Below, in pieces: positions 1-64,000 of a stretch of 64,000 nucleotides of DNA. The stretch is from the NCBI GenBank assembly GCA_035315125.1, contig DATFYI010000164.1:444-64443 (forward strand), in the 5' to 3' direction. How positions within the stretch are numbered: position 1 is the first letter of the stretch; each line of letters begins with the position of its first letter. Made by a program: the position numbers and the translations under genes. The notes under the pieces were generated by a model. That model ran no database searches, had not been told where the DNA came from, and saw only the letters and a program-made list of their open reading frames with translations. The DNA is from Anaerolineaceae bacterium. Its GTDB lineage: Bacteria > Chloroflexota > Anaerolineae > Anaerolineales > Anaerolineaceae.

Positions 1-105
1 GCAGGAGAAACGATCCATAACGAACCTATTCCGGTTACACCGCAAATGGTTTTTTCGGCATTAAGAGCCGCAGATGGAGAAGGGAAACGTCGTAAACGGC
101 AATGA
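1..105 (+). CDS. C-terminal end of an unidentified protein (partial, enters from upstream of the window)
   Basis: Frame 1 is open from base 1 and ends ...RAADGEGKRRKRQ followed by TGA at 103-105. Too short to assign a family. Confidence 0.25.
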   Translation, partial: AGETIHNEPIPVTPQMVFSALRAADGEGKRRKRQ

Positions 106-127
106 AGGATTAATATATCAATATTGT

Positions 128-1972
128 TTAAACGGCTACTGGCTCTCGAATTTCGATTTTACTGAGTATGGCGTCAATCTGCGAGCCATCGATGGTTTCT
201 TGCTCACAAAGCAGGTCCGCCAAAGCACCCAGCTCTGAGCGATGACTTTCCAGGATGTTCCTGGCTTCCTCTACCGCTTCTTCAATCATCCGGCGCGTTT
301 CAGTATCCACCAGCGTGGCTGTTTCTGGGCTGACCCGAGCATCCAGGCCGAGTTGCTGGCTGAGGAAGTTCGCCTGTATATCCGTTGCCAGGCGAACAGG
401 GCCTAAGACCGGGCTCATGCCAAATTCCGTTACCATCCGGCGCGCCAGATCCGTAGCGTGTGCCAGGTCATCCACTGCGCCGGTGGAGGCTTCGCTAAAT
501 TCCAGTTCTTCTGCCACCCGCCCGCCCACCAGAACCGTCAAGCGGGTTGCCAGTTCCCTTTCCCCCAGAACATAGCGGTCATTGGTTGGCAACTGCATGG
601 TATATCCCATCGCTCGTCCACGCGGGACAATGGTTACCTTACGAACCTTATCTGCATTGGGCGTCAGGCTGGCAATCAGGGCGTGCCCCGCTTCATGTAC
701 GGCGATTACGCGCTTCTCATTGGCGGTGATGGATCGAGTCCTGTGCTCCGAGCCGGCCACAACCCGTTCGAAAGCCGCGTCAAAGTCGGACATTTCCACG
801 GCCTCTTTGCCGTTCCGCGAAGCCAACAGCGCCGCTTCATTGACCAGGTTAGCCAGGTCAGCGCCGGAGAATCCGGGGGTCATCTGGGCAACTGCCTCAA
901 GGTTGGCGTTCTCGGCTAGCGTGACCTGCTGGGCGTGGATATTGATGATTTCGAGGCGGCCCTGCCGGTCAGGCAGGTCGACCATTATGGTTCGATCAAA
1001 GCGGCCTGGCCGTAATAAGGCAGGATCCAAAATCTCGGGCCGGTTGGTGGCAGCCATCACAATTACACCTCGGGCGCTTTCAAAACCGTCCATCTCGGCC
1101 AACAACTGGTTCAGAGTCTGCTCGCGTTCCTCATGCACGCCAATGGCCCCTGCACCCGCTCGTCTGCCGCCTATAGCATCAATCTCGTCTATAAAGATGA
1201 TCGAAGGTGCGCTTTTCTTGGCCTGTTCGAAGAGATCGCGCACTCGTGATGCGCCGACGCCGACAAACATCTCTACAAATTCGGCCCCGCTCAGATTGAA
1301 GAATTGTACGCCAGCCTCGCCTGCCGTCGCTCTCGCAAGCAATGTTTTCCCGGTGCCAGGAGGACCAACCAACAGGACGCCTTTAGGCATTTTGCCACCC
1401 AGTCTTTGGAAGTGGAGTGGGTTTTTGAGGAATTCTGTTACTTCTTTCAGATCGGTGATCGCTTCTCCGGCGCCGCCCACATCTTCAAAGGTCACCCCGG
1501 TTTGTTCTCCCATAATGCTGCGAGCTTTGCTTTTGCCAAAGGAGAAGATACTGCCCATCGAGCTGGCGCCTCCCCGGTTTCGTCCGAAGAACAAATACCA
1601 TAGACCGATCATCAGCACCAACGGCAAGATCCAGGTCAATAGAAAACCTAGAATTCCACCATTATTGGGCGCCTGCCCAGTAATGTCTACCTTTTGCGCT
1701 TCTAACGTTTTTGTAAGGTCTGGGTCATCCACCCGCACCGTCGTAAAAGCCGTACCATCGCTCATCTTACCGGTAATGCCCGTATCGCTAACAACCACAC
1801 TGCTGATCTGCCCTCCATTAAGGGCCGTCTTGAAGGCACTGTAAGGGATAACTTTTGCCGTAGGAGCGAAAAAACCGGCTATCAGTTGATAACCAAAAAA
1901 GATGAGCAGGGCGATCCCGATCAAGGAAGTGATCGAAATATTAAACCTTGGCTTGTTAGGTTTGGTTTCCAT
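128..1972 (-). CDS. ftsH: ATP-dependent zinc metalloprotease FtsH
   Basis: N-terminal TM segments, AAA+ Walker [12 protein letters not shown], Walker [10 protein letters not shown], zinc-binding HEAGHA. Length 614 aa. Confidence 0.95.
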
Positions 1973-1998
1973 TTCCCTTTCCTTTCCAGGGATCTTTC

Positions 1999-3195
1999 TT
2001 ATTTAGCAAGAAACCTGACATTTTCGCTACAATAAGGATAGGGCGGCAGCCAATCTGGCTCAGGAGTGACAAAGTTAGCAAGGTTAAAATCCTGATACCT
2101 GGTTGTCTCTGTGCTATCAATGAGTAGAAATCCCGAGGAACTTGTCAAATAGCGGATAACGCTTACAGGAATGACGGCGAGGCGATCAGGCACCGGGACT
2201 TCATCAGAAGTCATGGATGCGTACTTTAGTTGCCTGTCGGGAAACTGCCCTTCTATGATCAGGTCAACGACGCGCCGGTTGTTCCGGTTGATAATCACTT
2301 GCCTGACAAAACCAAACAGCCCATCGTGAAAAAAGATCTCTTCACCGATAGAAGGTTGTAAAAAAGGCCGGTCTTCAGCGTCCAAATCAACCCCAGGGGC
2401 TGCTATATGATTGATCACGCCGCGCACCGCGGGAACGTTGCCGGCGCATTGCTCTGCTAAACCACGATCTTCTGCGCTGATCGCCATACCACTCAGTACT
2501 ACCACTCCATTTTCCACTTTCACGAAAATATGATTTCCTTCAGCTCGCTCGATTTGGGCCAGCGCTTCGGATACACTGAGCAGAAGTTTGTCATCTCCAA
2601 CCAGATGCATCCTTACAGCGAGTATACCCTTGACACTCCCAAGTGCATTTTCAATTCGTTGCTGGTTCATCACGCCGGTGATGTGGCCGGTTAAGGAGAC
2701 GACGCCATTTTTTACCTGAACGTCGATCTCGTGATAGTCGGTAACTCTCAATACTTGATCATTCCACAAGGCGCTATCTATTTCATTTGCTATGGATGCA
2801 TCCGTTTTATAATCGGTAAGTTCCTGAAATTTGCTCCGGTCGATAGAAAGCCAGACACCTGTGGGGCTTATATCGCTTACAAGCTCGACCGGTGCTATTT
2901 TATAGTGACCCCAATGATGGGTATGGATGACGAGATAGGAAACCTGGCCTGCATCGCCTGGCAACAGTTTCTTGATTCGTCCAATGGATTGACCGCCGGG
3001 TAAGAAGACATTCTGACCCGCCTGGATCAATCCCTCAAATCTGGATTGTGAGGCTGCGGTTTCCATCGGTAAGCTGCTATTTTCCGCTGAATTGGCTAAT
3101 CCATACCGTTTTTGCTGCTCTGTCGTTGACCATGCCAGATCACTACAGCGGTTGAATTCATCCAACTTGGTTTGTGTTGCTTGTTCTACTGTCAT
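1999..3195 (-). CDS. PRC-barrel-like / tandem BON domain protein
   Basis: Two BON-like segments (VKNGVVSLTGHITG..., VENGVVVLSGMAISAEDRGLAEQ...VRGVINHI) flanked by beta-rich PRC-barrel-like segments. Confidence 0.6.
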   Translation of the reverse strand: MTVEQATQTKLDEFNRCSDLAWSTTEQQKRYGLANSAENSSLPMETAASQSRFEGLIQAGQNVFLPGGQSIGRIKKLLPGDAGQVSYLVIHTHHWGHYKIAPVELVSDISPTGVWLSIDRSKFQELTDYKTDASIANEIDSALWNDQVLRVTDYHEIDVQVKNGVVSLTGHITGVMNQQRIENALGSVKGILAVRMHLVGDDKLLLSVSEALAQIERAEGNHIFVKVENGVVVLSGMAISAEDRGLAEQCAGNVPAVRGVINHIAAPGVDLDAEDRPFLQPSIGEEIFFHDGLFGFVRQVIINRNNRRVVDLIIEGQFPDRQLKYASMTSDEVPVPDRLAVIPVSVIRYLTSSSGFLLIDSTETTRYQDFNLANFVTPEPDWLPPYPYCSENVRFLAK

Positions 3196-3252
3196 ATTCG
3201 TATTCCTCTTTAATAACCTTGCTATGGTAAAACCTTAAAGCCACTTCTCTCT

Positions 3253-3510
3253 TCAGGAAACCACCTGGTTTATCAGGTTAACGCCAAGTGGTTTGCTTCT
3301 TTGCTGTAGGAAGTCTTGAAACAGGCCTTTTGTTTCTGACAAAGACCTAAAGTCACCTTCTTGTGCGATTTTTCCGGCATCAAAAACTAATATTCTGTCC
3401 GCATTTTTTAGAGTTGTCAGCCGGTGAGCAATCGTGATGATGGTTTTCTGTTTGAATATTCTGTTGAATGATTTTATTGGAAGCCACTCGATCAACTGAT
3501 CGAGTGGCAT
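3253..3510 (-). pseudogene. ABC-exporter ATPase remnant (C-terminal ~80 aa only)
   Basis: TIITIAHRLTTLKNADRILVFDAGKIAQEG...LFQDFLQQ matches the H-loop and C-terminus of MsbA-type ABC ATPases. Walker A, the signature motif and the membrane domain are absent upstream. Confidence 0.6.
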
Positions 3511-3515
3511 TCGTT

Positions 3516-3671
3516 CTAACGATTTAGTAAGATGAAAACTCCAGCCGCGATGGCGAGGATCGCCAGGACCGGCTCCAGGACATTCAGAGCTGGGATAAGT
3601 GCAAACAGACCCCAGGCAATGAGCCAGATGGCCAGCAAAAACATGCCGATGTTCCTCGTGAGTTTTTTCAT
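3516..3671 (-). CDS. small hydrophobic membrane protein (51 aa, below ORF-track cutoff)
   Basis: ATG at 3671 is preceded by AGGAAAGGA 8 nt upstream. Product MKKLTRNIGMFLLAIWLIAWGLFALIPALNVLEPVLAILAIAAGVFILLNR has two predicted helices. Confidence 0.35.
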   Translation of the reverse strand: MKKLTRNIGMFLLAIWLIAWGLFALIPALNVLEPVLAILAIAAGVFILLNR

Positions 3672-3687
3672 GGAAGTAATCCTTTCC

Positions 3688-4092
3688 TTATCTTAGATAG
3701 TGGTCTCGGACTTTGGCTGCAATTTGGTGATCCGTCATCTTATCAACCGTTTCAACACCCACGATCCGTCTTCCGAGATCGTCACGCTTAAGCCGATTTT
3801 CGAGCTCGACCTTGGCCTCGCCCGGGCCAAATATCCAAATTGAATCAGCATCACGTAGAAAGGAGATAACACCATCATAGTAACTACCCAGATGGTCTCC
3901 AAACTGCCGGTCTCGCATGTCCTCGGCGGTCGATCCTTGTGATATATTGGGAGCTTTCGAACGCGTACCGCTTGCAAACCGGACTTGCTTCTCCATGTTC
4001 GACCGTATTTCCCGGGTTACTTCAACCTCATTTTCGATTGTCACGAACACTGTCTTGCGATGATCGATCCACAAACCCACTTCCTTTTTCAT
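3688..4092 (-). CDS. hypothetical protein (134 aa from the internal ATG)
   Basis: Long ORF. The ATG at 4092 (MKKEVGLWIDHRK...) is preceded by AAGGAG. No motif recognised. Confidence 0.5.
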   Translation of the reverse strand: MKKEVGLWIDHRKTVFVTIENEVEVTREIRSNMEKQVRFASGTRSKAPNISQGSTAEDMRDRQFGDHLGSYYDGVISFLRDADSIWIFGPGEAKVELENRLKRDDLGRRIVGVETVDKMTDHQIAAKVRDHYLR

Positions 4093-4168
4093 TGCTTTCT
4101 CCTTTACAACGGGTGCGTGCGATTGGCGCGAATCCGTATCTTGAAATTTAGAATATCCTGATTTCAGG

Positions 4169-4432
4169 CTAATCAACGACTGGCGGCTTTAGAATCGGTC
4201 GTTTGTGATGGATGGTTAAGCTTCTATTAGTTCGATAAAACTGCTTCAGGAGTCTCTCCAATTCGTCGACAGCCTTATCATTGCTGTAGCCATAGCGGCT
4301 TTTAAGCAAGGCCAGGAACCGGTCACGTTTAGGGTTGGACTTTCTTGAATCCTCAGCACTATGTTTGCTCAACAATTCATGGATCCGACTGTGGTTCTGT
4401 TTATTCTGCCCATTCCCAATTTCGTTTGCCAT
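4169..4432 (-). CDS. hypothetical basic protein (87 aa)
   Basis: ORF in the same orientation as its neighbours. No recognisable motif. Confidence 0.4.
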   Translation of the reverse strand: MANEIGNGQNKQNHSRIHELLSKHSAEDSRKSNPKRDRFLALLKSRYGYSNDKAVDELERLLKQFYRTNRSLTIHHKRPILKPPVVD

Positions 4433-4501
4433 GGTTTATCTCCAATAACAACTGATGCTTTCCAAATGTAATCCAAGAAATTAGCCTTGGAGTGGCAAGA
4501 G

Positions 4502-5044
4502 CTAACTTAAGTAGCTTTCGTCGCCGGTAAGCTCGGGTTCGATGTAAGAGCGCAGCATCCAGGCCATCTTTTCGTGCTGGAATAATATGTCCACCAGAAA
4601 GTTATGTGTGCCTTCGTCCTCATACTCTTCCGAGCAAGTTTTAGCATCTTCGCGCAAGAAGCGGATGGTGGTTTCATGGTCGGCTAAAAGGTGCAAAGCG
4701 TCTGGTACAACTCCGGGTTGTTCCTCCAGCCGGGTATGATCAATGAATTCTTGCAAGGTTCCAATAGCAATTCCACCCAGCATGCGCACCCGCTCAACGA
4801 TCTCGTTAGAGAGATTGTTGAGCTTTTCGTACTGGGAATTGAACAGAAAATGCAACTCGAAGAAATTTGATCCAGTGGTGTTCCAGTGGGCGCTGCGGGT
4901 TTTCAGGGTGAGTACGGCCTCATTGGCCAGGATTTTATTGAGGATCTCCACAATTGAATTACGTGCATCACCTTCCAGTCCGATGTTTGGCTGGATAACG
5001 ACCTGCAGCTTCATGTTTTTATCGACGATCGGTAAGTGTTTCAT
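4502..5044 (-). CDS. dps: Dps family DNA-protection/ferritin-like protein (paralog 1)
   Basis: LNKILANEAVLTLKTRSAHWNTTGSNFFELHFLFNSQYEKL...VERVRMLGG is the typical Dps ferroxidase region. Start taken at the ATG at 5044, with SD GAAAGGA; the track start at 5059 is a TTG. Confidence 0.9.
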   Translation of the reverse strand: MKHLPIVDKNMKLQVVIQPNIGLEGDARNSIVEILNKILANEAVLTLKTRSAHWNTTGSNFFELHFLFNSQYEKLNNLSNEIVERVRMLGGIAIGTLQEFIDHTRLEEQPGVVPDALHLLADHETTIRFLREDAKTCSEEYEDEGTHNFLVDILFQHEKMAWMLRSYIEPELTGDESYLS

Positions 5045-5050
5045 GTGGCA

Positions 5051-5147
5051 TCCTTTCAATAGATAGTTTTTTGCGACAATACCATCCTATTCGAAAGGAG
5101 CTATAGATGTCCCTAAAAAAACCTATTAAATATCTATAAAATTATGG
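5051..5147 (-). promoter_or_regulatory. conserved stress promoter + 5' leader hairpin module, copy A (upstream of dps1)
   Basis: In gene orientation: ATTTAA (5131-5126), N12, GGGACAT (5113-5107), GATAGC-like box, then a long hairpin (5100-5051) whose 3' arm contains the SD GAAAGGA. Homologous to copies at 5860-5927, 9147-9243, 15566-15666 and 20190-20281. Confidence 0.55.
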
Positions 5148-5339
5148 AAATTGCCTCGTTAGTTTTAGGTAACTGCTCGCTTAATTAGAATCCTGTCTCG
5201 GGTGATGATCTGAATCATGCTACCCGAGGGGCACAATAATTTTTGCGCTGACGAGAGCTGACAGGTTGCTGTTAATAGCGGTTGTTGCTTCAATAAGCTA
5301 CTACGGCTGTGGCGGCTGAGTCAGCACATCTAACCCGCG

Positions 5340-5447
5340 TCAGCCAACAGCGGGCTTACGGGCTTCTTGCTTCAAACGCCGGTTATGGATACGCGTGCTC
5401 TTGGACAATCGTTTTAGTTTAGTCTTGCTTATTATTTTCTCTGCCAT
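5340..5447 (-). CDS. possible small basic protein (35 aa)
   Basis: ATG at 5447 is preceded by GGAGTAATTCA. Product MAEKIISKTKLKRLSKSTRIHNRRLKQEARKPAVG. Below ORF-track cutoff and unsupported otherwise. Confidence 0.3.
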   Translation of the reverse strand: MAEKIISKTKLKRLSKSTRIHNRRLKQEARKPAVG

Positions 5448-5578
5448 TGAATTACTCCTTATTTTGAAATGGAGTTGGGCCTTTCAATCTGAGCCGAGAT
5501 GCAGCACACGCCCGGATTAAAAATCGGGTGCGTAGATCTGGCATGAACTCTTGCTGCATTCGTTCAGGCTGTCTTTAT

Positions 5579-5806
5579 TTATGCAGACTTCTCGTTCTTG
5601 ATGACGCCGATTTCTTCATCATGTGCTTCTTCCCCAGCCCGCTCATTCTTGACGACGCCGATTTCTTCATCATGAGTTACTTCTCCAGCCCGCTCGTTAT
5701 TTACGACGCCAATTTCGGGCTGATGCAGTACTTCACCTGGCCGCTCGTTATTTACTCGGCCCACTACTACAGCTGTTACATTTTTAGGTGCTTCTTGGTC
5801 AGACAT
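5579..5806 (-). CDS. acidic 17-aa tandem-repeat mini-protein (75 aa), paralog 1
   Basis: About four 51-bp/17-aa repeats, xxxEIGVV(N/K)NER(A/P)GE(V/E). SD GAGGAG lies 8 nt before the ATG. Module copy C sits directly upstream. A paralog lies at 50746-50982. Confidence 0.55.
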   Translation of the reverse strand: MSDQEAPKNVTAVVVGRVNNERPGEVLHQPEIGVVNNERAGEVTHDEEIGVVKNERAGEEAHDEEIGVIKNEKSA

Positions 5807-5859
5807 TGAAAATCTCCTCTGATGGTCTAATACATTAGCTTGGTTTCTTATTACTACCT

Positions 5860-5927
5860 ACTATCCTATCCTAAATGGGCTATCTAAGTCCCTAATAAGC
5901 CCTATAAAATATCTAAAAAATTATAGG
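5860..5927 (-). promoter_or_regulatory. conserved stress promoter module, copy C (upstream of repeat mini-protein)
   Basis: ATTTTA (5910-5905), N12, GGGACTT (5892-5886), GATAGC. Identical to copy B apart from one substitution and one 1-nt indel over about 48 bp. Abuts the PAP2 stop codon. Confidence 0.5.
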
Positions 5928-5929
5928 TT

Positions 5930-6700
5930 TTATCCAAACCCTTTCAGCACATACCCGTCGACAATCACCCCGAGCAGCCCCCAGGCTGTGCCCAGGATGG
6001 CGCCGGCCAGCACGTCGCGCGGGTAATGCGCCCCGACGTACATGCGCGTGAGGCCCACCAGCAAGGCCGTAGCGTACAGCAGGAACACTATCCAAACGCT
6101 GGGGTGAAGGTGCTGGGCCAGCAGCGTTGCCATGAAAAAGGCCTGGCTGGTATGCCCGCTGGGGAAAGATCGCCCGGCGGGCCGGAAACCAACAATGCGC
6201 GCTTTGACCAGCTTGATAAAAGGTCGCGAGCGGTGGATTAAAAACTTAACCAGCTCGACCAGCAACCATAAGGTCAAAGTGCCTAAAATAAGCTCGGAGG
6301 CCAGATAACTTTCGTTGATCAAAAACAAGAACACGGCTATTGCCAGGGTAGTAAAGCCATTACCGACCTGGGTGAAAGCTAACATAATCCGGTCCAGCCA
6401 AAGCGGGCGCCGCCCGCGCACATTAAAGAACAAGAATGCCCAGGCGTCCAGCTGCTGACCGGTTGACCAGACTAATGATATGGCCAGTAAGCTGAAAACT
6501 AACAGCATGCCTGACAGGATTTTATGGGACAGCAAACCATCCCAAAAAGCAACCCGCATAGTTACAGGTAGAAAAGCAAGAAATACTAGCAGACCGGCCG
6601 ACAGGCCAATCAGCCGGGCTACCGGCTGATGATGATTCACCCAAAGTGTAAATCGCCCCCAGGTCGTTGGAATTTTAACTTCAGGCGAGGGTTGCATCAT
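5930..6700 (-). CDS. PAP2-family phosphatase (membrane)
   Basis: PAP2 motifs HRSRP, PSGHT, TRMYVGAHYPRD; polytopic. Start placed at the ATG-ATG at 6700 to limit overlap with the upstream gene; the track ORF extends to 6778. Confidence 0.8.
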   Translation of the reverse strand: MMQPSPEVKIPTTWGRFTLWVNHHQPVARLIGLSAGLLVFLAFLPVTMRVAFWDGLLSHKILSGMLLVFSLLAISLVWSTGQQLDAWAFLFFNVRGRRPLWLDRIMLAFTQVGNGFTTLAIAVFLFLINESYLASELILGTLTLWLLVELVKFLIHRSRPFIKLVKARIVGFRPAGRSFPSGHTSQAFFMATLLAQHLHPSVWIVFLLYATALLVGLTRMYVGAHYPRDVLAGAILGTAWGLLGVIVDGYVLKGFG

Positions 6701-7685
6701 TCGTTTGATGTTCAATGATGTTGCTCGTTTCCGGCTCAAGTTCTGGCGCCGGTTGGGAAACCATGACTGCCAGGGCATGCCGGCGCACTTTGATCTGTAC
6801 CCGTCCTTCTCCTATGGGAGACCCATCCACCATGACCGGCATAACAGGGTGGGTATCAATCACCACTCTGCGTACATGGTAGTGTTCGATGCGTGGGTCT
6901 TCCGGCTTGCCTTCGCCCACCCCTTGGAGAACATAGCCCAACAAATCCATCTTGGACAGGTCTGCAAAGAACAGCACATCCAATAAACCGTCACTAAAGG
7001 AAGCATCAGAGCCAATCCGATAATGAAGGCCAATTACGGGCATGTTGGAAACCAGTACAATATGGCCAAAATTATGGATCTCTTGCTTATTCTCCAATAA
7101 AAGATGGATTTCGGCTGGTGGGGAATTGACCAGTGTTGCCAGGAAATCGCCGACCCGTGCCAGGTTGCCGTGCTGTACGTCATCAGCGGATGGAAAAAGC
7201 GATGAGACCAGACCGACCGAGCAAACTTCCAAGAAAGGAGTAGAAATGTTGCCGCAGGTGGCCATGCCAACGTCCACTTTGATTCGCCGGCCATTTCGCA
7301 GAATGGAAATGGCAGCCGGAATATTGTTGGCAGGGATGCCCAGGCTGAGGGCATTGTTATTCTGTGTGCCGGTAGGGATAATCCCCAGGGTGGCATGTGT
7401 ACCGGCCAGGCTCCTGGCCGAAGTAGAAATCGTGCCGTCGCCGCCGCATACCACAAACATGCGGATGCCCTGCGCCAGTGCCTCCTGGATCACCCCCGGC
7501 AGGTCACAGCCCGGTTCGATCAAAAAAGGTTCTGGAATGAGCTTCCAATCCTGCATCTCACTGATCACATCCATCAGCTGGATAGGCGACTCGCCCGTTG
7601 ATCCAGATCCGGGATTGAAAATCAGCTTGGCTCGTATGGGGCGTCTACTCTTAGCACTGGGCTCTACATTCAAATGATTGTCCAT
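6681..7685 (-). CDS. diacylglycerol kinase family lipid kinase (YegS/DagK-like)
   Basis: AKLIFNPGSG...VVCGGDGTIS...GIIPTGTQNN is the typical DAGK catalytic-domain signature. Confidence 0.85.
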   Translation of the reverse strand: MDNHLNVEPSAKSRRPIRAKLIFNPGSGSTGESPIQLMDVISEMQDWKLIPEPFLIEPGCDLPGVIQEALAQGIRMFVVCGGDGTISTSARSLAGTHATLGIIPTGTQNNNALSLGIPANNIPAAISILRNGRRIKVDVGMATCGNISTPFLEVCSVGLVSSLFPSADDVQHGNLARVGDFLATLVNSPPAEIHLLLENKQEIHNFGHIVLVSNMPVIGLHYRIGSDASFSDGLLDVLFFADLSKMDLLGYVLQGVGEGKPEDPRIEHYHVRRVVIDTHPVMPVMVDGSPIGEGRVQIKVRRHALAVMVSQPAPELEPETSNIIEHQTNDATLA

Positions 7686-7745
7686 GCTTTACTCTTTTTG
7701 AAAAATATCATTTCCTGAGCTTGCGACAAGCTAGATTTTAATCAA

Positions 7746-8090
7746 CTATAAGGTCTGTCTAGAATGGAGTACCGGTAAGCGAGGGGTTGTCATGGGCAGA
7801 TTTTCTGATGGACTGAGCAGGACGGCGTAGCGCAGGCCAGCGGAGCTGCTGATCATTACCAGATGCCCATGTAGTGCGGCGGAAAGATGGGATAACACAC
7901 CGGCGGCAGTGTAGGATGCAAGGAATTCTAAAACCCTGTCATCCATCACCACAAACAACCAGGCATCCCCTTTCTCGGTTTCGGTCAAAACAAAACGACT
8001 GATGAGAGGGTCCAGGCCCTGCTCAGCCAGGATAGTTGGGATTACATGAGCAATGGCTTCAGCAGCCGGAAGATAACGATTAGCGCTCAT
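7746..8090 (-). CDS. hypothetical protein (114 aa)
   Basis: ORF separated by 2 nt from the upstream gene, which suggests coupling. No motif recognised. Confidence 0.45.
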   Translation of the reverse strand: MSANRYLPAAEAIAHVIPTILAEQGLDPLISRFVLTETEKGDAWLFVVMDDRVLEFLASYTAAGVLSHLSAALHGHLVMISSSAGLRYAVLLSPSENLPMTTPRLPVLHSRQTL

Positions 8091-8092
8091 AG

Positions 8093-9073
8093 CTACAGCC
8101 TTCCTTCAGTTGCCAATTGATGCTCCAGCTCGGCGATCCAATTTGCAATAGGTGGTTCGGCTGCATCAACAATTTCTACGTATGTCGTATTTTCACCTGG
8201 CAATACAGGCAGATTGGCCGGCCTTATTTCAGATGGAATGATCCGGTCAAGCCACGGATCATGGCCCGCAAAGCTTCCATCTATGATTGTCAAAGGGGTG
8301 GGGGTAACATTTGCAGGACCAATGCGCATACGACAAGGCCAGGGCATTGGCATAAACTGCCTGGAGACCAAAACAATTCCCAGGATGAACAACACAAGAT
8401 CCAGGACCGCAAATACAGGTATCAAAGGCTTGACGATTTGGTTTACAAAAGACTGTTGTTCCCGGCTGTATTCCTGCATCAGAAGGGCAGCCTGAGTGGC
8501 AGCGTAAGGTGTAGCCGTCAAAGGAGCAGCCGTCAAAGCTGCCACGGCCTGATTGGTTTGCAAGACCTGGACATTCAGAACCGCCTGAGCCTGGGCAGTC
8601 TGGCTGCCAACCACCCGGTAGGCTGATTGGGCGGCCGCAGCAGCACTGCGCTGAGCAGCGGCTGTGGCATCCCTGGCTATTTTCGTTTGCTGGGTTATGA
8701 ACTCTTGTGTGGCAGCAGCTCGGGTGATGTTCTGGCTGATAGTAGTTGCCTGGAAATCTAAAGCCAGTTGCTGGCGTTGGTTATACTGCAATGTGGACTG
8801 TGCGGCGCTATTTGCGGCCTGAGACATGTTTAGGCTGACCTCAGTGGATTGATGAGAGAGATCTAATAACTGGCTCTGGCCAGTATCGATGGTGGCCTGG
8901 GCATAAACGGAAGCAGGGTTGGGCAATCCAGAAATGTCTGGCGTGGGTGTACCAGGGCCTGATAGGATTGCAACTTCAGGTGTGGTTGCAACCGTGCTGG
9001 CACAAGCCAACATCAAAAGAGCTATGATGGCTATTATCAATTTCTTTATGATAGATTGCTTGTTTGTGTTCAT
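8093..9073 (-). CDS. Gln/Ala-rich putative lipoprotein with C-terminal TM helix
   Basis: Signal peptide with lipobox LLMLAC, long Q/A/T-rich low-complexity region, TM VFAVLDLVLFILGIVLV. Module copy D lies upstream. Confidence 0.55.
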   Translation of the reverse strand: MNTNKQSIIKKLIIAIIALLMLACASTVATTPEVAILSGPGTPTPDISGLPNPASVYAQATIDTGQSQLLDLSHQSTEVSLNMSQAANSAAQSTLQYNQRQQLALDFQATTISQNITRAAATQEFITQQTKIARDATAAAQRSAAAAAQSAYRVVGSQTAQAQAVLNVQVLQTNQAVAALTAAPLTATPYAATQAALLMQEYSREQQSFVNQIVKPLIPVFAVLDLVLFILGIVLVSRQFMPMPWPCRMRIGPANVTPTPLTIIDGSFAGHDPWLDRIIPSEIRPANLPVLPGENTTYVEIVDAAEPPIANWIAELEHQLATEGRL

Positions 9074-9146
9074 TCGATAATCATATAAACTTTATCTTAA
9101 TTTTGAGAGCAAGCAGGTTCTCTCTTTCGTAATTACCTGACCGGCT

Positions 9147-9243
9147 CTTTTTTCGTAAGATGGTTGATGTTCATCTATTATCTTATCCGAAAGCAGCTAT
9201 CGATGTCCCTAATTCAATCTGTAAAATACCTATTAAAATGATC
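9147..9243 (-). promoter_or_regulatory. conserved stress promoter + leader hairpin module, copy D
   Basis: ATTTTA (9227-9222), N12, GGGACAT (9209-9203), GATAGC, then a hairpin CTTTCG(GA)TAAGAT...ATCTTACGAAAG (9193-9147). Overlaps the mgtA stop codon. Confidence 0.5.
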
Positions 9244-11875
9244 ATTCGCCAAACTTATGGAAAAACCAGGTCTTTACCAGCTGTGTCAGAACCACATAAC
9301 ACAACAACATGACCGCCAGAAGCAGCCAATACAATGGTGGCAGTGTGACAAACCCTAGCGTGTTGGCCAAGGGTGAAACCGTCAGCCAGGCGCCCACCGC
9401 AACGATGATGAGAGATGTGCCGATCAGTGGCCAGCTGGCCCGGCTCTGGATAAATGGGATCTTGTTAGTACGGATGACGTGAATGATAAGGGTCTGCGTG
9501 AACAGGCTTTCTACGAACCAGCCGGTGTGGAAGAGGGCCGGGTTGTTCCATGAGTTGAAAACGTACAGCATAATAAAGAAAGTCAGGTAATCGAAGATCG
9601 AACTGATTGGGCCGATAAAGAGGATAAATCGCTGGATTGAGCCAATCGTCCATTTGCGCGGCTTGGCCAGCCAGTCAGCGTCGACCCCGTCAGTGGGGAT
9701 GGTAGTCTGTGAAAAATCATACAGCAAGTTATTTGTAAGCACCTGGATCGGCAGCATAGGGAGGAAAGGCAGGAATGCACTGGCCCCCACGACACTGAAC
9801 ATGTTGCCGAAGTTGGAGCTGGCTGCCATCCTGATATACTTAATGATGTTTCCGAACACCCTGCGACCCTCCAGAACGCCCTGCTTCAGAACCAGGAGGC
9901 TGTTTTCTAACAGAATGATATCGGAGGACTCCTTGGCGATATCTACAGCGCTGTTAACAGAGATGCCCACATCCGCCGCCTTCAAAGCCGGGGCGTCGTT
10001 AATACCATCGCCCATAAAACCAACCACGTGGCCTTTGCGCTGAAGAGCACGGATGATGTGTTCTTTGTGGGCCGGAGCCAGCTTGGCAAAGACACTGGCC
10101 GAGTTCACGGCTTCGTCGAGTTCCTTTTCGCTCATCGCCTCAATTTGAGGGCCTAGCAATATCTTCTCAATTGGCAGACCCACTTCTTTACAGATATAGG
10201 CAGTAATGATCTCATTATCACCGGTCAAAATCTTGACGTCCACATTTAGATCGTGCAACTGCTTCAAGGCCTGCGTGGCAGTATCCTTGGGCGGGTCAAG
10301 GAAGGACATGAAACCAAGCAGGATCATGTCCGATTCATCTTTAACAGTATAACTGGGCTCATCCGTGGCGCCTGGCATTTCCTTGTAAGCCAGGGCAATT
10401 ACCCGGAAGCCCTGATCGTTCAAGTTACTGGCGATCTTCAGTCCTTTGTCATGGTACTCGGGCAACATATCGATGGCCTTACCATCGATATCCACCCGGT
10501 TACAAAGGCTTATCACTTCTTCTACTGCGCCTTTACAGATCAGTGTATTCAACCCGGCTTTGTCTTCCACAATCACGGACATGCGTTTGCGTATAAAGTC
10601 AAATGGAATTTCGTCAATCTTGCGGTACTTTTCTTGTGCTTCTGAGGCAGGTTCCAGTTCCTCATGGTCGAGGACAGCGGCATCGAGCAAGTTCTTTAAC
10701 CCGGTATGATGGTAACTATTGAGGTAGCCATATTGGAGCACTTTATCACTGGAATTTCCCTGCACGTCCAGGTACTTCTCAAGTACGATCTTTCCCTGGG
10801 TGATGGTACCGGTCTTGTCGGTGCACAATACATCCATCGCTCCGAAGTTCTGGATGGAATTGAGGCGCTTGACAATGACTTTCTTCTTCGACATGTCGAG
10901 GGCGCCCTTGGACAGGTTGACCGTCACGATCATGGGCAGCATTTCGGGGGTCAGCCCAACAGCTACTGCCATGGCAAACAGAAATGCTTCCAGCCAGTTG
11001 TGTTTGCTGAAACCATTGATCAGGAAGACAGCCGGAACCATAATGGCTATAAAACGAATCATGAGCCAGGTGAATTTGTTTATCCCCTTGTCGAAGCCAG
11101 TCAGCTGGCGCTCACCTACAATACTGGCTGCCAATGATCCAAAGTAGGTCTGGTCTCCGGTGTGAATAACTACCGCGCTGGCAGAACCGCTCTGAACGTT
11201 GGAGCCCAGGAAGCAAATGTTGGGCAGTTCTAACGGGTTTTGAAGGGCTGCTGGAGCCTGGCCGGCTTTTTTCTCTACCGGCAGAGATTCACCGGTGAGA
11301 GCGGCCTGATCCAGGAAAAGGTCTTTAGCGGTAAGTACCCGCACGTCGGCCGGCGTCATATCACCGGCTGCCAGCCGGATGATATCGCCCGGCACCAAGA
11401 ACTTCAGCGGAACTTCTTTTTCCTTACCATCTCGCAGCACTGTGGCTGTGGTGCTGACCATCGCTTTGAGCTTTTCGGCCGCGTTATCGGCGCGCATTTC
11501 CTGGAAGAAACGCAACACCACGCCCAACAGCACCATCACGAAAATGACCAGCATGGCTCGCAGGTCGCCGGTCAGAAAAGATATCACACCCAGCGCCGTG
11601 AGCAGGATAACCAGGGGATTCTTGACGTTACTCAACAGACGCATCAGAGGGGATTGGCGTTTCTCACGGGCAATCTCGTTCAACCCATACTGCTTCGTAC
11701 GAGAGTCGGCTTCAGCAGTGCTTAAGCCGATTGTTTGCGAATCAAGCCCCTTCAAAACCGTATCATTATCTGCGCGTGCCTTTTCTAATAATTGATCGGA
11801 AAAATGCGCTCCATTCTTACTAGGGGGATTATTCAGACGCTGAGTTGGGTTCAGGGTCGTTTTCAGAGTTGCCAT
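9242..11875 (-). CDS. mgtA: magnesium-translocating P-type ATPase
   Basis: CTDKTGTITQGK phosphorylation site, TGDNE, MGDGINDAPALKAADVGIS, and the MgtA-specific C-terminal PIQVLTNNLLYDFSQTTIPTDGVDADWLAKPRKW. Confidence 0.92.
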   Translation of the reverse strand: MATLKTTLNPTQRLNNPPSKNGAHFSDQLLEKARADNDTVLKGLDSQTIGLSTAEADSRTKQYGLNEIAREKRQSPLMRLLSNVKNPLVILLTALGVISFLTGDLRAMLVIFVMVLLGVVLRFFQEMRADNAAEKLKAMVSTTATVLRDGKEKEVPLKFLVPGDIIRLAAGDMTPADVRVLTAKDLFLDQAALTGESLPVEKKAGQAPAALQNPLELPNICFLGSNVQSGSASAVVIHTGDQTYFGSLAASIVGERQLTGFDKGINKFTWLMIRFIAIMVPAVFLINGFSKHNWLEAFLFAMAVAVGLTPEMLPMIVTVNLSKGALDMSKKKVIVKRLNSIQNFGAMDVLCTDKTGTITQGKIVLEKYLDVQGNSSDKVLQYGYLNSYHHTGLKNLLDAAVLDHEELEPASEAQEKYRKIDEIPFDFIRKRMSVIVEDKAGLNTLICKGAVEEVISLCNRVDIDGKAIDMLPEYHDKGLKIASNLNDQGFRVIALAYKEMPGATDEPSYTVKDESDMILLGFMSFLDPPKDTATQALKQLHDLNVDVKILTGDNEIITAYICKEVGLPIEKILLGPQIEAMSEKELDEAVNSASVFAKLAPAHKEHIIRALQRKGHVVGFMGDGINDAPALKAADVGISVNSAVDIAKESSDIILLENSLLVLKQGVLEGRRVFGNIIKYIRMAASSNFGNMFSVVGASAFLPFLPMLPIQVLTNNLLYDFSQTTIPTDGVDADWLAKPRKWTIGSIQRFILFIGPISSIFDYLTFFIMLYVFNSWNNPALFHTGWFVESLFTQTLIIHVIRTNKIPFIQSRASWPLIGTSLIIVAVGAWLTVSPLANTLGFVTLPPLYWLLLAVMLLCYVVLTQLVKTWFFHKFGE

Positions 11876-11913
11876 CTATACCTCCGCGGTCGTTTATGAT
11901 CTTGTTTGATGAA

Positions 11914-11942
11914 ATCTAAATTCTGGCATTATTAATTTGCAA
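11914..11942 (-). promoter_or_regulatory. sigma70-like promoter for mgtA
   Basis: TTGCAA (11942-11937), 17-nt spacer, TTAGAT (11919-11914), about 40 nt upstream of the ATG. SD GCGGAGG. Confidence 0.4.
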
Positions 11943-11998
11943 AGAAAAGAAAAAAATCCACGCCGAACACAATATTTTTGTATAGGTGTCGTGGATTT
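11941..11998 (-). terminator. rho-independent terminator after glsB paralog 1
   Basis: Stem AAATCCACG/CGTGGATTT (11998-11954) followed on the minus strand by a TTTTTTTCTTTTCTTT run. A second 10-bp stem (12008-12057) lies just upstream. Confidence 0.6.
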
Positions 11999-12069
11999 GT
12001 TGATAGTCCTCCGTGGAGCTGCCGTAGGTGTCATCTCACAGCAGTGGTCCACGGAGGGCATGTCTGACC

Positions 12070-12339
12070 TCAACGAAAAATGCTTCGCCTTCCACCAGCC
12101 AAAAGGCGCAGCAGGATAAGTAAAATCACAGCTCCGACAAACGCTACCAGGATAGACTCCAGGTTGATGCCGTTCATAGTGGCGCCGATATGCAGGAAAG
12201 AGGTGGCGATCCAACCGCCCAACAATCCGCCGACCACGCCGACGATGATATCACCCAACAGCCCTTTGCCGCCTCGCATGACCATTCCGGCCAACCAACC
12301 AGCAATCAAACCAACAACGATCCAGGAAAGTATTCCCAT
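12070..12339 (-). CDS. GlsB/YeaQ/YmgE family stress-response membrane protein (paralog 1)
   Basis: MGILSWIVVGLIAGWLAG...GDIIVGVVGGLLGGW is the canonical transglycosylase-associated (GlsB) signature. Confidence 0.9.
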   Translation of the reverse strand: MGILSWIVVGLIAGWLAGMVMRGGKGLLGDIIVGVVGGLLGGWIATSFLHIGATMNGINLESILVAFVGAVILLILLRLLAGGRRSIFR

Positions 12340-12517
12340 TTCTAATCTCCGTTTCTATTTGAACAAGGCTATCGATTGTGTTCATGCGATGGATTTATCC
12401 ATTTCGCATGATAATTTTCATCACTATAAACAAGAGGATTTGTACCCCTTGGGAGTGCTGTTTTTACCAGTAATATTTCCATTACAAAGCTTCAGGCCCT
12501 TACGCCAATTGTGTGCA

Positions 12518-13027
12518 TCACATTTTGCCGTCGGAGATGGTCGTGTGAGTTGTGCGTACGTTTCCTTCTCCACCTGGCGTCTGTTCACGGGTCGTGCGCG
12601 TGAATGAGCGCGAGCCGGGACGGTCCGCAATCAACCGGATTACGTAAGCGAAGCCCCAGAAGATCAGCGCATAAACGACCATGGCAATGAGCGTAGTGAG
12701 TTCAAGGGCTGAGCCACCGGACGTTGGCGTTGGGATCAATCCGAAGAATGGCCAAACGAACACTCCCGTGACACCGTACATGAGCACTGAAAAGCCGCTG
12801 TCCGGATTGGCCGCAATCAATCTCAATACGAAGCGGAAAGCCAGCAGAATTTCTAAAAGGGCCAGAATGCTCCAAAGGATGCGGTTGATCTGGAACCATT
12901 CCATCCGGCGTTCGGCGGCCACATCGCGCACCACTTGCTCAGTAGCAACGTAGCCTGGATGTCGTGTGACCAACGTTTCTTCACGGCGATCCACCGCCAT
13001 ATCATCGGTCTCGAGGTTGTCGATCAT
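12518..13027 (-). CDS. YggT-like membrane protein (paralog 1)
   Basis: LLEILLAFRFVLRLIAANPDSGF...VTGVFVWPFFGLIP...LIAMVVYALI resembles the YGGT repeat. Paralog at 13838-14353. Confidence 0.6.
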   Translation of the reverse strand: MIDNLETDDMAVDRREETLVTRHPGYVATEQVVRDVAAERRMEWFQINRILWSILALLEILLAFRFVLRLIAANPDSGFSVLMYGVTGVFVWPFFGLIPTPTSGGSALELTTLIAMVVYALIFWGFAYVIRLIADRPGSRSFTRTTREQTPGGEGNVRTTHTTISDGKM

Positions 13028-13162
13028 AAAAGCTCCTTTTCGTTTCCCCTGTTATTGGGGACGTGCTTACTATTTCTGGTATCCGTGAGACAGGATTACT
13101 CATTAACTCTGCCTCACGGATGCTTTGATGACCTCTACCAATAAAATTTCTTTTACCGTCTA

Positions 13163-13435
13163 TCAATTCCTGGAACTTCTTCTGCCACCAGCTACCAGAC
13201 GAAAAACAATCAGCAGCAGGATAGCTCCACAGAAAGCTACCAAGATCGATTCAAGGTTGATCCCGTTTACCGCGGCGCTAATATGGAGGAAAGTAGTACC
13301 GATCCAGCCCCCTAACAAACCGCCCAGCACACCGACGATAATGTCGCCAATCAACCCGTAGCCACCACCCCTCATGACCTGTCCCGCCAAAAATCCGGCG
13401 ATCAAACCAACGACGATCCATGCAAGTATTCCCAT
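13163..13435 (-). CDS. GlsB/YeaQ/YmgE family stress-response membrane protein (paralog 2)
   Basis: MGILAWIVVGLIAGFLAG...GDIIVGVLGGLLGGW. Close paralog of 12070-12339. Confidence 0.9.
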   Translation of the reverse strand: MGILAWIVVGLIAGFLAGQVMRGGGYGLIGDIIVGVLGGLLGGWIGTTFLHISAAVNGINLESILVAFCGAILLLIVFRLVAGGRRSSRN

Positions 13436-13535
13436 AATAATCCTCCAAACATTTTTATATAGAATGCGTTTATTTGTGATGTGCGCAGATACTGCGCCTT
13501 ACGAATAGTGGTATTTCCAGTTTCAATCAGAAGGT

Positions 13536-13745
13536 TTAGCCCTTCTTGGCTTTTTTCTTCGAGTCCGAGGCAGGTTTTCCACCAGATTTGCTGGAAGAGA
13601 CGACCTTATCCGTATCCAGTGCCTTGACCGGCTGGCTTTCCGCCGCTTTTACTTCTAAAGATACGGCGCCACCGGCTTTCTCAACCGACAACGGTTTTGA
13701 TTTTGTTTTACTTTCCTTGCGTTTGCTTACGCCTTTACGTCCCAT
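13536..13745 (-). CDS. Lys/Ser-rich small hydrophilic protein (69 aa)
   Basis: ORF inside the stress operon. Low-complexity K/S/A-rich product; no known motif. Confidence 0.4.
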   Translation of the reverse strand: MGRKGVSKRKESKTKSKPLSVEKAGGAVSLEVKAAESQPVKALDTDKVVSSSKSGGKPASDSKKKAKKG

Positions 13746-13837
13746 CTATTTCTCCTTTCAGAATGTTTCATACAATCCTTGGTTTTCAGCGGTTAGGTTG
13801 CCAGACGAATGCAATGGTTTATATCCTTTCCCACCTA

Positions 13838-14353
13838 TCAAAGGGGACCGGGGGTTTGGGTCGTACGTTCGGTGACGACCGTTTGACTGGCGCTCACTGG
13901 TGCTTGGGTCGTAGTGCGATTAGTTGTCATCGTTCGGCTGACGCCCAAAGGTGCTTGCTGAGGGGTGTGATCGTTAATCGTCGTCTGTCTGGTGCTCACG
14001 GGGCCGCGCGGGCGGTAGAAAAGCACGTACACAATCTGTGCAAGAGCCCAACCGATCAGCAGATACACGATCATGGCAATGATGGAAGAAATCTCAAACA
14101 CCATGCCGCCAGCAGATAGGGGGGTTACTAGGCTTGCAAAAGGCGCCACGAAAAGGTTGGTCAGGTTGTAAAGCAGGGTTGCGAAAGGATTGGCCGCATT
14201 GACGCCGATCAACTTAAACAATACCCGTAGTGCAATTGCGATTTCGAGCAGTGCGACCAGCAGCCAGATCAATTGTGTGACTTTAAAGGTGGCCACGCGC
14301 TGCTCGCGCCCGGCTTCATGTTGTGAAGTTCTTATTTCTTGATAATCACTCAT
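13838..14353 (-). CDS. YggT-like membrane protein (paralog 2)
   Basis: LLEIAIALRVLFKLIGVNAANPF...LTNLFVAPFASL...IIAMIVYLLI. Paralog of 12518-13027. Confidence 0.6.
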   Translation of the reverse strand: MSDYQEIRTSQHEAGREQRVATFKVTQLIWLLVALLEIAIALRVLFKLIGVNAANPFATLLYNLTNLFVAPFASLVTPLSAGGMVFEISSIIAMIVYLLIGWALAQIVYVLFYRPRGPVSTRQTTINDHTPQQAPLGVSRTMTTNRTTTQAPVSASQTVVTERTTQTPGPL

Positions 14354-14367
14354 TTTGTCCTCTTTTC

Positions 14368-14541
14368 CTATCCTTTTTTGGCTCGCTCCTGGGAGTTACC
14401 AACCTTCTCCTGGATCTTGCCGGTTATTTTATCGATGTTTCCGCCAATTTTCTGACTGTTATTATGAGTAAGTTTGCCCCACCAGACCTTTGTCTGGCCG
14501 CGTATTTGCTTCCACTTGCCTTTCGAAACATTGTTGTTCAT
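14368..14541 (-). CDS. csbD: CsbD family general stress protein (57 aa)
   Basis: KGKWKQIRGQTKVWWGKLTHNN...ITGKIQEKVG matches CsbD. Start taken at the ATG at 14541, preceded by GGAGAAGG; the track ORF is extended upstream. Confidence 0.8.
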   Translation of the reverse strand: MNNNVSKGKWKQIRGQTKVWWGKLTHNNSQKIGGNIDKITGKIQEKVGNSQERAKKG

Positions 14542-14581
14542 TGTCCTTCTCCTATCGAATGGAATGAATTCAAGCCTGGTA

Positions 14582-15013
14582 CTATCCAAGCAGCGGCCGG
14601 ACAGGTCTGAGTAAACTACCCAGCAATAAACCAACAACCAGTGCGATCGTTATTGCAACCCAGGGATATCTGGCAGCCTGCTTGCCGAAGCCGCCTGGAA
14701 CTTTGTCGGCAACTTCCTGCGCCTTGGCGTTGTATTGGCTCAAGCCATGTCCAACATCCTTCTTCACTGTCGCTGCAGCGCCAACTACAGCCTCCTTGGC
14801 ATCGCCTGTCATTTTTTCGAATCCCTCGCCTAATTGAGAGACATTGTCATTCACCCAGCTGGTCAAGTCTTCTTTGGCTTTGACAGTGGCCTGGCTAAAG
14901 TTGTCTTGTACTCTGGTAACCCGAGCGGTGCTGTCGTCCATCAGGGTGCTTATATCTTTTTTTACCTTAGCAGTATCCTTGCGGACTTTGTTTTCAAATT
15001 GGTGGTCATTCAT
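14582..15013 (-). CDS. DUF883 / ElaB-YqjD-like membrane-anchored stress protein
   Basis: Helical hydrophilic N-terminus and C-terminal anchor YPWVAITIALVVGLLLGSLL, typical of ElaB/YqjD/YgaM. Overlaps the dps2 stop by 8 nt. Confidence 0.7.
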   Translation of the reverse strand: MNDHQFENKVRKDTAKVKKDISTLMDDSTARVTRVQDNFSQATVKAKEDLTSWVNDNVSQLGEGFEKMTGDAKEAVVGAAATVKKDVGHGLSQYNAKAQEVADKVPGGFGKQAARYPWVAITIALVVGLLLGSLLRPVRPLLG

Positions 15014-15563
15014 CTTTTAAAATCCTTTTCTGGCTTTCGCCGTAAACTGGTTCATTCTCGATATAGGAACGTAGGATCCAGGCCATCTTTTCATGCAAAC
15101 GCATAATGCTGACCAGCAATTCGAATGTGCCTTCATCCTCGTACTCTTCAGTGCATTTTCTGGCATCCTCACGTAAAAAACGAATGGTGGCCTCATGGTC
15201 AGCTAAAAGGCGCAGGATATCTGGCACAACACCAGTCTGTTCTTCCAGACGGGTGTAATTGATAAATTCCTGCAAGCTGCCGATAGCAATCCCACCCAGC
15301 ATGCGTGCCCGCTCGGCTAACTCATCGGAGATATCGCTCAATTGTTCGTACTGGGAATTGAATAGGATGTGCAGCTCGAAGAAACCTGCTCCGCTCACGT
15401 TCCATTGGGCGCTGCGGGTTTTTATGGTCAGCACGGCCTCATTGGCCAGAGTGTTGTTGAGGAGTTCCACAACCGAATGGCGGACATCGCTATCCAATCC
15501 TATATTCGGCTGGATGAGGACCTGCAGCTTCGTGTTATGGCCGTCGTTCCGATTGTGTTCCAT
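15006..15563 (-). CDS. dps: Dps family DNA-protection/ferritin-like protein (paralog 2)
   Basis: LNNTLANEAVLTIKTRSAQWNVSGAGFFELHILFNSQYEQL...AERARMLGG. Start taken at the second ATG (15563), behind SD GAAAGGAAG. Confidence 0.9.
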   Translation of the reverse strand: MEHNRNDGHNTKLQVLIQPNIGLDSDVRHSVVELLNNTLANEAVLTIKTRSAQWNVSGAGFFELHILFNSQYEQLSDISDELAERARMLGGIAIGSLQEFINYTRLEEQTGVVPDILRLLADHEATIRFLREDARKCTEEYEDEGTFELLVSIMRLHEKMAWILRSYIENEPVYGESQKRILKDE

Positions 15564-15565
15564 AT

Positions 15566-15666
15566 AGCTTCCTTTCATCAGATGGTTTTTTCTTGCAATA
15601 CCATCTTATGCGAAAGGAGCTATCTAAGTCCCTAATAAGCCCTATATAATATCTAAAAAATTATGG
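15566..15666 (-). promoter_or_regulatory. conserved stress promoter + 5' leader hairpin module, copy B (upstream of dps2)
   Basis: ATTATA (15650-15645), N12, GGGACTT (15632-15626), GATAGC, then hairpin arms 15621-15600 and 15586-15566. The 3' arm contains the SD. Confidence 0.55.
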
Positions 15667-15673
15667 TTATTGG

Positions 15674-16357
15674 TTAGAAGATTTTTTTCGAGTGCAGGTT
15701 ATATCCCATGCCGGGCACCGTTTCGAGCAGGTCGCCGTAATCCCCCAGTTTTCTGCGCAAGCGGCCGAGATAAGTATGTAAATAGTGATTCGAGCCGCGG
15801 TACTCTGGCCCCCAAACCTGGGTAATCAGCTCATCATGGGTAACGATGGCATCCAGGCGGTGCGCCAGTTCGGCAAGAATGGCATACTCGGTGTGGGTAA
15901 GATGCACATCGTTCTCACCGATCAGGACGCGGCGCGCTTCCAGGTCTATACTGAGGTCTCCAATCTGAATTTTTGAGTCATCGGTTTTCGCGGCGACGTA
16001 GGATCGGCGCAGAAAAGCGCGCACTCGCGCCAATAATTCTTCCTGCCCAAACGGTTTGGTGACGTAATCATCTGCGCCCGCATCCAGTGCCGCCACTTTG
16101 AGATCTTCTTCCAGCCGGGCGCTCAATACAATAATGGGCACATCCGAACGCGCCCGGATCCATTTACAAATATCGACCCCCGAAAGACCGGGCAGCATCA
16201 GGTCCAGCAGAACCAGGTCCACCGGTTCCTGTTCAAATAAGGCAAGCGCCTGGTGGCTGTCCTCCGCTTCGCTGACGGTGTAGCCACGTTTCACCAGGTT
16301 GACCCGCACCAATTTGCGGATATTTGGATCATCTTCAACAATTAATATATTCCCCAT
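15674..16357 (-). CDS. OmpR-family response regulator
   Basis: Receiver domain (ILIVEDD...DLVLLDLMLPG...DDYVTKPF) plus a winged-helix C-terminus (VHLTHTEYAILAEL...GMGY). Confidence 0.9.
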   Translation of the reverse strand: MGNILIVEDDPNIRKLVRVNLVKRGYTVSEAEDSHQALALFEQEPVDLVLLDLMLPGLSGVDICKWIRARSDVPIIVLSARLEEDLKVAALDAGADDYVTKPFGQEELLARVRAFLRRSYVAAKTDDSKIQIGDLSIDLEARRVLIGENDVHLTHTEYAILAELAHRLDAIVTHDELITQVWGPEYRGSNHYLHTYLGRLRRKLGDYGDLLETVPGMGYNLHSKKIF

Positions 16358-16360
16358 GCC

Positions 16361-18070
16361 TTATTGCTCCTCTTTGGAAGGTACCGCCGGGGCATGCAAA
16401 GGGACAAGAGGGATAGTAAATGAAATGGTCGTTCCCGGTGTGTTTTTTTTCTTAATCCAAATGCGGCCGCCATGAGCTTCTACCAGCCCTTTACAAATAG
16501 CCAATCCCAATCCGGCGCCTTTCGCCGAGCTATTCTCCGCATTTATGCCCCGTTGAAAAGCCCTAAATACCCTCTTTTGTTCGGCCGGTGGAATACCCGG
16601 CCCCTGGTCACTGATATTGATCTGCACAAAATCTCCCCGCACACTGGCCGAGATGCTGATTTCCGTCGCTTTGGGGGAATAGATAGAGGCGTTCCGCACC
16701 AGATTGACCAATACCTGGGCGATGCGCCTGGCGTCTACATAGACCTGCGGCAGGTTGGCAGGTAGATGATGTGTCAATGTATGCCCGCCAGTTAAGCTAT
16801 TAAATTGCGGCAAGGCATCTTCGATAATCTCGTAGAGAGAATGAGGCGCCAGCGAAATCGGCAGCATGCCCGCTTCCAGGCGGGAGAGATCCAGCAGGTG
16901 ATCGATGAGCTCCTGGAGCCGGTCGGCCTCCTGTTGAATAGTCTGGATGAAATCGCGCTGTTCGTCCGGCTCCCAGGTGACATCATCGGCCAACAATGTG
17001 GTGGTAAACCCGATGATAGAGGTCAAAGGAGTCCGCAGCTCATGCGAGATCATGGCCAGGAACTGGGTTTTTATTTCATTGGCCCGCTCAGCCTCATGGC
17101 GGGATCCTTCCTCGACCTCGAGCAGTTGCAGGTTATAAAGGGTGACCGAGGCCTGGTTTACGAGCACTTTAAGATGGTGCAGTTCGATATGATCGAATTG
17201 ATGTTCTTGTTTGTAATAAACCAACAGACATCCGAGCCAATCCGCTAAGGCGACCAGCGGGAAGATAGCCAGGGTTCGAATCTGTCCTTCCAGCAGGAAA
17301 TCACGCAGCAAGGGCGTCAAACGACTGTCGGATTGTATCCCTGTGATGATCACCGTCCGGTTGGATTGGAACAGCCCCCACAAAGCAGGTTCTTCGTACA
17401 GGCTGGTTTCAGTCAGCCAGGGAGGTGGATTCTGACTGGACAGCCAGGCGGCTTTCAAATCGACCCCGCCGGCCGGCCCAACCCGAGGATTATCGAAAAA
17501 AAGCAGGGCTGCTCGTTGGGCGGAACGAAGCTCACGTGCAGACATGAGTGTTTTGAGAACTGCTTCAGGTTTACGGGACAGGCTCATCTTGTGACTGAGG
17601 TCAAACTGCTCGCGAGAACGATCCAGGGCTTTCCGCAAAGTTTGATCCACCTGGTTTTGATCGGTGATATCCTGGGCAACACAGACCTGATAAGATGTGT
17701 CCGATGTCTCTGCACGGATCAGAAAGGTATGAACAGAAATCCATCTCAGGCTGCCGTCCGGACGCACAATTCGGTAAGAGAGGTCCAGGGAATTGCGCTG
17801 GTTATCGTCAGGGCTGGCAGACATCACTTTTACCCGGTCTTCCGGATGGACACTTTCGATCAGTGTTGCCGGATCGGCATAAAGGCTTTCGCAGGAACGA
17901 CCCCAAACGATCTCAAAAGCCGGGCTGACATAGAGAATGGAATCCGTATTCAAGTCAAGTATCCAGACCACTTGCTGAATGTTCTGCAAAATTTGCTTGA
18001 GGTAAGGGTAACCCTCAAGCAATGCTTTTATATCAATTTGAGATTTTTCCTGTTCTAGCATATCCGTCAT
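16361..18070 (-). CDS. PAS/GAF-containing sensor histidine kinase
   Basis: PAS-like N-terminus, GAF-like middle, H-box SHELRTPLTSI, N-box LVRNA, G-boxes DQGPGI and GAGLGLAICKG. No TM segment is evident. Confidence 0.88.
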   Translation of the reverse strand: MTDMLEQEKSQIDIKALLEGYPYLKQILQNIQQVVWILDLNTDSILYVSPAFEIVWGRSCESLYADPATLIESVHPEDRVKVMSASPDDNQRNSLDLSYRIVRPDGSLRWISVHTFLIRAETSDTSYQVCVAQDITDQNQVDQTLRKALDRSREQFDLSHKMSLSRKPEAVLKTLMSARELRSAQRAALLFFDNPRVGPAGGVDLKAAWLSSQNPPPWLTETSLYEEPALWGLFQSNRTVIITGIQSDSRLTPLLRDFLLEGQIRTLAIFPLVALADWLGCLLVYYKQEHQFDHIELHHLKVLVNQASVTLYNLQLLEVEEGSRHEAERANEIKTQFLAMISHELRTPLTSIIGFTTTLLADDVTWEPDEQRDFIQTIQQEADRLQELIDHLLDLSRLEAGMLPISLAPHSLYEIIEDALPQFNSLTGGHTLTHHLPANLPQVYVDARRIAQVLVNLVRNASIYSPKATEISISASVRGDFVQINISDQGPGIPPAEQKRVFRAFQRGINAENSSAKGAGLGLAICKGLVEAHGGRIWIKKKNTPGTTISFTIPLVPLHAPAVPSKEEQ

Positions 18071-18130
18071 TCTTGAGGCGAAAGGTTAAAAGACTGAGCG
18101 ATCATCCGCCTGGCCTGAGTACGTCGATCG

Positions 18131-18171
18131 TGTATCAAAAAACGTAGAGAGAAAGAAGTCATCTCTACGTT
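18131..18171 (-). terminator. terminator-like hairpin in the leader of the kinase operon
   Basis: Perfect 10-bp stem AACGTAGAGA/TCTCTACGTT (18141-18171) followed on the minus strand by TTTTGAT. Lies about 60 nt upstream of the kinase start. Confidence 0.35.
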
Positions 18172-18471
18172 CGTAAGGTTGAATTTAAATATGGCTGGTG
18201 GAGATGCTTCGTTCTATCCAGTCACTATCGATGATTTCAAACCAATTCCAACATATATTATACACTTTTTTGTATATCAATTGGCTACGCATTGGCGCCA
18301 TATTGTTAGAAATAATATAGGTTTTTTTGGGGACAATGATAGATGGATTTGGATAATATAGTAGTTGATGGAGAGGATTACCAATATCCTCTTTGTGCGT
18401 GTAAAAAAAAGCTTTATTTATGTGAGCAGTTTTTCTATAAGCTGTTTCACGGGTAACTAAGGAGGCGTTTT

Positions 18472-19032
18472 GTGAATGCTACATATTATTATATTATCGG
18501 CGTCGTTCTCGTATTGGTGATCATAGGTGCCATATTGGCGCCGATTTTTGCTCGCCGCAAACGTTCGGACAATTTCCATGATAAGTATGGGTCTGAATAT
18601 GATCACACTGTGGAGACTATGGGCAACGAGAAGAAAGCACAAACAGAGCTGGTTGAACGGCAGAAGCATGTGGATGCTTTGAATATTCGTCCCCTCTCTG
18701 TTAATGAGCACCAGCGTTATCTGGCTGATTGGACTGCTGTCCAGGCCAAATTTGTCGACGAACCGGGTCAGGCGACTGTGGAAGCCGACCACCTGATCAT
18801 GGAGGTCATGCAGGTTCGTAACTACCCGGTTTCTGATTTCGAGCAGCGGGCTGCCGATGTCTCGATCAGTTACCCTGCTTTGGTGAGTAATTACCGAGCC
18901 GCACGCGTGATTGCGCTCAAAAATGAGAAGCACCAGGCAAATACTGAAGAATTAAGACAGGCAATGATTTATTACCGCTCTCTGTTCGATGAACTCCTGG
19001 CAGAAGAGCCAGTCGCGGTAAAGGAGAGCTAG
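18472..19032 (+). CDS. membrane-anchored hypothetical protein with conserved C-terminal helical domain
   Basis: GTG start behind TAAGGAGG. N-terminal TM. The C-terminal domain ...WTAVQAKFVDEPGQATVEADHLIMEVM...LRQAMIYYRSLFDELL is shared with the next gene. Confidence 0.6.
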   Translation: MNATYYYIIGVVLVLVIIGAILAPIFARRKRSDNFHDKYGSEYDHTVETMGNEKKAQTELVERQKHVDALNIRPLSVNEHQRYLADWTAVQAKFVDEPGQATVEADHLIMEVMQVRNYPVSDFEQRAADVSISYPALVSNYRAARVIALKNEKHQANTEELRQAMIYYRSLFDELLAEEPVAVKES

Positions 19033-19034
19033 AG

Positions 19035-19739
19035 ATGAACGGTCAATATTTTGAAGAACGTTCGAATACCTCTGACATCGTTGGGAGAGCTGATACGGGT
19101 ACGAACAGCCCGGTAGTAACTTCAGATACTTTTGCCGGTAATGTCCCGCTGGATGCAACTCTTATACACGATATGCCGATGGGCGGTGGAAGCGTTGCTG
19201 CCGTGGGCCCGATGGACGTGCCTGTGGCCGATGAGGTCCCGATGTATCAGACTCCTGTCCAAAATATCCCTTTGAGCGAGACCGTTGCTCCGGTCAGTCC
19301 GATTTACCAGACGGTTGTCCCCGAGGCTCCGATGAGCGAGACGATCCATTACACAGCTGTGATGGGGGAAACAATTGTTGACGAGTCCCAAGCGAGCATG
19401 TCGACCCCTTACATGGCTCCGAAAGTTGAGCCTGCACCCTATGAAGCCCATCCTGGCTCGAATGCCGGACCATCGGCGGCTCTGCTTAATCGTGATCAAT
19501 CAGAGCATTTTCGTACACACTGGAATGAAATCCAGGGTATGTTTGTGGACGATCCTCGCTCTGCTGTCCAGCAGGCGGATGCACTGGTATCGGAGGTAGT
19601 CGAACAAATCACCCAGATGTTTGCCAGCGAACATACCTCACTGGAAACACAGTGGAAGCAGGGCAATGATGTCTCGACTGAAGATCTGCGTAAGGCCTTG
19701 CAGCACTACCGCTCCTTCTTCAATCGCCTGGTGGTTTGA
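19035..19739 (+). CDS. hypothetical protein, paralogous C-terminal domain
   Basis: Pro/Val/Met-rich repetitive N-terminus. C-terminus ...HWNEIQGMFVDDPRSAVQQADALVSEVV...LRKALQHYRSFFNRLV parallels 18472-19032. Confidence 0.6.
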   Translation: MNGQYFEERSNTSDIVGRADTGTNSPVVTSDTFAGNVPLDATLIHDMPMGGGSVAAVGPMDVPVADEVPMYQTPVQNIPLSETVAPVSPIYQTVVPEAPMSETIHYTAVMGETIVDESQASMSTPYMAPKVEPAPYEAHPGSNAGPSAALLNRDQSEHFRTHWNEIQGMFVDDPRSAVQQADALVSEVVEQITQMFASEHTSLETQWKQGNDVSTEDLRKALQHYRSFFNRLVV

Positions 19740-19786
19740 AAGCAGAAGAGTTAAACAATAACCTGTTAGAATTTGCAATTGCAAAG

Positions 19787-19822
19787 TGACCTGACCCTCA
19801 TACCGGGGGCCAGGTCATTCTT
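19787..19822 (+). terminator. probable intrinsic terminator
   Basis: Stem TGACCTG(A)CCC/GGG(G)CAGGTCA followed by TTCTT. The U-tract is weak. Confidence 0.4.
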
Positions 19823-19950
19823 AGGCGGGTAAAGAATGTTGAATTTGTAAAAAGTCTTAATACGGGGTAAGATAAAACTATCATCTAAATAACGATAAAA
19901 GAACACTCGCGTTAAGCCATTGGGTATTTCCGGGGTGCGAGGGTTAATAT

Positions 19951-20178
19951 ATGGAAATACCCATTGAGGAAACAATGCTGATCAGATATTCATGCAAGGA
20001 TATGGGCTTGAATTGCTTATTTGTGGCTAAGGGCCAGACGCTGGAAGAGGTGACAAAGATGGCGATAGAACACGTGTTGGATAAACACAAAGATGATTTT
20101 AATAGTCTCCAATCGCCGGAAGAGATCGAAAAGATGAAGCAGGCCTTAGCGCGTTCCACACGAGTGGTGGCAGGGTAA
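19951..20178 (+). CDS. DUF1059 small metal-binding-like protein
   Basis: MLIRYSCKDMGLNCLFVAKGQTLEEVTKMAIEHVLDKH fits the DUF1059 pattern (C-x-D-x-G-x-x-C...G-x-T-x-EE...H). Confidence 0.65.
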   Translation: MEIPIEETMLIRYSCKDMGLNCLFVAKGQTLEEVTKMAIEHVLDKHKDDFNSLQSPEEIEKMKQALARSTRVVAG

Positions 20179-20189
20179 TATAAAAAATT

Positions 20190-20281
20190 TTGACATTTGA
20201 TAGATATTTTATAGGTTTTTAAAGGGACATTGACAGCCTTTTTTTCGTAAAATGATCCAGAGGAAATTTTGCGAAAAAAAG
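20190..20281 (+). promoter_or_regulatory. conserved stress promoter + leader hairpin module, copy E (plus-strand orientation, faces usp-cgs)
   Basis: ATTTTA (20206-20211), N12, GGGACAT (20224-20230), TTGACAGC, then a 16-bp hairpin CCTTTTTTTCGTAAAAT...ATTTTGCGAAAAAAAG (20238-20281). Confidence 0.5.
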
Positions 20282-20284
20282 TAA

Positions 20285-20425
20285 TCATTAGTCGCCCTTC
20301 ACCCGATTGGCTGCCTTGGAAGGCCCAAGGAAGTGGCCGAACTGGTGATCTGGCCGAGTTCCAATCGAGCTCCCTTTGTTACCGGTGCTTATTATCCAAT
20401 AGATGGCGGCTATCTGGCTCGGTAA
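20285..20425 (+). pseudogene. short-chain dehydrogenase/reductase remnant (C-terminal ~45 aa)
   Basis: ...HPIGCLGRPKEVAELVIWPSSNRAPFVTGAYYPIDGGYLAR then stop is the canonical SDR C-terminus. No N-terminal Rossmann part; starts immediately after module copy E. Confidence 0.6.
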
Positions 20426-20483
20426 ATAATTAGCGCGATTAAGCTCTCCTCTGCTGGCATTCTGAAGGAATGGAGAAATTATT

Positions 20484-21581
20484 ATGTTTAACCGAATCCT
20501 GGTTCCACTGGATGGGTCGACGCTGGCAGAGCGAGCGATCCCTCACGCTGAGCAGTTTGCTCGCATCTTTGGCTCAAGTATTATTTTGCTGCAGATCCTT
20601 GATCCTACTTCCTATCATGAAAACCCGAATGCTGTAGATCCCTTGAGCTGGCAAATTCGAAAGGCCGAGGCCGATATGTATATGAAAGGGATCGCTGCAC
20701 GGATTCGTGAAAACATGGGCGTAAGCGCGTCTGATTCCAAAGATATACATAGCTCACAAAGCACAGGCCAGGATGAAAAAAAGGCCCACGTAACCTATTC
20801 GATTCGGGAGGGCAAAACGGCAGAAAACATCGTCAATTTTGCTCAAACAGAAGCGATCGACCTGCTTGTTATCAGCACGCATGGTTCGGGCGGGTTGAGC
20901 CGCTGGAACCTCAGCAGTGTCACTCAAAAGGTGATCAACCTGATTTATCTGCCAGTGCTCATCGTGCGCGCCTATAACCAACCCGAGACAGAGGATGCCA
21001 GGATTCGCTACCGGCGTATTCTCCTCCCGATCGACAGCTCACGCCGCGCCGAGTGTGCCCTGCCCGCCGGGATTGCCCTGGCACGTGGAGAAAGGTCCGT
21101 GCGACCGGCATCTAAGGCAAATAACCTTTTACCTCAAGACTCTGCGCCGGCTACCTCATCATTCCAAACAAAGCTGATCCTGGCCGCCGTGATCAAGCCG
21201 CCGGAAATTCCCATCCCCGAACCTTACCCCGTTGAGATTGAACGCCTCTCTGAACAATTGATTCAGGTCAGTCGTGAAACGGTTAGTAATTATGTGAATG
21301 AGATGAAAAAGCGCTTATCGGTAGATTGTGAGGCTTGCGTGGTTGAGAACAAAAGCGTAAATTCCGCCATTCAGGAATTAGCCAGCCAGGATCAGGACAT
21401 CGACCTGGTCGTGCTGTGTGCTCACGGTTATACAGGGCAATCCAACTGGCCTTATGGAAGCGTGGCTCGCAATTACATGGAGCATGGCACCAAACCCGTC
21501 CTGGTCATTCAGGATGTAGTGCGATCCCAGGTTCTGCCAACTACGGCAGAAATTGCCGCCGAAAAATCCGGGGGACGTTGA
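20484..21581 (+). CDS. tandem universal stress protein (two UspA domains with a linker)
   Basis: MFNRILVPLDGS...DLLVISTHGSGGLSRWNLSSVTQKV and RILLPIDSS...DLVVLCAHGYTG...GSVARNYMEHGTKPVLVI. Confidence 0.88.
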   Translation: MFNRILVPLDGSTLAERAIPHAEQFARIFGSSIILLQILDPTSYHENPNAVDPLSWQIRKAEADMYMKGIAARIRENMGVSASDSKDIHSSQSTGQDEKKAHVTYSIREGKTAENIVNFAQTEAIDLLVISTHGSGGLSRWNLSSVTQKVINLIYLPVLIVRAYNQPETEDARIRYRRILLPIDSSRRAECALPAGIALARGERSVRPASKANNLLPQDSAPATSSFQTKLILAAVIKPPEIPIPEPYPVEIERLSEQLIQVSRETVSNYVNEMKKRLSVDCEACVVENKSVNSAIQELASQDQDIDLVVLCAHGYTGQSNWPYGSVARNYMEHGTKPVLVIQDVVRSQVLPTTAEIAAEKSGGR

Positions 21582-21583
21582 GC

Positions 21584-24500
21584 GTGCTAAAAGACCCCAC
21601 CAATCAGGCAGAGGAGCGAGAGCTTGTTTCCGGCGCGAATTCCTCTGCCTTTAAAACTGACCAGATTCGAGAATTGGTAAATGCCCTGGCAAGCAATTAC
21701 CAGGATGCCAGCCAAAGCAATCCGGGCCGGTTATCGAAAAAGTTCTTGCCAGGACCCGACTTACCCGGGCGCGATCTGGGATTGTATGAATCCTGGCTGG
21801 CCGAAGCACATCGCTACTTTCGAGAAGCCTCCCATCAACAGGTATCGCTTACTTATGCCTCTGAGTGGGTGTTAGACAATTACTACATCATCCGCCAGGC
21901 CCTTCAGCAAATCGATGAGGATTTACCGTCCGGATATTATAGGCAGCTACCTAAGCTGACCGGTGGTCCACTGAAAGGCTATCCCCGCATTTATGCAATT
22001 GCACGCGCAGTGCTTTCATACCAGCATCTATTATTAGATCCAATCGAACTGCGGACCATTCTAATCCAATTCCAGGAACATGTCCCGCTGACGATGGGTG
22101 AGTTGTGGGCCTTGCCGATATTCCTGCGCTATGGTCTGATCGAGTTCCTGGCACACGCACTTATACCGGCGATTCATCCACCCAACCTTCCTGATTTGCC
22201 CGCTGTGCCTCCACATCTGCTGGGGAATGGCGACACTTTATCTTCCTGGTATATTTCCGCAGGAGAAGCAACAAACAATGATAGCGTTGCCAATATCATC
22301 CTAAGCCTGAGAGTCATATCAGAACAGGACTGGAGCGACTTCTTTGAATCTGTAAGTTGTCTGGAACAAACACTGCGGGGAGACCCGGCCGGAATATATG
22401 CCCGGATGGACTTTAAGACCCGCGACCTGTATCGAAAAAAGATCGAACGGCTCTCGTTTGCCACCGGCCGGGAGGAGAACGAGCTGGCCGAGATCACAGT
22501 CAGGTTGGCTGGCTCAGCTGGTATGAGCTTATCTTCAAATTCGGTCCGAAATTCAACCACGAACAATGATCCTGTTTTGCCATCTCGGGCTGTACATATC
22601 GGTGAGTATCTGCTTGGAGAAGGCCAATCTGTTTTAGAACAGCAAATTGGCTATCGTCCGGATGTTAAAACGGTTTTCAAGCGTTGGGTGTTCCGGCATG
22701 CCAGTACTTTTTATCTCTCCAGTATAGGAGTACTTACCGTTTTTATTCTGGTAGCACTGCTCCTTTCAACTGGCCTGCCAAAAATCCTGAATGGCTCTCC
22801 GCTGCAATGGATCATTGTTATCTTTTTAACTGCAACAATGGTGATCCCCCTGCTGACCGTATCAACCAGTTTGGCCAACTGGCTGATTACCCTGATGATA
22901 CCGCCACGTGTTCTACCCAAGCTCGACTTCAAAAGTGAAATCCCCAATCCGTTCCAAACGCTGGTAGTTATCCCGGCCATGATTACCAGCCGCGAGGAAA
23001 TCGATTCACTGGCCCACCAGCTCGAACTGCATTATCTTCGTAATCCTGAACCGGGGCTTCAATTTGCCTTGTTGACCGATTTCCGCGACGCTGATAGTGA
23101 AACTTTGCCCGAGGACGAAGGACTGCTTAAGTATGCCACTGCTAAAATCGAGATCTTGAACAGCAAATACAAATACATTGCTCCTGGCAGTAATACTGAA
23201 CCTGTTCCGGATAACGGCCAGGAGGAGAGCCAGAATGGCAGCAGGCTTTTTTATTTCCTCCATCGCAAGCGCTTATGGAACGCATCTGAAGGCAGGTGGA
23301 TGGGCTGGGAGCGTAAACGCGGTAAGCTGAATGAGCTCAACTTGCTGCTGCGCGGCGGCGGAAACCTGTCATTCATCCCTCTGAGAGGCGAGCTGGGTAC
23401 AAGTACCGACTCTCTGCAAGCTGTGCGTTTCGTCATCACCCTCGACACAGACACTATTCTACCGCGTGGGGCAGCTTGCCGCCTTGCCGGTACGCTGGCT
23501 CACCCGCTTAACCGGGCTGTTTTCGATCAAACAACCGGGCAGGTTATCTCAGGCTACACGGTTCTGCAGCCGCGCATGGAGATCCATCCAAGGAGTGCAA
23601 ATCATTCCTGGTTTACACGCTTCTTTGCCGGAGATACCGGTTTGGACCTGTATACCCTGGCCGTCTCCGACGCCTACCAGGATTTGTTCGGCGAGGGTAG
23701 TTACGTTGGCAAAGGCATTTACGATGCGGACGCATTCGAGCGCAGCGTAGACAGGCATATCCCTGAAAACACCGTGCTCAGCCACGACCTGTTGGAAGGG
23801 CTGATGGGCCGCGCCGGGCTGGTTACCGACATTACCATGATCGAGGACTACCCGCAGAATTACTTCATCCAGGTCATGCGCCAACGTCGTTGGATGCGCG
23901 GGGATTGGCAGTTGCTCCCCTGGTTGTTCAAACCCAATCGTAATGGGCTGGTTTTCTCGCTGATTGATCGCTGGAAGATGTTCGATAACCTGCGCCGCGC
24001 CCTGCTGGCTCCGGCGCTGCTGCTGATCTTCTTCATAGGGCAGATATTCCTACCCGGACTGGCTTGGCTATGGACAGCGGTTGTGCTGGTTTCTCTCGGC
24101 GTTCCTGTATTAACGGGTGCGGCCCGCAGCGTCCTACAAATTATAGGTGGCGGGTACGTAGAGATAGCCCTGCGCCCATTGGGCTGGAACTTGCTGCGCT
24201 GGCTGCTGGCGGTTGCTTTCCTGCCCTACGAAGCCTATATTTCCATCGATGCAGCTCTTACCACACTCTATCGCCTGTTGATCAGTCACCGCAACCTCTT
24301 GCAGTGGACGACTGCAGCCCAAACTGCCCGAGTCTTTGGCTTGCAAACCCGCCGGAATGTTGCCTGGGAGAAAATGGGCGCCTCTACAGTCGCGGCTGTG
24401 ATTCTAGCGGCAGGGATACAGGTCATTTCTGATCTGAGCAGGAATGGGATTGCGCCGGCGCTGACTTACGCTTCAACAGTGCTGCTTCTTTGGCTGTTTT

Positions 24501-27500
24501 CCCCGATCATCGTATGGTGGATTAACCGGCCAATCATCAAACAGGTTGTTCCCTTGACCGATGAACAGGCAAATCTCTTACGACAGGTTGCCAGGCGAAC
24601 CTGGGGCTTTTTTGAACGTTTCGTTGGTCCAGAAGATCATTGGCTGCCGCCCGATCATTACCAGGAGTCACCCGTTGGAACGGTTGCACACCACACCTCT
24701 CCAACCAATATCGGCTTGCTGCTCACCTCGACCCTGGCTGCCTACGATCTCGGTTATTTGGATCAACTGGGGTTGGCCACCCGCCTGGTTACTACAATGG
24801 ACACACTCGACCGGTTGGAGCGTTTCCGCGGGCATTTTATAAACTGGTATGACACGTTAACTCTTCAGCCGCTGCACCCGCGCTATATCTCCACAGTTGA
24901 CAGCGGCAATCTGGCCGCCAGTCTTATTGTCACCGCCCAGGCTTGCAAAACCATGCCGGATGAGCGCGTATTCCGTTGGGATTTATGGCAGGGTTACCTG
25001 GATACACTTTCAAATCTGACTGAGACGCTGACAGGTATGCGCAAGGCCGAGTTCGACCAGCAGCTTGAAGAAATTAACCAACGCATCGCGGCGATACACG
25101 CTGAAATCCTGGCGGTACGGTCTCAACCAGAGCGCTGGTACCCACTTTATGTGAAGGCAAGTGGACCGTTCTGGCAGGATCTTTCCAGCCGCCTGATGAA
25201 ACTGGTGGAAGTGGGTCGCTCTGCTTTCGACTTGATGACATTAGGAAAGCTGCAAGAAGTCGCCGGGCAGGTTGAACGGCATCACAACGCCGTACAACGC
25301 ACGATCAGTGAGCTAGTGCCCTGGATTCCCTTGTTTGAGAATCTCCCCGTGCTGTTCAATGAACCTCAATTCAACCAGAAGATGGCTGAATTGAGAGCCA
25401 ATTTACCCTACAACCTTACACTTGGGCAGGTTCACACTCAGGTCGAGGCGGCTTTACCCGGTATCATCGCCCTGCGTAATTTGTTAGCTGCGGATCCTGC
25501 GCCTGTTGATTCCGTAGAAGTATCTGTCTCATTGGCAATAAACGAGCAAGAACCAATGGCACTGGCATGGCTGGAAGCGTTAGGCCAGGCTCTGAAGCAT
25601 GCGGATACAAATTCGAGTTCGCTGGTAGCACGATTCGCACTCATCATGCGGCGAGCTGAACAGTATGTGAACGAGATGGACTTTCGCTTCCTCTATCATT
25701 TGCAGCGGCGTGTCTTCCACATTGGTTTTAACCTCGAGGCCGGCCAACTCGACCACAACTATTACGATCTGCTGGCCTCAGAGGCACGTATCGCCTCGAT
25801 CATCGCCATTTCAAAAGGAGAAGTGCCGCAGTCTCATTGGCTGCAGTTGAGCCGGCCGGTCACGCGGGTGGAAGGTGCATACGTTTTGCTTTCGTGGAGC
25901 GGGACGATGTTCGAATACCTGATGCCGCCGCTTTTTTTACGCTCCTACCCGGGTACTTTACTGGCAGAAAGCGCCAGGGGAGCAGTCCTACACCAAATTG
26001 CTTATGGTAAAGCCAAGAATGTGCCCTGGGGCATCTCTGAATCCGGTTTTTACCGGTTCGACGCCAATCAGAATTATCAGTACCGCGCATTTGGCGTGCC
26101 CGGGTTGGGCTTCAAGCGAGGTTTGGGTGATGACTTGGTGATTGCCCCGTATGCCTCCCTCATAGCGATTAATTATGACCCCGCGGCTGTGGTTCGCAAT
26201 CTGGCCAACCTGATTGCACACAATATGATCGGGTTATACGGCGTTTATGAGTCGATTGATTTCACAACGGACCGGCTGCTGTTGGATGAAACTTCTGAAG
26301 TCGTGGGCGAATATATGGCACACCATCAAGGCATGATCTTAATGGCGATGGTTAACTTCTTTAACCATGATATTATGGTGCGGCGCATGCACAGCGACCC
26401 ACGCATCCAAAGTGTTGAGATGCTCCTGCAGGAGCAGGTGCCGCAGGCCGTACCAGTGCAAGACCCTTATGCCGAGGATGTGAAGGGTGTGCAGCGTTTA
26501 ACCGTTGCGCCAGTTGAAATCATTCCCTGGAGTGTACCGGTACAAACCCCCATTCCCCAGGTCCACCTGCTCTCCAACGGAAGCTACAATGTGCTGCTTT
26601 CCAATATGGGTGGTGGATACAGCTCCTGGCGTGATATTGACCTGACACGCTGGCAGCCTGACGGTGTGTTGGATTCATGGGGAAGCTGGATCTATATCCA
26701 GGAATTGGAAAAGGAACCACAAAAGAGACGCAGATTGTGGTCTGCCGGCTACCAACCTGTTCCAGGAGACAAGGCGGTAATTCAGGTAACCTACTTTGCT
26801 CACATGGCTGTCTTCGGCCGGACTGAAAATGGCATCACATCCACCATGGAAGTTACCATAGCGCCAGAAGACCCGGTTGAGATTCGCCGCATACACCTGC
26901 ACAATAACCACGATTACTCCCACAACCTGCGTCTGACCTCCTATGGCGAGGTGATTCTGGCCGCCCAGACGGCAGATGCTCGCCACCCCGCCTTCAATAA
27001 GCTGTTTATCGAAAGTGAGTTCGTGCCGGATCTTAATTTGCAAATCTTCATCCGCCGTCCGCGCTCCAATACAGAAACAACCTTGCTGATGGGCCATATG
27101 ATGGTTATCGAAGGTAAGCAAATAATCGCACGGCATGAAGCAGATCGGTATCGCTTTATTGGCCGTGGTCGCAGCTTACACAGCCCAGCTGCCCTGACTT
27201 CGCAGGAGTACCTGACCGGCTCGACCGGTGCGACACTCGACCCAATCTTTGCTCTTGGACAGGAAATCGCGCTGGATCCGCATGAAAGTGCAAATATAGC
27301 TTACCTGACCATTGCTGGGGAGAGCCGTGAAGCAATTATTGCGCTGGCCAGACGGTACAGCAGCTGGACTCTGGTCGAGCGCTCCTTCCACCAGTCTAAT
27401 ATCGCTGCCCAAACATGGCTGGGCAAGCAAGAAATTGATACCCAGGCCTTCAAGGACACCCTGCAGATCCTTTCAGCGTTGATCTATTCATTCAAGGCGG

Positions 27501-30457
27501 TGCGTGCTGCGCCGGAAACGCTCGCAGCCAACCGGCTCGGACAGCCTGGGCTGTGGCGTTTTGGTATCTCTGGCGACTATCCCATCCTATTGGTAGAGTT
27601 GGACAATCCAAAACAGGTCGACTTGGTGAGGGAAGCCCTGCAGGTGCACACATATTTGCGCAGCCGCCGGTTTATGATGGATGTGGTGATTCTCAATCGC
27701 CAGCAGACCGATTACGGCGCTGAATTAAATGGAATGCTCTACCGCTTGATCAACCGAATGAATGGTGAAGAGTGGTTAAACCAGCGCGGAGGAATCTATA
27801 TCCTGTATGGCGACCAGATGGGGTCTGAGGAAAGCAAACTGCTCAAATCAGCCGCGCGAGTGCTGCTTATTGGCGCCAATGGACCGTTGAGCAGTCAGAT
27901 GCCGGGCTATTCAATCCCGGTGCACCATTTACCAGAGTTTACGCCAACCCGGCAGGCAGAAGTGGCTGCGAGAGCAGCGTCTATCCCTCAGGCTTATCCT
28001 TTGGGGAAAAGAAGTGAGCTAAAGTTCTACAATGGTTACGGAGGCTTTAGTGCGGATGGGCGCGAATATGTCGTCGACCTACCAGCCGGTAAAAACACCC
28101 CGGCCCCGTGGGTTAATGTAATTGGCTATCCGGAATTTGGTTTTATGGTCAGTGAAACTGGCAGCCAATGCACCTGGGCATTGAATAGCGGTGAAAACCG
28201 CCTGACCCCCTGGTCAAATGATCCGGTGCGCGATCCAACCGGCGAAGCGCTTTACTTGCGAGATGAGGAAACTGGCGAGGTGTGGACGCCCACGCCCCTG
28301 CCCTCCGGATCAGGTCAGCCTTACCGCGTAACTCATGGAGCGGGTTATACCATCTTTGAGCACAGCTCCCACGGCCTCCGTCAGCGTCTTTCTCTTTTTG
28401 CCAGCCCGGAAGACCCTGTCAAAATTATTCATCTGACAGTAGAGAACACCTTAGACCGTACTCGCCGGATTACTGCTACGCAGTATGTCGAATGGGTTTT
28501 GGGCAGCACTCATGCCACAAGCCAGGCCTATATCATTCCGGAATATGACTCAGCCCTGGAATGTTTAATGGCCAGCAACCCCTACAATGCCGAATTCGGC
28601 ACAAGAGTGGCGTTCCTGATTGCCAGCAAAACGGTGCACGGGTTGACCGCCGATCGTACGGAGTTCCTGGGACGCGGCGGAACAGCCGCCTTCCCGGCGG
28701 CTCTGCATCGTCTGGGACTGGAAACCCGTATCAGTCCTGGTGAAGATCCCTGCGCGGTTTTGCAGTTACACCTCGACCTGCTGCCTGGCGCCAGCGAAGA
28801 GATTTATTTTGTGCTCGGACAGGGAAATGATAAAGATCACGCCCTGTCCCTGGCCAAGAAATACCATACCCCGGCCTACGTGGGTGCAGCCTACGAACGC
28901 ACGCATGTATTTTGGGATCGTTTGCTCGGCACTATTCAGGTACATACCCCCGAACCGGCCAGCGATTTGATCCTTAACCGCTGGATGTTATACCAGACCC
29001 TGTCTTGCCGCATTTGGGGCCGCACGGGCTTTTACCAATCCAGTGGAGCGTTCGGTTTCCGCGACCAACTGCAAGATGTTATGGCCCTGCTGGCTATCGA
29101 CCCGGCCATCACACGCAGCCAGATTATCAACGCAGCTCAGCGCCAGTTCGAGCAAGGAGACGTGATGCACTGGTGGCATCCGCCATCAGGTCGTGGAGTG
29201 CGAACGCGTTTTTCGGACGACTTGCTATGGCTGCCTTACGTCACCGCTCTGTATGTTGAAGTAACTGGCGACAAGAGTCTTCTTGATGAAAAGGTACCCT
29301 TTCTTCATGCCCCGGAACTTGCGGAAGGTGAGGACGAGCGCTATGGCAAATACCTGCAGACAGAGCAGACCTTCTCATTGATGGATCACTGCTTACGTGC
29401 AATCGAGAAGGGCGCCAGTACTGGTCCGCACGGTCTGCCGTTGATCGGTACCGGCGATTGGAATGACGGCCTGAACCGCGTTGGAGAAAATGGGCAGGGC
29501 GAGAGCATCTGGTTGGCCTGGTTCTTGTGCGATGTATTAAAACGCTTTGCCACGCTCTGTGAACAAAATGGAAAAGTCGAAACAGCACAGCATTTCAAGT
29601 CAATGGCAGAGGTGTACGCAGCTGCGGTAGAGAGGTCCGCCTGGGATGGGGCCTGGTACCGGCGGGCTTACTATGACGATGGGACGCCGCTCGGTTCGAT
29701 CCAGGAAACAGAATGCCAGATCGATACAATTGCCCAATCCTGGGCAGTCCTGAGTGGGGCAGGCGATCCCCAGCGCAGCAGCCAGGCCATGCAATCGGTG
29801 TTGGACCGTTTGATATGCCCACAGGAGCGCCTGTCACTGCTCTTTACGCCGCCATTCGACAAAACCCCGCATGACCCGGGCTACATCAAGGGCTACCTGC
29901 CCGGAACTCGTGAGAACGGTGGGCAGTACACGCATGCTGCCACCTGGACTGCCTGGGCTTTTGCAAGCCTGGGGAATGGAAAGCAAGCTGGGGCGCTGTT
30001 TGACCTGCTCAATCCCATCTTTCAGTCTGACAGCGCAGAAAAGGTCGCTGTATACCGCGTCGAGCCGTATGTGGTTTGCGCAGATATCTACAGCAGAGCA
30101 CCCTATGTGCGCCGCGGTGGCTGGACCTGGTATACCGGTTCAGCGGCCTGGATGTACCGCCTTGGTCTGGAAGCTATGCTTGGCTTCCACAAAATTGGAG
30201 ATACCATTCACATTAACCCGGTCATTCCACCGACCTGGGATGGATTTGAGATTCGTTATCAATTTGGAGAATCTGTGTACTTTATTCAAGTACACAACCC
30301 CGAGCATGTGGCAAGCCATGTCCGGCAAATGCTGCTGGATGGGCAGCCGCTGAAAGGATCCATTCCGCTGGTCGACGATAAACAGAAACATCAGGTAGTT
30401 GTGACAATGGGAGATTCTGATCATTCCTTAGTTGACATGAATATTTTCTCGTGCTAA
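21584..30457 (+). CDS. cyclic beta-1,2-glucan synthase-like protein (GT84 glycosyltransferase + GH94 phosphorylase modules, ~2957 aa)
   Basis: N-terminal TM region; GT domain with ITLDTDTILP and QRRRWMRGDWQLL; C-terminal GH94-type region with GTGDWNDGLNRVG, RENGGQYTHAATW. Size matches Cgs/NdvB/ChvB. Start taken at the in-frame GTG at 21584, 2 nt after the usp stop. Confidence 0.85.
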   Translation: MLKDPTNQAEERELVSGANSSAFKTDQIRELVNALASNYQDASQSNPGRLSKKFLPGPDLPGRDLGLYESWLAEAHRYFREASHQQVSLTYASEWVLDNYYIIRQALQQIDEDLPSGYYRQLPKLTGGPLKGYPRIYAIARAVLSYQHLLLDPIELRTILIQFQEHVPLTMGELWALPIFLRYGLIEFLAHALIPAIHPPNLPDLPAVPPHLLGNGDTLSSWYISAGEATNNDSVANIILSLRVISEQDWSDFFESVSCLEQTLRGDPAGIYARMDFKTRDLYRKKIERLSFATGREENELAEITVRLAGSAGMSLSSNSVRNSTTNNDPVLPSRAVHIGEYLLGEGQSVLEQQIGYRPDVKTVFKRWVFRHASTFYLSSIGVLTVFILVALLLSTGLPKILNGSPLQWIIVIFLTATMVIPLLTVSTSLANWLITLMIPPRVLPKLDFKSEIPNPFQTLVVIPAMITSREEIDSLAHQLELHYLRNPEPGLQFALLTDFRDADSETLPEDEGLLKYATAKIEILNSKYKYIAPGSNTEPVPDNGQEESQNGSRLFYFLHRKRLWNASEGRWMGWERKRGKLNELNLLLRGGGNLSFIPLRGELGTSTDSLQAVRFVITLDTDTILPRGAACRLAGTLAHPLNRAVFDQTTGQVISGYTVLQPRMEIHPRSANHSWFTRFFAGDTGLDLYTLAVSDAYQDLFGEGSYVGKGIYDADAFERSVDRHIPENTVLSHDLLEGLMGRAGLVTDITMIEDYPQNYFIQVMRQRRWMRGDWQLLPWLFKPNRNGLVFSLIDRWKMFDNLRRALLAPALLLIFFIGQIFLPGLAWLWTAVVLVSLGVPVLTGAARSVLQIIGGGYVEIALRPLGWNLLRWLLAVAFLPYEAYISIDAALTTLYRLLISHRNLLQWTTAAQTARVFGLQTRRNVAWEKMGASTVAAVILAAGIQVISDLSRNGIAPALTYASTVLLLWLFSPIIVWWINRPIIKQVVPLTDEQANLLRQVARRTWGFFERFVGPEDHWLPPDHYQESPVGTVAHHTSPTNIGLLLTSTLAAYDLGYLDQLGLATRLVTTMDTLDRLERFRGHFINWYDTLTLQPLHPRYISTVDSGNLAASLIVTAQACKTMPDERVFRWDLWQGYLDTLSNLTETLTGMRKAEFDQQLEEINQRIAAIHAEILAVRSQPERWYPLYVKASGPFWQDLSSRLMKLVEVGRSAFDLMTLGKLQEVAGQVERHHNAVQRTISELVPWIPLFENLPVLFNEPQFNQKMAELRANLPYNLTLGQVHTQVEAALPGIIALRNLLAADPAPVDSVEVSVSLAINEQEPMALAWLEALGQALKHADTNSSSLVARFALIMRRAEQYVNEMDFRFLYHLQRRVFHIGFNLEAGQLDHNYYDLLASEARIASIIAISKGEVPQSHWLQLSRPVTRVEGAYVLLSWSGTMFEYLMPPLFLRSYPGTLLAESARGAVLHQIAYGKAKNVPWGISESGFYRFDANQNYQYRAFGVPGLGFKRGLGDDLVIAPYASLIAINYDPAAVVRNLANLIAHNMIGLYGVYESIDFTTDRLLLDETSEVVGEYMAHHQGMILMAMVNFFNHDIMVRRMHSDPRIQSVEMLLQEQVPQAVPVQDPYAEDVKGVQRLTVAPVEIIPWSVPVQTPIPQVHLLSNGSYNVLLSNMGGGYSSWRDIDLTRWQPDGVLDSWGSWIYIQELEKEPQKRRRLWSAGYQPVPGDKAVIQVTYFAHMAVFGRTENGITSTMEVTIAPEDPVEIRRIHLHNNHDYSHNLRLTSYGEVILAAQTADARHPAFNKLFIESEFVPDLNLQIFIRRPRSNTETTLLMGHMMVIEGKQIIARHEADRYRFIGRGRSLHSPAALTSQEYLTGSTGATLDPIFALGQEIALDPHESANIAYLTIAGESREAIIALARRYSSWTLVERSFHQSNIAAQTWLGKQEIDTQAFKDTLQILSALIYSFKAVRAAPETLAANRLGQPGLWRFGISGDYPILLVELDNPKQVDLVREALQVHTYLRSRRFMMDVVILNRQQTDYGAELNGMLYRLINRMNGEEWLNQRGGIYILYGDQMGSEESKLLKSAARVLLIGANGPLSSQMPGYSIPVHHLPEFTPTRQAEVAARAASIPQAYPLGKRSELKFYNGYGGFSADGREYVVDLPAGKNTPAPWVNVIGYPEFGFMVSETGSQCTWALNSGENRLTPWSNDPVRDPTGEALYLRDEETGEVWTPTPLPSGSGQPYRVTHGAGYTIFEHSSHGLRQRLSLFASPEDPVKIIHLTVENTLDRTRRITATQYVEWVLGSTHATSQAYIIPEYDSALECLMASNPYNAEFGTRVAFLIASKTVHGLTADRTEFLGRGGTAAFPAALHRLGLETRISPGEDPCAVLQLHLDLLPGASEEIYFVLGQGNDKDHALSLAKKYHTPAYVGAAYERTHVFWDRLLGTIQVHTPEPASDLILNRWMLYQTLSCRIWGRTGFYQSSGAFGFRDQLQDVMALLAIDPAITRSQIINAAQRQFEQGDVMHWWHPPSGRGVRTRFSDDLLWLPYVTALYVEVTGDKSLLDEKVPFLHAPELAEGEDERYGKYLQTEQTFSLMDHCLRAIEKGASTGPHGLPLIGTGDWNDGLNRVGENGQGESIWLAWFLCDVLKRFATLCEQNGKVETAQHFKSMAEVYAAAVERSAWDGAWYRRAYYDDGTPLGSIQETECQIDTIAQSWAVLSGAGDPQRSSQAMQSVLDRLICPQERLSLLFTPPFDKTPHDPGYIKGYLPGTRENGGQYTHAATWTAWAFASLGNGKQAGALFDLLNPIFQSDSAEKVAVYRVEPYVVCADIYSRAPYVRRGGWTWYTGSAAWMYRLGLEAMLGFHKIGDTIHINPVIPPTWDGFEIRYQFGESVYFIQVHNPEHVASHVRQMLLDGQPLKGSIPLVDDKQKHQVVVTMGDSDHSLVDMNIFSC

Positions 30458-30512
30458 TGTATAGATAGCCCATTTGTAGTTGGGCATTACATCGATAAGT
30501 ATAGCATTCCAG

Positions 30513-30546
30513 CGCCCCTACAATTGCAGGGGCGATTGCGTTTTTT
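30513..30546 (+). terminator. rho-independent terminator after the glucan synthase gene
   Basis: Stem CGCCCCT/AGGGGCG (30513-30534), then a TTTTTT run at 30541-30546. Confidence 0.6.
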
Positions 30547-30622
30547 ATTAACCCGAATCGAGGGGGCGGGTCGTCGATTACTGTTTTGACCAGTTACTGG
30601 TAAACGAGAAAGATAGGTAAGC

Positions 30623-31588
30623 ATGTTTAAGCATATCCTTGTTCCCTTAGACGGATCCCTCCTGGCCGAATGCACCCTGCCCCATGTCATAGCCTTTGCC
30701 CTGACCTCTTGCGCCAGGGTCACGCTCTTGCAAGTATTAGATCGGGAAGTTACCTACGGCCCAATGAAAGTTGCTGATCCTTTGGATTGTGCCATCCGCA
30801 AAGCTGAAGCTGAGGTCTATCTGGAGGACGTCTGCGATCGATTACGTAAAGCAGGTTTGCAAGTTTCGACTGCTATCATTGAAGGCCGGGCTGCTGATGG
30901 CATCATCAATTATGCGCACGATAACAACGTTGATTTAATTTCACTGAGCAGCCATGGACTAAGCGGTTTAAGCGGCTGGAATATCAGCAGCGTTGTTCAA
31001 AAAGTCCTCTATCGCGCTCAGGTATCTTCACTTCTTATCCCAGCCTACCGGCAAATCCAAATGGATTTGACAGGTTTTCACTACCAGAAGGTTTTTGTTG
31101 GATTAGATGGCTCCCACAGAGCGGAGTGGGTTTTACCAGAAGCTTTAGAATTGATTGCCTTTCACCATGCTTCACTCCTGTTAGCCCATGTAGTATCCAG
31201 GACAGAAATGCCCTGCCACCTGCCTCGTGATAAAGAAGTGGTTGACTTGATAAATCTAATGAACGAACGCAACCGGCTATATGCAGAAATCTATCTAAAG
31301 GAACTTTGCTCTCGGCTGCCCGCAGATTTGTATAACATCAAAACCTTTCTTGTGATGAGTGAAAATCCGATCGATGCTCTTCGCGACCTGGCGGAGCAGG
31401 AAAGTGCAGATCTGGTGATATTGAGTGCACATGGTGGTTCGGGTGGTTATAAAAGGCTGTATGGCAGTGTGGCCTTGAGTTTCATCAGCTATTGCACCAC
31501 CCCCATGTTGATATTACAGGATCTAAACCCGTCTATGATCGTGCCTAGCCAGGCTGAAATAGCAACCGTAGAGCTGCCAAAACATTAG
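30623..31588 (+). CDS. tandem universal stress protein
   Basis: MFKHILVPLDGS...DLISLSSHGLSGLSGWNISSVVQKV and KVFVGLDGS...DLVILSAHGGSGGYKRLYGSVALSF. Confidence 0.88.
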   Translation: MFKHILVPLDGSLLAECTLPHVIAFALTSCARVTLLQVLDREVTYGPMKVADPLDCAIRKAEAEVYLEDVCDRLRKAGLQVSTAIIEGRAADGIINYAHDNNVDLISLSSHGLSGLSGWNISSVVQKVLYRAQVSSLLIPAYRQIQMDLTGFHYQKVFVGLDGSHRAEWVLPEALELIAFHHASLLLAHVVSRTEMPCHLPRDKEVVDLINLMNERNRLYAEIYLKELCSRLPADLYNIKTFLVMSENPIDALRDLAEQESADLVILSAHGGSGGYKRLYGSVALSFISYCTTPMLILQDLNPSMIVPSQAEIATVELPKH

Positions 31589-31656
31589 CCTATGCTCATG
31601 GTTTCGAATGGATGCCATGTGGATTATCGATCTATTTTCGGAAAGGTTCTTAGAGT

Positions 31657-32085
31657 TTATCTGACAGTTATGTTTACAGCGAAGGTCTGAGCGGGTGGTA
31701 CATCTTTCTCAAACGGCCGGTGGTAGATAAGTTTCAACTCCATCTGGCCGCTCCCAACCGCTGCAAAGCGCAAGCTAATCTTACCCCCGCTGCCGATCGC
31801 ATTGTTGGATGGTTTAAACTCCGGCTCGCCCAGCGGTTGCAGGATGGCGCTGTTTCCAACACCGACCTGCCACTGGAAGCCGGTAGTTGGATTGCCGGGC
31901 AATGTTATTTCAAGTTGATCGCCGGCGCGCAGTTCAATCGAGCGGCCGTTATCGGCTTCGCTGAGTTGCCTGGTCGAGGCTCCGGGTGAGGGTTCAGCGC
32001 CGCATGCGCACAACATTCCGATGATGACGATCAGGATCACGGGCAGCATAAGCATTCTCGGCTTCCTATCGCTGGGCCGGCTCAC
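31657..32085 (-). CDS. chagasin-family (I42) cysteine peptidase inhibitor, lipoprotein
   Basis: Lipobox GMLCAC. Chagasin motifs GNPTTGFQW, GSGG, YHRPFE. Confidence 0.85.
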   Translation of the reverse strand: MSRPSDRKPRMLMLPVILIVIIGMLCACGAEPSPGASTRQLSEADNGRSIELRAGDQLEITLPGNPTTGFQWQVGVGNSAILQPLGEPEFKPSNNAIGSGGKISLRFAAVGSGQMELKLIYHRPFEKDVPPAQTFAVNITVR

Positions 32086-32125
32086 TCAGCCGGTCCCAGC
32101 GATGCTCTGATCAATATCCTTTGGG

Positions 32126-33064
32126 CTAGAGACCAAACATTTTCGTATCGACCCACTCGCTCTTGAGCAGCGACCACCAATCTACGGCCAGCGAATGCAG
32201 CACGTAGTCATATGGCAGCCAGCCATAACCTGCGTCGCCCCAACCTGTGCCCCACGAATTGCGGATCAGCAGTGCGCCCACCGTCTCTTTTGCGCCCGGG
32301 CTGGTGTTCTTGATATGCATGGCGTCATCGAAACCGACCGCCACCACCGCGTGCCCGCCAGCGACTTGTTCACCGGGCATTGGATATGGAAACTTACCTG
32401 TTGAAGCAGCCTGGACGTAAGAGCTGTAGACAGTGAAACCAAACATGGAAGGCAAATAGGCTGTCAGAAACAGCTTGATCAGGCTCAACAGCGTTGCCGG
32501 CGAAACACCGGGAGGATCGAGGCGATAGTAGCGGATCGCCTGATAATTCTGTGCAAAAGCGTATTCGAACGCGTTCGGCTCTTGATCGAAGTCGGGTTGG
32601 ACGTCTGTGTACGGCCAGTATTTCTCAGGCGGCGTGCCGAACAGGGTTAACGCTCCCATTGTGGTGCGCAGATACGCCCCGGTATCCCCTGTCCAGCCCA
32701 GCAGGTCACGCGTCGTTTTGTAGAGGAACAGACGAGAAGCATCAATGTACGTGCCAAAAGAGCGGTTTTCGAAATATTCCACAATGCCAACACCGGCATT
32801 CGCAGTGCAAGAGCCGAGATTCATCTGGTCATCGATTGCCGAGCACCACGGGCGCAGATCCATCGTGGCCGCCAAAGCCGGTGCGGACGTTTTAAGAACG
32901 CCTACCTTGTTGAGATCTGCCTTCACTGACCGTTGCCCCATAACTTTAAGGTGGGGCGTCACCTCATCATGATTGACCGTGTAATCGCGGAAATCAGGGT
33001 TGTCATGCAGCCAACCCATCCTATAAGTGGAATTCGACATTACATTTGCTCCTTTCTGATACAA
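32126..33064 (-). CDS. papain-like C1 family cysteine peptidase
   Basis: Catalytic Cys context QMNLGSCTANAG, His GGHAVVAVGFDD, Asn/Trp NSWGTGWGDAGYGW. No obvious signal peptide. Confidence 0.88.
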   Translation of the reverse strand: MYQKGANVMSNSTYRMGWLHDNPDFRDYTVNHDEVTPHLKVMGQRSVKADLNKVGVLKTSAPALAATMDLRPWCSAIDDQMNLGSCTANAGVGIVEYFENRSFGTYIDASRLFLYKTTRDLLGWTGDTGAYLRTTMGALTLFGTPPEKYWPYTDVQPDFDQEPNAFEYAFAQNYQAIRYYRLDPPGVSPATLLSLIKLFLTAYLPSMFGFTVYSSYVQAASTGKFPYPMPGEQVAGGHAVVAVGFDDAMHIKNTSPGAKETVGALLIRNSWGTGWGDAGYGWLPYDYVLHSLAVDWWSLLKSEWVDTKMFGL

Positions 33065-33213
33065 TATTGATCCAATCGACTGGAGAGTTCTACGGCGAGC
33101 AACGCTTTCGCTCAGCCCGCCCTCTTCATCACGCTAGTGAAAAAACATCACCTCCTTTGACCTGGATTGACGCTCGTCCGCTGGCAGGGGATCTATTTTA
33201 CTGGCTTTACCCA

Positions 33214-33254
33214 GGAAATAAAAAAGGCAAATCCATCGAAATGTGGATTTGCCT
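33214..33254 (-). terminator. rho-independent terminator (minus strand)
   Basis: 11-bp stem AGGCAAATCCA/TGGATTTGCCT (33225-33254) followed on the minus strand by TTTTTTATTTCC. Confidence 0.6.
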
Positions 33255-33398
33255 CATTGTTTCCAGGTCAACGAGCCTACAGAACCCGGCGATGCCTAAA
33301 CCTGGTTAAATCCCGCTATTGTCTAGACATATCATAGCACGTAAGATTCTGAATTTCAATACAAACTCGCTACCGTTTGAACTCCCCTCTTTGCCCCT

Positions 33399-33428
33399 CC
33401 CCTAAAATCTGTTCCCCGGATTTTGGGG
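33399..33428. repeat. G/C-capped palindromic (REP-like) hairpin
   Basis: CCCCTAAAATC-N9-GATTTTGGGG. Same architecture as the hairpins at 37917-37945 and within 38015-38223. Confidence 0.5.
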
Positions 33429-33483
33429 TCGCGGAGCATGCCGTAGGCGGAGGCTGGGTGGGGGTGCATTTAGCCCTGTCGGA

Positions 33484-33585
33484 TTAGAGGTCGGCTCTGG
33501 CAAGTGCTCCGGCCACCCAGATCGCTGCGATCAGAACGGCCAACACCGCCAGCAGCATGTCAGGAATTCGTACAGCCCAAATCAT
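33484..33585 (-). CDS. possible 33-aa hydrophobic peptide
   Basis: ATG at 33585 with GAGGGG 9 nt upstream. Product MIWAVRIPDMLLAVLAVLIAAIWVAGALARADL. Below track cutoff and otherwise unsupported. Confidence 0.2.
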   Translation of the reverse strand: MIWAVRIPDMLLAVLAVLIAAIWVAGALARADL

Positions 33586-33791
33586 AGTCGTCTACCCCTC
33601 ACCGTAGGTGGTTGAGGGTTCATTGTAACATTCAATACCGGACTAGATGTTCGACCGCTATCCGCAAAATTAGTACTGGTTTTTTTAACGAAGTTCTAAA
33701 TGGATATGCCAGGATGAAAGTAGGTTTCGCATTCGCTCAATGTATTTTGCAAGCTTTCTACATTATTATTCTTATTAGCTATTTCTTGAAT

Positions 33792-36188
33792 TTAAGCCGG
33801 GTTATTTCTAATTTCCAGGTATGCATGAAAAGGAACATTAATTTTATAACGTTCAAATCCAGTTTCTTCAGTAACGCGTTTTGCAAGTTTCTGTATTACT
33901 TTTTTTCTGCTTTCATCATACACAAATTCAAAGCTATTTATATCCGTTTCCAATCCTAGAAACGTTGAATCAATTAATAAATCAATTATAGAATCCACAT
34001 TTGACTTAGGAATTTTGACCTTTTCTAATAATTCTTGGATCTCATTTCTTGAAATAATCTCTTTTCCACCGGCAAATTCATAAAGAAAATCTTCAATTCC
34101 ATCAAATTGTGTTTCGGTCTCAGCTAGTAAGGAACTAAAAGCCAATTCGGAGTAGCTATCTTCAGCTTGAAGAATATCTTTTTCTTCAATTTTTTTGTTT
34201 TTATGATTAACAGCATTATTCAATGCATTTTTACAAAGAAAAATTAAATCCCTTGGCCTAGGAATAATCCGACTAACCAGATATTCTTTAATTGGCAAAT
34301 TATTGATTTTTGAAACAAAATACTTTTCCCAAATATTGTCTATGTCAATCTCTGTAGATGAACTTAAGAATCGTTCTTCTATTATTCGTTGTAATAATTG
34401 ATGGTCATTCCAATCCATTCTAGTAAAATTTAATTTATCGCTTTCTCTTGCATTGGACTTAACATAAGAAAATATATCACTTCGCAAGAAAATTATTAAC
34501 GATAAATGAACCGGTGCAAATCTCATCTTTTGTTTATTAAATTCATCGGCAATAGTTTGCCCACAACTAAGTAATCCGAATAGAAAATCTGTTAAAAGTT
34601 TAATGTTTTCCCCCTTTTCCCATGCTTTATCTAGATTGTCTATTAATATTATTACTTTATTTTTAGTTTCTAAAATGTTGCCAAGGAGTTCTCGCAATTC
34701 GCCTAAAATCTTAATGTGGAGTATTTCACTCACCTTGGCACGCTGTTCTCTAATATTGAATTGCAAGTTTAATCCGCATAAATTATCAATAGCATATTCC
34801 ATTCGCCAGGTAAAATCTTGTTTTATAAATGGTTGATTATTTTCAATAAATGTTATTAAATTTTTCTCCTTTTCTGTGGAATCTATATATGAAGGCTTAT
34901 TATTAATATTGCTATAAACAAGATTCGCCAATTCAGTATATATAAGAAATTTCCATAAGCTTTCAATCAGATAACCGGGGTCTGCTTTCGTAATGTTCGA
35001 ACTTAATAGACGCAGTACACCCTCAAGTTCATAATCAATGGGCTTAATAATGCACACTAAATTTCGTTTATCTAATTCGAGTTGCTTAGCGATTTGGAAC
35101 AAATTCGCCGTTTTTCCGCTCCCCTTTCGACCAATATATATTAAGTATTTTTCTGCTTTTAGAGCTTGAAAATAAGAAGCAGTAGTGACAAAATAATCGC
35201 TTAATTGCTGTTCTTCATTCTCAGCCACATATTCACCGATATTAATTTTTTGCAAATCAGCCATCAATGCTAAATTTGTTTTTCTTTCTTGCCCTTCTTC
35301 ATCAATAGTAAAAAATTTATTTTTAACCCAAGGTAGCCAAGTTTCTAATTTAGCCTTTAATTCAGAAGCAGTTTCATGAATATAAAGGAGGTCTCGAAAA
35401 TCAATTGGCGAATTAAATGGTGAATGGGCTAACATTAGTAGCGGTTTACCAAGACCAAATGCTATTCCTGAAATGATGGAATATTTCGAATTTTGTATTA
35501 GTCCGATATTTTCTTCTCTGTCTTCACTTATAAAATGGGCTATTACTCCAAACGAAGAATAGACATTTTGAGCATACCAGATTAATGGTTGCCCAGATAT
35601 TTCTTTGTTGTCATCAACTACTAATCGTATTTTCGACTCTTTTAAACTTCGATTAAGCTCAATGCTAGCATCAGTATTTACTTCGCTTTTTAAGTAAAAC
35701 AAGAATGGCTTTCTATCCTGATATTGAGATTCAAGGTTTTCGAAAATCCTTTTATAAATGGTTGACTCTAAATCTAGATAAGGTTGTTCTATAAAGAAAT
35801 TTCTTGTAAGATCTACGGAGTTTTGATATGCCGAGTATGCAATAGTTGATAATAACCCCAATTTTTTATAATTCTTTACAGATTCATCTAAAGATGTGTC
35901 CAGCGTTATCCAAATTCTTTTATTTCTTGAAATCGCATATCCAAGTTCAAATAAAACGTTCCTATTTAAAATTGTTAAATCACAGATGAAAATATCACAA
36001 TCATCTATTGATTTACATATTTCAGAAATGATTTCCTTCCCAGTGTTATTTAATGTTTTCCACCCAACCATATTGACATAATCACTTGCACAGCCATTTA
36101 CATTGGATATAAACAATTCAATGGATTCTCCCCTATCAAGAGGCTTCTCGGGATATGCAACAAAACATTTTGCACTTGTCATTTCCAT
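33792..36188 (-). CDS. tandem TIR-like (Cap12/Pycsar-effector-type) domains fused to a P-loop NTPase and a helical C-terminal region (798 aa); candidate defence protein
   Basis: Domain 1 has CFVAYPEKP...DIFICDLTILNRNVLFELGYAISRNKRIWI. Domain 2 has FLFYLKSE...AHFISEDREEN...SIISGIAFGLGKPLLML. Walker A is YIGRKGSGKTANL and Walker B is KVIILIDNLDKAWE, followed by an arginine-containing IIPRPRDLIFL segment. Codon usage is very AT-rich. Confidence 0.7.
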   Translation of the reverse strand: MEMTSAKCFVAYPEKPLDRGESIELFISNVNGCASDYVNMVGWKTLNNTGKEIISEICKSIDDCDIFICDLTILNRNVLFELGYAISRNKRIWITLDTSLDESVKNYKKLGLLSTIAYSAYQNSVDLTRNFFIEQPYLDLESTIYKRIFENLESQYQDRKPFLFYLKSEVNTDASIELNRSLKESKIRLVVDDNKEISGQPLIWYAQNVYSSFGVIAHFISEDREENIGLIQNSKYSIISGIAFGLGKPLLMLAHSPFNSPIDFRDLLYIHETASELKAKLETWLPWVKNKFFTIDEEGQERKTNLALMADLQKINIGEYVAENEEQQLSDYFVTTASYFQALKAEKYLIYIGRKGSGKTANLFQIAKQLELDKRNLVCIIKPIDYELEGVLRLLSSNITKADPGYLIESLWKFLIYTELANLVYSNINNKPSYIDSTEKEKNLITFIENNQPFIKQDFTWRMEYAIDNLCGLNLQFNIREQRAKVSEILHIKILGELRELLGNILETKNKVIILIDNLDKAWEKGENIKLLTDFLFGLLSCGQTIADEFNKQKMRFAPVHLSLIIFLRSDIFSYVKSNARESDKLNFTRMDWNDHQLLQRIIEERFLSSSTEIDIDNIWEKYFVSKINNLPIKEYLVSRIIPRPRDLIFLCKNALNNAVNHKNKKIEEKDILQAEDSYSELAFSSLLAETETQFDGIEDFLYEFAGGKEIISRNEIQELLEKVKIPKSNVDSIIDLLIDSTFLGLETDINSFEFVYDESRKKVIQKLAKRVTEETGFERYKINVPFHAYLEIRNNPA

Positions 36189-36241
36189 CCTCCGACAATC
36201 CAGTATGTGGGGGGCGTTGGCAATACGCCATCCCTCTTGCC

Positions 36242-36418
36242 TTACTTTTCGTAAGCTATTGGGTTATCTTTCTTGTTTTCACCATTCCATCCCGCACATA
36301 ATATCCCCTCAGGCACAATGAAAATTATTTGAGGCTCTGCTGTTACAAGAATTGGCAAACGGCGGTAAATAAAAGAATATATCCCACCTGGAATAAACGA
36401 ATGCCGATAATTAGGCAT
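36242..36418 (-). pseudogene. decayed Y1 (IS200/RAYT-type, COG1943-like) transposase fragment
   Basis: MPNYRHSFIPGGIYSFIYRRLPIL resembles the conserved N-terminus MPNYRR..vPGGtYFFTv..rR.piL of REP-associated tyrosine transposases. The HUH region is missing and the fragment is about 58 aa. Confidence 0.4.
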
Positions 36419-36470
36419 AAAAATATTATAGCAGTTTTGCGATTTTTGTCGCGTTGTCAACACATCCTAC

Positions 36471-37376
36471 TTAACTAATGGAGATGGATCGCCAGAAACG
36501 CATTTCAGTTTTGTAATGTAATTGCATATAAATTTGATCCAGGAAATGTTCAATCTCTTTCGTGTCCCATCCATAAAGTCGCCATAAACACCATAGTACT
36601 TTTGCGAATGACGTTACAGATATATTGCAAAGATACATGGCACTTTCGGGATGAAGGTGCTTTTCAATGGCATTTGTATCCTGTCCTTCTGGGTTTTCTA
36701 CATCGTTGATACGAAACGCAATCTTCCATAGGGCCCAATGATGACCATGAGCAATTGCTGATAAGAGCCGATAATCTGCTTCTCGATCTAAAGTTGTTCC
36801 AATCAAATCTATAATGCTTGGCATACGTAAGGCAATGCCATTAATATTTCCATTCTTATTCAATAGTCGAGGATAGCCAAGTGAGACGGCGTCTTGTTCT
36901 ACCTTTATTATTCTCTGTTGCGCCATATCTATTTCCGTTTGCATTTTCTTTAAATCTAAAAACTTGATTTGTTCAATAAACCCTTCATAACGAAAAGCAA
37001 AACACCTTCCTACTCGAGTCTTTGCATCAATCGTAGGATCAAGAAACCAAACGGCGATAGCACATGACTCTAATAAACCACGCACACATGTCCAGGGTGC
37101 AATGGTCTTGGCTGGTTCAGTCATAGAATCAGCAAAAGCCATGAAATGATCAGCCGCTGATTCCATTGATAATATTCCCCTATAATGCACATCCTTAATA
37201 AGTACTTGATTTGAGAAACTATTCCGTTCTTGAACTGCAAGAGATCCGGATGCAGGTTCATTATTGTATTTGTTATAAATCTGTGCTGACCCATCAATTA
37301 AATTATGTACAGTAGAAAGCATATTTAGCACGTCTTCATATGTAAATTTTGAAATTGTGTTCCTAATCTCAGACAT
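36471..37376 (-). CDS. orphan all-alpha-looking protein (301 aa), partner of the TIR-like NTPase gene
   Basis: AT-rich ORF on the same strand and in the same island. No motif recognised; it contains AIAHGHHWALWK. Confidence 0.55.
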   Translation of the reverse strand: MSEIRNTISKFTYEDVLNMLSTVHNLIDGSAQIYNKYNNEPASGSLAVQERNSFSNQVLIKDVHYRGILSMESAADHFMAFADSMTEPAKTIAPWTCVRGLLESCAIAVWFLDPTIDAKTRVGRCFAFRYEGFIEQIKFLDLKKMQTEIDMAQQRIIKVEQDAVSLGYPRLLNKNGNINGIALRMPSIIDLIGTTLDREADYRLLSAIAHGHHWALWKIAFRINDVENPEGQDTNAIEKHLHPESAMYLCNISVTSFAKVLWCLWRLYGWDTKEIEHFLDQIYMQLHYKTEMRFWRSISIS

Positions 37377-37555
37377 ATAAAATTCCCTTCTTGTTTCTTA
37401 ATGCATTGCCCCTTGACCTTGATCCATTTGATGGACACCGAATTGAGGTCGATCCTAATAATTGGTCCCGAATTCAGCTCGGGATAAACACCTCGAGCCG
37501 AATGCAACTTGACGGTATTGTAAAACCCTTACAAAAATCGGATCTGCCCTTATTT

Positions 37556-37903
37556 TCACAGCGCTTCCAAAATAGCCTGCGCCACGCCATCTAAATTCTT
37601 CAAAACCTCGTCGTTCCAGAAACGCAATACCCGGTAGCCCTTGGATTTAAGGAAAGCGGTACGCTCAAGGTCATATTCTTGCTGGTCAAGATGCTGGCCT
37701 CCGTCCAGCTCGATCACCAATTTCTGGCGCGGGGCGCAAAAATCAACGATGTAAGGGCCGATGGCGTGTTGGCGGCGGAAGTGGATGTCCTCTAATTGGT
37801 GCGAACGCAGCGCTCGCCATAGTCTGGCTTCGGCCTCGGTCTGGTTGTGGCGCAGTTGGCGGGAATTCGAGAAGGTTTGCGGGCTGGTGCGACGGTGGGT
37901 CAT
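37556..37903 (-). CDS. DUF559 (Vsr-like) endonuclease domain protein
   Basis: RQLRHNQTEAEARLWRALR...FRRQHAIGPYIVDFCAPRQKLVIELDGGQH...DLERTAFLKSKGYRVLRFWNDEV. Start at the ATG at 37903; the track TTG start lies inside a palindromic repeat. Confidence 0.85.
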   Translation of the reverse strand: MTHRRTSPQTFSNSRQLRHNQTEAEARLWRALRSHQLEDIHFRRQHAIGPYIVDFCAPRQKLVIELDGGQHLDQQEYDLERTAFLKSKGYRVLRFWNDEVLKNLDGVAQAILEAL

Positions 37904-37916
37904 ACCCCCTCCAGCT

Positions 37917-37945
37917 CCCCCAATTTTAAAAACCAAAATTGGGGG
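37917..37945. repeat. G/C-capped palindromic (REP-like) hairpin
   Basis: CCCCCAATTTT-N7-AAAATTGGGGG, a perfect 11-bp inverted repeat. Confidence 0.55.
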
Positions 37946-38014
37946 AGAGAAAAACAGAGCATTTCAGGCAAAATTGGGTACGGAGAGCATCTTATTATAA
38001 GATTTACAGCTTGT

Positions 38015-38223
38015 CCCCTCCGCTAAAATCCGGTTTTTGGATTTGTCAAAGCTGGGCCTGTAAAAATCGGGGCAATTGTGGTCGTGGATATATGGTTTTA
38101 CCCCCCCGCTGAAATCCGGTTTTTGGATTTGGCAAAGGTGGGTCTTTAAAAAACCAGGTTAATGATGGTCGTGGATATATGGTCTTACTCCTCCCCCAAA
38201 ATCATGTTTTTTGATTTTGGGGG
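38015..38223. repeat. tandem ~86-bp repeat (2 full copies + partial), each containing a palindromic hairpin
   Basis: Copy 1 is 38015-38096 and copy 2 is 38101-38183; they share CCCC(T/C)CCGCT(A/G)AAATCCGGTTTTTGGATTTG...GGTCGTGGATATATGGT. A third palindrome CCCCAAAATCATGTTTTTTGATTTTGGGG lies at 38194-38222. Confidence 0.7.
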
Positions 38224-40394
38224 AGGCGGGAGGGGGTGATCCGCTCCGGCGTGAAGGGAATCTGTCTCAACCGCAGCCCGCTGGCATCGAAGATGGCGTT
38301 GGCCACTGCTGCCGCCGTGGTGACGGTGGTAGGCTCGCCGGCGCCCAGGGCCGGTTGCTCGGGCCGGTTGATCAGCACGATCTCGATCTCGGGCACTTCG
38401 GAGAACTTCAGAATGGGGTAGCTCTCCCAATCCACGCTGGTCTGGCGGATCTGGTCAAATTTGATCTCTTCTTTGAGCGCCCGGCTGAGGGATTGGATAA
38501 CGTTGCCTTCGATCTGGTTTTTCAGCCCATCCGGGTTGATGATCAGCCCGCAGTCGTGCGCCACCACGATGCGCGGCACACGTATCGTTCCATTGTTGAG
38601 ATCGACCTGCACGAAGGCGATGCAGGCCACGATGGCCTGGTCGTTTTCGTAGCGGGCGAAGGCCAAACCCCTTCCCTCGACCAAGCCCTCTTTTGGAGCG
38701 TTGTGAGCGGGCGAGGAATGCGCCTGCCAGCCGGCCTGATCGGCTGCGGCCTGCAGCACTTCTCGCAGGCGCGCCTCGTGCAGATAGCGCAGCCGGAATT
38801 CCAGCGCATCGGCACCGGCCGCCGCAGCCAGCTCGTCCATAAAGGATTCGTTGGCGAAGGTGTTTTCAGCCCCACCCAGGCTGCGGAAAGCCGAGGCACG
38901 CAGCGGGCTGTCCGAGAGCGAATGTACCGTCACGCGCTGCACTGGGAAGGCGTAGTTGGTGGGTGCGTTGCGCTCGGCCCCAAAGGAGAACGGCAGCGGC
39001 GGGGCGCTTTCGCCCGAGATCAGTTGGGTCGCCACGAATTGGTTACCAAAGCGCGGCCGGGCCACGTGCGAGGGCGACCAGACCTGGTAGTCCCAGGCGG
39101 TCACCGCACCCTGTACATCCAGGCCGGCGCTCACTTCCATCACCATGGCCGGCCCTTTTGGCTCCCACACGAACTCGTCTTCGCGACTCCACTGTACCCT
39201 TACCGGCCGGCCAACCGCCTGCGATAGCAACACCGCATCGGCGGCCACGTCATCCGAGCCGTTCTGGCCGTAGCCCCCGGCGCCTTCCATGTAGATGGTA
39301 TGGACTTTTTCCTTGGGCATTTCCAGCATCTCGGCCAGCGTGTCACGCAGCGGGTGCGGGCCCGAGCTGCTGGTCCAGACCGTCACCTGCTCGGCGCTGA
39401 CATCCGCCACGGCGCAGGCCGGCCCGATCGAGGCGTGGGCGTGATAGGGTTGGTAATAGGTGGCATGCACCTGGCGGGCGGAGCGCTGCAAGGCGGCGGC
39501 GACATCCCCGTTTTCGACCAGCACATTGTCCTGGGTTGGCTGGGAGCGCAGGCTGGTGAACAGATCCGCCATGGCCGGGAAGGCGGGCGTCTCCTGCCAG
39601 ACCACCTTCAGCTTTTTGGCAGCCAGCACGGCCTGCTCTTCGCGCTCGCATACCACTCCGATAAAGTTGCCGCGTTGCACCACTTTGACCAGCCCGGGCA
39701 GGTCGGCCAGCGAGCTCTCGTCCAGCGAGATCAGGTGGGATTTCAAATTCGGCGGGTGCACCATGCGGGCGTGCAACATGCCGGGCACTTCTAGATCCTG
39801 GATAAAGCTGCGCTGCCCGGTAAATTTGCCTGGCAAATCCACGCGTGGCACCGATCTACCCACGATAGTGTAGTCCTGCGGGTTCTTCAACGGGGCTTTG
39901 CCGGTCACCGTACGGTTGAACTTCTTACCGCCCATCAGCTCGGCATAGCTGGTGCTGCGCTCCGGGCGTTTGGTAACAAAGATGATGCCATCTTTTACAG
40001 ATAATTCGTCCGGGCTGGCGTCCAGTTTTTCCGAGGCCAACTCCAGCAAAGCGCGGCGCGCTTCAGCGGACGCTTTGCGCAGCGCTCCGCCGCTGGTCAG
40101 GATGGTCATGCTGCCGGCGGTATAGCCTTCGTTGGGGGTGCGGTCGCTGTCGCCCATCAGCATGTGGACGCGCTCGAAGGGCAGATCCAGCTCTTCGGCC
40201 ACAATTTGAGCCAGGGCGGTGCGTGTGCCGGTGCCCAGTTCCACTTTGCCGCTGAAGGCGGTCACGGAGCCATCCGGCTCGATGGCCAGCCAGTCATCCA
40301 GTTGGTCGGATAAGCGTCCCCAGAAGGCTTCAGCCCGTCCCGAGCCGGGACGTTGGCCCTGGCCGCGCGGCGGCCAGTTCGGGTTATTGCTCAT
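38202..40394 (-). CDS. molybdopterin-binding subunit of a xanthine dehydrogenase-family hydroxylase (IorB/aldehyde oxidase-like)
   Basis: 730-aa ORF with a typical family layout (GTGTRTALAQIVAEEL..., ...GAGEPTTVTTAAAVANAI). Overlaps the 2Fe-2S subunit gene by 4 nt. Confidence 0.8.
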   Translation of the reverse strand: MSNNPNWPPRGQGQRPGSGRAEAFWGRLSDQLDDWLAIEPDGSVTAFSGKVELGTGTRTALAQIVAEELDLPFERVHMLMGDSDRTPNEGYTAGSMTILTSGGALRKASAEARRALLELASEKLDASPDELSVKDGIIFVTKRPERSTSYAELMGGKKFNRTVTGKAPLKNPQDYTIVGRSVPRVDLPGKFTGQRSFIQDLEVPGMLHARMVHPPNLKSHLISLDESSLADLPGLVKVVQRGNFIGVVCEREEQAVLAAKKLKVVWQETPAFPAMADLFTSLRSQPTQDNVLVENGDVAAALQRSARQVHATYYQPYHAHASIGPACAVADVSAEQVTVWTSSSGPHPLRDTLAEMLEMPKEKVHTIYMEGAGGYGQNGSDDVAADAVLLSQAVGRPVRVQWSREDEFVWEPKGPAMVMEVSAGLDVQGAVTAWDYQVWSPSHVARPRFGNQFVATQLISGESAPPLPFSFGAERNAPTNYAFPVQRVTVHSLSDSPLRASAFRSLGGAENTFANESFMDELAAAAGADALEFRLRYLHEARLREVLQAAADQAGWQAHSSPAHNAPKEGLVEGRGLAFARYENDQAIVACIAFVQVDLNNGTIRVPRIVVAHDCGLIINPDGLKNQIEGNVIQSLSRALKEEIKFDQIRQTSVDWESYPILKFSEVPEIEIVLINRPEQPALGAGEPTTVTTAAAVANAIFDASGLRLRQIPFTPERITPSRLPQNQKT

Positions 40395-40870
40395 TGCTCA
40401 CCTCCCCACATCAGCTCGGCGGCCCGTTTGACAGCCCGCAGGATGCGCAGGTGGGAGCCGCAGCGGCACAAATTGCCGTCCAATGCGGCCCGGATTTTTT
40501 TGTCGCTCGGCTCCGGGTTCGTCAGCAGCAGGGCGGTGGCGCTGATGATCATACCGTTGGTACAGTAACCGCATTGCGCGGCCTCTTCTTCAATGAAGGC
40601 GCGCACCACCGGGTGCAGTTGTCCGTCTTCGTTGAGCCCTTCAAGGGTGGTGATGGGCGTTTGCCCCACCTCGGCCACCGTCAGCTTGCAGGACTGTTTC
40701 GCTTCGGCGCCGATCAGCACCATGCAGGCGCCGCACTGCTCCAGACCGCAGCCAAACTGCGGGGCGTGCAGCCCCAGTTCGTTGCGCAGCACATACAGCA
40801 GGGGTGTATCCGCCGCGGCCTGGACGGTATGGGATTTTCCATTGACTTGAATAACAAGATCGGATGCCAT
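40391..40870 (-). CDS. (2Fe-2S)-binding small subunit of molybdenum hydroxylase
   Basis: Cys clusters GCGLEQCGACMV and QCGYCTNGMI...CRCGSHLRI. Confidence 0.88.
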   Translation of the reverse strand: MASDLVIQVNGKSHTVQAAADTPLLYVLRNELGLHAPQFGCGLEQCGACMVLIGAEAKQSCKLTVAEVGQTPITTLEGLNEDGQLHPVVRAFIEEEAAQCGYCTNGMIISATALLLTNPEPSDKKIRAALDGNLCRCGSHLRILRAVKRAAELMWGGEQ

Positions 40871-40913
40871 TGAACTGAGCTCCTTTCTTACAAAGCGGAC
40901 CGTTAATTTCCAG

Positions 40914-41783
40914 CTATATTGTAATCAATCCAATGGCTACCAGACAGATCAATATCCCCATCCACTGGCTGCGGGACACTTTTTCTTTGAAGATCAGGCT
41001 GGATAGGAACACGGTTACGGCCGGATAGAGAGAAGCCAGCACCACCGCCACATCCAGCCGGGTGAGTTGTTTGGACAGCATGTAAAATAAATTGCCTCCC
41101 ACATCCAGCACGCCGGTCAGCAGGGCGGCCGGGTTGGAGTTAAGCGCTGGAAAAGGCAGGCGATTGATTTTGATCAAGAGCAGGCCGGTGCATAGCGCCA
41201 TGCTGCGAGCGATGATCACGGGCGTGAATATCTTGCCAGGATCCACCTGGCCAATGCAAATGAAAAAGCCTGCAAAGCCGGCGCCCGCCAGGCAAGCCAG
41301 CAGGAAACCCGGGCGGCTGGCCGAAGGTGCCTTACTGGCCGAAGGTGCTTTCCTGTCCGCAGGCGCTGCCGAGACCAGCCAGATACCGGCCAATGCCAGT
41401 CCGAATCCCAACAGCTTGAGCGGGCCCGGTAACCCTTCGGTAAATCCGGCGAATATCACCGGCAAAGCTGCCCCAATCACGCCGGCCGTGGGAGCCACGG
41501 TAGCAGCCGGGGCGCTCGCCAGGCCGCGATAAAAGGTGGCAATGCCAAGCCCACCGGATATCCCCGCTGCCATGGCCCACAGCATGCCCCCCAGCGAAGG
41601 AAAGCTCTCACGCCATAAAAGCGCCGCCACAATCACGATCAGCAGGCCGGAGAAAGAAGATATCGCCAGCACGTAGTACTGGCTGCTGCGCCGGGCGGCA
41701 TAGCCGCCGGCAAAGTCTCCGCTGCCCCAGGCGCAGGCAGCGGTTAAGGCCAGTACGATTCCGAGCAGGTTGGCAGGTAACAT
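40914..41783 (-). CDS. DMT superfamily (EamA-like) transporter
   Basis: About 10 TM segments in two EamA-like halves. Confidence 0.75.
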   Translation of the reverse strand: MLPANLLGIVLALTAACAWGSGDFAGGYAARRSSQYYVLAISSFSGLLIVIVAALLWRESFPSLGGMLWAMAAGISGGLGIATFYRGLASAPAATVAPTAGVIGAALPVIFAGFTEGLPGPLKLLGFGLALAGIWLVSAAPADRKAPSASKAPSASRPGFLLACLAGAGFAGFFICIGQVDPGKIFTPVIIARSMALCTGLLLIKINRLPFPALNSNPAALLTGVLDVGGNLFYMLSKQLTRLDVAVVLASLYPAVTVFLSSLIFKEKVSRSQWMGILICLVAIGLITI

Positions 41784-41784
41784 A

Positions 41785-42504
41785 TTAACTGAGCAGCGTC
41801 TGGCCGAACAGGATCAGGGCGCTAACGGCCGAGAGCGCCAATAAAAGGTAGCGGGTGGCATTTGCCGGCAGCTTGCCAATAAAAAATGCCGAAATCAGAA
41901 AGCCTAATACCACGCCGGGTAGCAGCCACAGGGTCAGATTGAGCTCGACTGCTCCCAGGCGGCCGGCCGGGATCAGCCCCAGCAGTGCAAAAAAACCGGA
42001 TAACATGAAAAAGCCTGAGAGTGTGGCGCGCAGTTTTTTGGGCTCCATCTCCTGGTTGACCAGTGCAACTGGCGGGCCGCCGATCGAAGCCAGCACACTG
42101 CCTAAACCGGAGACGAACCCGGCCAGGAGCAGGATCCAGACCTTGGGTGGGAAATGCAGCCCGCTCAGGCTGAGCGCCACCCCGGCCAGCACCAGCCCGG
42201 CCAGGATAAAGGCAATGGCTTTATGTGGAATCAATGGCAACAGATAACTTGCCAGCGCCGTGCCCGGCAGCATGCCGGCCGCCATCCAGCCGATGCCGCG
42301 CAGATCAATGCCGGTGCGGTCGCGCAGCACCATCAAGATCGTCAGCAGCAGGGCGCAGGCCAGGATCGGTCCAGGCACAAAGCGTGGCTGGTCCATCATT
42401 AAGATGGGCGAGGCGAACATATTCAAGCCCACGCCAACCACGCCCTGTAACATCGATCCAAAGGTGATCGTCAGCAGTGCGCCCAGAATCTGCAGTACAT
42501 TCAT
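41785..42504 (-). CDS. TauE/SafE family sulfite/anion exporter
   Basis: Polytopic 239-aa protein, GVVGVGLNMF...SGLGSVLASIGGPP pattern. Confidence 0.7.
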   Translation of the reverse strand: MNVLQILGALLTITFGSMLQGVVGVGLNMFASPILMMDQPRFVPGPILACALLLTILMVLRDRTGIDLRGIGWMAAGMLPGTALASYLLPLIPHKAIAFILAGLVLAGVALSLSGLHFPPKVWILLLAGFVSGLGSVLASIGGPPVALVNQEMEPKKLRATLSGFFMLSGFFALLGLIPAGRLGAVELNLTLWLLPGVVLGFLISAFFIGKLPANATRYLLLALSAVSALILFGQTLLS

Positions 42505-43094
42505 CGCTGATATTCAAACGCGCCGGGGAAATCGGGCCCGACCTGTTTGCGTTTGCCGCTCCACTGCTGGATGTCGATGCGGTAGACGGCTACCGTGTCC
42601 AGCTCCTCCGGCGAGGGAGTGCGATAATCCCGGCCGGGCTGCAGGTGTGAGAAGTATTTGTCGACCAGCATCTGTAAGGCGCGCGCCGCCTCAGCCGGCT
42701 CGTCCAGGATAGAGGCGCGTCCAAAAACGACCACGCTGGCATATTCCACGCTCATACTGGCGGCGCTTTCGCCCGGCAGCAGGCGGCCCATCTGGCTGAC
42801 GCTGAAGCAAACCTGCGGATTGGCCTGCACTGCCTGAAAGGTTCGCCCTTTGCGGCCGCTGTGCAGGTAGATCACGTTTTGAGAAGGATCGAAGACAAAC
42901 AGGTTGGTGGTGAGGTACGGCTGGTCCTGTTGGGCGCTGGCCAGGACGCCGGTGGCTGCGCCTTGCAGCATGGCGCGAATCCAGGCTTCGTCTTCTACGG
43001 CGCGGTCTTTGCGTAAGACCGGGGCAAACGGAATGCGAGCGTTGTCATGAGTCATTTTATTTTCCTCTATGGGCCCAGAAGAATAAAAAAACAA
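42501..43094 (-). CDS. pyridoxamine 5'-phosphate oxidase family (NimA-like) flavoprotein
   Basis: GVLASAQQDQPYLTTNLFVFD...IYLHSGRKGRTFQAVQANPQVCFSV...VVVFGRA split-barrel pattern. Confidence 0.7.
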   Translation of the reverse strand: MFFYSSGPIEENKMTHDNARIPFAPVLRKDRAVEDEAWIRAMLQGAATGVLASAQQDQPYLTTNLFVFDPSQNVIYLHSGRKGRTFQAVQANPQVCFSVSQMGRLLPGESAASMSVEYASVVVFGRASILDEPAEAARALQMLVDKYFSHLQPGRDYRTPSPEELDTVAVYRIDIQQWSGKRKQVGPDFPGAFEYQR

Positions 43095-43256
43095 TTAACC
43101 ACGGATGGACAGTGCGATCCTTCGGCACGACCAAAAAACATTTACCGCGCAGGCGCTAAGAACGCAAAAGAAGAACTTTATTTAAACAAAAAAGAATTCT
43201 TTCTTCTTGGCGTGCTTTGAGTCTTTGCGATGATCTTGTCTCCTCAGCTTCATGAG

Positions 43257-43739
43257 CTAAATGATCTTTACCCAATCGGGCAGGGGGCTGATCTGGTAAG
43301 ACAGGATCTGGCCGGAGCGGTATTCAAAATCGTAGACCTGTGGCGGGGCGCCGGACAGCACCGGCGGGCCAAAGACGTGGATATTCGAGACCACCTCGTC
43401 CGAGCTAAAAACCCACTGCATGGGCTTCCAGGCCAGTTTACCCTCATCATTCCCGACCGCTTCTCCTTGCGGGGCAGCGGCGGTAAAGATATACAGCCCG
43501 CCATCCTGCACTTCGAAGCCGCGCCAGGTCAAAAGCCCGGCAAAATGGGCCGTGGCAAGCTGGAAGCCGGTCTCTTCGCGCACTTCCCGCAGGACGCTGG
43601 CCAGCGGCAGCTCGCCCGGCTCAATCCGTCCGCCGACGCCGTTCCACAGACCCTGGTTGGGCGGGTTGCGCCGGTGGAGCATCAAAACCTGATCACGGCG
43701 GGTCAAAAAACAGAGGGTATACGGTAATGAGAGCGCCAT
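43257..43739 (-). CDS. NUDIX hydrolase
   Basis: Nudix box GGRIEPGELPLASVLREVREETGF. Start taken at the ATG at 43739. Confidence 0.85.
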   Translation of the reverse strand: MALSLPYTLCFLTRRDQVLMLHRRNPPNQGLWNGVGGRIEPGELPLASVLREVREETGFQLATAHFAGLLTWRGFEVQDGGLYIFTAAAPQGEAVGNDEGKLAWKPMQWVFSSDEVVSNIHVFGPPVLSGAPPQVYDFEYRSGQILSYQISPLPDWVKII

Positions 43740-43806
43740 ACCCGTCCAATTATAGAGCATCTGAAGGAAAAAAGGCACATCTGCGGAAAGTGTTTATAAT
43801 TGGTAA

Positions 43807-45195
<1,389 letters not shown>

Positions 45196-45225
45196 ATTTA
45201 GAGCGGTCTGAAAAGAGAAAATAAA

Positions 45226-45552
45226 ATGGAAACTGCCTATACCTATATCCCCGACCTGCTTAAGAGCATGAGCGCCATACCCGAAGACAGCATCATCAGC
45301 CGGGTGATCGCCAAGGGCGAGCGCCTGGATGTGACCCTGTTTGGTTTTGCCGCCGGCCAGGAGCTGACCGAACACAGCTCGCCCTACCGGGCCATCATCC
45401 AGGTGCTGGCGGGTCAGGCTCAGATCACGCTGGGCAAAGATACCCTCAGCGCCGAAGCCGGGGCCTGGATCAATATGCCGCCCAACCTGCCGCACAGTCT
45501 TAAGGCTACCAGTCCGTTTGTCATGCTGCTGACGCTGATCAAGGGAGAGTGA
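45226..45552 (+). CDS. cupin domain protein
   Basis: G-x5-H...IQVLAGQAQITLG...NMPPNLPHSL cupin motifs. 108 aa. Confidence 0.7.
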   Translation: METAYTYIPDLLKSMSAIPEDSIISRVIAKGERLDVTLFGFAAGQELTEHSSPYRAIIQVLAGQAQITLGKDTLSAEAGAWINMPPNLPHSLKATSPFVMLLTLIKGE

Positions 45553-45670
45553 TTTAAGCTCAACCCTTTGTGATCTTATTCATCAACCTGTCATGATATT
45601 TTGGTATAAATAGATCAATTGAGTGGCAGTCAATTGGTAATTTTGTTTGTTTAGTAAGGGAGTTGTTCGT

Positions 45671-46138
45671 ATGAAAGCTTTGTGGAAATGGATTTTATTA
45701 TTTTTCGGTGTGCTGGTGCTGGCTTTTTTGGTCGCTCTGCCGTTTTTCGTGGGTCGCTCGCTGGGCCTGGTCAGGGTGCCAATGATGTTCCTGTTTGGCG
45801 GTGGGCCCGCTTTTGCGCCGGCCATGCGGGGCGGTTTTGGCATACTGGCAGGGTTGTTCCTGTTTGGTAGATTGATCTTGCCGCTGGCGCTGATCGTCCT
45901 GGCTGCCTTCGGCTTGGTAGCCCTGTTGAGCGGTGGTACACCGTCCAGTTCTCATCCTGCAGCTGCAGATACGGCGACACCTCCGGCTGTTTCGGCGGAT
46001 GTCACGCCGGCCTCCAGCGCTGCGGTCGAGCAGGCTGCAACAAAGACCTGCGCGCACTGCGGTTCACCGTTGCAGAGCGGCTGGGTCGCCTGCCCTTATT
46101 GTGGTGAGAAGGTAGATATAATTACGCAGCTTTGTTGA
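45671..46138 (+). CDS. membrane protein with C-terminal zinc-ribbon
   Basis: ATG behind AAGGGAG, three hydrophobic segments, C-terminal CAHCGSPLQSGWVACPYCGEKV. Confidence 0.6.
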   Translation: MKALWKWILLFFGVLVLAFLVALPFFVGRSLGLVRVPMMFLFGGGPAFAPAMRGGFGILAGLFLFGRLILPLALIVLAAFGLVALLSGGTPSSSHPAAADTATPPAVSADVTPASSAAVEQAATKTCAHCGSPLQSGWVACPYCGEKVDIITQLC

Positions 46139-46260
46139 TTTGGTAAATTCCATTAATAAAGCTGCGATGTCCTCATCGGTCTTTGCTTTCGCAGGTGCGT
46201 TTGGTTTCTCCTCCCAGGCTCTTAAGGGTTGTAAAGCCCTTGGGAGCCTACGCTTTAAGG

Positions 46261-46482
46261 CTAAAAGATGCTGCGCAACAGGAGCAGAAAACCAATCAGC
46301 AGCAGGGGTATGCCAACAATTGCCCCAACTACGGTCAGCGTGGCAACAATCCCGGCGATCATCAGGGCCAGGCTCAGCACAACACCGACCACCCGTCCGG
46401 TTAATCCAACGATAAATGCGATCAACAGCCAGATCGCATAAAAAGGCATTAATATCCAGGGTACATGTCGTTTTGCATTCAT
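46261..46482 (-). CDS. small two-TM membrane protein (73 aa)
   Basis: Hydrophobic ORF. No motif recognised. Confidence 0.4.
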   Translation of the reverse strand: MNAKRHVPWILMPFYAIWLLIAFIVGLTGRVVGVVLSLALMIAGIVATLTVVGAIVGIPLLLIGFLLLLRSIF

Positions 46483-46557
46483 TTTATTCCTCCAAGAACT
46501 ATATACGCAAAACGCCTATGCAAGTTGCAGATTATCCTTCAAAGCCAGATTCAATAT

Positions 46558-48546
46558 TTATTTCACTCTCTTAGCAACACATAGGTCAACCCCATCACGA
46601 TCGACCGAATAAGCGATCGGGTATTGGGGGTAATACAGTTCATGATCAAAGCGCATGGGTAAAGTGATCAGGCTTCCGGCAGGGTAAGGAACAATCTCGG
46701 GATTAATCACGGTAATATTTTTATTGGCGTACAAATTAACCAGGCCAGGATTGGAATCTGCATAGACATTTATCTGACCCTTCTCGCTTGCGTTGATTTG
46801 TTGCGTCAGTTTCTTATAGCAGGTCAGCCATACATCTATTTCGTATTTGTAAGCGGCGCCCTTGACTCCTCCAACCATTGAATTGTAATAGGTATACTCG
46901 TACGGATGTAGCTGGACGTTGGCCAGGAAACCCGGGAAAAGGATGGCAAGCATGAGCAACCCATTCATCCAGGCTCTCTTTGTTTTTTGGAAAATGAAAT
47001 TGATCGATAAAGCTGAAAATAAAAATGCCCCCGGCATGATAAAGAGCAATTGGCGATAATTATCATAGATATTGGGTGTGGTAATCACAACATAAAAGAA
47101 TGGCAAAAAAAACCAGACCAACGGAATGAGAATTTCGGTTCGGCTGATTTCTTTCTTTGTGAAACGGTAAACAGAAACGATCACCCCCAGCACAATTAAT
47201 AGAACGGCAGGCTCTGTCAGTGATATTGCCAATAGGGTGGGCAAATAAGAGGCAGGTAAAGCACGTGAATCATAGAATCGACCCCCAAACAGAACGGTGT
47301 GGGGATCTGGAAAATCTGTGATGTTCAAAATACCGGCTATAAGATGCGGCAGGGTATCTTGCCAGAGATAAGGCCAGGATAGGAAGAAGACGAGAAATGA
47401 GGCCAGACCGTAAAACACGATCAATGGAATTGATTTCTTTTTCAGGTTAATCACCCAAACCCATATCACCAGAAGAGCTGCAAATGGACCGACTGTGCGG
47501 GTGGCGCTTGCAAAAGCCAGAAAAACGCATGCGCCTATAAAACTGGCTATAAATGCTTTTTTGTGGGGATAATTCGCATAATTGTTTACAAGTCCGGCCA
47601 GGAAATTGTAAAGGGAATTGAACTGTTTATTAAAAAATGGCTGGAACCAGAAGTAAATAATAACAATCAAGTAAAGCAGGGTGATAACCAAGAACCAGCC
47701 CAATAGCTGATTGAAAATGGTGGTGACTTTGACAGCGTAATTAGCCAAGGGCAGGTTGGATGCATGATGGGCAAACTTGACAAAGAGCCTATCCATAAAA
47801 TTGGCTGGGTGCTTAATATTAATTGACAAAATAGTATTGGTAATCAATCTCCGAATAGCGTCTGCCGCAATTTCCAGTATCAGCGCAAGCAGTCCCAGGA
47901 CAATACCGAAAACAGCCGCCGTCTTTGCCCTTTTTGTGTGAACAGTGCTTTTTTGAACGGGGTTCATCTGCACATCTTGCTCTGGTCGGGCCTGATCTCT
48001 AAAAACAAGGCGGGCTTGATCGGAAAAGGCAAGACCAAAATAAACAGCCCCCAGGAAAAAGACCATAAAGGGCATATCTTTCGGGTCGAACCAGGACAGG
48101 CCAAAAAAGACCGGTTGGCTGGCGAAGAGCAGCGTTGAAATGGCGGCGGCGCTGGTGCTGACCCAGCGTTGGGCTAATTTATAAAAAAAGAATATCCCCA
48201 GTAAAAAAGAGAAATAAACGATCAGATGCCAGATATCGATTGAAAGCGCCTGTGGAAAAATTAATGAAAGCAGGGCATGAATCCCGTATCCGACGATGAA
48301 AAAAGGTTGGCCATAATGTCGATAAAAATTTTGATAAACTCCCGAGCCGGGATTGGTATAGGCGCTCAGTGTAATTCCGCCAAAAAAGTAATAACTGGGT
48401 TCATCATAACTGGCGCTGAAATCTTGAAAGATCAGAAACCCCAGGATAATTCCAAATAAAAGGATAACAATAATTGGAAAATTACGATGGCGAGTAAACT
48501 TTTGTATTCGATGCATATCGAAACGGTTTCTTTGGGGAGGCAACAT
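46558..48546 (-). CDS. GT-C fold glycosyltransferase (family 39 / ArnT-PMT-like)
   Basis: 662-aa polytopic protein with YDEPSYY in the first loop (DE motif of PMT/ArnT-type enzymes). More AT-rich than its neighbours. Confidence 0.6.
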   Translation of the reverse strand: MLPPQRNRFDMHRIQKFTRHRNFPIIVILLFGIILGFLIFQDFSASYDEPSYYFFGGITLSAYTNPGSGVYQNFYRHYGQPFFIVGYGIHALLSLIFPQALSIDIWHLIVYFSFLLGIFFFYKLAQRWVSTSAAAISTLLFASQPVFFGLSWFDPKDMPFMVFFLGAVYFGLAFSDQARLVFRDQARPEQDVQMNPVQKSTVHTKRAKTAAVFGIVLGLLALILEIAADAIRRLITNTILSINIKHPANFMDRLFVKFAHHASNLPLANYAVKVTTIFNQLLGWFLVITLLYLIVIIYFWFQPFFNKQFNSLYNFLAGLVNNYANYPHKKAFIASFIGACVFLAFASATRTVGPFAALLVIWVWVINLKKKSIPLIVFYGLASFLVFFLSWPYLWQDTLPHLIAGILNITDFPDPHTVLFGGRFYDSRALPASYLPTLLAISLTEPAVLLIVLGVIVSVYRFTKKEISRTEILIPLVWFFLPFFYVVITTPNIYDNYRQLLFIMPGAFLFSALSINFIFQKTKRAWMNGLLMLAILFPGFLANVQLHPYEYTYYNSMVGGVKGAAYKYEIDVWLTCYKKLTQQINASEKGQINVYADSNPGLVNLYANKNITVINPEIVPYPAGSLITLPMRFDHELYYPQYPIAYSVDRDGVDLCVAKRVK

Positions 48547-48652
48547 GAAAGATTGGAATTTTCTCTCAAACTTTTATTATAACAAATATATCTGGGTGTA
48601 TTTTTGTACCCCGAGTAAGGTTATTGGCTGAGCCACTATCAGGCAATATTTT

Positions 48653-49399
48653 TCAGTTGAATGCGAACAGGGCTCCTTGCGAAATGGGCGTCAGATAGGC
48701 GCATTGTTCTAAAGTGAGATAGATTCCGTCTACCTGATTCCTGGTTGCCCTGTATTCCCTTGCGTGTTCTTCTGACCAGAAGAATACCGAATTCCGTCAG
48801 TAAGAATCGATGATCGTTCGCCCGGTGAAATGTTCCCAATCAACATCTGGCATAAATACCAATGCCCGCGCGTCCTGCTCATGCACTGAAAATTGCATGC
48901 CACTATCTACGGTAATATGCAGGATCTGATTGCAGTGTTTACAATTTGTTTCTATTTCAACCGATAGCCATGCGTTTCGTAATTGTCCTTGCACGAAGGA
49001 CGCCGCCAGTGCGTCCTCTGCTCAGGCACCGTACAATTGTTCCCCTGAGCTGAATTTCAAATGGTGAGGTGTAGGCTCCACCGTCAGCGGGTAGGCCCAG
49101 GCGACGGCGTTTTGCTCGTTTCGCGCCAGAAAGAAAAGCTTACTTTCCAGCTCTTCCAAAATCTGCTGAACGGATTCGAGCGGTAATTTCAACTTTTCGG
49201 CGATATACTCCGGCTCTAAAGGCATTTGCCTGTCTACCAGTTCTTTGACTACAAAATACCGCACTCGCTGGTGTGCATCTGTCATGAACGCTAACCTTTC
49301 CTGGCTATGTTCTGGAATTTGCGTCAGATGCTTTTTCCAGGAGTCCTGTGGTATTTCCAATATTTGCCGGCCTCGTCCAAGCAAAATCTTTTCATCCAT
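48653..49399 (-). CDS. MerB (alkylmercury lyase) family protein with two in-frame TGA codons at the catalytic Cys positions; candidate double selenoprotein
   Basis: Three co-linear same-frame segments (49399-49025, 49021-48800, 48796-48656) are separated only by TGA at 49024-49022 and 48799-48797. LYGA-TGA-AEDAL aligns with MerB LYAWCALDTL (Cys96/Asp99). SY-TGA-RNSVFFWS aligns with FCCHVHFFAS (Cys159). Each TGA is followed by a hairpin. Confidence 0.6.
48767..48784 (-). promoter_or_regulatory. SECIS-like hairpin after the second in-frame TGA
   Basis: RNA UUCUUCU-GGUC-AGAAGAA. The GGUC tetraloop begins 19 nt after the UGA; E. coli fdhF has 18 nt and a GGUC loop. Confidence 0.5.
48996..49018 (-). 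promoter_or_regulatory. SECIS-like hairpin after the first in-frame TGA
   Basis: RNA GAGGACGC-ACUGGCG-GCGUCCUU, an 8-bp stem starting 3 nt after the UGA. It can be redrawn with a bulged A and a UGGC loop. Confidence 0.4.
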
Positions 49400-49421
49400 C
49401 CCGATTCCCTCCAATTCTGGT

Positions 49422-49781
49422 TTAGTCCGGCGGGTTTACCTCAAACATGCGGTGGCTGGCATCCGCCCCATAATCCATCCCATATATTTGCTTAATTGCC
49501 GTAATCTTTTCCAGGGTCTCTTCACTGAAAGCGGATTTTCCTTCGAAGGCATGCAGCACAATTCCTTCCAGAAGATCTCCCAGCGATAGATCCAGATATT
49601 CGGCCAGGGCTTTGAGCACTTTAAGCATTCTCTCTTCAATTCGAACGCCCGTCTGGACTCGTACAACCTGATATTTGTGGGAATTCAATTCGTGCGGACT
49701 ATTTTCTTTGGACATATCCCTGACCTTTTTGCTATTTGCGACTCTTTGGCGCAGAATGTTATTTTGGTACAATGATAACAT
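49422..49781 (-). CDS. hypothetical protein upstream of the merB-like gene
   Basis: ORF ends 22 nt before the merB-like ATG. A likely start is the ATG at 49715 (MSKENSPHE...). No motif recognised. Confidence 0.45.
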   Translation of the reverse strand: MLSLYQNNILRQRVANSKKVRDMSKENSPHELNSHKYQVVRVQTGVRIEERMLKVLKALAEYLDLSLGDLLEGIVLHAFEGKSAFSEETLEKITAIKQIYGMDYGADASHRMFEVNPPD

Positions 49782-49998
49782 AATAACACGGAATTACCCT
49801 CCGGTCAATAAGTGTTTTTTATGGTCGTTGCGAGCGATTTTTGCGAAGATCTCCCTCTCAATTATTTAGGAGTAACTTGACAAATAAACTAAGCAATATA
49901 CAATAAGACCAGAATCTGGATGGGGGTGTGGTCAAAAGCTTTTTTTTGTTCAAATCCTATGATAAAACCTGCCATCAATTGGTAATGGGAGACGTTTC

Positions 49999-50571
49999 AT
50001 GAGAAAAGTGGTTGCATCGGAGTACGTGTCATTGGACGGCGTGATGGGTGATCCAGGTGGCGGCGATAAAACCAGGCGCGGCGGTTGGAGCTTTCAATTC
50101 TGGAATGATGAAGCGGCCAGGTTTAAATTCGACGAGCTGTTTGCCAGCGACGCTTTGCTGCTGGGGCGGGTAACCTATGAAGGTTTCGCCAAAGCCTGGC
50201 CGAGCATGAAGGACGAAGCGGGTTTTGCCGACCGTATGAACAACCTGCCCAAGTACGTCGTTTCCAAAACGCTGGACACGCTTATCTGGAACAATTCAAG
50301 ACTGATCACCGGAAATATTTCCGAGGAAGTGACCAAACTGAAGCAGGAAGCCGGGCAGGATATCCTGCTGGCCGGCAGTTCCAGGCTTTTTCAAACCCTG
50401 ATGCAGCGCGACCTGATCGATGAGTACCGGCTGATGGTGCATCCGGTCGTGCTGGGGGAAGGGAAGCGGCTCTTTGGCTCTGAAAGCGATATGAAGGTAT
50501 TGCGGCTGGTAGATACGAAACAGTTCAGTTCAGGTGTGCTGGTGCTGACTTACGAGCCGGTACGTATGTAA
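49999..50571 (+). CDS. dihydrofolate reductase family protein (RibD C-terminal-like)
   Basis: MRKVVASEYVSLDGVM...LLLGRVTYEGFAKAWP...ILLAGSSRLFQTLM...YRLMVHPVVLGEGKRLF. Confidence 0.8.
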   Translation: MRKVVASEYVSLDGVMGDPGGGDKTRRGGWSFQFWNDEAARFKFDELFASDALLLGRVTYEGFAKAWPSMKDEAGFADRMNNLPKYVVSKTLDTLIWNNSRLITGNISEEVTKLKQEAGQDILLAGSSRLFQTLMQRDLIDEYRLMVHPVVLGEGKRLFGSESDMKVLRLVDTKQFSSGVLVLTYEPVRM

Positions 50572-50673
50572 GTGCAGAGATAGAGGTAAGACAATAATTC
50601 GTTTCATATGAACTGTAGCGCTGCCAGAGATGAGCCAAAGTGGGAGGCTATCTAAAAAAAGAGGAGCAGGATT

Positions 50674-50703
50674 TGCAATTAATATGATATATATGATATA
50701 ATA
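50674..50703 (+). promoter_or_regulatory. sigma70-like promoter for repeat mini-protein 2
   Basis: TTGCAA (50674-50679), 18-nt spacer, TATAAT (50698-50703), embedded in an ATATGATAT-type AT repeat. Confidence 0.4.
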
Positions 50704-50745
50704 TATATAATTATATACCGGTATTCAGATCGAAAGGAGAGCTTA

Positions 50746-50982
50746 GTGATGACAGCAAATCGAAAACCTGATGAAAATGAAGAAATCGGTGTGGTCAATA
50801 ACGAGCGGGCTGGAGAGGAATCCGCCTTACCCGAAGTTGGCCTGACCCATAACGAACGGCCGGGTGAAGTAGGCCACGATCCAGAAGTTGGTATCGTCAA
50901 CAACGAGCGACCTGGAGAGGAAGCCAGACGGGAAATCGGCGTGGTCTATAACGACTCGGATTCCGACAGCGAATCCTCGTAG
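50746..50982 (+). CDS. acidic 17-aa tandem-repeat mini-protein (78 aa), paralog 2
   Basis: SD AAAGGAGAG. Repeats ENEEIGVVNNERAGEES / ALPEVGLTHNERPGEVG / HDPEVGIVNNERPGEEA / RREIGVVYND, then an SDSDSESS tail. The start may be the ATG at 50749. Confidence 0.55.
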   Translation: MMTANRKPDENEEIGVVNNERAGEESALPEVGLTHNERPGEVGHDPEVGIVNNERPGEEARREIGVVYNDSDSDSESS

Positions 50983-51064
50983 ACCTGACCGATCCATTCA
51001 CGAATTCTATTTCTCCACCGCTGTGGCAATCTGCCGCAGCGGTATTTATTTATATAAGCCAGAC

Positions 51065-52645
51065 CTACGGTTGGACGACCACCACCACGCCATCATCGGC
51101 CCAGTTGTAGACCGTTTGGGCATCGGCCAGGGTCATAATGATGCAGCCGAAAGAAGCCGGCTTGCCCAGCACGCTGCCCCACAGGCGCACACCGCTGGAG
51201 AGCATCGGCAGGCCGTGGATGCCGTTCATAAAGCCCGGGCTGGCTTCGTAAATGCCCAGGAAATTGGGCATGTACAAATCCCAGATGGAGGCGTAGGCAT
51301 TGGGAACGTGGCTCTGCACCTGGAAGACGCCCGGCTGGGTGGGCGATTTGGCGATGCCGGTGCTGATTACGTATTCCTTGAGCAGGCTGCCGTTCTGGTA
51401 AGTCCACAGGCGCTGCTGGGTGATGCTGATGACGATGCGTTTGTTTGGGACGACCGGCAGCGGCAGCAGGTCGTTCTTGGAAGGGATGGTCAGCGTCTGC
51501 CCGGCGTATAGCTTATTGGCATCGAGCCCGGGGTTGGCCTGCAGAATTTTCCAGGCCATCATCTGCTGATCGAAGGAAATGGATAGGAGAGTATCGCCCG
51601 GTTGCAACACGTATTGGGTGGGTTGGTAGTGTACGAACACGCTGAAAGACTGGCCGGACTGCCAGGTGTCCGTCAGCGCGTCCAGGTTTTCAGGCGGCTG
51701 GATGGTCTTGCCCGAGCCGAGACCGGCGGGCTGCCAGGTAGTCAGGTATTTAAGGAACTGGTTCGGGTCGATGGTGATGAGTGGGTCGCCGGTGGGGTTC
51801 TGCACCAGCACCCAGGGGGCCAGGGTTTCGGGAGGTATGTTGGCTTTGATGGTCTTATCGCTAATGGCATCATAGACGTTGATTTTGAGAGGACGGCTCA
51901 ACAGGCCATTTAATTTATCCAAAATGGGCGAAAGATCGCTGACCGTGGGTGCTACCGGTTTCATCTTAAGCGGCACATAGCCGCTGGTCATCACCAGGGT
52001 AGGGTTGGCGCTGATCTCAGCCAGGGTGGCATCGATGTCGAGCGTGCTGCCATTTTGGCCGGGCACTGCCTGCCATTGTCCGTTCTGGTAGGTCAGGCTG
52101 GCATCTTTGGCGGGTTGTTGGACGGTGGCTGCCCAGCTTTTTAGTTTCAGGCGGGCAAAGTCGGGGTCAAACTGAACCACCGGGTTGACTGAAGGGGCAT
52201 GGAAAGTCAGAATGCTGAATAGTTGGCTACCGCCATTGCTGCCCCGGCCGATGGCGTAGGCGGATTGGGCGGTGGCCTGCGGGTCGAGCCACAGGCCGAA
52301 GTCAAGCGGGTCGGCCGGCCAGAACTTCTGCCCGTCGCTGGCGACCAACAGTCGCTGGTTCCAGGATTTATCGAGGGTTTGCTGAGACTGTTTAACGGTC
52401 AGGCCACCCAGGGAAGTGCTGCCCACTTTTACACCGGGATAGACCAGCCCGAAGGCCTGGAAGCAGAAATAAGCTGCCAGGAACAGCAGGAAGGGGGCCA
52501 TCACTGCCAGCAAGGCGCAGCCGCCCAGCGCCAGAGCGGTATTGGTCGAAAGCGCGGAACCTGCTGTGGTAGTACCCGGGCGTCCCCGTGAGGGGCCAGC
52601 GGCAGGAAGTTTTACCCAGGTAGCGGCATGTCTGGAACGGTCCAT
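51065..52645 (-). CDS. L,D-transpeptidase (YkuD) with LysM domain
   Basis: N-terminal TM; LysM YVLQPGDTLLSISFDQ...YAGQTLTIP; YkuD catalytic region ...GIHGLP...KPASFGCIIM. Confidence 0.85.
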   Translation of the reverse strand: MDRSRHAATWVKLPAAGPSRGRPGTTTAGSALSTNTALALGGCALLAVMAPFLLFLAAYFCFQAFGLVYPGVKVGSTSLGGLTVKQSQQTLDKSWNQRLLVASDGQKFWPADPLDFGLWLDPQATAQSAYAIGRGSNGGSQLFSILTFHAPSVNPVVQFDPDFARLKLKSWAATVQQPAKDASLTYQNGQWQAVPGQNGSTLDIDATLAEISANPTLVMTSGYVPLKMKPVAPTVSDLSPILDKLNGLLSRPLKINVYDAISDKTIKANIPPETLAPWVLVQNPTGDPLITIDPNQFLKYLTTWQPAGLGSGKTIQPPENLDALTDTWQSGQSFSVFVHYQPTQYVLQPGDTLLSISFDQQMMAWKILQANPGLDANKLYAGQTLTIPSKNDLLPLPVVPNKRIVISITQQRLWTYQNGSLLKEYVISTGIAKSPTQPGVFQVQSHVPNAYASIWDLYMPNFLGIYEASPGFMNGIHGLPMLSSGVRLWGSVLGKPASFGCIIMTLADAQTVYNWADDGVVVVVQP

Positions 52646-52835
52646 AATAAGAATCAGAGCAATAAATATACCAGAACAGGTAAATCAACTCTTATTATAT
52701 GACGAAAATAGGTGGAATTTGGTTCCGGCTCTTTTTAGACAGCATCTACGCTTTAAAACGCAATGACCCGTCCTGGAGAACAAACGGCAGGTGGGGTCTG
52801 ATCCAGGGCAAGTAAATCGGTTTCAATATTCCCAC

Positions 52836-52864
52836 TTGACAGAACTTTAGTTCTATAATATAGT
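52836..52864 (+). promoter_or_regulatory. sigma70-like promoter for the phnB-like gene
   Basis: TTGACA (52836-52841), 17-nt spacer, TATAGT (52859-52864), about 40 nt before the ATG. Confidence 0.45.
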
Positions 52865-52905
52865 ATACATACCTGATCTATATTATCTATAAACAAGGAG
52901 AAAAT

Positions 52906-53322
52906 ATGCAAACCAAACTCAACCCGTACCTGTCGTTTAGGGATAACGCACGCGAAGCGATAAACTTTTATAAGTCTGTCTTTGGCGGCAAACTGACCAT
53001 GAGCACATTCAAAGAATATAATGCCTCGAAAGACCCGAGCGAAGATAACAAGATTATGCATTCTCAGTTAGATGCTGAGAATGGCATCACTTTGATGGCC
53101 TCCGACACGCCGAACGGCATGGAGTATCGTGTCGGGACGAATATCAGCGTATCGCTCAGCGGCGACAACCAGGCTGAATTAAAGACCTACTTTGAGAAGC
53201 TTTCGGCTGGCGGCAAGATCACAATGCCACTTGAAAAAGCTCCCTGGGGCGATTGGTTCGGTATGTGCGTTGATAAGTTTGAGGTTAGTTGGTTGGTGAA
53301 CATCACCGCTCCAAAAGTGTAA
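52906..53322 (+). CDS. VOC/glyoxalase-fold PhnB-like protein
   Basis: MQTKLNPYLSFRDNAREAINFYKSVFGG...MHSQL...APWGDWFGMCVDKFEVSWLVN. Confidence 0.8.
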   Translation: MQTKLNPYLSFRDNAREAINFYKSVFGGKLTMSTFKEYNASKDPSEDNKIMHSQLDAENGITLMASDTPNGMEYRVGTNISVSLSGDNQAELKTYFEKLSAGGKITMPLEKAPWGDWFGMCVDKFEVSWLVNITAPKV

Positions 53323-53389
53323 TGTATTGAATGGTTTCTATACAAATACGCCAGGAAAAAGCTCACGTTACGGTGGGCTTTTTTTAGCA

Positions 53390-53700
53390 AGTATGTTGGG
53401 TGAAAGTGCGGTCATTAAGGGACTTGTTCTGCAATTCCCCCGCACGCAACCCAACAGCTTTATTCCATCCGACCTTCACGGTCCCAAATTTTTCCATCAC
53501 CTCCCGAATCAATCGGATAAATCCCTTCGCCCACATATTTCATAAAACTGGAATATTTCCAAATAAATGTATATGATCCGGTAAAATGACGCTGGCAACA
53601 ATGATAAATGGCATTTGCTGCATGTTAAAGCGAATTGTAGCATTTGACCGGGATTCGTTGGGTTGCGGGGAGCCCAGGAATTTACCCATTGCAATTAATC
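53390..53700 (-). pseudogene. decayed HUH (Y1, IS200/RAYT-like) transposase
   Basis: Frame with ...FIIVASVILPDHIHLFGNIP (HUH motif PDHIH) is interrupted by a stop. Downstream pieces continue in other frames (...VKVGWNKAVGLRAGELQ). No intact ORF of transposase length. Confidence 0.4.
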
Positions 53701-53819
53701 CTCCCCCTCCACCCAACCTACGTGCTAGTTCGATGGGAACGGCCGCGTTCCAATTTTCGTATCCTCTTAATTCTTTTTTTATCCCCTTCATTCTTTCTTA
53801 TCCCTGTTTTCTTGTTCCT

Positions 53820-54491
53820 CTAACTCGGCCGGCGCGCCAGCACCGCTGCAAATTGCGAGACCTGAGAGGCGTGCACCACCGCCAGGACTTCATCGGCCGG
53901 CTGCAGCACCGTATCGCCATGCGGGATGATCAGACGGCCTTTGCGGATGATAGCAGCCACCACGCATTCGCTGGGAATTTCGAGCTCCTGCAGCATTTTC
54001 CCCACCGCCACTGAGATGGGGGCGACCTTTTCTTCCACCACCGAATATTCACCCTTGCGCAGCTTGAGCAGGGTCATCATATCGCCCAGCGACATTTCCT
54101 CGGCGATCAACTGGGCCAGGATGTCGGCCTGATTGAGGGCCACGTCCACACCCATTTCGGCGGTAAACAGCCAGGCGTTTTTGGGGTTATTGACCCGGGC
54201 GATGACGCGCGGCACGTTGAATTCAAAGCGGGCCAGGCTGGTGATGACCAGGTTGGCCTCGTCCTCGCCGGTCACGGCTGCCAGCACCTGGGCCTGGCCA
54301 ATACCGGCCTTTTCCAGGATGGTCGGGGCGCTGCCGTCGCCGGCCACCACCACCTCGGCCGGCAGCTCCTGCTGTAAGCGTTCCAATACAATCTCACGGT
54401 CTTCGATAATCTTGACCTGGTGTCCGGCCTTGAGCAGAAAGTTGGCCAACTGCGATCCGGTTTTTCCGCCACCTACGATAATGACAAACAT
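53820..54491 (-). CDS. trkA: TrkA/KtrA-type RCK (K+ transport regulatory) protein
   Basis: MFVIIVGGGKTGSQLANFL Rossmann motif plus an RCK_C-like C-terminus. Confidence 0.85.
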   Translation of the reverse strand: MFVIIVGGGKTGSQLANFLLKAGHQVKIIEDREIVLERLQQELPAEVVVAGDGSAPTILEKAGIGQAQVLAAVTGEDEANLVITSLARFEFNVPRVIARVNNPKNAWLFTAEMGVDVALNQADILAQLIAEEMSLGDMMTLLKLRKGEYSVVEEKVAPISVAVGKMLQELEIPSECVVAAIIRKGRLIIPHGDTVLQPADEVLAVVHASQVSQFAAVLARRPS

Positions 54492-54525
54492 AGCTCTCTC
54501 CTTGCCGGGTAAACCCTGCCCCGGA

Positions 54526-55173
54526 TCATATTCCTAGCATTGACTCCAGGCGCTCCATAGCAGAGCTATGGACGGCAAAATGCACCAGATCACCTGCGCT
54601 GAATTCACTCCCCAGGGTTGGCAGAATAGCCTCGCCATCCCGCGTGATCGAAACGACATTGATCTCACCCGGCACGGTGATCTGGGCGACCTGACGTCCA
54701 ACCAGGTGAGGCGGGATTTCAATCGCCACCAGGGAAACTTCGCCGCGCCCAAAACTCATGGTCGAATCGAGGTTGGAATGAGCCAGCAGTTCGTTGATGC
54801 GGTTGGCGCCCCAGACCGTCATGGAGATGGTTACCAGCCCCAGGCGGTGGTAAATTTCGGCGCGGCGCGGGTCGTACAGCCGGGCAATGACGCGCGGCAC
54901 GTGGAAGAAGTTGCGAGCGATCCGAGCCGCCACGATGTTGACGTTATCCGATTGGCTGGTGGCTACAAAGGCATCCGCTTGCTCGACCCCGGCCTTGATG
55001 AGCACATCCCGGTCGAAGCCAATACCGTGCAGCTTATGGCCTTTGAACTCGGCGCCCACCAGGGCCAGATTTTTGGCGTCCGGGTCGATCACCGTAACGT
55101 CATGCCCGTCAGCGTCCATCAGCCGACTGAGCTGTTGGCCTACCCGGCCGCATCCCATGATGATCACTTTCAT
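54526..55173 (-). CDS. trkA: TrkA/KtrA-type RCK (K+ transport regulatory) protein
   Basis: MKVIIMGCGRVGQQLSRLM Rossmann motif plus RCK_C. The start overlaps the upstream ATPase stop by 4 nt. Confidence 0.85.
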   Translation of the reverse strand: MKVIIMGCGRVGQQLSRLMDADGHDVTVIDPDAKNLALVGAEFKGHKLHGIGFDRDVLIKAGVEQADAFVATSQSDNVNIVAARIARNFFHVPRVIARLYDPRRAEIYHRLGLVTISMTVWGANRINELLAHSNLDSTMSFGRGEVSLVAIEIPPHLVGRQVAQITVPGEINVVSITRDGEAILPTLGSEFSAGDLVHFAVHSSAMERLESMLGI

Positions 55174-58001
55174 ACAGCTACTCCTTGGTCGGAACGGTTT
55201 TTAACCTGGTTCAGGTTTGAGACTAAGCGGAAAATCGATTTGCGAACTCGTTCGATACCATACAGCAGAGGAGCAAACAGCACCAATCCCAGCCAGTAAT
55301 TGGGCGGCAGCGGCCGGTGCTCGAAAGCAACTGCCAGAGGGTGGATATAAATCATCGACAGGATCATTCCAATCTCAATGGCTATCCCGATCAATAAAAA
55401 GCGATTGCTCAACCAGCCCATGTGGCGTACATTGCGGGTTTCGGAGCGGCAGGCGAAGGCGTTGCCAATCTGGCACATCACCACACCGGCGTAAAAGGTG
55501 GTCGTAGCCAGTGTATAGATTGCCAACGGCTGGCCGGGCCCGATCCCGGACGGTAATCCAACCCACAGCGGATACCCATACATATAATACACGAAAAAGA
55601 AACCGGTGTAACATAAGACTGCCTCGATCATGCCCAACCAGGCGCAGGCTCGCACGATCAGTTGACTGTCCACCAGGGGCTGGTCGCGCCGGCGGGGCGG
55701 GAGCAGCATGATGCCGGGTTCCGGCGTGTCCATGCCCAGCGCCAGGGCCGGGAAGAGGTCTGTGCCCAGATCGATCGCCAGGATTTGAGCGACGGTTAGC
55801 GCCAACGGCAGCTTAAAGAGGGCCGTCAGGATAAACGGCAGCACCTCCGGGACGTTGGATGCCATGATGTAGGTAATGAATTTGCGCAGGTTTTGATAGG
55901 CGGTGCGACCTTCTTCAATGGCGCGCACGACCGTCTCAAAATTGTCGCTGGTCAGGATCACATTGGCGGCTTCTTTGGCTACATCGGTGCCGGTCAGGCC
56001 CATGGCGATGCCGACATCGGCCTTACGCAGGGCCGGGACGTCGTTTACGCCATCCCCAATGACTGCCACAACCTCGCCGCGCTTTTGATAGGCTCCCACC
56101 AGTCGCAATTTGTGCTCGGGCGCCATGCGGGCGAAAATAATTTCCTGAGCGAGCAGTGCATTCAGCTCTTCATCACCCAGACATTCCAGTTCGGCGCCGG
56201 TCATAATGCGCGGGCTCTCGCCAGCCAGCATGCCGATCCTACGGGCCAGCGATTCGGCCGTCAGACCGTAATCGCCGGTGATCATGGCAATACGAATACC
56301 GGCGGCGCGTAGCTCCTGGACTGCCTGGGCAACCTCCGGGCGGGGCGGATCCATCATGGCTGCCAGGCCGATAAAGACCAGCTCTTTTTCAATTTTTTCG
56401 ACGGTATAAGGCTCGCTACGTCCTACAAAAGCCTGGCGGGCGGGTAGTTCCCGGTAGGCCAGCGCCAGCACGCGCAACGCCGAGCGAGCGTAACTGTCAT
56501 TGGCAGACAGGATGGCGGCCCGGGAGCTATTATCCAATGGAAGCACCTGGCCGTGTATCTGGATGAAGCTGCAAAGTTGCAGGACTTCTTTGGGGGCGCC
56601 TTTGACAAAGACGATTTCGCAGCCGTCAGAGCTGTGGATGGTGCTCATGCGTTTGCGGCGGGCATCGAATGGCAGTTCATACAGGCGTGGGTATGCCTCG
56701 GCCTGCTCCTGTTCGTCCAGACCGCCTTTCAAGGCGACCACCCGCAGCGCAGCCTCAGTCTGGTCACCCAGGGCGCTCCAGTGCGGTTGTTCCGGGCTGG
56801 GAGGGTTGAGGCGCGCGTTATTACAAAGCAAGGCGGCTTTGAACAACATCTGTACATCGGCCAGGTTGGCCCGATCTGGGTGCCCGTTCAGACCGGAAAG
56901 GGCCGGACTGAAGCTGCCTTTTGGCTGGTAACCCACCCCGGAGACGTCGATGCGGGTGTTGGCTACCCATAACTTGCGCACGGTCATCTGGTTTTGAGTG
57001 AGGGTGCCGCTCTTATCGGTGCAGATCAGTGAGATCGTGCCCAGCGTATCCACAATCGACAGCTTTTTGACCAGCACGTTGTGTTGGGCCAGGCGCTGGA
57101 CGGCCATCGCCAGGGTCAGGGTAACGGTGGCGGTCAACCCTTCCGGAATAGTAGCGACCAGGATGCCGATTGCCAGGATGAAGGCATCGTGGATCGGCAT
57201 GGATACCTCGGAGTAAGCCACCACAAATACGATCAGCCCGGTCGCCAGGGCGGCAATCGAAAGCAGGCGTGTCAGACGAGCCATCTGCTGCTGGAGCGGC
57301 CCGGGCGCTTCTTTGACGGTTAGGGTCAGGTTGGCAATCCGGCCGCATTGGGTGAGCATACCGGTGGCATAAACGACCGCCCGGCCTGTGCCTGAGACAA
57401 CCGATGTCCCGGCAAACAACAGGTTGGGTCGTTCCAGCTCGCTCAGGTCATCCCGCAGAGAGGCATCTGCCAGCTTGCGAGCCGGCAGCGATTCGCCGGT
57501 CAGCGAGGCGTTGTTGGTGCGCAGGCCGTATTCTTCCACCAGGCGGGCATCCGCTGGTATGTTATCCCCCTCGGCCAGCACCAGGATATCGCCCGGCACG
57601 ATCTCACTGGTTGGCAGGTGGACTTCTTGCCCGCCCCGTACCAGCCGGGCATAGGCCGGCAGGAGATGTTTCAATGAATTAACTGCCTGTCCGGCGCGAT
57701 ATTCGCGCCAGAAGGAGAAACTGCCGTTGATCAGCACCACCAGCCAGATGACCAGACCCAGGGCTGCCCGGTTGTTCAACAAAGCCACGGCGCCGGCCAG
57801 CCAGAGCAGCAACGCCATGGGATGAAAAAGGGAGAGGGCCAATTTTCGCCAGAACGGGGCGGGCGGCGGCTCGGCTAACAGGTTGGGTCCGTACAATTCC
57901 AGGCGTTGGGCTGCTTCTTCAGGCGTCAGGCCATCCGGCGATGTAGACAGGGCGGTATAGACTTCACTTTTCCGGAGCTGGTAGAGCGGTAAGCCGGGCA
58001 T
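55170..58001 (-). CDS. P2-type cation-translocating P-type ATPase (Ca2+/Na+/K+-type; substrate not assignable)
   Basis: Cation_ATPase_N-like start (GLTPEEAAQRLELYGPN), ICTDKSGTLTQNQM, ITGDYGLTA, IGDGVNDVPALRKADVGIAMG. 943 aa. Confidence 0.88.
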   Translation of the reverse strand: MPGLPLYQLRKSEVYTALSTSPDGLTPEEAAQRLELYGPNLLAEPPPAPFWRKLALSLFHPMALLLWLAGAVALLNNRAALGLVIWLVVLINGSFSFWREYRAGQAVNSLKHLLPAYARLVRGGQEVHLPTSEIVPGDILVLAEGDNIPADARLVEEYGLRTNNASLTGESLPARKLADASLRDDLSELERPNLLFAGTSVVSGTGRAVVYATGMLTQCGRIANLTLTVKEAPGPLQQQMARLTRLLSIAALATGLIVFVVAYSEVSMPIHDAFILAIGILVATIPEGLTATVTLTLAMAVQRLAQHNVLVKKLSIVDTLGTISLICTDKSGTLTQNQMTVRKLWVANTRIDVSGVGYQPKGSFSPALSGLNGHPDRANLADVQMLFKAALLCNNARLNPPSPEQPHWSALGDQTEAALRVVALKGGLDEQEQAEAYPRLYELPFDARRKRMSTIHSSDGCEIVFVKGAPKEVLQLCSFIQIHGQVLPLDNSSRAAILSANDSYARSALRVLALAYRELPARQAFVGRSEPYTVEKIEKELVFIGLAAMMDPPRPEVAQAVQELRAAGIRIAMITGDYGLTAESLARRIGMLAGESPRIMTGAELECLGDEELNALLAQEIIFARMAPEHKLRLVGAYQKRGEVVAVIGDGVNDVPALRKADVGIAMGLTGTDVAKEAANVILTSDNFETVVRAIEEGRTAYQNLRKFITYIMASNVPEVLPFILTALFKLPLALTVAQILAIDLGTDLFPALALGMDTPEPGIMLLPPRRRDQPLVDSQLIVRACAWLGMIEAVLCYTGFFFVYYMYGYPLWVGLPSGIGPGQPLAIYTLATTTFYAGVVMCQIGNAFACRSETRNVRHMGWLSNRFLLIGIAIEIGMILSMIYIHPLAVAFEHRPLPPNYWLGLVLFAPLLYGIERVRKSIFRLVSNLNQVKNRSDQGVAV

Positions 58002-58078
58002 TCAGAAGGCTCTCAGTATCAAAGGCGGCGATTGGTGGGGCATCGATAGCGTTCGCCCTTCAAAGTTTTTCAAACGAC

Positions 58079-59917
58079 CTAGGCGATTCCAGGCGGTAAG
58101 GCGGTCTCGTTTGGCGCTCCACCGATGTGCGGCTCGGGTGGGGTAGTATCCGGCACGGGATCTGGGGTCATATATTTGGCCAGGAATGAATCGGCGTCCA
58201 CATCGCTGCGGATGGCATCTTCGTAGGCGCCAGAAGCGGCCGGCTGCTGATAAAGGAGCGGGCTGCGCACACCGAACCATTCGAAAAAGCGGTGGATGCC
58301 TGTCAGCAAGCTGTAACGGTATTCCTGCATGCGCAGGGACTGCCATTCAACGATGGTGGCCATGTGCCCCTGGACACGGGCTTTCTTACGGACGATGCGG
58401 TGGATCTGGTTTGGCTCGCGGAATCCGAGCGGCGACAGCAGCAGCGTATGCGCCAGCAAAGCCAGGGTTGTGAAAGAAATCAGCACCACCCAACCGCCTT
58501 CCGACCATTTCCCGATGATCTGCATGATGAAAACGATACCTGATAGAACCGCCGCGAAACCGGCTGCGAACGCGCCCCATTTGAGCGCCCGCCCGCTGAA
58601 ATGCTTGAGAATGTGCTGGCGGATGGCCAGGCCCATCACCATGATCGGCATGAACACACCCACGCCGTAGTATGGCACTGCCAGGGTCGTCTCGCCGTGC
58701 ACCAACAGCATGATGATGACGGCGATGCCGAAGGTGATGGTCACCGAACGGGTGAAGGTGCCGCGCGGGTCACGGTAAACGATGATCTCGGGAATTTCAC
58801 CAATGGAGACATCCCGCCACTCGGTGGCCTGGGCGTCCTGGAAAGCGGTCATCGAGGCGCCTGCCAGCAGCAGCACCGCCAGCAGCTGATAGACCCAATA
58901 CAGGATATTACCGCCCGGCAGCTGGGTGAAACCGATGAAGGCCAGGTTGCCAACCAGGCTGCGCCCCAGCGATCCATCGAATACGTTGAAACGGATGGAA
59001 AAGGCCGTCAGCAGGAAGGTGGTCAGGCCGCCGTAGAACAGAAAAGAGGTCTGGACGAAGCGCCCGATGCCGGCTTTGCCGCTGTAGAAATTCCAAATCT
59101 TACCCAGGCGAGGCATGTGAACCTTGCCCCATTTGACCAGTTTGACGTCTTCATCGATCACGAACTGGATGCCATTCGACATGGCTTCCAGCCCGGTCAG
59201 GGCCACCATGCCTTTCATAGAAGCGGTCAGCAGGGCCATGAGCGCCTGAGCCAGGGTGGGCGTTTGGGGGGCTATGGGGGTTGCCGCAGGCGGTACGCCG
59301 CGCAGGTTGGCGACCACCAGACCGACAGCCAGAGTGATGGTCAGCATCACAAAGATGCCCAACATCGTGAACATCACCCTGGATGATTCGCCCCGGCCGC
59401 GAATGGTGAGATACCAGGTAATGGCGGCCAGGCTGGCCCCAATCAAGAAATGCCAGATCCAGTTCGTTCCGTAGGCATTCAGGATCGAAAGCAGTTGGTC
59501 TCCCCCGGACAGAGCCGATACCACAATGGTCAGCACGTAGTCCTGGATCAAGGTCACTGCCACGATCAGGCTGAGGGTGGGTTTGAGATAACGCATGGAG
59601 GCGGTATAAGACCCGCCGCCCTCGTTGAAAACCCCTAACGAGTACATGTAAAGCCCCCCAAAGACGATATTGGCAAAGGCGATCACACCCGCGGCAATGT
59701 AACCATAATGCTGCAGGCCGTACGGGTGCAAAGCGCTCATCAGCTCGCCGGTGGCATAAAAGTAGGAGGTGAAATAGTCGGCGCCAAACAACGCCAGGGC
59801 TGCCAGCAGGCCGATCTGGCCGGCGCCATGCACATGGGCGTGTTCCTTGTTTTCACGCGGAGATGCTTTATAAGCGAGAAATGCGATCACCAATAAGAGC
59901 AGTATTGAAAAGAGCAT
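58079..59917 (-). CDS. APC-superfamily permease, KimA-like (possible K+/H+ symporter)
   Basis: 612-aa polytopic protein with a cytoplasmic C-terminal domain. GGGSYTASMRYLKPTLSLIVAVTLIQDYVLTIVVS parallels my recollection of B. subtilis KimA GGGAYIVSKENLG...LLVDYILTVAVS. Confidence 0.55.
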   Translation of the reverse strand: MLFSILLLLVIAFLAYKASPRENKEHAHVHGAGQIGLLAALALFGADYFTSYFYATGELMSALHPYGLQHYGYIAAGVIAFANIVFGGLYMYSLGVFNEGGGSYTASMRYLKPTLSLIVAVTLIQDYVLTIVVSALSGGDQLLSILNAYGTNWIWHFLIGASLAAITWYLTIRGRGESSRVMFTMLGIFVMLTITLAVGLVVANLRGVPPAATPIAPQTPTLAQALMALLTASMKGMVALTGLEAMSNGIQFVIDEDVKLVKWGKVHMPRLGKIWNFYSGKAGIGRFVQTSFLFYGGLTTFLLTAFSIRFNVFDGSLGRSLVGNLAFIGFTQLPGGNILYWVYQLLAVLLLAGASMTAFQDAQATEWRDVSIGEIPEIIVYRDPRGTFTRSVTITFGIAVIIMLLVHGETTLAVPYYGVGVFMPIMVMGLAIRQHILKHFSGRALKWGAFAAGFAAVLSGIVFIMQIIGKWSEGGWVVLISFTTLALLAHTLLLSPLGFREPNQIHRIVRKKARVQGHMATIVEWQSLRMQEYRYSLLTGIHRFFEWFGVRSPLLYQQPAASGAYEDAIRSDVDADSFLAKYMTPDPVPDTTPPEPHIGGAPNETALPPGIA

Positions 59918-59944
59918 AGATTTTTCCTTGAGGGTGCAGAGATT

Positions 59945-61120
59945 TCAGTCTTTCGATAAAGTAAAAAAGGCTTTTTCGAGCATCTCTAATTCGGCCAATA
60001 AATATTTGCGAGTGGAATGGCTCAGGCGGGTATCCTGCGCCACCATGGCCTTCTGCTGGCGAGCGGCCCGCACCACAAAGGCCGGCACAAACATGATCCG
60101 CCCGCCCGGGATGACTTCGAAGTCGTGGGTGCGCAGCTGCAGGTCCTGGTCGTCGAAATAGGGCAGGCTCAGGCTGAGGCCGCGGTTGAGGTCGTGGGCG
60201 GCTGCTCGGCGCTGGATGGTCTGGATCATTTCCATAGTCTCGTATTGGGCCAGGGCCCGGCCCTGGTTGATCAACTGTCCCAGCATTCCGTAGCGTTTCT
60301 GCTGGTAGAGCGGGTCTGCCACGATGTAGGGCGCCAGTGAAACCGCCCCATGCAGGATCGAGAGGTACATTTGCATCGAGGTCAGATAGCTTTCGGCTTC
60401 ATTTACGGAGTTGACCAGCAAATGACACTCGTTGTCAAAAGCGACCCACTGCGGCAGGTAAAACCGGCGGGCAGCCGGCACAAAGGGCACCTGTAACTGG
60501 CCGCGCTGTTCATTGCGGGCGGCGTCTTCGACTACCGCATCGCCGGCAGCCAGGATAGCCGATTCGGGGTCGTCCTGACTGGCCAGCGGGATGGTGGGGA
60601 TTTCTTCGCCCTCAGCCGCCTGGTAGGTCACCGAGCGTCCGGAGGGCAGCAGGTTGTAAACCATGTGAATGACCAGAGCGTAGCGCAGCAGACCGGCGCT
60701 GACCGCCACCGGGCGTTCCGAGCATTCTTCCAGCTCAGCCAGGCTCTGGCGCAGCATAGTGCGCAGGTCGATGCGTGTCAGACGGTTGATGACGCCGCCG
60801 ATGGTTTGCTGGCGGCTTTCGCTGGGAATTGTCTGCGGAGCCTGCCTGCTTTGTGGGCCACGTGCTGCAATTTCCACCACCACCCGGTCCGGTAGGCTGA
60901 AGCTGGCCTGAAGCTGGTTGTGCAGGATGGCGTCGGCCAGTTGGCGCGCCTGGGCCTCCAAAAAACGCTGCACCAGGGTGGGCTGGACGTCGAATAGGCG
61001 CTGGGCGGCCTGATATTCCAGGGTGAGTGGGGAATTAGGGTCAGCCAACAAATGAGAGGGGTGGCTTTTTAATAGAGCGTGCGGAACTGCGGTCTTTTTG
61101 GCCATTACGATGCTATCCAA
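59945..61120 (-). CDS. hypothetical protein (391 aa)
   Basis: Long ORF overlapping the upstream gene by 8 nt. No motif recognised. Confidence 0.5.
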   Translation of the reverse strand: MDSIVMAKKTAVPHALLKSHPSHLLADPNSPLTLEYQAAQRLFDVQPTLVQRFLEAQARQLADAILHNQLQASFSLPDRVVVEIAARGPQSRQAPQTIPSESRQQTIGGVINRLTRIDLRTMLRQSLAELEECSERPVAVSAGLLRYALVIHMVYNLLPSGRSVTYQAAEGEEIPTIPLASQDDPESAILAAGDAVVEDAARNEQRGQLQVPFVPAARRFYLPQWVAFDNECHLLVNSVNEAESYLTSMQMYLSILHGAVSLAPYIVADPLYQQKRYGMLGQLINQGRALAQYETMEMIQTIQRRAAAHDLNRGLSLSLPYFDDQDLQLRTHDFEVIPGGRIMFVPAFVVRAARQQKAMVAQDTRLSHSTRKYLLAELEMLEKAFFTLSKD

Positions 61121-61835
61121 TTAATGATGCCCATAAGTAAATCAGTCCAATCTCAATGGCCACAATGATCAATAATAAAACTTGTCCAATCCAGCCTTTA
61201 ACGGAGGCATCCACCATGGCTTCGAACTTGAAGAAGCCGGCGATGGTGGCTAGGATGACGATCCAATAGGGGATGGCCTTGATCCAATTTGGTACGCTGG
61301 CCGGCGGCGGCTGGTAAAAGCCTTTCAGGCGGTAGACCGGCGCTTTAAATGCGGAAACCAGCGCCAGGGCGAGCGGGGTACGTTTGCCGATGCCGGTGGC
61401 GATATCCTGCTCGGCCGGGCAGACCAGCAAATCACCGGGCTGCCAGACCTGGCGGGCGATTTTAAGCCAGGAGTGACTGGAAAAAACCTGGGTCTCGATG
61501 TGCAGGCGTGGGTCGCGCAGAATAGCAGCGATGGTGGTCAGGCGACGTTCGGCGGTCAGCAGATAGTCCGGATCGATCGGCAGGGTAATCAGCAGGATAT
61601 CCAGCCGGTCCGGGAAGGCCAGTGACCAGATGCGCCGGCTGAAGGCAGCGACATCGATATCCTGGTTGGGAACCAGTACCACCAGGCGTTTTACATCCGG
61701 TAGAGTCATGCCGTCATCGTATAGTAGAGATGCAATATTTTGCGTCTCTACGTCTTGGGCGCGATTTTCCCGGCCGTCGGCAGCCAATCCGGCCGGGCCA
61801 GTATTTTGAGGGACATGCGTATGGGATTTAAACAT
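61113..61835 (-). CDS. hypothetical membrane protein with USP-like N-terminal half
   Basis: RLVVLVPNQDIDVAAF...LLVCPAEQD resembles an alpha/beta USP-like fold. Two C-terminal TM helices. Confidence 0.45.
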   Translation of the reverse strand: MFKSHTHVPQNTGPAGLAADGRENRAQDVETQNIASLLYDDGMTLPDVKRLVVLVPNQDIDVAAFSRRIWSLAFPDRLDILLITLPIDPDYLLTAERRLTTIAAILRDPRLHIETQVFSSHSWLKIARQVWQPGDLLVCPAEQDIATGIGKRTPLALALVSAFKAPVYRLKGFYQPPPASVPNWIKAIPYWIVILATIAGFFKFEAMVDASVKGWIGQVLLLIIVAIEIGLIYLWASLIG

Positions 61836-61935
61836 AAAAATCTCCTGTGACTGATTTCACAAGAGATTCTATCTAGCGGCTATAAAGCGGATACAAAGAA
61901 AGCAATCAATAGTATAAAGAAAACATCAAGATTTC

Positions 61936-62631
61936 TTAATCACCGGTCACAAAGCGATAACCCACGCCTGGCTCGGTCAGGATATATTCGGGCTGTTCGG
62001 GGTTTTCTTCCAGTTTTTTGCGGAGCTGCCCGATATACACCCGCAGGTATTCGATGTGCTCGGCGTAGGTATTGTCCCAGACATGGGTCAGGATAGCCTG
62101 GTGGGTCAACACCCGCCCGGCGTTAGCGGCCAGGTAGGCCAGCAATTTGAATTCAGTAGCGGTCAGTTTGATCTCTTCACCGTTGCGGCTGACGGTATGG
62201 CCGGTCAGATCGACGAAAATGGGCCCGGCGCTGATCACCTGCTGGCTGCTGCCCATGGCCTGGGCAGAATGTTTCAGGGCAACACGTATGCGCGCCAGCA
62301 GCTCCTCGATCCCAAAGGGCTTGGTCAGGTAATCATCGGCGCCTTTCTCCAGGGCGGTCACCTTATCATTTTCGCTGTCGCGCACGGAGAGCACAATAAT
62401 GGGTGCCTGAGTCCACTCGCGCAGCCGTTCGGTCACTTCAAAACCGCTCATGTCGGGCAGGCTGAGATCCAGGATAATGACGTCGGGGGGCTGAGCCGCT
62501 GCCAGGGTCAGGCCTTCATTGCCTCGGCTGGCGGTAGTCACCCGAAACTGTTTGGCAGTCAGGATGGTGTGCAGAGCCCTTAAAATCTGAGGTTCGTCGT
62601 CAATGACCAGGATGTGAGGCTGGGCAGCCAT
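61936..62631 (-). CDS. kdpE: OmpR-family response regulator KdpE
   Basis: ILVIDDEPQILRAL...DVIILDLSLPDMSG...APIIVLSVRDSENDKVTALEKGADDYLTKPFGIEELLARIRVAL closely parallels E. coli KdpE. Immediately follows the kinase stop. Confidence 0.8.
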   Translation of the reverse strand: MAAQPHILVIDDEPQILRALHTILTAKQFRVTTASRGNEGLTLAAAQPPDVIILDLSLPDMSGFEVTERLREWTQAPIIVLSVRDSENDKVTALEKGADDYLTKPFGIEELLARIRVALKHSAQAMGSSQQVISAGPIFVDLTGHTVSRNGEEIKLTATEFKLLAYLAANAGRVLTHQAILTHVWDNTYAEHIEYLRVYIGQLRKKLEENPEQPEYILTEPGVGYRFVTGD

Positions 62632-64000
62632 TTATTTCTCCTCGGGAAAGCGGGGGCGTTCGCCTTGCCAGGTCACCGGCAAAGTAAACTTGAACACAAA
62701 ACTACCCGGGGCATTTTCGGCCCAGATGCGCCCACCGTGAGCCTCGATGATGCCTTTGCAAATCGAGAGCCCCAGGCCGGTGCCGGTGATCTTATCGGCA
62801 GCGGTAACCCGGTAAAATTTATCAAAGATGCGCTCCAGGTGCTCTTCCGGAACGGGCGGTCCCTGGTTGCTGACCTGGACTAAGACGGTCTGATCGGTCT
62901 GCAAGCGGGCTTTAATGCTGATGAGGGTGTGGGGCGGCGCATATTTTACACTGTTGCTGATCAGGTTTGCGAAGACCTGCTCGATCATCAAATAATCAAC
63001 CGGTACCAGCGGCGTTTCAGCCGGAATATCCACTTCGATCTTGTGCTGCTGGATGGATTGGCTCATTCTGCTGCGGGCCAGCAACCCGTTGACAATTTCG
63101 GACAGGGAATTCCATTTACGCTGCGGGTTGAGCGCCCCGGTTTCGATGCGAGTCATATCCAGCAGGTTGCCAACCAACAGGTTAAGGTAATCGGTTTCTT
63201 CTTCGATAGCCGAAAGCAGCTCCTGGCGGGCCGGGCTATCCCACTCAATGGTTCCACTGTGCAGGCTGGAAACAGAGGCCTTGATGGTAGCCAGGGGCGA
63301 GCGCAGCTCATGCGAAACGGAGGACAGCAATGCGGATTTCAACCGGTCGCTTTCCTCTAAAACCTTTGAGCGGGTTTCGGACTGCGCCAGGACAGCTCTT
63401 TCCACTGCCAGTGCGCCCTGGCTGGTGTAGGTGCTCAATAGCCTTTGTTCGGAGAAGGAGAGCGGGGGCAGCTTGCGCCATAAATGGGCTTCGCCTTGCC
63501 GGCCGCGTGCCGTCAGAAGCGGGACGGTCAGATCAGGCTTGCTCGCGTCTAACGGTGAGGCCGGCACACTATAAATGAAGGGTGCACCGTTCGAATGGCT
63601 GGGCAGTACGATTTCTACCCTTTCGGTTTCGAAAGACTGCTGGATTTTTTCTGCCAGCACCTGGGCGATCGATTGCTCATCGTGCAGCCCGGCCAGCGAC
63701 ATACTGAGTTCGTATAGGTGAGTAGCCTCGCGTTCTCTTGAAACAGCCGACCCGATGCTTTCCTGGGCTCGTCCAAGCAGTTGGCTCATTACCACCGCTA
63801 CGATCAGAAAGACGATCAATGCCAGCAGATCCTGGGTATGGTGGACAACCAGGGTGAAATAGGGTGGTAAGAAGAAATAATTCAGACAGAGAAATGCGCA
63901 GGTAGCGGCGAGTATGCCGGGTCCCAGTCCCCACAGCCGGGTGGCTAGAACCACCGGCAGCAAGAACAGCAGGGCAATCACCTGGGTGCTCAGGTAGTTT
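62632..64000 (-). CDS. kdpD: sensor histidine kinase KdpD (partial; N-terminal part lies beyond the window end)
   Basis: The frame stays open to base 64000. KdpD-type TM block (DUF4118-like LFLLPVVLATRLWGLGPGILAATCAFLCLNYFFLPPYFTL), GAF-like linker, H-box SHELRSPLATI, G-box GTGLGLSICKG. Confidence 0.75.
   Translation of the reverse strand, partial: NYLSTQVIALLFLLPVVLATRLWGLGPGILAATCAFLCLNYFFLPPYFTLVVHHTQDLLALIVFLIVAVVMSQLLGRAQESIGSAVSREREATHLYELSMSLAGLHDEQSIAQVLAEKIQQSFETERVEIVLPSHSNGAPFIYSVPASPLDASKPDLTVPLLTARGRQGEAHLWRKLPPLSFSEQRLLSTYTSQGALAVERAVLAQSETRSKVLEESDRLKSALLSSVSHELRSPLATIKASVSSLHSGTIEWDSPARQELLSAIEEETDYLNLLVGNLLDMTRIETGALNPQRKWNSLSEIVNGLLARSRMSQSIQQHKIEVDIPAETPLVPVDYLMIEQVFANLISNSVKYAPPHTLISIKARLQTDQTVLVQVSNQGPPVPEEHLERIFDKFYRVTAADKITGTGLGLSICKGIIEAHGGRIWAENAPGSFVFKFTLPVTWQGERPRFPEEK

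Follow-up and report, generated by a model that had tools for sequence, protein, structure and literature searches.

In the 798-residue protein studied here, an enzyme domain of the NDT/TIR-like kind is fused to an ATPase that is a distant relative of a validated anti-phage protein, and because of this combination a single-gene immune protein is plausible. Our preferred reading, to which we give a probability of roughly 0.55, is that the protein is a self-contained, horizontally mobile immune factor (anti-phage or anti-MGE) that works as an ATP-gated N-glycosidase; its action would probably be by abortive infection. The gene lies in a window of 64,000 nucleotides, the whole stretch of DNA that was analysed, for which an earlier note had described tandem TIR-like domains fused to a P-loop NTPase. 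The ORF and all motifs quoted in that note are in their places. The fusion of an enzymatic N-terminal module to a P-loop NTPase also stands, upheld by the profile and fold matches of domain 1 and by the NCBIfam model NF047389.

Gene and locus

The features of the ORF are collected in Table 1. A protein on record from an Anaerolineaceae MAG is 100% identical to the translated product, with an annotated start two codons later (796 aa). The GC content of the gene is 31% and that of the neighbouring 301-aa gene 38%, compared with 52%–63% in the flanks and 54%–63% in the flanking genes, and by this measure the 798-aa gene is foreign and horizontally acquired. The AT-rich foreign island of the earlier description is thus real, but the transposase debris said to lie beside it is not evident: the 73-aa ORF at 36242..36463, a candidate transposase remnant, found no support in Pfam, NCBIfam or plasmid tblastn. 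Neither a tRNA nor flanking direct repeats were found at the island borders, and promoter and terminator scans gave no more sites than shuffled sequence. A 66-nt repeat is present as two tandem copies, with no other occurrence.

Table 1. Features of the 798-residue ORF, in window coordinates
Feature	Position	Strand	Basis or remark
798-aa ORF including stop codon	33792..36188	-	ATG start
ORF layout: tandem N-terminal alpha/beta domains, Sll1717-family ATPase, winged-helix-like end	33792..36188	-	AF2 full length, pLDDT 91
Domain 1 (aa 1-142): NDT/DNPH1-like, CAP12-TIR-like N-glycosidase fold; presumed catalytic	35763..36188	-	
Motif D70-L-T72...N77-V-L-F80-E81-L-G83-Y-A85...K90	35919..35981	-	Catalytic loop/helix
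Domain 2 (aa 155-275): alpha/beta, sequence orphan; presumed regulatory or pseudo-dimer partner	35364..35726	-	
Long connecting helix (aa 276-316), N-terminal module to ATPase	35241..35363	-	AF2 (helix H274-314)
P-loop ATPase core and lid (aa 317-665)	34194..35240	-	NF047389 Sll1717 family; predicted ORC/Cdc6-like AAA+ fold
Walker A GRKGSGKT (aa 353-360)	35109..35132	-	G356, G358, K359 invariant
Walker B region IILIDNLDKAWE (aa 513-524)	34617..34652	-	D517, N518, D520, W523 invariant
FLRSD, sensor-1-like position, end of core strand	34476..34490	-	R569, D571 invariant
RPRD (aa 644-647), sensor-2-like arginine at start of lid helix	34248..34259	-	P645, R646, D647 invariant
C-terminal ~130 aa: helices and beta-hairpins resembling a winged helix; end that may bind a ligand or DNA	33795..34193	-	AF2

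Residues F80, G83, Y205, G241, G356, G358, K359, D517, N518, D520, W523, R569, D571, P645, R646 and D647 are invariant in 114 full-length homologs. As judged from this alignment, the conservation of the quoted motifs is far beyond chance.

N-terminal module

Domain 1 reads DLTILNRNVLFELGYAISRNK at aa 70–90, and the CFVAYP segment was likewise confirmed. E81 lines up with the DNPH1 nucleophile Glu (in 'YELG') and is kept in 111 of the 114 homologs; D70 is kept in 113. Every Pfam match of domain 1 scores under the gathering threshold. The NDT family PF05014 reaches 18.1–20.7 bits in the window protein (gathering threshold 28.8 bits), is weakly matched by all 37 isolated domain 1 segments of family members (best E = 8e-7) and is present as a precomputed match on some homologs. 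PF10137, the TIR-like family, is weakly matched by 33 of these 37 segments, centred on the catalytic helix. When domain 1 of the window protein was scanned alone, PF10137 scored 14.5 bits (cut-off 24.7), covering aa 75–91 only, and it was not listed at E ≤ 1 in the whole-protein scan. The canonical TIR families PF13676 and PF01582 likewise stayed under threshold. TIR_2 was matched by five segments and DUF4062 by one (E = 0.17), and the PADLOC CBASS 'Effector TIR' model matched aa 53–96 of the window protein with E = 0.02. All profile matches of domain 1 to PDB sequences are DNPH1, NDT or CMP N-glycosidase, with Glu81 falling on the catalytic Glu; the substrate-binding Asp80 of DNPH1 has no conserved counterpart in this profile comparison.

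The AF2 model of the N-terminal module has a pLDDT of 93 and a pTM of 0.91. In Foldseek, the predicted structure of domain 1 matched NDT 7o62, DNPH1 8rpt and BcmB 4jen with probability 1.0 and TM-target 0.66–0.71, whereas TIR structures gave an rmsd of 17–24 Å. Sequence profiles and the predicted structure thus favour the NDT/DNPH1/CMP-glycosidase fold for domain 1 over a canonical TIR. The earlier assignment to a TIR-like/NDT fold survives these profile and structure checks as membership of an NDT/CAP12-TIR-like group, but the best matches are NDT, DNPH1 and CMP N-glycosidase.

Domain 2 is confidently predicted by AF2 as a beta-alpha domain. It had been taken for a second, degenerate TIR-like copy. 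Consistent with degeneracy, Val or Ile replaces Glu at the equivalent position, and the fold is alpha/beta; the segment SGIAFGLGKPLLML is also present in the protein at the place where it had been quoted. However, domain 2 is not a detectable duplicate of domain 1 (hhalign D1 versus D2, E = 0.63), and its profile found nothing significant among Pfam families or PDB sequences. Since significant profile similarity is lacking, the reading as a 'second TIR-like copy' draws on topology and a 16-residue motif. Conserved polar residues in the domain are T172, S175, D192, D193, E196, Y205, H218, N233, K235, H255, D263 and H271. That domains 1 and 2 form a pseudo-dimer we only infer.

ATPase half and C-terminal end

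By its profile match, the ATPase half belongs over its full length to the curated NCBIfam 'P-loop ATPase, Sll1717 family' (NF047389; 277.9 bits against a cut-off of 75, E = 1.8e-82), with aa 317–771 covering profile positions 1–443 of 454. The family name covers the ATPase alone and assigns no function. The family motifs LDxxW/Y, FLR[SD] and RPRD and the Walker A lysine are intact, and K359, D520, W523, R569 and R646 align with enterobacterial members. A counterpart of RPRD is conserved in these enterobacterial relatives and in the anti-phage protein DS-41 (SPRE). In the Walker B region, DNLDK stands where relatives have DKLDE, and the canonical D-E pair is absent. ATPase chemistry is uncertain because this Walker B lacks the canonical catalytic Glu.

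The top Foldseek matches of the ATPase half are the Cdc6/ORC structures 1fnn, 1w5t and 2v1u, with probability 1.0 but TM-target 0.35–0.44, and the Pfam ORC-CDC6-like matches in homologs are faint or weak. An ORC/Cdc6-like AAA+ fold is predicted on the strength of the model. Matches to Pfam nSTAND5, nSTAND3, AAA_22 and ATPase_2 are sub-threshold and lie at the P-loop region only. A Pfam scan of the window protein found neither NACHT nor NB-ARC and no AAA_16-type domain above threshold, and PADLOC found neither Avs nor NLR.

The C-terminal ~130 aa fall mostly within the Sll1717 profile, whose match ends at aa 771, and a large repeat sensor of the TPR, WD40 or LRR type is absent from the predicted C-terminus. 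The helical sensor formerly proposed for the last ~200 aa is modelled instead as the lid of the AAA+ domain and a small unit resembling a winged helix, mostly inside the ATPase profile. Of the Avs/bNACHT/STAND logic ascribed to the protein, the fusion of effector and NTPase remains; a large repeat sensor of the Avs/bNACHT kind and a NACHT/NB-ARC match are absent.

Distribution and genomic neighbours

The D1-D2-ATPase architecture recurs in hundreds of proteins of ~790 aa. At least 370 species (~0.2% of species) carry it, scattered patchily over at least 15 phyla, and RefSeq PGAP labels its members 'nucleoside 2-deoxyribosyltransferase' or 'nucleotide-binding protein'. Among 140 newly returned cluster representatives, 102 show this architecture and 38 are fragments that lack N-terminal sequence. 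Exchange of the effector within the close family was considered and set aside, as each shorter protein among the 140 proved to be such a fragment. Split two-gene versions fared no better, the 'stand-alone' N-terminal proteins being frameshifted copies of the full gene. Pseudogenisation is frequent in the family. A different C-terminal module occurs only in distant enterobacterial members.

Full-length copies were found on 16 plasmids, and family copies on 8 viral contigs. Most copies lie alone in chromosomes, away from other mobile-element functions. When 1,376 neighbour ORFs were clustered all-versus-all, none of the clusters was present in more than 6 of 89 homolog loci; the gene stands alone, with no conserved partner there. 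In particular, the 301-aa neighbour, considered as a partner, is absent from all 89 loci by tblastn and belongs to an independent family of its own. A DUF559 gene, also considered as a partner, was not found in any homolog locus (tblastn).

Defence genes often lie near homologs. The neighbours of homologs include ThsB, GajB, DISARM, BREX PglX, restriction-modification systems, SIR2 and Cas1, as well as toxin-antitoxin pairs and transposases, and several homologs are placed among housekeeping genes. Strong PADLOC matches occur in both the inner (≤2.3 kb) and the outer (6.5–10 kb) ring, with no near-far gradient when the two rings are compared only with each other. A reverse transcriptase was matched once among 127 outer-ring ORFs and is not recurrent across the 89 loci.

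None of the PADLOC 2023 models or the NCBIfam 2026 'antiphage' models matches the 798-aa protein, and no description of it was found in the literature on Sll1717 and on NDT+Cdc6 or NDT+STAND defence architectures. The earlier statement that no named system matches is in line with these model searches; the NTPase of the protein, however, is no orphan, being a member of the Sll1717 family and a remote homolog of DS-41.

Proposed mechanism and alternatives

We infer the defence role, and with it trigger, substrate and oligomerisation of the protein, along the following lines. Domain 1 would be an N-glycosidase of the NDT superfamily that retains the nucleophile Glu81, and domain 2 its catalytically dead partner, which may mimic the second subunit of an obligate NDT dimer or bind a regulatory ligand. 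The DS-41/Sll1717-type ATPase, with its small winged-helix-like end, would act as an ATP-dependent switch. An infection cue, perhaps foreign DNA or a phage protein, would cause the ATPase to oligomerise; the oligomer would arrange the N-terminal modules so that they become active and can cleave an abundant nucleotide at its N-glycosidic bond. The likeliest substrate is NAD(P)+, judging from the NDT effector of retron-Eco1, with (d)NMPs as an alternative, as for DNPH1. As a result, phage replication or host growth would be halted.

Were the protein defensive, it would represent an immune system of one gene with a wide distribution (at least 370 species and at least 15 phyla, plasmids and prophages), in which a glycosidase of NDT fold is coupled to an ATPase of the DS-41 type. 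NDT-fold effectors would then extend beyond retrons, and the uncharacterised Sll1717/DS-41 chassis would gain a readable output domain, which would aid work on DS-41-like infection sensing. It would also offer a natural case of a catalytic and dead tandem derived from a normally homodimeric enzyme, and a compact ATP-gated nucleotide-cleaving switch of possible value as a tool. If not defensive, the family is still large, conserved and unannotated.

The same domains could instead serve a DNA-directed restriction factor, for which we see an outside chance. Here the ATPase and winged helix would bind DNA that is foreign or hypermodified, and the task of the NDT domain would be to remove bases from DNA or from phage-specific nucleotides, 5hm-dUMP or 5hm-dCMP for example, sparing NAD+. 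The closest sequence relatives of domain 1, DNPH1 (a 5-hydroxymethyl-dUMP N-hydrolase) and CMP N-glycosidase, are compatible with such chemistry, as is the chassis, predicted to be ORC/Cdc6-like with a winged-helix-like end; NDT domains of conflict systems have, moreover, been proposed to act on DNA (PMC3710099). However, the loss of conservation at DNPH1 Asp80 argues against it, and the only NDT effector characterised in defence is an NAD(P)+ hydrolase (PMC12673091). It is a rather slim prospect that an ORC/Cdc6-like, ATP-gated DNA-binding switch, perhaps binding-only in view of its non-canonical DNLDK Walker B, licenses DNPH1-like base stripping from phage DNA or from hypermodified nucleotides specific to phages (5hm-dUMP, 5hm-dCMP), an activity distinct from NAD+ depletion and from every named system. 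The dead second domain would then be an intramolecular pseudo-dimer partner or a nucleotide sensor.

A selfish role on mobile elements is likewise improbable. The protein would then be a module through which a plasmid or transposon secures maintenance, addiction or exclusion, or else an ORC-like factor for replication or partition that bears a toxic domain. The full-length plasmid copies, the chassis relatives among Tn3 cargo and phage-plasmid genes and the predicted ORC/Cdc6-like fold are what one might expect of such an element. Nevertheless, most copies sit as isolated chromosomal genes apart from other mobile-element functions, an antitoxin-like conserved neighbour is absent from the 89 loci, and the near-invariant enzymatic Glu suits an effector and not a replication initiator.

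We regard as very unlikely the view that the protein is a Cap12/Pycsar-type TIR NADase serving as a cyclic-nucleotide effector arm, or a canonical STAND protein of the Avs/bNACHT type whose C terminus forms a large sensor. The weak PF10137 and TIR_2 matches, the 'Effector TIR' match and the sub-threshold nSTAND matches at the P-loop lean that way, but NDT, DNPH1 and BcmB outrank TIRs in domain 1, whose distance from TIR structures is large; no cyclase or other conserved neighbour is present in the 89 loci, and the ATPase is predicted to be ORC/Cdc6-like, with neither a NACHT/NB-ARC match nor a repeat sensor. A housekeeping or stress enzyme for nucleotide salvage or sanitising under ATP regulation is equally hard to credit: the NDT/DNPH1 family is mainly metabolic and some homologs adjoin housekeeping genes, but the patchy occurrence in ~0.2% of species, the foreign GC content, the lack of conserved metabolic neighbours, the frequent pseudogenisation and the carriage on plasmids and prophages all speak against it.

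Comparison with known systems

The preferred reading, an ATP-gated N-glycosidase in immunity, places the protein near several known systems. Avs/bNACHT/TIR-NLR proteins, Swarozyc and the NACHT-linked DUF4062 TIR-like NADases (10.64898/2026.05.01.722283) follow the same logic of an N-terminal nucleotide-cleaving effector and an oligomerising NTPase. Compared with Avs/bNACHT/TIR-NLR proteins, the window protein has no NACHT/NB-ARC signature and no TPR/WD40/LRR sensor, and its predicted fold is ORC/Cdc6-like. The similarity of domain 1 to CBASS Cap12 and Pycsar PycTIR (PF10137) is weak, sub-threshold and located at the catalytic helix; these effectors respond to cyclic nucleotides made by an adjacent cyclase, whereas a cyclase is not recurrent in the 89 homolog loci.

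The best matches of domain 1, with the catalytic Glu aligned, are DNPH1/Rcl, the nucleoside 2'-deoxyribosyltransferases and the BcmB/MilB CMP N-glycosidases. In contrast to the fused domain, these are small, stand-alone, homo-oligomeric metabolic enzymes, with ~12%–20% identity to domain 1. Classic NDTs need to dimerise for activity (10.1101/2023.08.16.553469). NDT domains have also been put forward as toxins of conflict systems, acting on DNA (PMC3710099), and the NDT-fold effector of retron-Eco1 is a toxic NAD(P)+ hydrolase (PMC12673091). Retron-Eco1 (Ec86) thus provides a defence effector with an NDT fold and a catalytic Glu, as predicted for domain 1, and its activity requires dimerisation or assembly of the effector. 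The retron effector was absent among the sequence and fold matches of domain 1. Control differs as well, being exerted by a reverse transcriptase and msDNA in the retron and by a fused ATPase in the window protein.

For the ATPase, enterobacterial NF047389 members (Tn3-linked or from phage-plasmids) differ in having the ATPase at the N terminus, no NDT domains and a C-terminal PDC-M36A-like module of ~225 aa. The module was considered as a PD-(D/E)xK nuclease; it has no support from PDB sequences and matches the PADLOC candidate PDC-M36A only.

A remote homolog of the ATPase chassis is DS-41 (construct AAA2; WP_033812887.1; NCBIfam NF053860), a single-gene ATPase from DefensePredictor that was validated against phage (PMC13092281). 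In a comparison that used 399 of its 502 aa, residues 9–377 of DS-41 aligned with aa 312–655 of the window protein (hhalign 87%, E = 3.8e-6; BLASTP E = 4e-4). The window protein has no match to NF053860 at E ≤ 1, while Sll1717-family relatives score 25–54 bits against the 370-bit cut-off of this equivalog model. By these profile comparisons, the window ATPase is a remote relative of DS-41 and not a member of its family. DS-41 lacks the NDT-like domains that the window protein carries. The two have in common the motifs AENE, G-R-x-G-x-GK-[ST]-A, LIDxLD and PR[DE]LIxLC, and both are organised as a single gene.

Domain Architecture of the NDT-ATPase Protein

The 798-aa ORF, described in the earlier note as tandem TIR-like domains fused to a P-loop NTPase, proved genuine on translation, and every motif quoted from it translates at the position assigned to it. 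An Anaerolineaceae MAG encodes a 100%-identical protein, annotated as hypothetical and with the start placed two codons later (796 aa). A word-indexed search returned at least 629 homologs, nearly all 780–810 aa long, with query coverage of 98%–100% and identity of 41%–54%. An alignment of 114 homologs contains 34 invariant columns, and conservation reaches 90% or more in ∼140, across all parts of the protein. An exhaustive HMMER search with the ATPase half alone gave 1,754 clusters (at 50% identity) at E ≤ 1e-3 and 478 at E ≤ 1e-30. When 140 newly returned cluster representatives were classified, 102 had the full order of domain 1, domain 2, and ATPase, and the remaining 38 were N-terminally truncated fragments of the same protein. 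Short "N-terminal only" proteins were rejected as a separate type, being frameshifted copies. Two homologs (L008 and L009) are frameshifted into two to three ORFs, one of them adjoining a type I restriction-modification system. Such broken copies indicate that the family decays readily, as expected of costly, dispensable genes.

Scanned as a whole, the protein stayed below threshold over aa 50–98, both for Pfam Nuc_deoxyrib_tr (18 bits against 28.8) and for the PADLOC model of a CBASS TIR effector (E = 0.02). Upon isolation of domain 1 (aa 1–142) from 37 family members, PF05014 was matched by all 37 (best E = 8e-7), PF10137 CAP12/Pycsar-TIR by 33 (best E = 1e-4), and TIR_2 by 5. Among PDB sequences, DNPH1/Rcl, NDTs, and CMP N-glycosidase were the sole matches of the domain 1 profile and the sole domain 1 matches of the full-length profile; no TIR was recovered by either. 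In these comparisons E81, the presumed catalytic glutamate, aligns with the nucleophile of the "YELG" motif. An AF2 model of aa 1–320 was very confident (pLDDT 93, pTM 0.91), and its best Foldseek matches in the PDB were NDT 7o62, DNPH1 8rpt, and BcmB 4jen (probability 1.0, TM-target 0.66–0.71), with TIR-containing structures (RPP1, TIR-STING, SARM1) matching only at rmsd 17–24 Å. Among the 114 homologs, E81 is retained in 111, D70 in 113, T72 in 112, and N77 in 109. Because of these profile and structural matches and the retention of the four residues, domain 1 is assigned as a putative N-glycosidase-type domain of the NDT superfamily, borderline between NDT and CAP12-TIR and nearer to DNPH1 and NDT; its catalytic competence is probable. 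The TIR-like description survives in the weak PF10137 matches, but NDT and DNPH1 are closer both in sequence and in predicted structure.

Domain 2 (aa 155–275) was modeled with high confidence as a second β-α-β domain. Its profile found no matches in PDB sequences or Pfam, and hhalign related it to domain 1 only at E = 0.63, over the single stretch FELGYA..K/IISGIA..K. The position equivalent to E81 is Val or Ile in 109 of the 114 homologs. A dozen polar residues are near-invariant (T172, S175, D192, D193, E196, Y205, H218, N233, K235, H255, D263, and H271), which points to ligand binding or an interface function rather than mere decay. It is reasonable to infer a catalytic copy paired with a regulatory one.

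The ATPase half (aa 317–771) scores 278 bits, against a cut-off of 75, in an end-to-end match to NCBIfam NF047389, "P-loop ATPase, Sll1717 family." The best PDB matches of the full-length AF2 model (pLDDT 91) were Cdc6/ORC proteins (1fnn, 1w5t, and 2v1u; probability 1.0, TM-target only 0.35–0.44), followed by RuvB, TnsC, and proteasomal AAA+ subunits. In place of the ∼200-aa helical C-terminal region suggested previously as a possible sensor, the model gives a lid and then ∼130 aa of helices and hairpins, winged-helix-like, and shows no sensor of the repeat type. Invariant residues include K359 of Walker A, R569 of FLRSD, and R646 of RPRD. Walker B reads D517-N518-L-D520-K521-A-W523, where relatives carry DKLDE; the lack of a D-E pair suggests a switch that may depend on binding of ATP and not on its rapid hydrolysis.

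Genomic Context and Distribution

The foreign, AT-rich character of the 33.6–37.4 kb islet is borne out by GC contents of 31% (NDT-ATPase gene) and 38% (301-aa ORF) against 54%–63% in surrounding genes. Neither a tRNA nor flanking direct repeats were found at its borders, and a transposase remnant proposed at 36242..36463 was unsupported by Pfam, NCBIfam, and plasmid tblastn. The DUF559 gene directly adjoining the islet has normal host GC (55%) and lies outside it by composition. A 66-nt repeat beyond it, possibly REP- or MITE-like, occurs in the window only as two tandem copies; at 33416–33435, close to the left islet edge, 20 nt match it weakly (75%) in inverted orientation.

Features in the window and in extracted loci
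Sequence	Feature	Position	Strand	Remarks
Window	NDT-ATPase ORF	33792..36188	minus	ATG start
Window	301-aa ORF	36471-37376	minus	upstream of NDT-ATPase gene
Window	DUF559 gene, 126 aa	37556-37936	minus	Vsr-like endonuclease fold; E=4e-43
Window	two tandem 66-nt direct repeats	38001-38066, 38087-38152		82% identical; just right of DUF559 gene
Window	very long ORF, 3013 aa	21416-30457	plus	upstream of islet
L001	2H phosphoesterase	12374-12928
L008	frameshifted homolog	6001-8371
L009	frameshifted homolog	6001-8396
L011	8xMP gene	9489-9977		Chloroflexia MAG
L081	8xMP gene	12326-12808		Nonomuraea
L082	8xMP gene	8915-9370		Actinoplanes
L090	Sll1717-family ATPase, ∼690 aa	4965-7058		E. coli plasmid pRHB34-C04_3
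L092	Sll1717-family ATPase	2986-5052		Klebsiella phage-plasmid GArcari-2022b

The 301-aa ORF was considered as a possible partner and rejected, being absent from all 89 NDT-ATPase homolog loci. It represents a separate, well-conserved orphan family, of which at least 165 homologs of ∼295 aa were recovered at up to 78% identity; Pfam, PADLOC, and NCBIfam gave no match to it. Its surroundings elsewhere are defense-like (CHAT protease, DUF4238, DUF5677, and ResIII helicase in L095; a 1430-aa nSTAND5 protein in L094), and it may be an independent defense candidate in the same islet.

Relatives of the NDT-ATPase protein occur in at least 370 GTDB species representatives, the best 80 loci covering at least 15 phyla. 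Full-length copies lie on 16 plasmids and 8 IMG/VR contigs, and ATPase-only relatives on ∼25 further IMG/VR contigs; no full-length copy was found among deposited phage genomes. Clear defense islands surround L002 (SIR2, TIR protein, methyltransferase, Type ISP fragment), L008 (type I restriction-modification), and L005 (DUF4238, PIN-VapB); L004 and L006 lie among housekeeping genes. Across 82 loci, PADLOC strongly matched ThsB, GajB, and DrmMI/DrmD among 253 ORFs within 2.3 kb, together with type IIG, III, and IV restriction-modification, SIR2, and pAgo-associated SIR2; PglX, Cas1, REase_II, RT, and HEC-09 were strongly matched among 127 ORFs 6.5–10 kb away. The comparison covered only these two distances, between which there is no gradient, and the frequent defense genes are suggestive only. 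Clustering of 1,376 neighbor ORFs from 89 loci yielded no partner gene, the largest cluster occurring in 6 loci. A gene for the ∼160-aa octameric membrane protein "8xMP" (PF24838, E = 1e-34 to 1e-40) directly adjoins the NDT-ATPase gene in three loci, perhaps as an accessory found now and then. In L001 a 2H phosphoesterase (2_5_RNA_ligase2, E = 5e-15) starts 7 nt past the NDT-ATPase stop codon, an arrangement that did not recur in other loci.

Comparison with Known Systems

True Sll1717-family members (E = 1e-86, 6e-74) are encoded on ∼220 enterobacterial plasmids or Klebsiella phage-plasmids. Unlike the NDT-ATPase protein, they have the ATPase at the N terminus and no NDT module; their ∼225-aa C-terminal domain matches the PADLOC candidate PDC-M36A, and its "D...FDAKN" motif is tentatively read as PD-(D/E)xK-like. 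In the E. coli plasmid the gene immediately follows a Tn3 transposase and resolvase and is close to blaCMY-2; it looks like uncharacterized defense-like cargo of clinical plasmids. These proteins weakly match NCBIfam "DS41_1_antiphage." DS-41 is a single-gene ATPase, phage-validated via DefensePredictor (PMC13092281). Against the 399 of 502 DS-41 residues taken from that supplement, the NDT-ATPase family profile aligned over aa 312–655 (probability 87%, E = 3.8e-6) and pairwise BLASTP gave E = 4e-4; AENE, P-loop, LIDxLD, and PR[DE]LIxLC motifs are common to both. By this homology the ATPase chassis is distantly related to a protein with validated anti-phage activity. At least two alternative accessory modules accompany the chassis, the modularity expected of immune sensor-effector proteins.

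The combination of domains 1 and 2 with this ATPase is not described in the named defense-system models (PADLOC, NCBIfam) or literature searched. Less likely alternatives are a glycosidase directed at DNA or hypermodified nucleotides, a selfish mobile-element function, a metabolic enzyme, and the Cap12-TIR/STAND reading of the earlier note. That note was largely right in its logic, but the effector is NDT/DNPH1-like, the ATPase falls in a curated family, and the 301-aa gene is no partner. In the preferred, directly testable mechanism, the Sll1717/DS-41-type ATPase would sense an infection cue and oligomerize with ATP, activating domain 1, with domain 2 as its pseudo-dimer partner or regulator; depletion of NAD(P)+ or (d)NMPs by the N-glycosidase activity would follow. 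This proposal draws on three precedents: the retron-Eco1 NDT-like effector, an N-glycosidase that hydrolyzes NAD(P)+ and requires effector dimerization or filament assembly; NDT domains, earlier proposed as conflict-system toxins; and TIR-like NADases joined to NACHT ATPases, for which oligomerization is the presumed means of activation. On this analysis, the NDT-ATPase protein is rated a candidate member of the NTPase-gated, nucleotide-cleaving immune proteins.

Follow-up and report, generated by a model that had tools for sequence, protein, structure and literature searches.

On the reverse strand of the window (the whole 64,000-nt stretch of DNA analysed here), positions 48653-49414 form one reading frame in which translation meets only two internal stops, both of them TGA. 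The first-pass annotation had described a single frame broken by TGA codons alone, and translation agrees with it, the codons at 49024-49022 and 48799-48797 being the sole internal stops. The peptide motifs quoted at that stage, LYGA*AEDAL, NCKHCNQILHITV and SY*RNSVFFWS (asterisks mark the stops), are all found in the translation. The likely start is the ATG listed in Table 1, and the TTG at 49414 used by the open reading frame track is less favoured.

Table 1. Features of the locus, with window coordinates; hairpin offsets are counted from the U of the UGA named.
Feature	Position	Strand	Remarks
Small upstream ORF	49422..49781	-	119 aa from first ATG (97 aa in public gene calls); ends 22 nt before selenoprotein gene start
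Shine-Dalgarno-like GGAGG	49408..49412	-	8 nt 5' of ATG; read from sequence, putative function
Complete MerB-fold selenoprotein CDS (predicted)	48653..49399	-	ATG 49399-49397; 248 codons plus TGA terminator 48655-48653
In-frame TGA, codon 126, read as Sec126 (MerB Cys96)	49022..49024	-	Homologous loci and alignment
SECIS-like hairpin 1	48984..49002	-	+23 to +41 from UGA-126
In-frame TGA, codon 201, read as Sec201 (MerB Cys159)	48797..48799	-	Homologous loci and alignment
SECIS-like hairpin 2	48767..48784	-	+16 to +33 from UGA-201

The small ORF upstream of the selenoprotein gene is probably co-transcribed with it. Homologs of this ORF (about 108 aa) adjoin the gene on the same strand in 21 loci, usually with a 4-nt overlap with its start. 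The upstream ORF has no match in Pfam or NCBIfam; judged by eye only, it resembles a ribbon-helix-helix fold. A promoter-like site precedes it at 49808-49780, and the number of such sites is not above chance. Pfam assigns the other neighbours in the window to a GH1 glycosidase, a cupin, a PMT_2-like membrane protein, RibD_C, an L,D-transpeptidase and a glyoxalase-fold protein. A second candidate for a gene joined across a TGA, at 59945, was rejected as two adjacent genes, the second of which has its own RBS and ATG. Clustering of neighbours over 161 loci carrying the family returned no conserved operon, only generic, non-recurrent families and the small upstream ORF. No mer genes lie near the window gene, and none recur across 160 loci. 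The gene stands alone, with neither a mer nor a SAO operon around it, so classical MerA-coupled mercury resistance is probably not its role.

The predicted protein scores 64.4 bits against the Pfam MerB family (PF03243; cut-off 27) over residues 105-234. When MerB of plasmid R831b is aligned to the family profile, U126, D129, C153 and U201 fall on Cys96, Asp99, Cys117 and Cys159, respectively; D129 is invariant in the family, and C153 is conserved. This alignment bears out the earlier proposal that the TGA codons sit on both catalytic cysteine columns with the aspartate conserved. A match to MerB along the whole length had also been proposed at that stage. The Pfam score and the active-site columns uphold this match, but not for the first ~50 residues, to which nothing in the MerB sequence corresponds, similarity beginning at about residue 52. 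Evidence on the fold came from an AF2 model (pLDDT 90, pTM 0.88) of P0008, a natural Ser/Cys member of the family that is 58% identical to the window protein. The only full-length structural matches to this model are MerB and MerB2 crystal structures (E 3e-10 to 2.5e-9), and one MerB/MerB2 NMR entry matches at E 2e-6. TM scores against MerB and MerB2 range from 0.71 to 0.82, the maximum of 0.82 being normalised to the target. By sequence comparison, the assignment of the window protein to the MerB superfamily, with Sec in place of Cys at both ligand positions, is supported.

Evidence in support of Sec recoding came from homologous loci; full-length homologs share 43-72% protein identity with the window protein. 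TGA occupies both sites in 157 of 160 loci from several phyla, at 46-72% protein identity, far beyond what chance would give, as the first reading of the sequence had argued. The exceptions are L027, with TGT at site 1 and TGA at site 2, and L105 and L109, which encode Ser/Cys. Taken singly, site 1 (codon 126) is TGA in about 157-158 of the 160 loci, the other codons being TGT, TCG and TCC, and site 2 (codon 201) is TGA in 158 of the 160, the others being TGT and TGC. In L161 and L162, site 1 encodes Cys and site 2 is TGA. Together with L027 and the Ser/Cys pair, these loci provide the alternation of TGA with Cys codons at both columns that orthologs had been proposed to reveal. Loci with TGA at both sites occur in Chloroflexota, Acidobacteriota, Desulfobacterota and others, and include the complete genomes CP070639.1 and OZ252150.1. 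At least 375 GTDB species carry the family as a whole, most of them Anaerolineae or other Chloroflexota, Acidobacteriota or Desulfobacterota, and a profile search of representatives clustered at 50% identity gave 402 matches at E <= 1e-10. When 1.84 billion representatives were searched with HMMER in a pattern-free way, 92 of the top 150 matches stopped exactly at residue 125, and 8 more stopped exactly at residue 200, with Cys at site 1 in seven of those eight.

Bacterial selenoproteins are expected to have a SECIS hairpin just 3' of the UGA. The search for such elements suggested earlier yields, 3' of each TGA, a predicted hairpin that is conserved and in which synonymous variation is suppressed. 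Hairpin 1 has the family consensus CGCCCUU-CGUGC-AAGGGCG, which encodes (A/T)PFVQG, and takes the form (C)GUCCUU-CGUGC-AAGGAC(A) in the window. Across the family, 94.5% of its cells are paired, compensatory changes occur at three pairs, and 0-1 of 500 shuffles match it. Relative synonymous entropy is 0.0-0.33 at its codons 134-138, versus 0.89 for the rest of the gene, and the hairpin is degraded in L105 and L109, both Ser/Cys loci. Hairpin 2, UUCUUCU-GGUC-AGAAGAA, encodes FFWSEE and is the minimum-free-energy structure in the window. In this hairpin 99.6% of cells are paired, and eight of the ten variant cells are wobble-compatible changes from U-A to U-G; a double compensatory change is never seen because the element is nearly invariant. 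Codon use within hairpin 2 is highly restricted: 151 of 152 sequences have TCA for Ser209, TTC encodes Phe in 303 of 304 cases, and relative synonymous entropy is 0.0-0.15 at codons 206-210; Ser204 uses all four TCN codons. Taken together, the two hairpins have a synonymous entropy of ~0.17, versus 0.89 +/- 0.12 elsewhere, and hold nine of the ten lowest-entropy codons of the gene. The folding energies of both short hairpins are not better than those of shuffles (z -0.3 to -1.7), the minimum-free-energy fold 3' of the first TGA in the window is another hairpin rather than hairpin 1, and an Rfam search of the window gave no match.

Both hairpins resemble the fdhF-type SECIS of E. coli in being short and lying within the coding sequence just 3' of a UGA. 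The GGUC apical loop of hairpin 2 is at +23 to +26, compared with +22 to +25 in E. coli fdhF. Unlike the fdhF-type element, neither hairpin has a visible bulged U, the CGUGC loop of hairpin 1 is shifted ~8 nt downstream relative to the E. coli model, and two independent elements occur on one short mRNA.

Genes for Sec insertion were sought around the family. The 64-kb window has no tRNA gene, a Pfam scan of 17 of its ORFs gave no sel gene, and the flanks of 60 loci gave no tRNA-Sec. A tblastn search for selA, selB and selD, with the E. coli proteins as queries against the window and ~1.9 Mb of flanks, gave SelD in L109 as its sole match. This SelD has a TGA at the Cys17 position, which counts as Sec decoding in a related, family-bearing organism, L109 itself being a carrier of the Ser/Cys rather than the Sec/Sec form.

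We put the probability that the window gene encodes a genuine two-Sec selenoprotein with a MerB-type site at about 0.88. The locus would then be one intact gene for a 248-residue MerB-fold selenoprotein, both of whose UGAs would be decoded as Sec by the SelB/tRNA-Sec pathway, presumably also in the source organism. Each UGA would be directed by its own short hairpin within the coding sequence, a few codons downstream. U126, U201 and Asp129, in the places of Cys96, Cys159 and Asp99, would make up a Sec-Asp-Sec active site. In a mechanism analogous to that of MerB, the two selenolates may bind a soft metal or metalloid that has a carbon ligand, and Asp129 would then give a proton and free the hydrocarbon, which amounts to protonolysis of the carbon-metal bond. 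The chance that the protein is a lyase is about even, and an organomercurial substrate is a tentative suggestion that we hold to be doubtful. Binding between mercury and selenium is very tight and would hinder product release. For this reason, and given that no partner such as MerA is encoded nearby, turnover on mercury is uncertain.

A two-Sec protein with the MerB fold might have no lyase activity at all. Its selenol pair could serve as a very high-affinity binder or chaperone of soft metals or selenium, as a redox-active diselenide, or the protein could be a sensor acting through its winged-helix-like N-terminal domain. We regard this as unlikely, although several observations fit it. The N-terminal domain of the P0008 model, compared by itself, weakly resembles MarR-type winged-helix regulators; however, the superposition of that model on MerB extends beyond the N-terminus and spans the whole protein. 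Natural Ser/Cys variants exist, as do paralogs that have neither nucleophile, and neither kind would act as a lyase if MerB is a guide, yet the window protein keeps the full MerB catalytic constellation, including the proton-donor Asp (D129) and the Cys117 equivalent. The lack of a conserved partner gene or operon, and of mer genes nearby, is also consistent with a function other than lysis. The variant in L109 is near selD, but a single selD neighbour among 160 loci is approximately the chance expectation.

Sec insertion in bacteria competes with release factor 2, and two serial UGAs would compound the inefficiency. UGA-126 might thus mostly terminate translation and yield a 125-residue winged-helix protein, with minor Sec read-through and possibly a selenium-dependent switch between two products. 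Public gene calls do report the 125-residue fragment, but short database entries are the output of gene callers and provide no evidence on the protein made. This fragment would have none of the MerB core. Moreover, the 122 codons downstream show purifying selection at the protein level with free synonymous variation: C153, H155, P184, G225, Q232, Q241 and F245, all 3' of a TGA, are conserved residues with freely varying codons, at a relative synonymous entropy of 0.96-1.0 at residues such as these. With a dedicated, conserved hairpin for each TGA as well, a gene whose main product ends at residue 125 is improbable.

Decoding of the TGAs as a standard amino acid (Trp, Gly or Cys), through a reassigned code or suppression, is less probable still. 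Trp appears at both sites in 27 database proteins, but the DNA has TGA codons there, which fits gene calls made on short contigs under genetic code 4. In the ordinary way, TGA ends large genes in the window and 48 of the 160 homologous genes, and reassignment of the code is rejected on these grounds, in agreement with the first-pass annotation. The phyla of the carriers use the standard code, Cys codons take the place of TGA at the two sites in some loci, both sites align to metal-binding cysteines, and a reassigned codon would need no SECIS-like hairpin. Finally, a pseudogene, that is, a MerB homolog killed by two nonsense mutations, as two in-frame stops in one sequence might suggest when taken alone, is refuted by the comparative data, since the same TGAs recur across phyla, residues 3' of them are conserved at free synonymous sites, and the check for decay among orthologs that had been proposed finds none, with further in-frame stops absent from 159 of 160 loci and a third TGA, at the Trp188 position, making L036 the only decay candidate.

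If the two-Sec reading is right, a distinct and widespread family would be added to the prokaryotic selenoprotein list, which held 119 (sub)families with one MerB-like entry in a 2026 review. The family would be among the few with two Sec residues, and its site would be the first of MerB type with selenols as both metal ligands, which bears directly on what Sec does to the activation of carbon-metal bonds and to the release of product. The public gene calls examined end the gene at residue 125 or 200 or give it a false Trp, so that it would be overlooked or misinterpreted in surveys of merB diversity and of mercury-cycling potential in MAGs; with a dedicated family model, hundreds of annotations would be put right. 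Methylmercury is made and degraded in soils, sediments and sludge, and the carriers are abundant there, which makes the protein a testable candidate for mer-independent demethylation. The boldest proposal, which we consider rather unlikely, is that this is the first Sec-Asp-Sec enzyme family, a widespread, unrecognised and stand-alone organometal lyase of Anaerolineae, Acidobacteriota and Desulfobacterota that acts independently of mer. Were it true, the enzyme might act at trace levels in soils and sediments, for instance by demethylating methylmercury or breaking other carbon-metal(loid) bonds. It would then represent a biological sink so far missing from accounts of the mercury or metalloid cycle, one that merB-based surveys cannot see because the gene is called as a 125-residue fragment.

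A selenoprotein within the MerB family is not a new idea, SaoL having been published in 2022/2023. This MerB-like "selenocysteine-assisted organometallic lyase" (NCBIfam NF040728; Haft & Gwadz, bioRxiv 10.1101/2022.07.06.499078; J Bacteriol 2023) has one Sec, in a Cys-Sec (CU) dipeptide at the MerB Cys159 position, and retains Cys at the Cys96 position (bioRxiv 10.1101/2022.07.06.499078). It is the marker of a nine-gene SAO operon that is confined to anaerobes, mostly Firmicutes, and occurs in ~45-52 of 15,511 species (bioRxiv 10.1101/2022.07.06.499078). Like SaoL, the window protein is a predicted PF03243 selenoprotein with Sec at the Cys159 position and the Asp99 equivalent retained, and database entries for both routinely end at UGA. 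Unlike SaoL, it has Sec at both ligand positions, with the motif SY-U-RN, and scores 61.1 bits against the SaoL model, below the cut-off of 140; the nine-gene SAO neighbourhood is absent, and the family of the window gene has no conserved neighbourhood. No double-Sec MerB homolog turned up in searches of the literature.

MerB itself (EC 4.99.1.2; plasmid R831b, PDB 3F0O/3F0P) and MerB2 (PDB 5C17) share the predicted fold of the window protein over its whole length, and the alignment pairs Cys96, Asp99, Cys117 and Cys159 with U126, D129, C153 and U201. Sequence identity to MerB is only ~15%, the window protein has ~50 extra N-terminal residues, and no mer operon (merR, merT/P, merA) surrounds its gene. 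Scores against the NCBIfam MerB equivalogs NF009710 and NF033555 are 50.2 versus a cut-off of 193 and 43.7 versus 200. Membership in either SaoL or true MerB was therefore rejected on model scores, motif and gene context. At the active site, the window protein would have selenols for both thiols of MerB, and Arg for Cys160, a Sec-Asp-Sec form that appears to be new and that belongs to a large, apparently undescribed two-Sec family.

On the reverse strand of the window, positions 49414 to 48653 form a single reading frame in which the only two internal stops are both TGA. This agrees with the first-pass annotation, which had proposed a selenocysteine (Sec)-Asp-Sec homolog of the organomercurial lyase MerB, and every peptide motif quoted there was found in the translation. 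Translation most plausibly begins at ATG 49399, where a GGAGG stands 8 nt 5′ of the codon, and the gene then comprises 248 codons. The organism is represented in three public assemblies; in each, the called product has 125 residues and no Pfam match, and the next ~475 nt are left unannotated.

Features of the window gene, its surroundings and variant family loci
Feature	Position	Strand	Details
TGA-1 (site 1)	49024-49022	-	codon 126
TGA-2 (site 2)	48799-48797	-	codon 201
Terminator TGA	48655-48653	-	
Small upstream ORF in the window	49422-49781	-	97-119 aa
Window neighbours			GH1 glycosidase, cupin, PMT_2-like membrane protein, RibD_C, L,D-transpeptidase, glyoxalase-fold protein
Hairpin 1 (3′ of TGA-1)			(CG)CCCUU-CGUGC-AAGGG(CG); encodes PFVQG
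Hairpin 2 (3′ of TGA-2)			UUCUUCU-GGUC-AGAAGAA; encodes FFWSEE
Cys/TGA subfamily	L161:217-963; L162:552-1304		proteins P0037, P0038, P0045-P0047, P0050, P0058
Ser/Cys variant	L105:610-1356; L109:4216-4968		proteins P0008, P0009, P0011, P0049

A protein search for relatives of the window protein found 44, of which ~27 are full length with Trp at both sites, nine stop exactly one residue before site 1, two have Cys at site 1 and are cut exactly before site 2, and three pair Ser at site 1 with Cys at site 2. Since the underlying DNA reads TGA, the Trp residues in these database entries (P0001-P0007, P0010 and P0012-P0029, gene calls on short metagenome contigs) are TGA codons. The gene caller evidently fell back on genetic code 4 on short contigs, an artefact that could distort alignments of the family.

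Confirmed matches to the family occur in 375 GTDB species. Codons were read at 80 loci from GTDB species genomes and 80 from metagenome contigs, and 157 of these 160 loci carry TGA/TGA at sites 1/2, the exceptions being L027 (TGT/TGA), L105 (TCG/TGT) and L109 (TCC/TGC). Together with two further loci that have Cys/TGA (L161 and L162), these exceptions provide the mixture of Cys-bearing and TGA-bearing orthologs at both columns that the first-pass annotation had regarded as informative. The three segments share one frame with no further stop in 159/160 loci, and the genes' own terminators are TAG (65), TGA (48) and TAA (47). Locus L036 has a third in-frame TGA (L036:10562-10564) at the codon for conserved Trp188 (TGG to TGA), which probably reflects an error in sequencing or inactivation of this copy. 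The patterns used to fetch loci included FFWSEEH, which overlaps hairpin 2 and possibly biased the sample toward Sec forms. As a check free of such patterns, a profile was run with HMMER against 1.84 billion cluster representatives, yielding 779 hits at E <= 1e-3, of which 402 reached E <= 1e-10. Among the best 150 hits, 92 end exactly at residue 125 and 8 more at residue 200, 7 of the latter visibly carrying Cys at site 1. Few have Ser/Cys, and some are divergent paralogs that have neither residue. This pattern-free search agrees with the picture from the fetched loci.

Evidence that both TGAs are read through came from 143 unique TGA/TGA genes aligned by codon, with entropy taken at amino-acid-conserved columns. 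Relative synonymous entropy over the gene is 0.89 +/- 0.12. Residues C153, H155, C156 and P184 after TGA-1, and G225, Q232, Q241 and F245 after TGA-2, are conserved or invariant, with entropy of 0.94-1.0 in both groups. Conserved residues with free codon choice past the TGAs are what translation under purifying selection leaves behind. This rules out a pseudogene as well as a gene whose true end is codon 125, the product called in the public assemblies. The earlier argument that random decay would not be expected to strike two catalytic codons is borne out by this downstream selection and by the scarcity of other stops. Reassignment of the genetic code, also thought unlikely at first pass, is ruled out by the use of TGA as a terminator in the window (G+C 51.7%): many large genes, among them ORFs of 877, 731 and 943 aa, end in TGA, so the code is standard.

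Synonymous variation is suppressed, and a hairpin conserved, after each TGA, a signal for which the first-pass annotation had suggested a SECIS search. Relative synonymous entropy falls below 0.35 at ten codons; nine lie within codons 134-138 and 206-210, runs with a mean of ~0.17, and the tenth is Ser166. In hairpin 2 the Phe codons are TTC in 303/304 cases and Ser209 is TCA in 151/152; Ser204, five codons earlier, is TCA in 45, TCC in 44, TCG in 29 and TCT in 21. Counted from the U of UGA, the GGUC loop of hairpin 2 occupies +23 to +26; in the fdhF SECIS of E. coli an identical loop occupies +22 to +25. Hairpin 2 is the minimum-free-energy fold in the window, and its pairing is 99.6% across 70 diverse sequences, with U-A changed to U-G in 8/10 variant cells. 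Pairing in hairpin 1 is 94.5%, with compensatory changes at three pairs, a number reached by 0-1/500 shuffles; the window copy has U-A in place of the consensus C-G. Compared with the E. coli SECIS model, hairpin 1 has its loop at a greater distance from the UGA; folding energies of the hairpins are not better than those of shuffles, and Rfam gave no family match. In L105 and L109, where Sec is replaced, hairpin 1 is broken, and in hairpin 2 there are substitutions almost never seen in Sec loci. The family thus has a conserved frame and two conserved UGAs, each with its own hairpin downstream. The interpretation as a Sec-recoded MerB homolog is supported, and we put the probability that the window gene encodes a genuine two-Sec selenoprotein at about 0.9.

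Components for Sec decoding were also sought. No tRNA genes were found within the 64-kb window, and no sel genes among the 17 window ORFs scanned with Pfam; a span of this size argues neither for nor against Sec machinery in the genome. A tblastn search of the window and ~1.9 Mb of flanks, with E. coli SelA, SelB and SelD sequences as queries, yielded one SelD only (L109:1604-2668, +), on the same strand as the Ser/Cys variant of that locus and two genes upstream of it. This SelD has an in-frame TGA at the Cys17 position, indicating that at least the L109 lineage decodes Sec. As a SelD neighbour at 1/160 loci is close to chance, it is not read as a functional link.

For family searches, Cys was substituted for both TGAs. 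The window protein scored 64.4 bits against Pfam MerB (PF03243; gathering score 27), the family to which the first-pass annotation had looked. It passed no model in NCBIfam release 20, falling below the equivalogs for SaoL, a published MerB-like selenoprotein (61 vs 140), and for MerB (50 vs 193; 44 vs 200). Its top PDB sequence match is MerB2 (entry 5C17). When a 21-member family profile was aligned to R831b MerB, codon 126 fell on Cys96, D129 on Asp99, C153 on Cys117, codon 201 on Cys159 and R202 on Cys160, confirming the proposal that the TGAs occupy both catalytic Cys columns with Asp99 kept. P0008, a natural member sharing 58% identity with the window protein and carrying Ser and Cys at sites 1/2, gave a confident AlphaFold2 model (pLDDT 90.2, pTM 0.88). 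The model's full-length PDB matches are MerB and MerB2 only (E 3e-10 to 2.5e-9 for crystal structures; target-normalised TM 0.71-0.82); the next, generic winged-helix regulators, cover ~85 residues. The model gives the family protein a predicted MerB fold, and the profile alignment matches its residues to the MerB active site.

Minor variants depart from the two-TGA form. The Cys/TGA form was confirmed in DNA at L161 and L162, with ~47 conserved in-frame codons after the site-2 TGA, and L162 retains the same TTCTTCTGGTCAGAAGAA hairpin. In the rare natural Ser/Cys variant the hairpins are degraded, the Cys96 position is taken by Ser rather than Cys, and the Cys159 position by Cys; by analogy with MerB, the Ser should abolish lyase activity. 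P0048, P0051, P0053, P0059, P0110 and P0115 are full-length divergent paralogs without either nucleophile (E/L, G/L, G/G, S/R or S/L at sites 1/2) and may be non-catalytic relatives.

No conserved operon surrounds the family gene across 161 loci. The sole recurrent neighbour is a small ORF of ~108 aa immediately upstream in 21 loci, including the window, typically overlapping the start of the family gene by 4 nt. It has no match in Pfam or NCBIfam; by eye it resembles a ribbon-helix-helix protein and may be a regulator or partner. Elsewhere in the window, a TGA at 59945-59947 is all that separates two large ORFs of one frame (58079-61120, -), one of 391 aa without a Pfam hit and one of 612 aa containing an amino-acid permease domain. 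A selenoprotein was rejected here in favour of two adjacent genes, because the downstream ORF comes with an AAGGA of its own and, 27 nt later, an ATG. Pfam at E <= 1e-4 found nothing for the 391-aa ORF (59945-61120) or for one of 823 aa (33792-36263), both on the reverse strand. A very long ORF (21347-30457, +), with 3036 codons between its bounding stops, overlaps the universal-stress-protein gene at that gene's end.

By analogy with MerB chemistry, the two selenolates would hold an R-M species by its metal, with Asp129 as proton donor to the leaving carbon. Selenols are softer and more acidic than thiols, so tighter binding of Hg and similar metals is expected; a Sec-Asp-Sec site could operate at lower substrate concentrations, and product release would be more difficult with selenol ligands. 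No MerA-type acceptor is encoded nearby. The odds that the window protein is a carbon-metal(loid) lyase are about even, and organomercurials are less likely than not to be its physiological substrate.

The window family is not categorically new, since the MerB family already has a known selenoprotein. SaoL, encoded within the nine-gene SAO operon of about 45-52 anaerobic species only, mostly Firmicutes, contains one Sec only, as part of a CU dipeptide that aligns with Cys159; its Cys96 position stays Cys (Haft & Gwadz, bioRxiv 2022; J Bacteriol 2023). SaoL is the only MerB-like entry in selenoprotein reviews of 2022 and 2026, the latter cataloguing 119 (sub)families, and MerB is not mentioned in the text of the BSepDB paper. 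The Sec-Asp-Sec form appears to be new: neither a two-Sec MerB homolog nor one whose Cys96 position holds Sec was found in the literature searched, whose coverage excluded the possibly relevant Haft & Tolstoy 2025. Like SaoL, the Cys/TGA subfamily keeps Cys at site 1 and has Sec/TGA at site 2 alone. The window family, which is large and systematically mis-annotated, fails every SaoL-specific test and differs from SaoL in Sec architecture, taxonomic range and genomic context.

Follow-up and report, generated by a model that had tools for sequence, protein, structure and literature searches.

The stretch of DNA analysed here, a window of 64,000 nucleotides from an Anaerolineaceae bacterium, carries on its minus strand a gene that most probably encodes an enzyme of the MerB fold with a predicted Sec126-Asp129-Sec201 triad, in which each of two in-frame UGA codons would be recoded by a SECIS element of its own. 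We put the probability of this reading, drawn from comparison of sequences and from a structural model, at roughly 0.9. SelB would bind the two elements and selenocysteine (Sec) would be inserted at both codons, and the substrate would most likely be an organomercurial or another organometallic compound. The hairpin that follows the second UGA (SECIS-2) is well supported by comparative data as the SECIS element of that codon. For the first UGA, the conserved SECIS candidate (SECIS-1) is a hairpin that overlaps the one previously drawn from the letters of the window. Coordinates of all these features are given in Table 1.

Table 1. Features of the MerB-like gene and its immediate surroundings (positions are those of the window)
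Feature	Coordinates	Strand	Description
MerB-like CDS	48653..49399	minus	248 aa; TGA stop 48655-48653; predicted Sec126 and Sec201
Ribosome-binding site GGAGGG	49407..49412	minus	7 nt 5′ of ATG; read from sequence
119-aa ORF	49422..49781	minus	22 nt upstream of the MerB-like gene; possible partner or regulator
UGA-1	49022..49024	minus	codon 126; MerB Cys96 position
Hairpin 1 as first drawn	48996..49018	minus	UGA-1, GCA, then GAGGACGC (49018-49011), ACUGGCG, GCGUCCUU (49003-48996); window-specific; mutually exclusive with SECIS-1
SECIS-1 (candidate)	48985..49001	minus	GUCCUU-CGUGC-AAGGAC; loop starts 26 nt after UGA-1
UGA-2	48797..48799	minus	codon 201; MerB Cys159 position
SECIS-2 (well supported)	48767..48784	minus	UGA-2, 12 nt, then UUCUUCU (48784-48778), GGUC (48777-48774), AGAAGAA (48773-48767); loop starts 19 nt after UGA-2; encodes F-F-W-S-E-E

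A MerB-like gene with two conserved in-frame UGA codons

Once TGA is read through, the MerB-like coding sequence forms one open frame, and its start ATG at 49399 agrees with the N-termini of the relatives. The product matches the Pfam family PF03243 (MerB) with 64.3 bits for a cut-off of 27, and its AlphaFold2 model displays a mean pLDDT of 95.2. Each of the best 11 PDB matches that Foldseek retrieved for this model is a MerB or MerB2; their target-normalised TM-scores lie at 0.61-0.81, and those of the ten crystal structures among them at 0.74-0.81. Comparison of the family profile with the PDB sequences of solved MerB chains places UGA-1 on Cys96, the Asp three residues further on Asp99, and UGA-2 on Cys159. 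All three positions of the Cys96-Asp99-Cys159 triad are aligned in this way, the Asp being kept while both Cys correspond to UGA, presumably Sec. With the NCBIfam MerB equivalogs NF009710 and NF033555 the product obtains 50 and 43.6 bits, below their respective cut-offs of 193 and 200, and a profile search of the genome returned no MerA above the family cut-off.

The small ORF upstream of the gene gave no match to a Pfam family. Its homologue is found directly upstream in 10 out of 80 orthologous loci, distributed over several phyla. Apart from this ORF, no conserved operon emerged from mutual clustering of the flanking ORFs at the 80 loci, in which these were compared with each other rather than named by family.

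Our comparison set contains 161 relatives from genomes and metagenomes, thus 162 sequences with the window, and their median nucleotide identity is 58%. Site 1 is TGA in 154 relatives (155/162 with the window), the others having TGT, TGC or TCG, and site 2 is TGA in 159 relatives (160/162), the others having TGC or TGT. TGA occupies both sites in 80 of the 81 sequences from genomes (the window being one of them) and in 75 of 81 metagenome loci, Cys or Ser codons being found in the exceptions. Homologues with Cys are L048 and L102-L106 at site 1, L154 and L163 at site 2. Among 168 informative codons, the ten of lowest synonymous entropy are located at +5 to +9 after UGA-2 or +7 to +12 after UGA-1, all of them within the SECIS-1 or SECIS-2 hairpins.

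Selenocysteine machinery and the reading of UGA

The genome encodes SelB, SelA and SelD according to profile scores of 350, 548 and 364 bits, all above the cut-offs, and its selD has an in-frame TGA of its own (Sec type). The source assembly of the window is 91% complete and is made of 345 contigs. In this assembly tRNA-Sec (selC) was found neither by ARAGORN with default settings, nor by the Rfam model, for which the best matches are tRNA-Ser, nor by blastn with the tRNA-Sec of four relatives; the SeC calls that ARAGORN produced at relaxed thresholds were of low confidence and were not trusted. All four better-assembled genomes that carry an orthologue possess a tRNA-Sec (67-74 bits).

The lack of a visible tRNA-Sec in the 91%-complete assembly, together with the W that public gene calls show at both positions, could suggest that UGA is read here without SelB, either by near-cognate or suppressor reading as Trp or Cys or following a change of the code in this lineage, the hairpins merely stimulating read-through or pausing. 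The W is nevertheless an artefact of genetic code 4, as the public protein P0004 can be translated from its own contig only with TGA=W. Moreover, the family is spread over many phyla that use TGA as stop, and in the window itself TGA serves as a normal stop, closing 7 of 24 long ORFs; the relatives, judged by eye, mostly have TAG or TAA as their genuine stop. Where the two sites have changed, the new codon is for Cys, the hallmark of Sec/Cys exchange, or, at site 1, for Ser, and never for Trp. Against these observations and the presence of selA, selB and a Sec-type selD in the genome, SelB-independent reading appears very unlikely, and we retain recoding as Sec.

A nearly invariant hairpin downstream of UGA-2

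The two hairpins proposed by the sequence-only reading are present on the minus strand as it described them. Concerning the second, a stem of 7 bp whose GGUC loop starts 19 nt downstream of the UGA is read directly from the window; this hairpin keeps its distance to the codon and is invariant at synonymous sites in 160 UGA-bearing relatives. All seven pairs are formed in 155 of the 160 UGA-bearing sequences (99.6% of cells pair) and the loop is GGUC in 159. At the codon level, UUC UUC is found in 155/160 and Ser is UCA in 159/160, while the Phe codons of the stem are UUC in 315 cases out of 315; SECIS-2 is the window of lowest synonymous entropy of the whole gene. A compensatory U-A to C-G double change occurs in the five sequences of the clade L102-L106 and is probably a single evolutionary event. 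The stem being almost invariant, its support consists of synonymous-site conservation plus this one compensatory pair. A longer version of the stem, pairing columns 13-15 with 34-36, is not conserved and was rejected.

Natural Cys forms at site 2 provide a further view of these codons. L154 and L163 are the sole sequences in which Ser is UCG, and L163 has also acquired UUU and GAG. On the other hand, the Cys-form (S..C) homologue L189 retains UUC UUC UGG UCA GAA, without the codon relaxation expected at site 2. The FFWSE peptide is also kept in Cys forms, and part of the SECIS-2 conservation is therefore at the protein level.

The conserved hairpin downstream of UGA-1 differs from the most stable one

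For UGA-1, an 8-bp hairpin had been proposed from the window (hairpin 1 as first drawn). It is the MFE structure of the naked RNA and the most stable local structure of the window, with -12 kcal/mol when folded alone and pair probabilities of 0.77-0.99, and six or seven of its eight pairs are possible in many relatives. These properties would speak for a functional SECIS of UGA-1, formed either by this hairpin itself or by a composite element of which it is the lower portion. The comparison with relatives does not follow: 75.2% of cells pair, and just 2 of 155 sequences can form the complete set of eight pairs. Of 81 relatives, 75 leave pair 11-25 open, and about 35-38 do so for pairs 9-27 and 14-22. 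The codons concerned are free to vary synonymously. With UGA in the A site, moreover, the 5′ arm of the hairpin would be expected to lie within the mRNA channel of the ribosome. The sequence-only reading had itself judged this hairpin less convincing for a loop too near the UGA, rightly, as the loop starts 11-13 nt after UGA-1 whereas the bacterial SECIS model places the apical loop at 16-37 nt (PMC13188914). We consider very improbable that this hairpin is the SECIS of UGA-1.

A different, overlapping hairpin is conserved instead. The 5-bp core of SECIS-1 is intact in 154 of the 155 UGA-bearing sequences and its loop is CGUGC in 145 of them, while pair 25-39 undergoes exchanges between C-G, U-A and U-G. 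Seven relatives lack TGA at site 1, and the hairpin has disappeared from six of them. Among these, the clade L102-L106, with Cys at site 1, has lost SECIS-1 and kept SECIS-2. SECIS-1 shares its GUCCUU segment with the 3′ arm of hairpin 1 as first drawn, and on naked RNA its pairing probability is about 0 because the latter outcompetes it. Another pairing at site 1, between UUCGUG and UACGAA, was rejected: 83.5% of cells pair, no compensatory change is seen and it is incompatible with SECIS-1.

The two structures could be reconciled on a translating ribosome. SelB.GTP.Sec-tRNASec would bind the unpaired G-U of each apical loop, and movement of the UGA into the A site by the ribosome would allow delivery of Sec. 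The first ~12 nt after the UGA would then be inside the ribosome, where the window-specific hairpin 1 would melt, liberating its 3′ arm for the formation of SECIS-1.

One may also ask whether the two islands of nucleotide conservation have a different role, for example in mRNA stability, as a DNA-binding site or in an antisense transcript, next to UGA codons that would be there by coincidence. SECIS-2 hardly varies and its structure is deduced mainly from invariance, and the alternative pairing of UUCGUG with UACGAA at site 1 could be taken in the same sense. However, each island forms a hairpin whose loop carries G-U at a distance from UGA that is typical of SECIS elements, substitutions in the stems are either compensated or yield wobble pairs, and SECIS-1 is lost in 6/7 of those relatives that have Cys or Ser at site 1. 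A function of this kind is thus highly improbable, and two SECIS elements remain the preferred interpretation.

Recoding of the two stops, as proposed by the sequence-only reading, is strongly supported, while its assignment of the hairpins survives in part. For hairpin 2 it is borne out by conservation in TGA-bearing orthologues (all pairs in 155/160) and by the compensatory U-A to C-G change of one clade. For hairpin 1 as drawn it fails, its pairs not being kept (2/155), and the 8-bp structure gives way to SECIS-1.

Folding energies and fit to the bacterial SECIS model

Shuffle z-scores of the two hairpins are -1.1 to -1.7 when folding begins just upstream of the UGA and 0.0 to -1.0 when it begins at the UGA, and at site 2 the MFE selects pairings other than SECIS-2. 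Single-sequence folding was for these reasons rejected as a test of the hairpins. In the MFE check suggested by the sequence-only reading, hairpin 1 as drawn is the MFE structure, neither hairpin has an exceptional z-score and the hairpin described at site 2 is not the one selected. With single-sequence folding so unremarkable, it is solely the comparison with relatives that can show a hairpin to be more than chance, and this comparison favours hairpin 2 overwhelmingly but gives no support to hairpin 1 as drawn.

Z-scores between 0.0 and -1.7 would be in keeping with a decaying pseudogene whose hairpins are chance structures of a coding region. The comparative data effectively refute this explanation: apart from the two TGAs the frame is intact, these TGAs stand at identical codons in 155 of 162 sequences from several phyla, the protein is strongly conserved with a confidently predicted fold, and the hairpins contain the most constrained synonymous sites.

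The bacterial SECIS model of bSECISearch, summarised in PMC13188914 (Fig. 2), describes an upper stem of 4-16 bp closed by a loop of 3-9 nt, a G at the first or second loop position with G or U as the usual next nucleotide, a UGA-to-apical-loop spacing in the range cited above and an MFE of -7.5 kcal/mol or lower. SECIS-1 and SECIS-2 are both stem-loops within the coding sequence, just 3′ of an in-frame UGA that is aligned with Cys in homologues. Their loops and stems measure 5 nt and 5-7 bp (6 bp in the window) for SECIS-1 and 4 nt and 7 bp for SECIS-2, the loop G is present in both (CGUGC; GGUC), and the spacings are 26 and 19 nt. The hairpin cores of the window have -5.3 (SECIS-1) and -5.1 kcal/mol (SECIS-2), or -6.8 and -7.4 with flanking bases. 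Both elements thus agree with the model in loop, stem, G and spacing, and with energies of -5.1 to -7.4 kcal/mol they are at or just short of its -7.5, a value for which PMC13188914 does not state the folded stretch. Most orthologous SECIS-1 hairpins reach -8.2 to -11.8 kcal/mol. The loops GGUC and CGUGC, as well as AGUUC in the selD of the same genome, all contain G-U. The region gave no Rfam match even at E = 10.

Implications

The family counts 463 relatives among species-representative genomes and at least 475 in metagenomes, and we found no description of a Sec-Asp-Sec MerB-like family. It is tempting, although we advance it only tentatively, to see here a Sec-Asp-Sec organometallic lyase, widespread and so far undescribed, of Chloroflexota, Acidobacteriota and other bacteria of soils and sediments, acting outside mer operons and equipped with two separately evolved SECIS elements. 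Such an enzyme might be, for instance, a mer-independent methylmercury demethylase, or might act on other organometals or organometalloids. Compared with thiolates, selenolates bind Hg much more tightly and are better nucleophiles. Sec at both mercury ligands of MerB would bear on mercury-selenium antagonism, and also on the old question of the organisms and enzymes responsible for methylmercury demethylation in anoxic soils and peat without mer operons.

On the RNA side, one of the SECIS elements would lock the codons of FFWSEE, a segment close to the active site, so that protein and RNA would constrain each other. SECIS elements of bacteria are difficult to spot, and comparative support of this extent is rare among them. 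Here two of them could be read in a single mRNA from synonymous-site conservation, with natural Cys revertants as controls, and it is the comparative data that correct the location of the first. The family is common, yet protein databases do not show it or contain it in mistranslated form, with entries that are truncated or have W at both sites, and it is overlooked by annotation pipelines and by surveys of selenoproteomes.

Comparison with known systems

The likeness of SECIS-2 to the SECIS of E. coli fdhF, first noticed for the GGUC loop and a spacing of 18 nt, is confirmed. The fdhF element, 100% identical in more than 5400 E. coli genomes, consists of UGA, 11 nt, GGUUGCA and GGUC, its loop starting 18 nt after the UGA. 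Both are in-frame hairpins just 3′ of a UGA with an identical GGUC loop and a 5′ arm of 7 nt, the spacer of SECIS-2 being one nucleotide longer (loop at 19 nt). They differ in the stem, which in SECIS-2 is a perfect A/U-rich helix of 7 bp and lacks the bulged U that the upper stem of fdhF has for recognition by E. coli SelB. SECIS-1 is likewise free of bulges and departs further from fdhF by its 5-nt CGUGC loop, 26 nt from the UGA.

MerB itself (PDB 3F0P, 5C17; PF03243) has the same fold as the protein studied here and its three active-site positions are aligned with ours. Identity is about 16-17%, both Cys are replaced by predicted Sec, and the gene stands without a mer operon.

The closest described relative is SaoL (NF040728), a MerB-like organometallic lyase selenoprotein whose single Sec belongs to a CU dipeptide and which retains Cys at the Cys96 position; its gene is part of the SAO locus, a set of nine genes in strict anaerobes (Haft and Gwadz, bioRxiv 10.1101/2022.07.06.499078). 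Our protein scores 60.9 bits with the NF040728 model, whose cut-off is 140. Unlike SaoL, it has a predicted Sec at both positions: the surroundings of UGA-2 read Y-U-R without the adjacent Cys of the CU motif, and a second Sec is predicted at the Cys96 position. The genomic context also differs, no neighbourhood being conserved beyond the small ORF that precedes the gene at some loci, and the family is mainly found in Chloroflexota and Acidobacteriota from soils and sediments. Both proteins nevertheless share the MerB fold with Sec, predicted in our case, at the position of MerB Cys159, and both are truncated or mistranslated in databases.

A MerB-like gene with two in-frame TGA codons

The minus strand of the window carries a MerB-like gene whose frame is interrupted twice by TGA under table 11. 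Its read-through product matches Pfam MerB (PF03243) with 64.3 bits (cut-off 27) and reaches none of the cut-offs in NCBIfam 20.0, neither those of MerB proper nor that of the MerB-like selenoprotein SaoL (60.9 bits vs 140). When a family profile is aligned with PDB sequences, the first TGA (UGA-1) falls on MerB Cys96, the second (UGA-2) on Cys159, and an Asp three residues past UGA-1 on Asp99. The AlphaFold2 model (pTM 0.91, mean pLDDT 95.2) has MerB or MerB2 without exception as its 11 top PDB structural matches, with target-normalised TM-scores of 0.61 against the NMR model and 0.74-0.81 against the ten crystal structures. The family also displays a conserved CxxC motif (T-x-C-A-H-C-G), in which C153 never varies and C156 hardly does; MerB has a single Cys near this position (Cys117).

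Coordinates of features in the window and elsewhere in its own genome
Feature	Position	Strand	Remark
Ribosome-binding site GGAGGG	49412-49407	minus	read from sequence
MerB-like CDS	ATG at 49399, stop TGA 48655-48653	minus	248 aa if TGAs are read through
UGA-1	49024-49022	minus	codon 126
UGA-2	48799-48797	minus	codon 201
Hairpin 1	49018..48996	minus	after UGA-1
SECIS-1, GUCCUU-CGUGC-AAGGAC	49001..48985	minus	conserved in relatives
Pairing UUCGUG/UACGAA	48975-48997	minus	alignment columns 28-33 with 44-49
CxxC motif	48932-48943	minus	C153 and C156
Hairpin 2 (SECIS-2)	48784..48767	minus	after UGA-2
119-aa ORF	49422-49781	minus	22 nt upstream of MerB-like gene
RibD_C-domain protein	49999-50571	plus	neighbour, 93 bits
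662-aa membrane protein	46558-48546	minus	neighbour, weak PMT_2 glycosyltransferase match
selD	C21:16405-17340 (L010)		in-frame TGA in ..NCAG-U-ASKL
SAM riboswitch (RF00162)	L009:808-921 (contig C117)	minus	85.6 bits

A scan of species-representative genomes gave 463 relatives, of which the best 80 were analysed; these are chiefly Chloroflexota (Anaerolineae, Ktedonobacteraceae) and Acidobacteriota, with a minority of Desulfobacterota, Gammaproteobacteria and others. Metagenomes, scanned with more remote members as seeds, added 80 further loci, and codons at both sites were counted in 162 sequences in total, window included. TGA occupies site 1 in 155 of them (otherwise TGC in five, TGT in one and TCG in one) and site 2 in 160 (otherwise TGC and TGT, once each). 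The genuine stop codons of the relatives, judged by eye, are mostly TAG or TAA; within the window TGA is a normal stop, terminating 7 of 24 long ORFs. The W found at both positions in full-length database 'homologues' (P0002-P0028) results from gene calling on short contigs and is not a real Trp: translation of one of them, P0004, from its contig (L190:114-860) requires TGA=W. Gene callers had thus applied code 4 to these contigs of roughly 1 kb. Where contigs are longer, protein calls give a truncated gene (e.g. P0033).

Conserved hairpins downstream of both UGA codons

The sequence-only reading had proposed stable hairpins after both TGAs, with the first as the less convincing SECIS. Energy alone does not set them apart: z-scores vary between 0.0 and -1.7 with the start of the folded stretch, and at site 2 the minimum free energy favours pairings other than hairpin 2. 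Since neither hairpin is exceptional in this respect, only a look at relatives could decide the question. Among 168 informative columns, all ten codons of lowest synonymous entropy belong to two stretches, +5 to +9 after UGA-2 and +7 to +12 after UGA-1; the lowest 5-codon windows are confined to these stretches and reach 0.12-0.15 vs a gene-wide median of 0.92.

In the case of site 2, the predicted hairpin UUCUUCU-GGUC-AGAAGAA is present exactly as written. Its 18 nt, UUCUUCUGGUCAGAAGA(A/G), are essentially invariant despite a median nucleotide identity of 58% among the genome-derived relatives (best 80 of 463). In 155 of 160 sequences UUC is used for both Phe, the remaining five having UUC CUC, while the Ser codon is UCA and the loop GGUC in 159/160; Phe, Ser and Glu codons elsewhere in the gene vary freely. 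The stem is paired in 99.6% of alignment cells. A compensatory change, looked for among orthologues, was found in the clade L102-L106, where UUC to CUC (Phe to Leu) and the synonymous GAA to GAG convert the fourth stem pair from U-A to C-G, leaving loop and spacing unchanged. Only the two sequences carrying Cys at site 2 have UCG for Ser, and one of them, L163, also has UUU and GAG. Constraint is partly at the protein level, as the FFWSE peptide is kept in Cys forms too and a further Cys form, L189, retains the Sec-type codons.

In the case of site 1, hairpin 1 of the sequence-only reading exists in the window as drawn and is not conserved among relatives. All eight pairs occur in only 2/155 sequences, pair 11-25 is unpaired in 75/81 relatives and two other pairs in about 35-38/81, and its codons vary freely between synonyms (GAG/GAA 41:33, GAC/GAT 45:35). 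Its spacing of 11-13 nt also lies outside the consensus rule for bacterial SECIS.

The conserved hairpin at this site is SECIS-1, which shares the GUCCUU segment with hairpin 1; most relatives have it as (CG)CCCUU-CGUGC-AAGGG(CG). Of 155 UGA-bearing sequences, 154 preserve all five core pairs and 145 have the loop CGUGC, and pair 25-39 is C-G, U-G or, in three sequences including the window, U-A. The codons are near-fixed (ACG 39/41, CCC 68/75, UUC 80/80, GUG 79/81, CAA 71/74, GGG 77/81). Seven sequences have no TGA at site 1; in six of them the hairpin is gone (1-3 of 5 pairs), and only L048, a close relative of Sec forms, keeps it.

An alternative pairing, UUCGUG/UACGAA, is possible in 83.5% of cells. 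UUCGUG extends from within the 5' arm of SECIS-1 across its loop, and this pairing excludes SECIS-1; no compensatory change for it was seen in the alignment of relatives. The Leu codon at +14 after UGA-1 is TTA in 55/79 sequences.

In the consensus model for bacterial SECIS (PMC13188914), a loop of 3-9 nt tops a stem of 4-16 bp and lies 16-37 nt from the UGA. Position one or two of the loop is a G, with G or U as the usual next base, and the MFE must not exceed -7.5 kcal/mol. SECIS-1 (loop 5 nt, stem 6 bp, spacing 26 nt) and SECIS-2 (4 nt, 7 bp, 19 nt) both obey the geometric rules; their folding energy in the window is only -5.1 to -7.4 kcal/mol, against the model's -7.5, and for orthologous SECIS-1 hairpins the values are mostly -8.2 to -11.8 kcal/mol. 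Both hairpins belong to the familiar bacterial type of SECIS element.

Selenocysteine machinery and a possible mechanism

The genome encodes SelA (548 bits), SelD (364 bits) and SelB (350 bits), all above cut-off. selD is a selenoprotein gene in its own right: its TGA is followed by a hairpin GGCGCA-AGUUC-UGCGCC, whose loop begins about 32 nt past the UGA, and all three candidate elements share N-G-U at the loop start. Upstream of the selA locus, at a distance of about 1.2 kb, is a SAM riboswitch. Searches for tRNA-Sec in the window's own assembly (91% complete, 345 contigs) failed to find it; it is present, with 67-74 bits, in four of four better-assembled genomes with an orthologue of the MerB-like gene. 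As selC is indispensable for a Sec-type selD, incomplete assembly is the likeliest reason for this gap.

Most probably SelB with Sec-tRNASec would bind the accessible G-U in either apical loop, Sec being delivered once the UGA arrives in the A site. In naked window RNA, hairpin 1 is favoured over SECIS-1 (pair probabilities 0.77-0.99). Its 5' arm spans nt 4-11 after UGA-1, which lie inside the ribosomal mRNA channel during UGA decoding, so the approaching ribosome should melt it; GUCCUU would then be freed and SECIS-1 could form. On folding without these upstream nucleotides, SECIS-1 was not adopted, and UUCGUG/UACGAA pairing appeared together with a GCGU/ACGC stem.

Enzyme function and comparison with known systems

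A predicted Sec-Asp-Sec site on a MerB fold makes protonolysis of a metal-carbon bond our best guess for the reaction. Selenolates are expected to cleave Hg-C faster, but would also bind Hg(II) more firmly. A MerA scoring above the family cut-off was not found in the genome, nor was a mer or SAO neighbourhood around the gene. Neither the RibD_C neighbour nor the 662-aa membrane protein is mercury-related. The 119-aa upstream ORF gave no family in a Pfam search, its core VRVQTGVRIEERMLKVLKALAEYLDLSLGDLLEGIV looks ribbon-helix-helix-like, and a homologue stands directly upstream in 10 of the 80 orthologous loci (best 80 of 463 relatives; Ktedonobacteraceae, Acidobacteriaceae, Anaerolineales).

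The likeness of hairpin 2 to the E. coli fdhF element, pointed out in the sequence-only reading, is accurate, the fdhF element used for the comparison being 100% identical to fdhF of >5400 E. coli genomes: fdhF has UGA, 11 nt, GGUUGCA and GGUC, whereas hairpin 2 has UGA, 12 nt, UUCUUCU and GGUC. The sole MerB-like selenoprotein found described in searchable literature is SaoL, which belongs to a locus of nine genes in strict anaerobes; its single Sec forms part of a CU motif at the Cys159/160 position, and Cys is kept at Cys96 (bioRxiv 10.1101/2022.07.06.499078); it is catalogued with 1 Sec (PMC13188914, PMC9312934). No MerB family with two Sec is named in that literature, deep-Sep and BSepDB included. 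Unlike SaoL, the protein described here has UGA, a candidate Sec codon, at both the Cys96 and Cys159 positions; what is new is a predicted double-Sec MerB-like family, together with an unusually clean comparative proof, at the sequence level, of its two elements.
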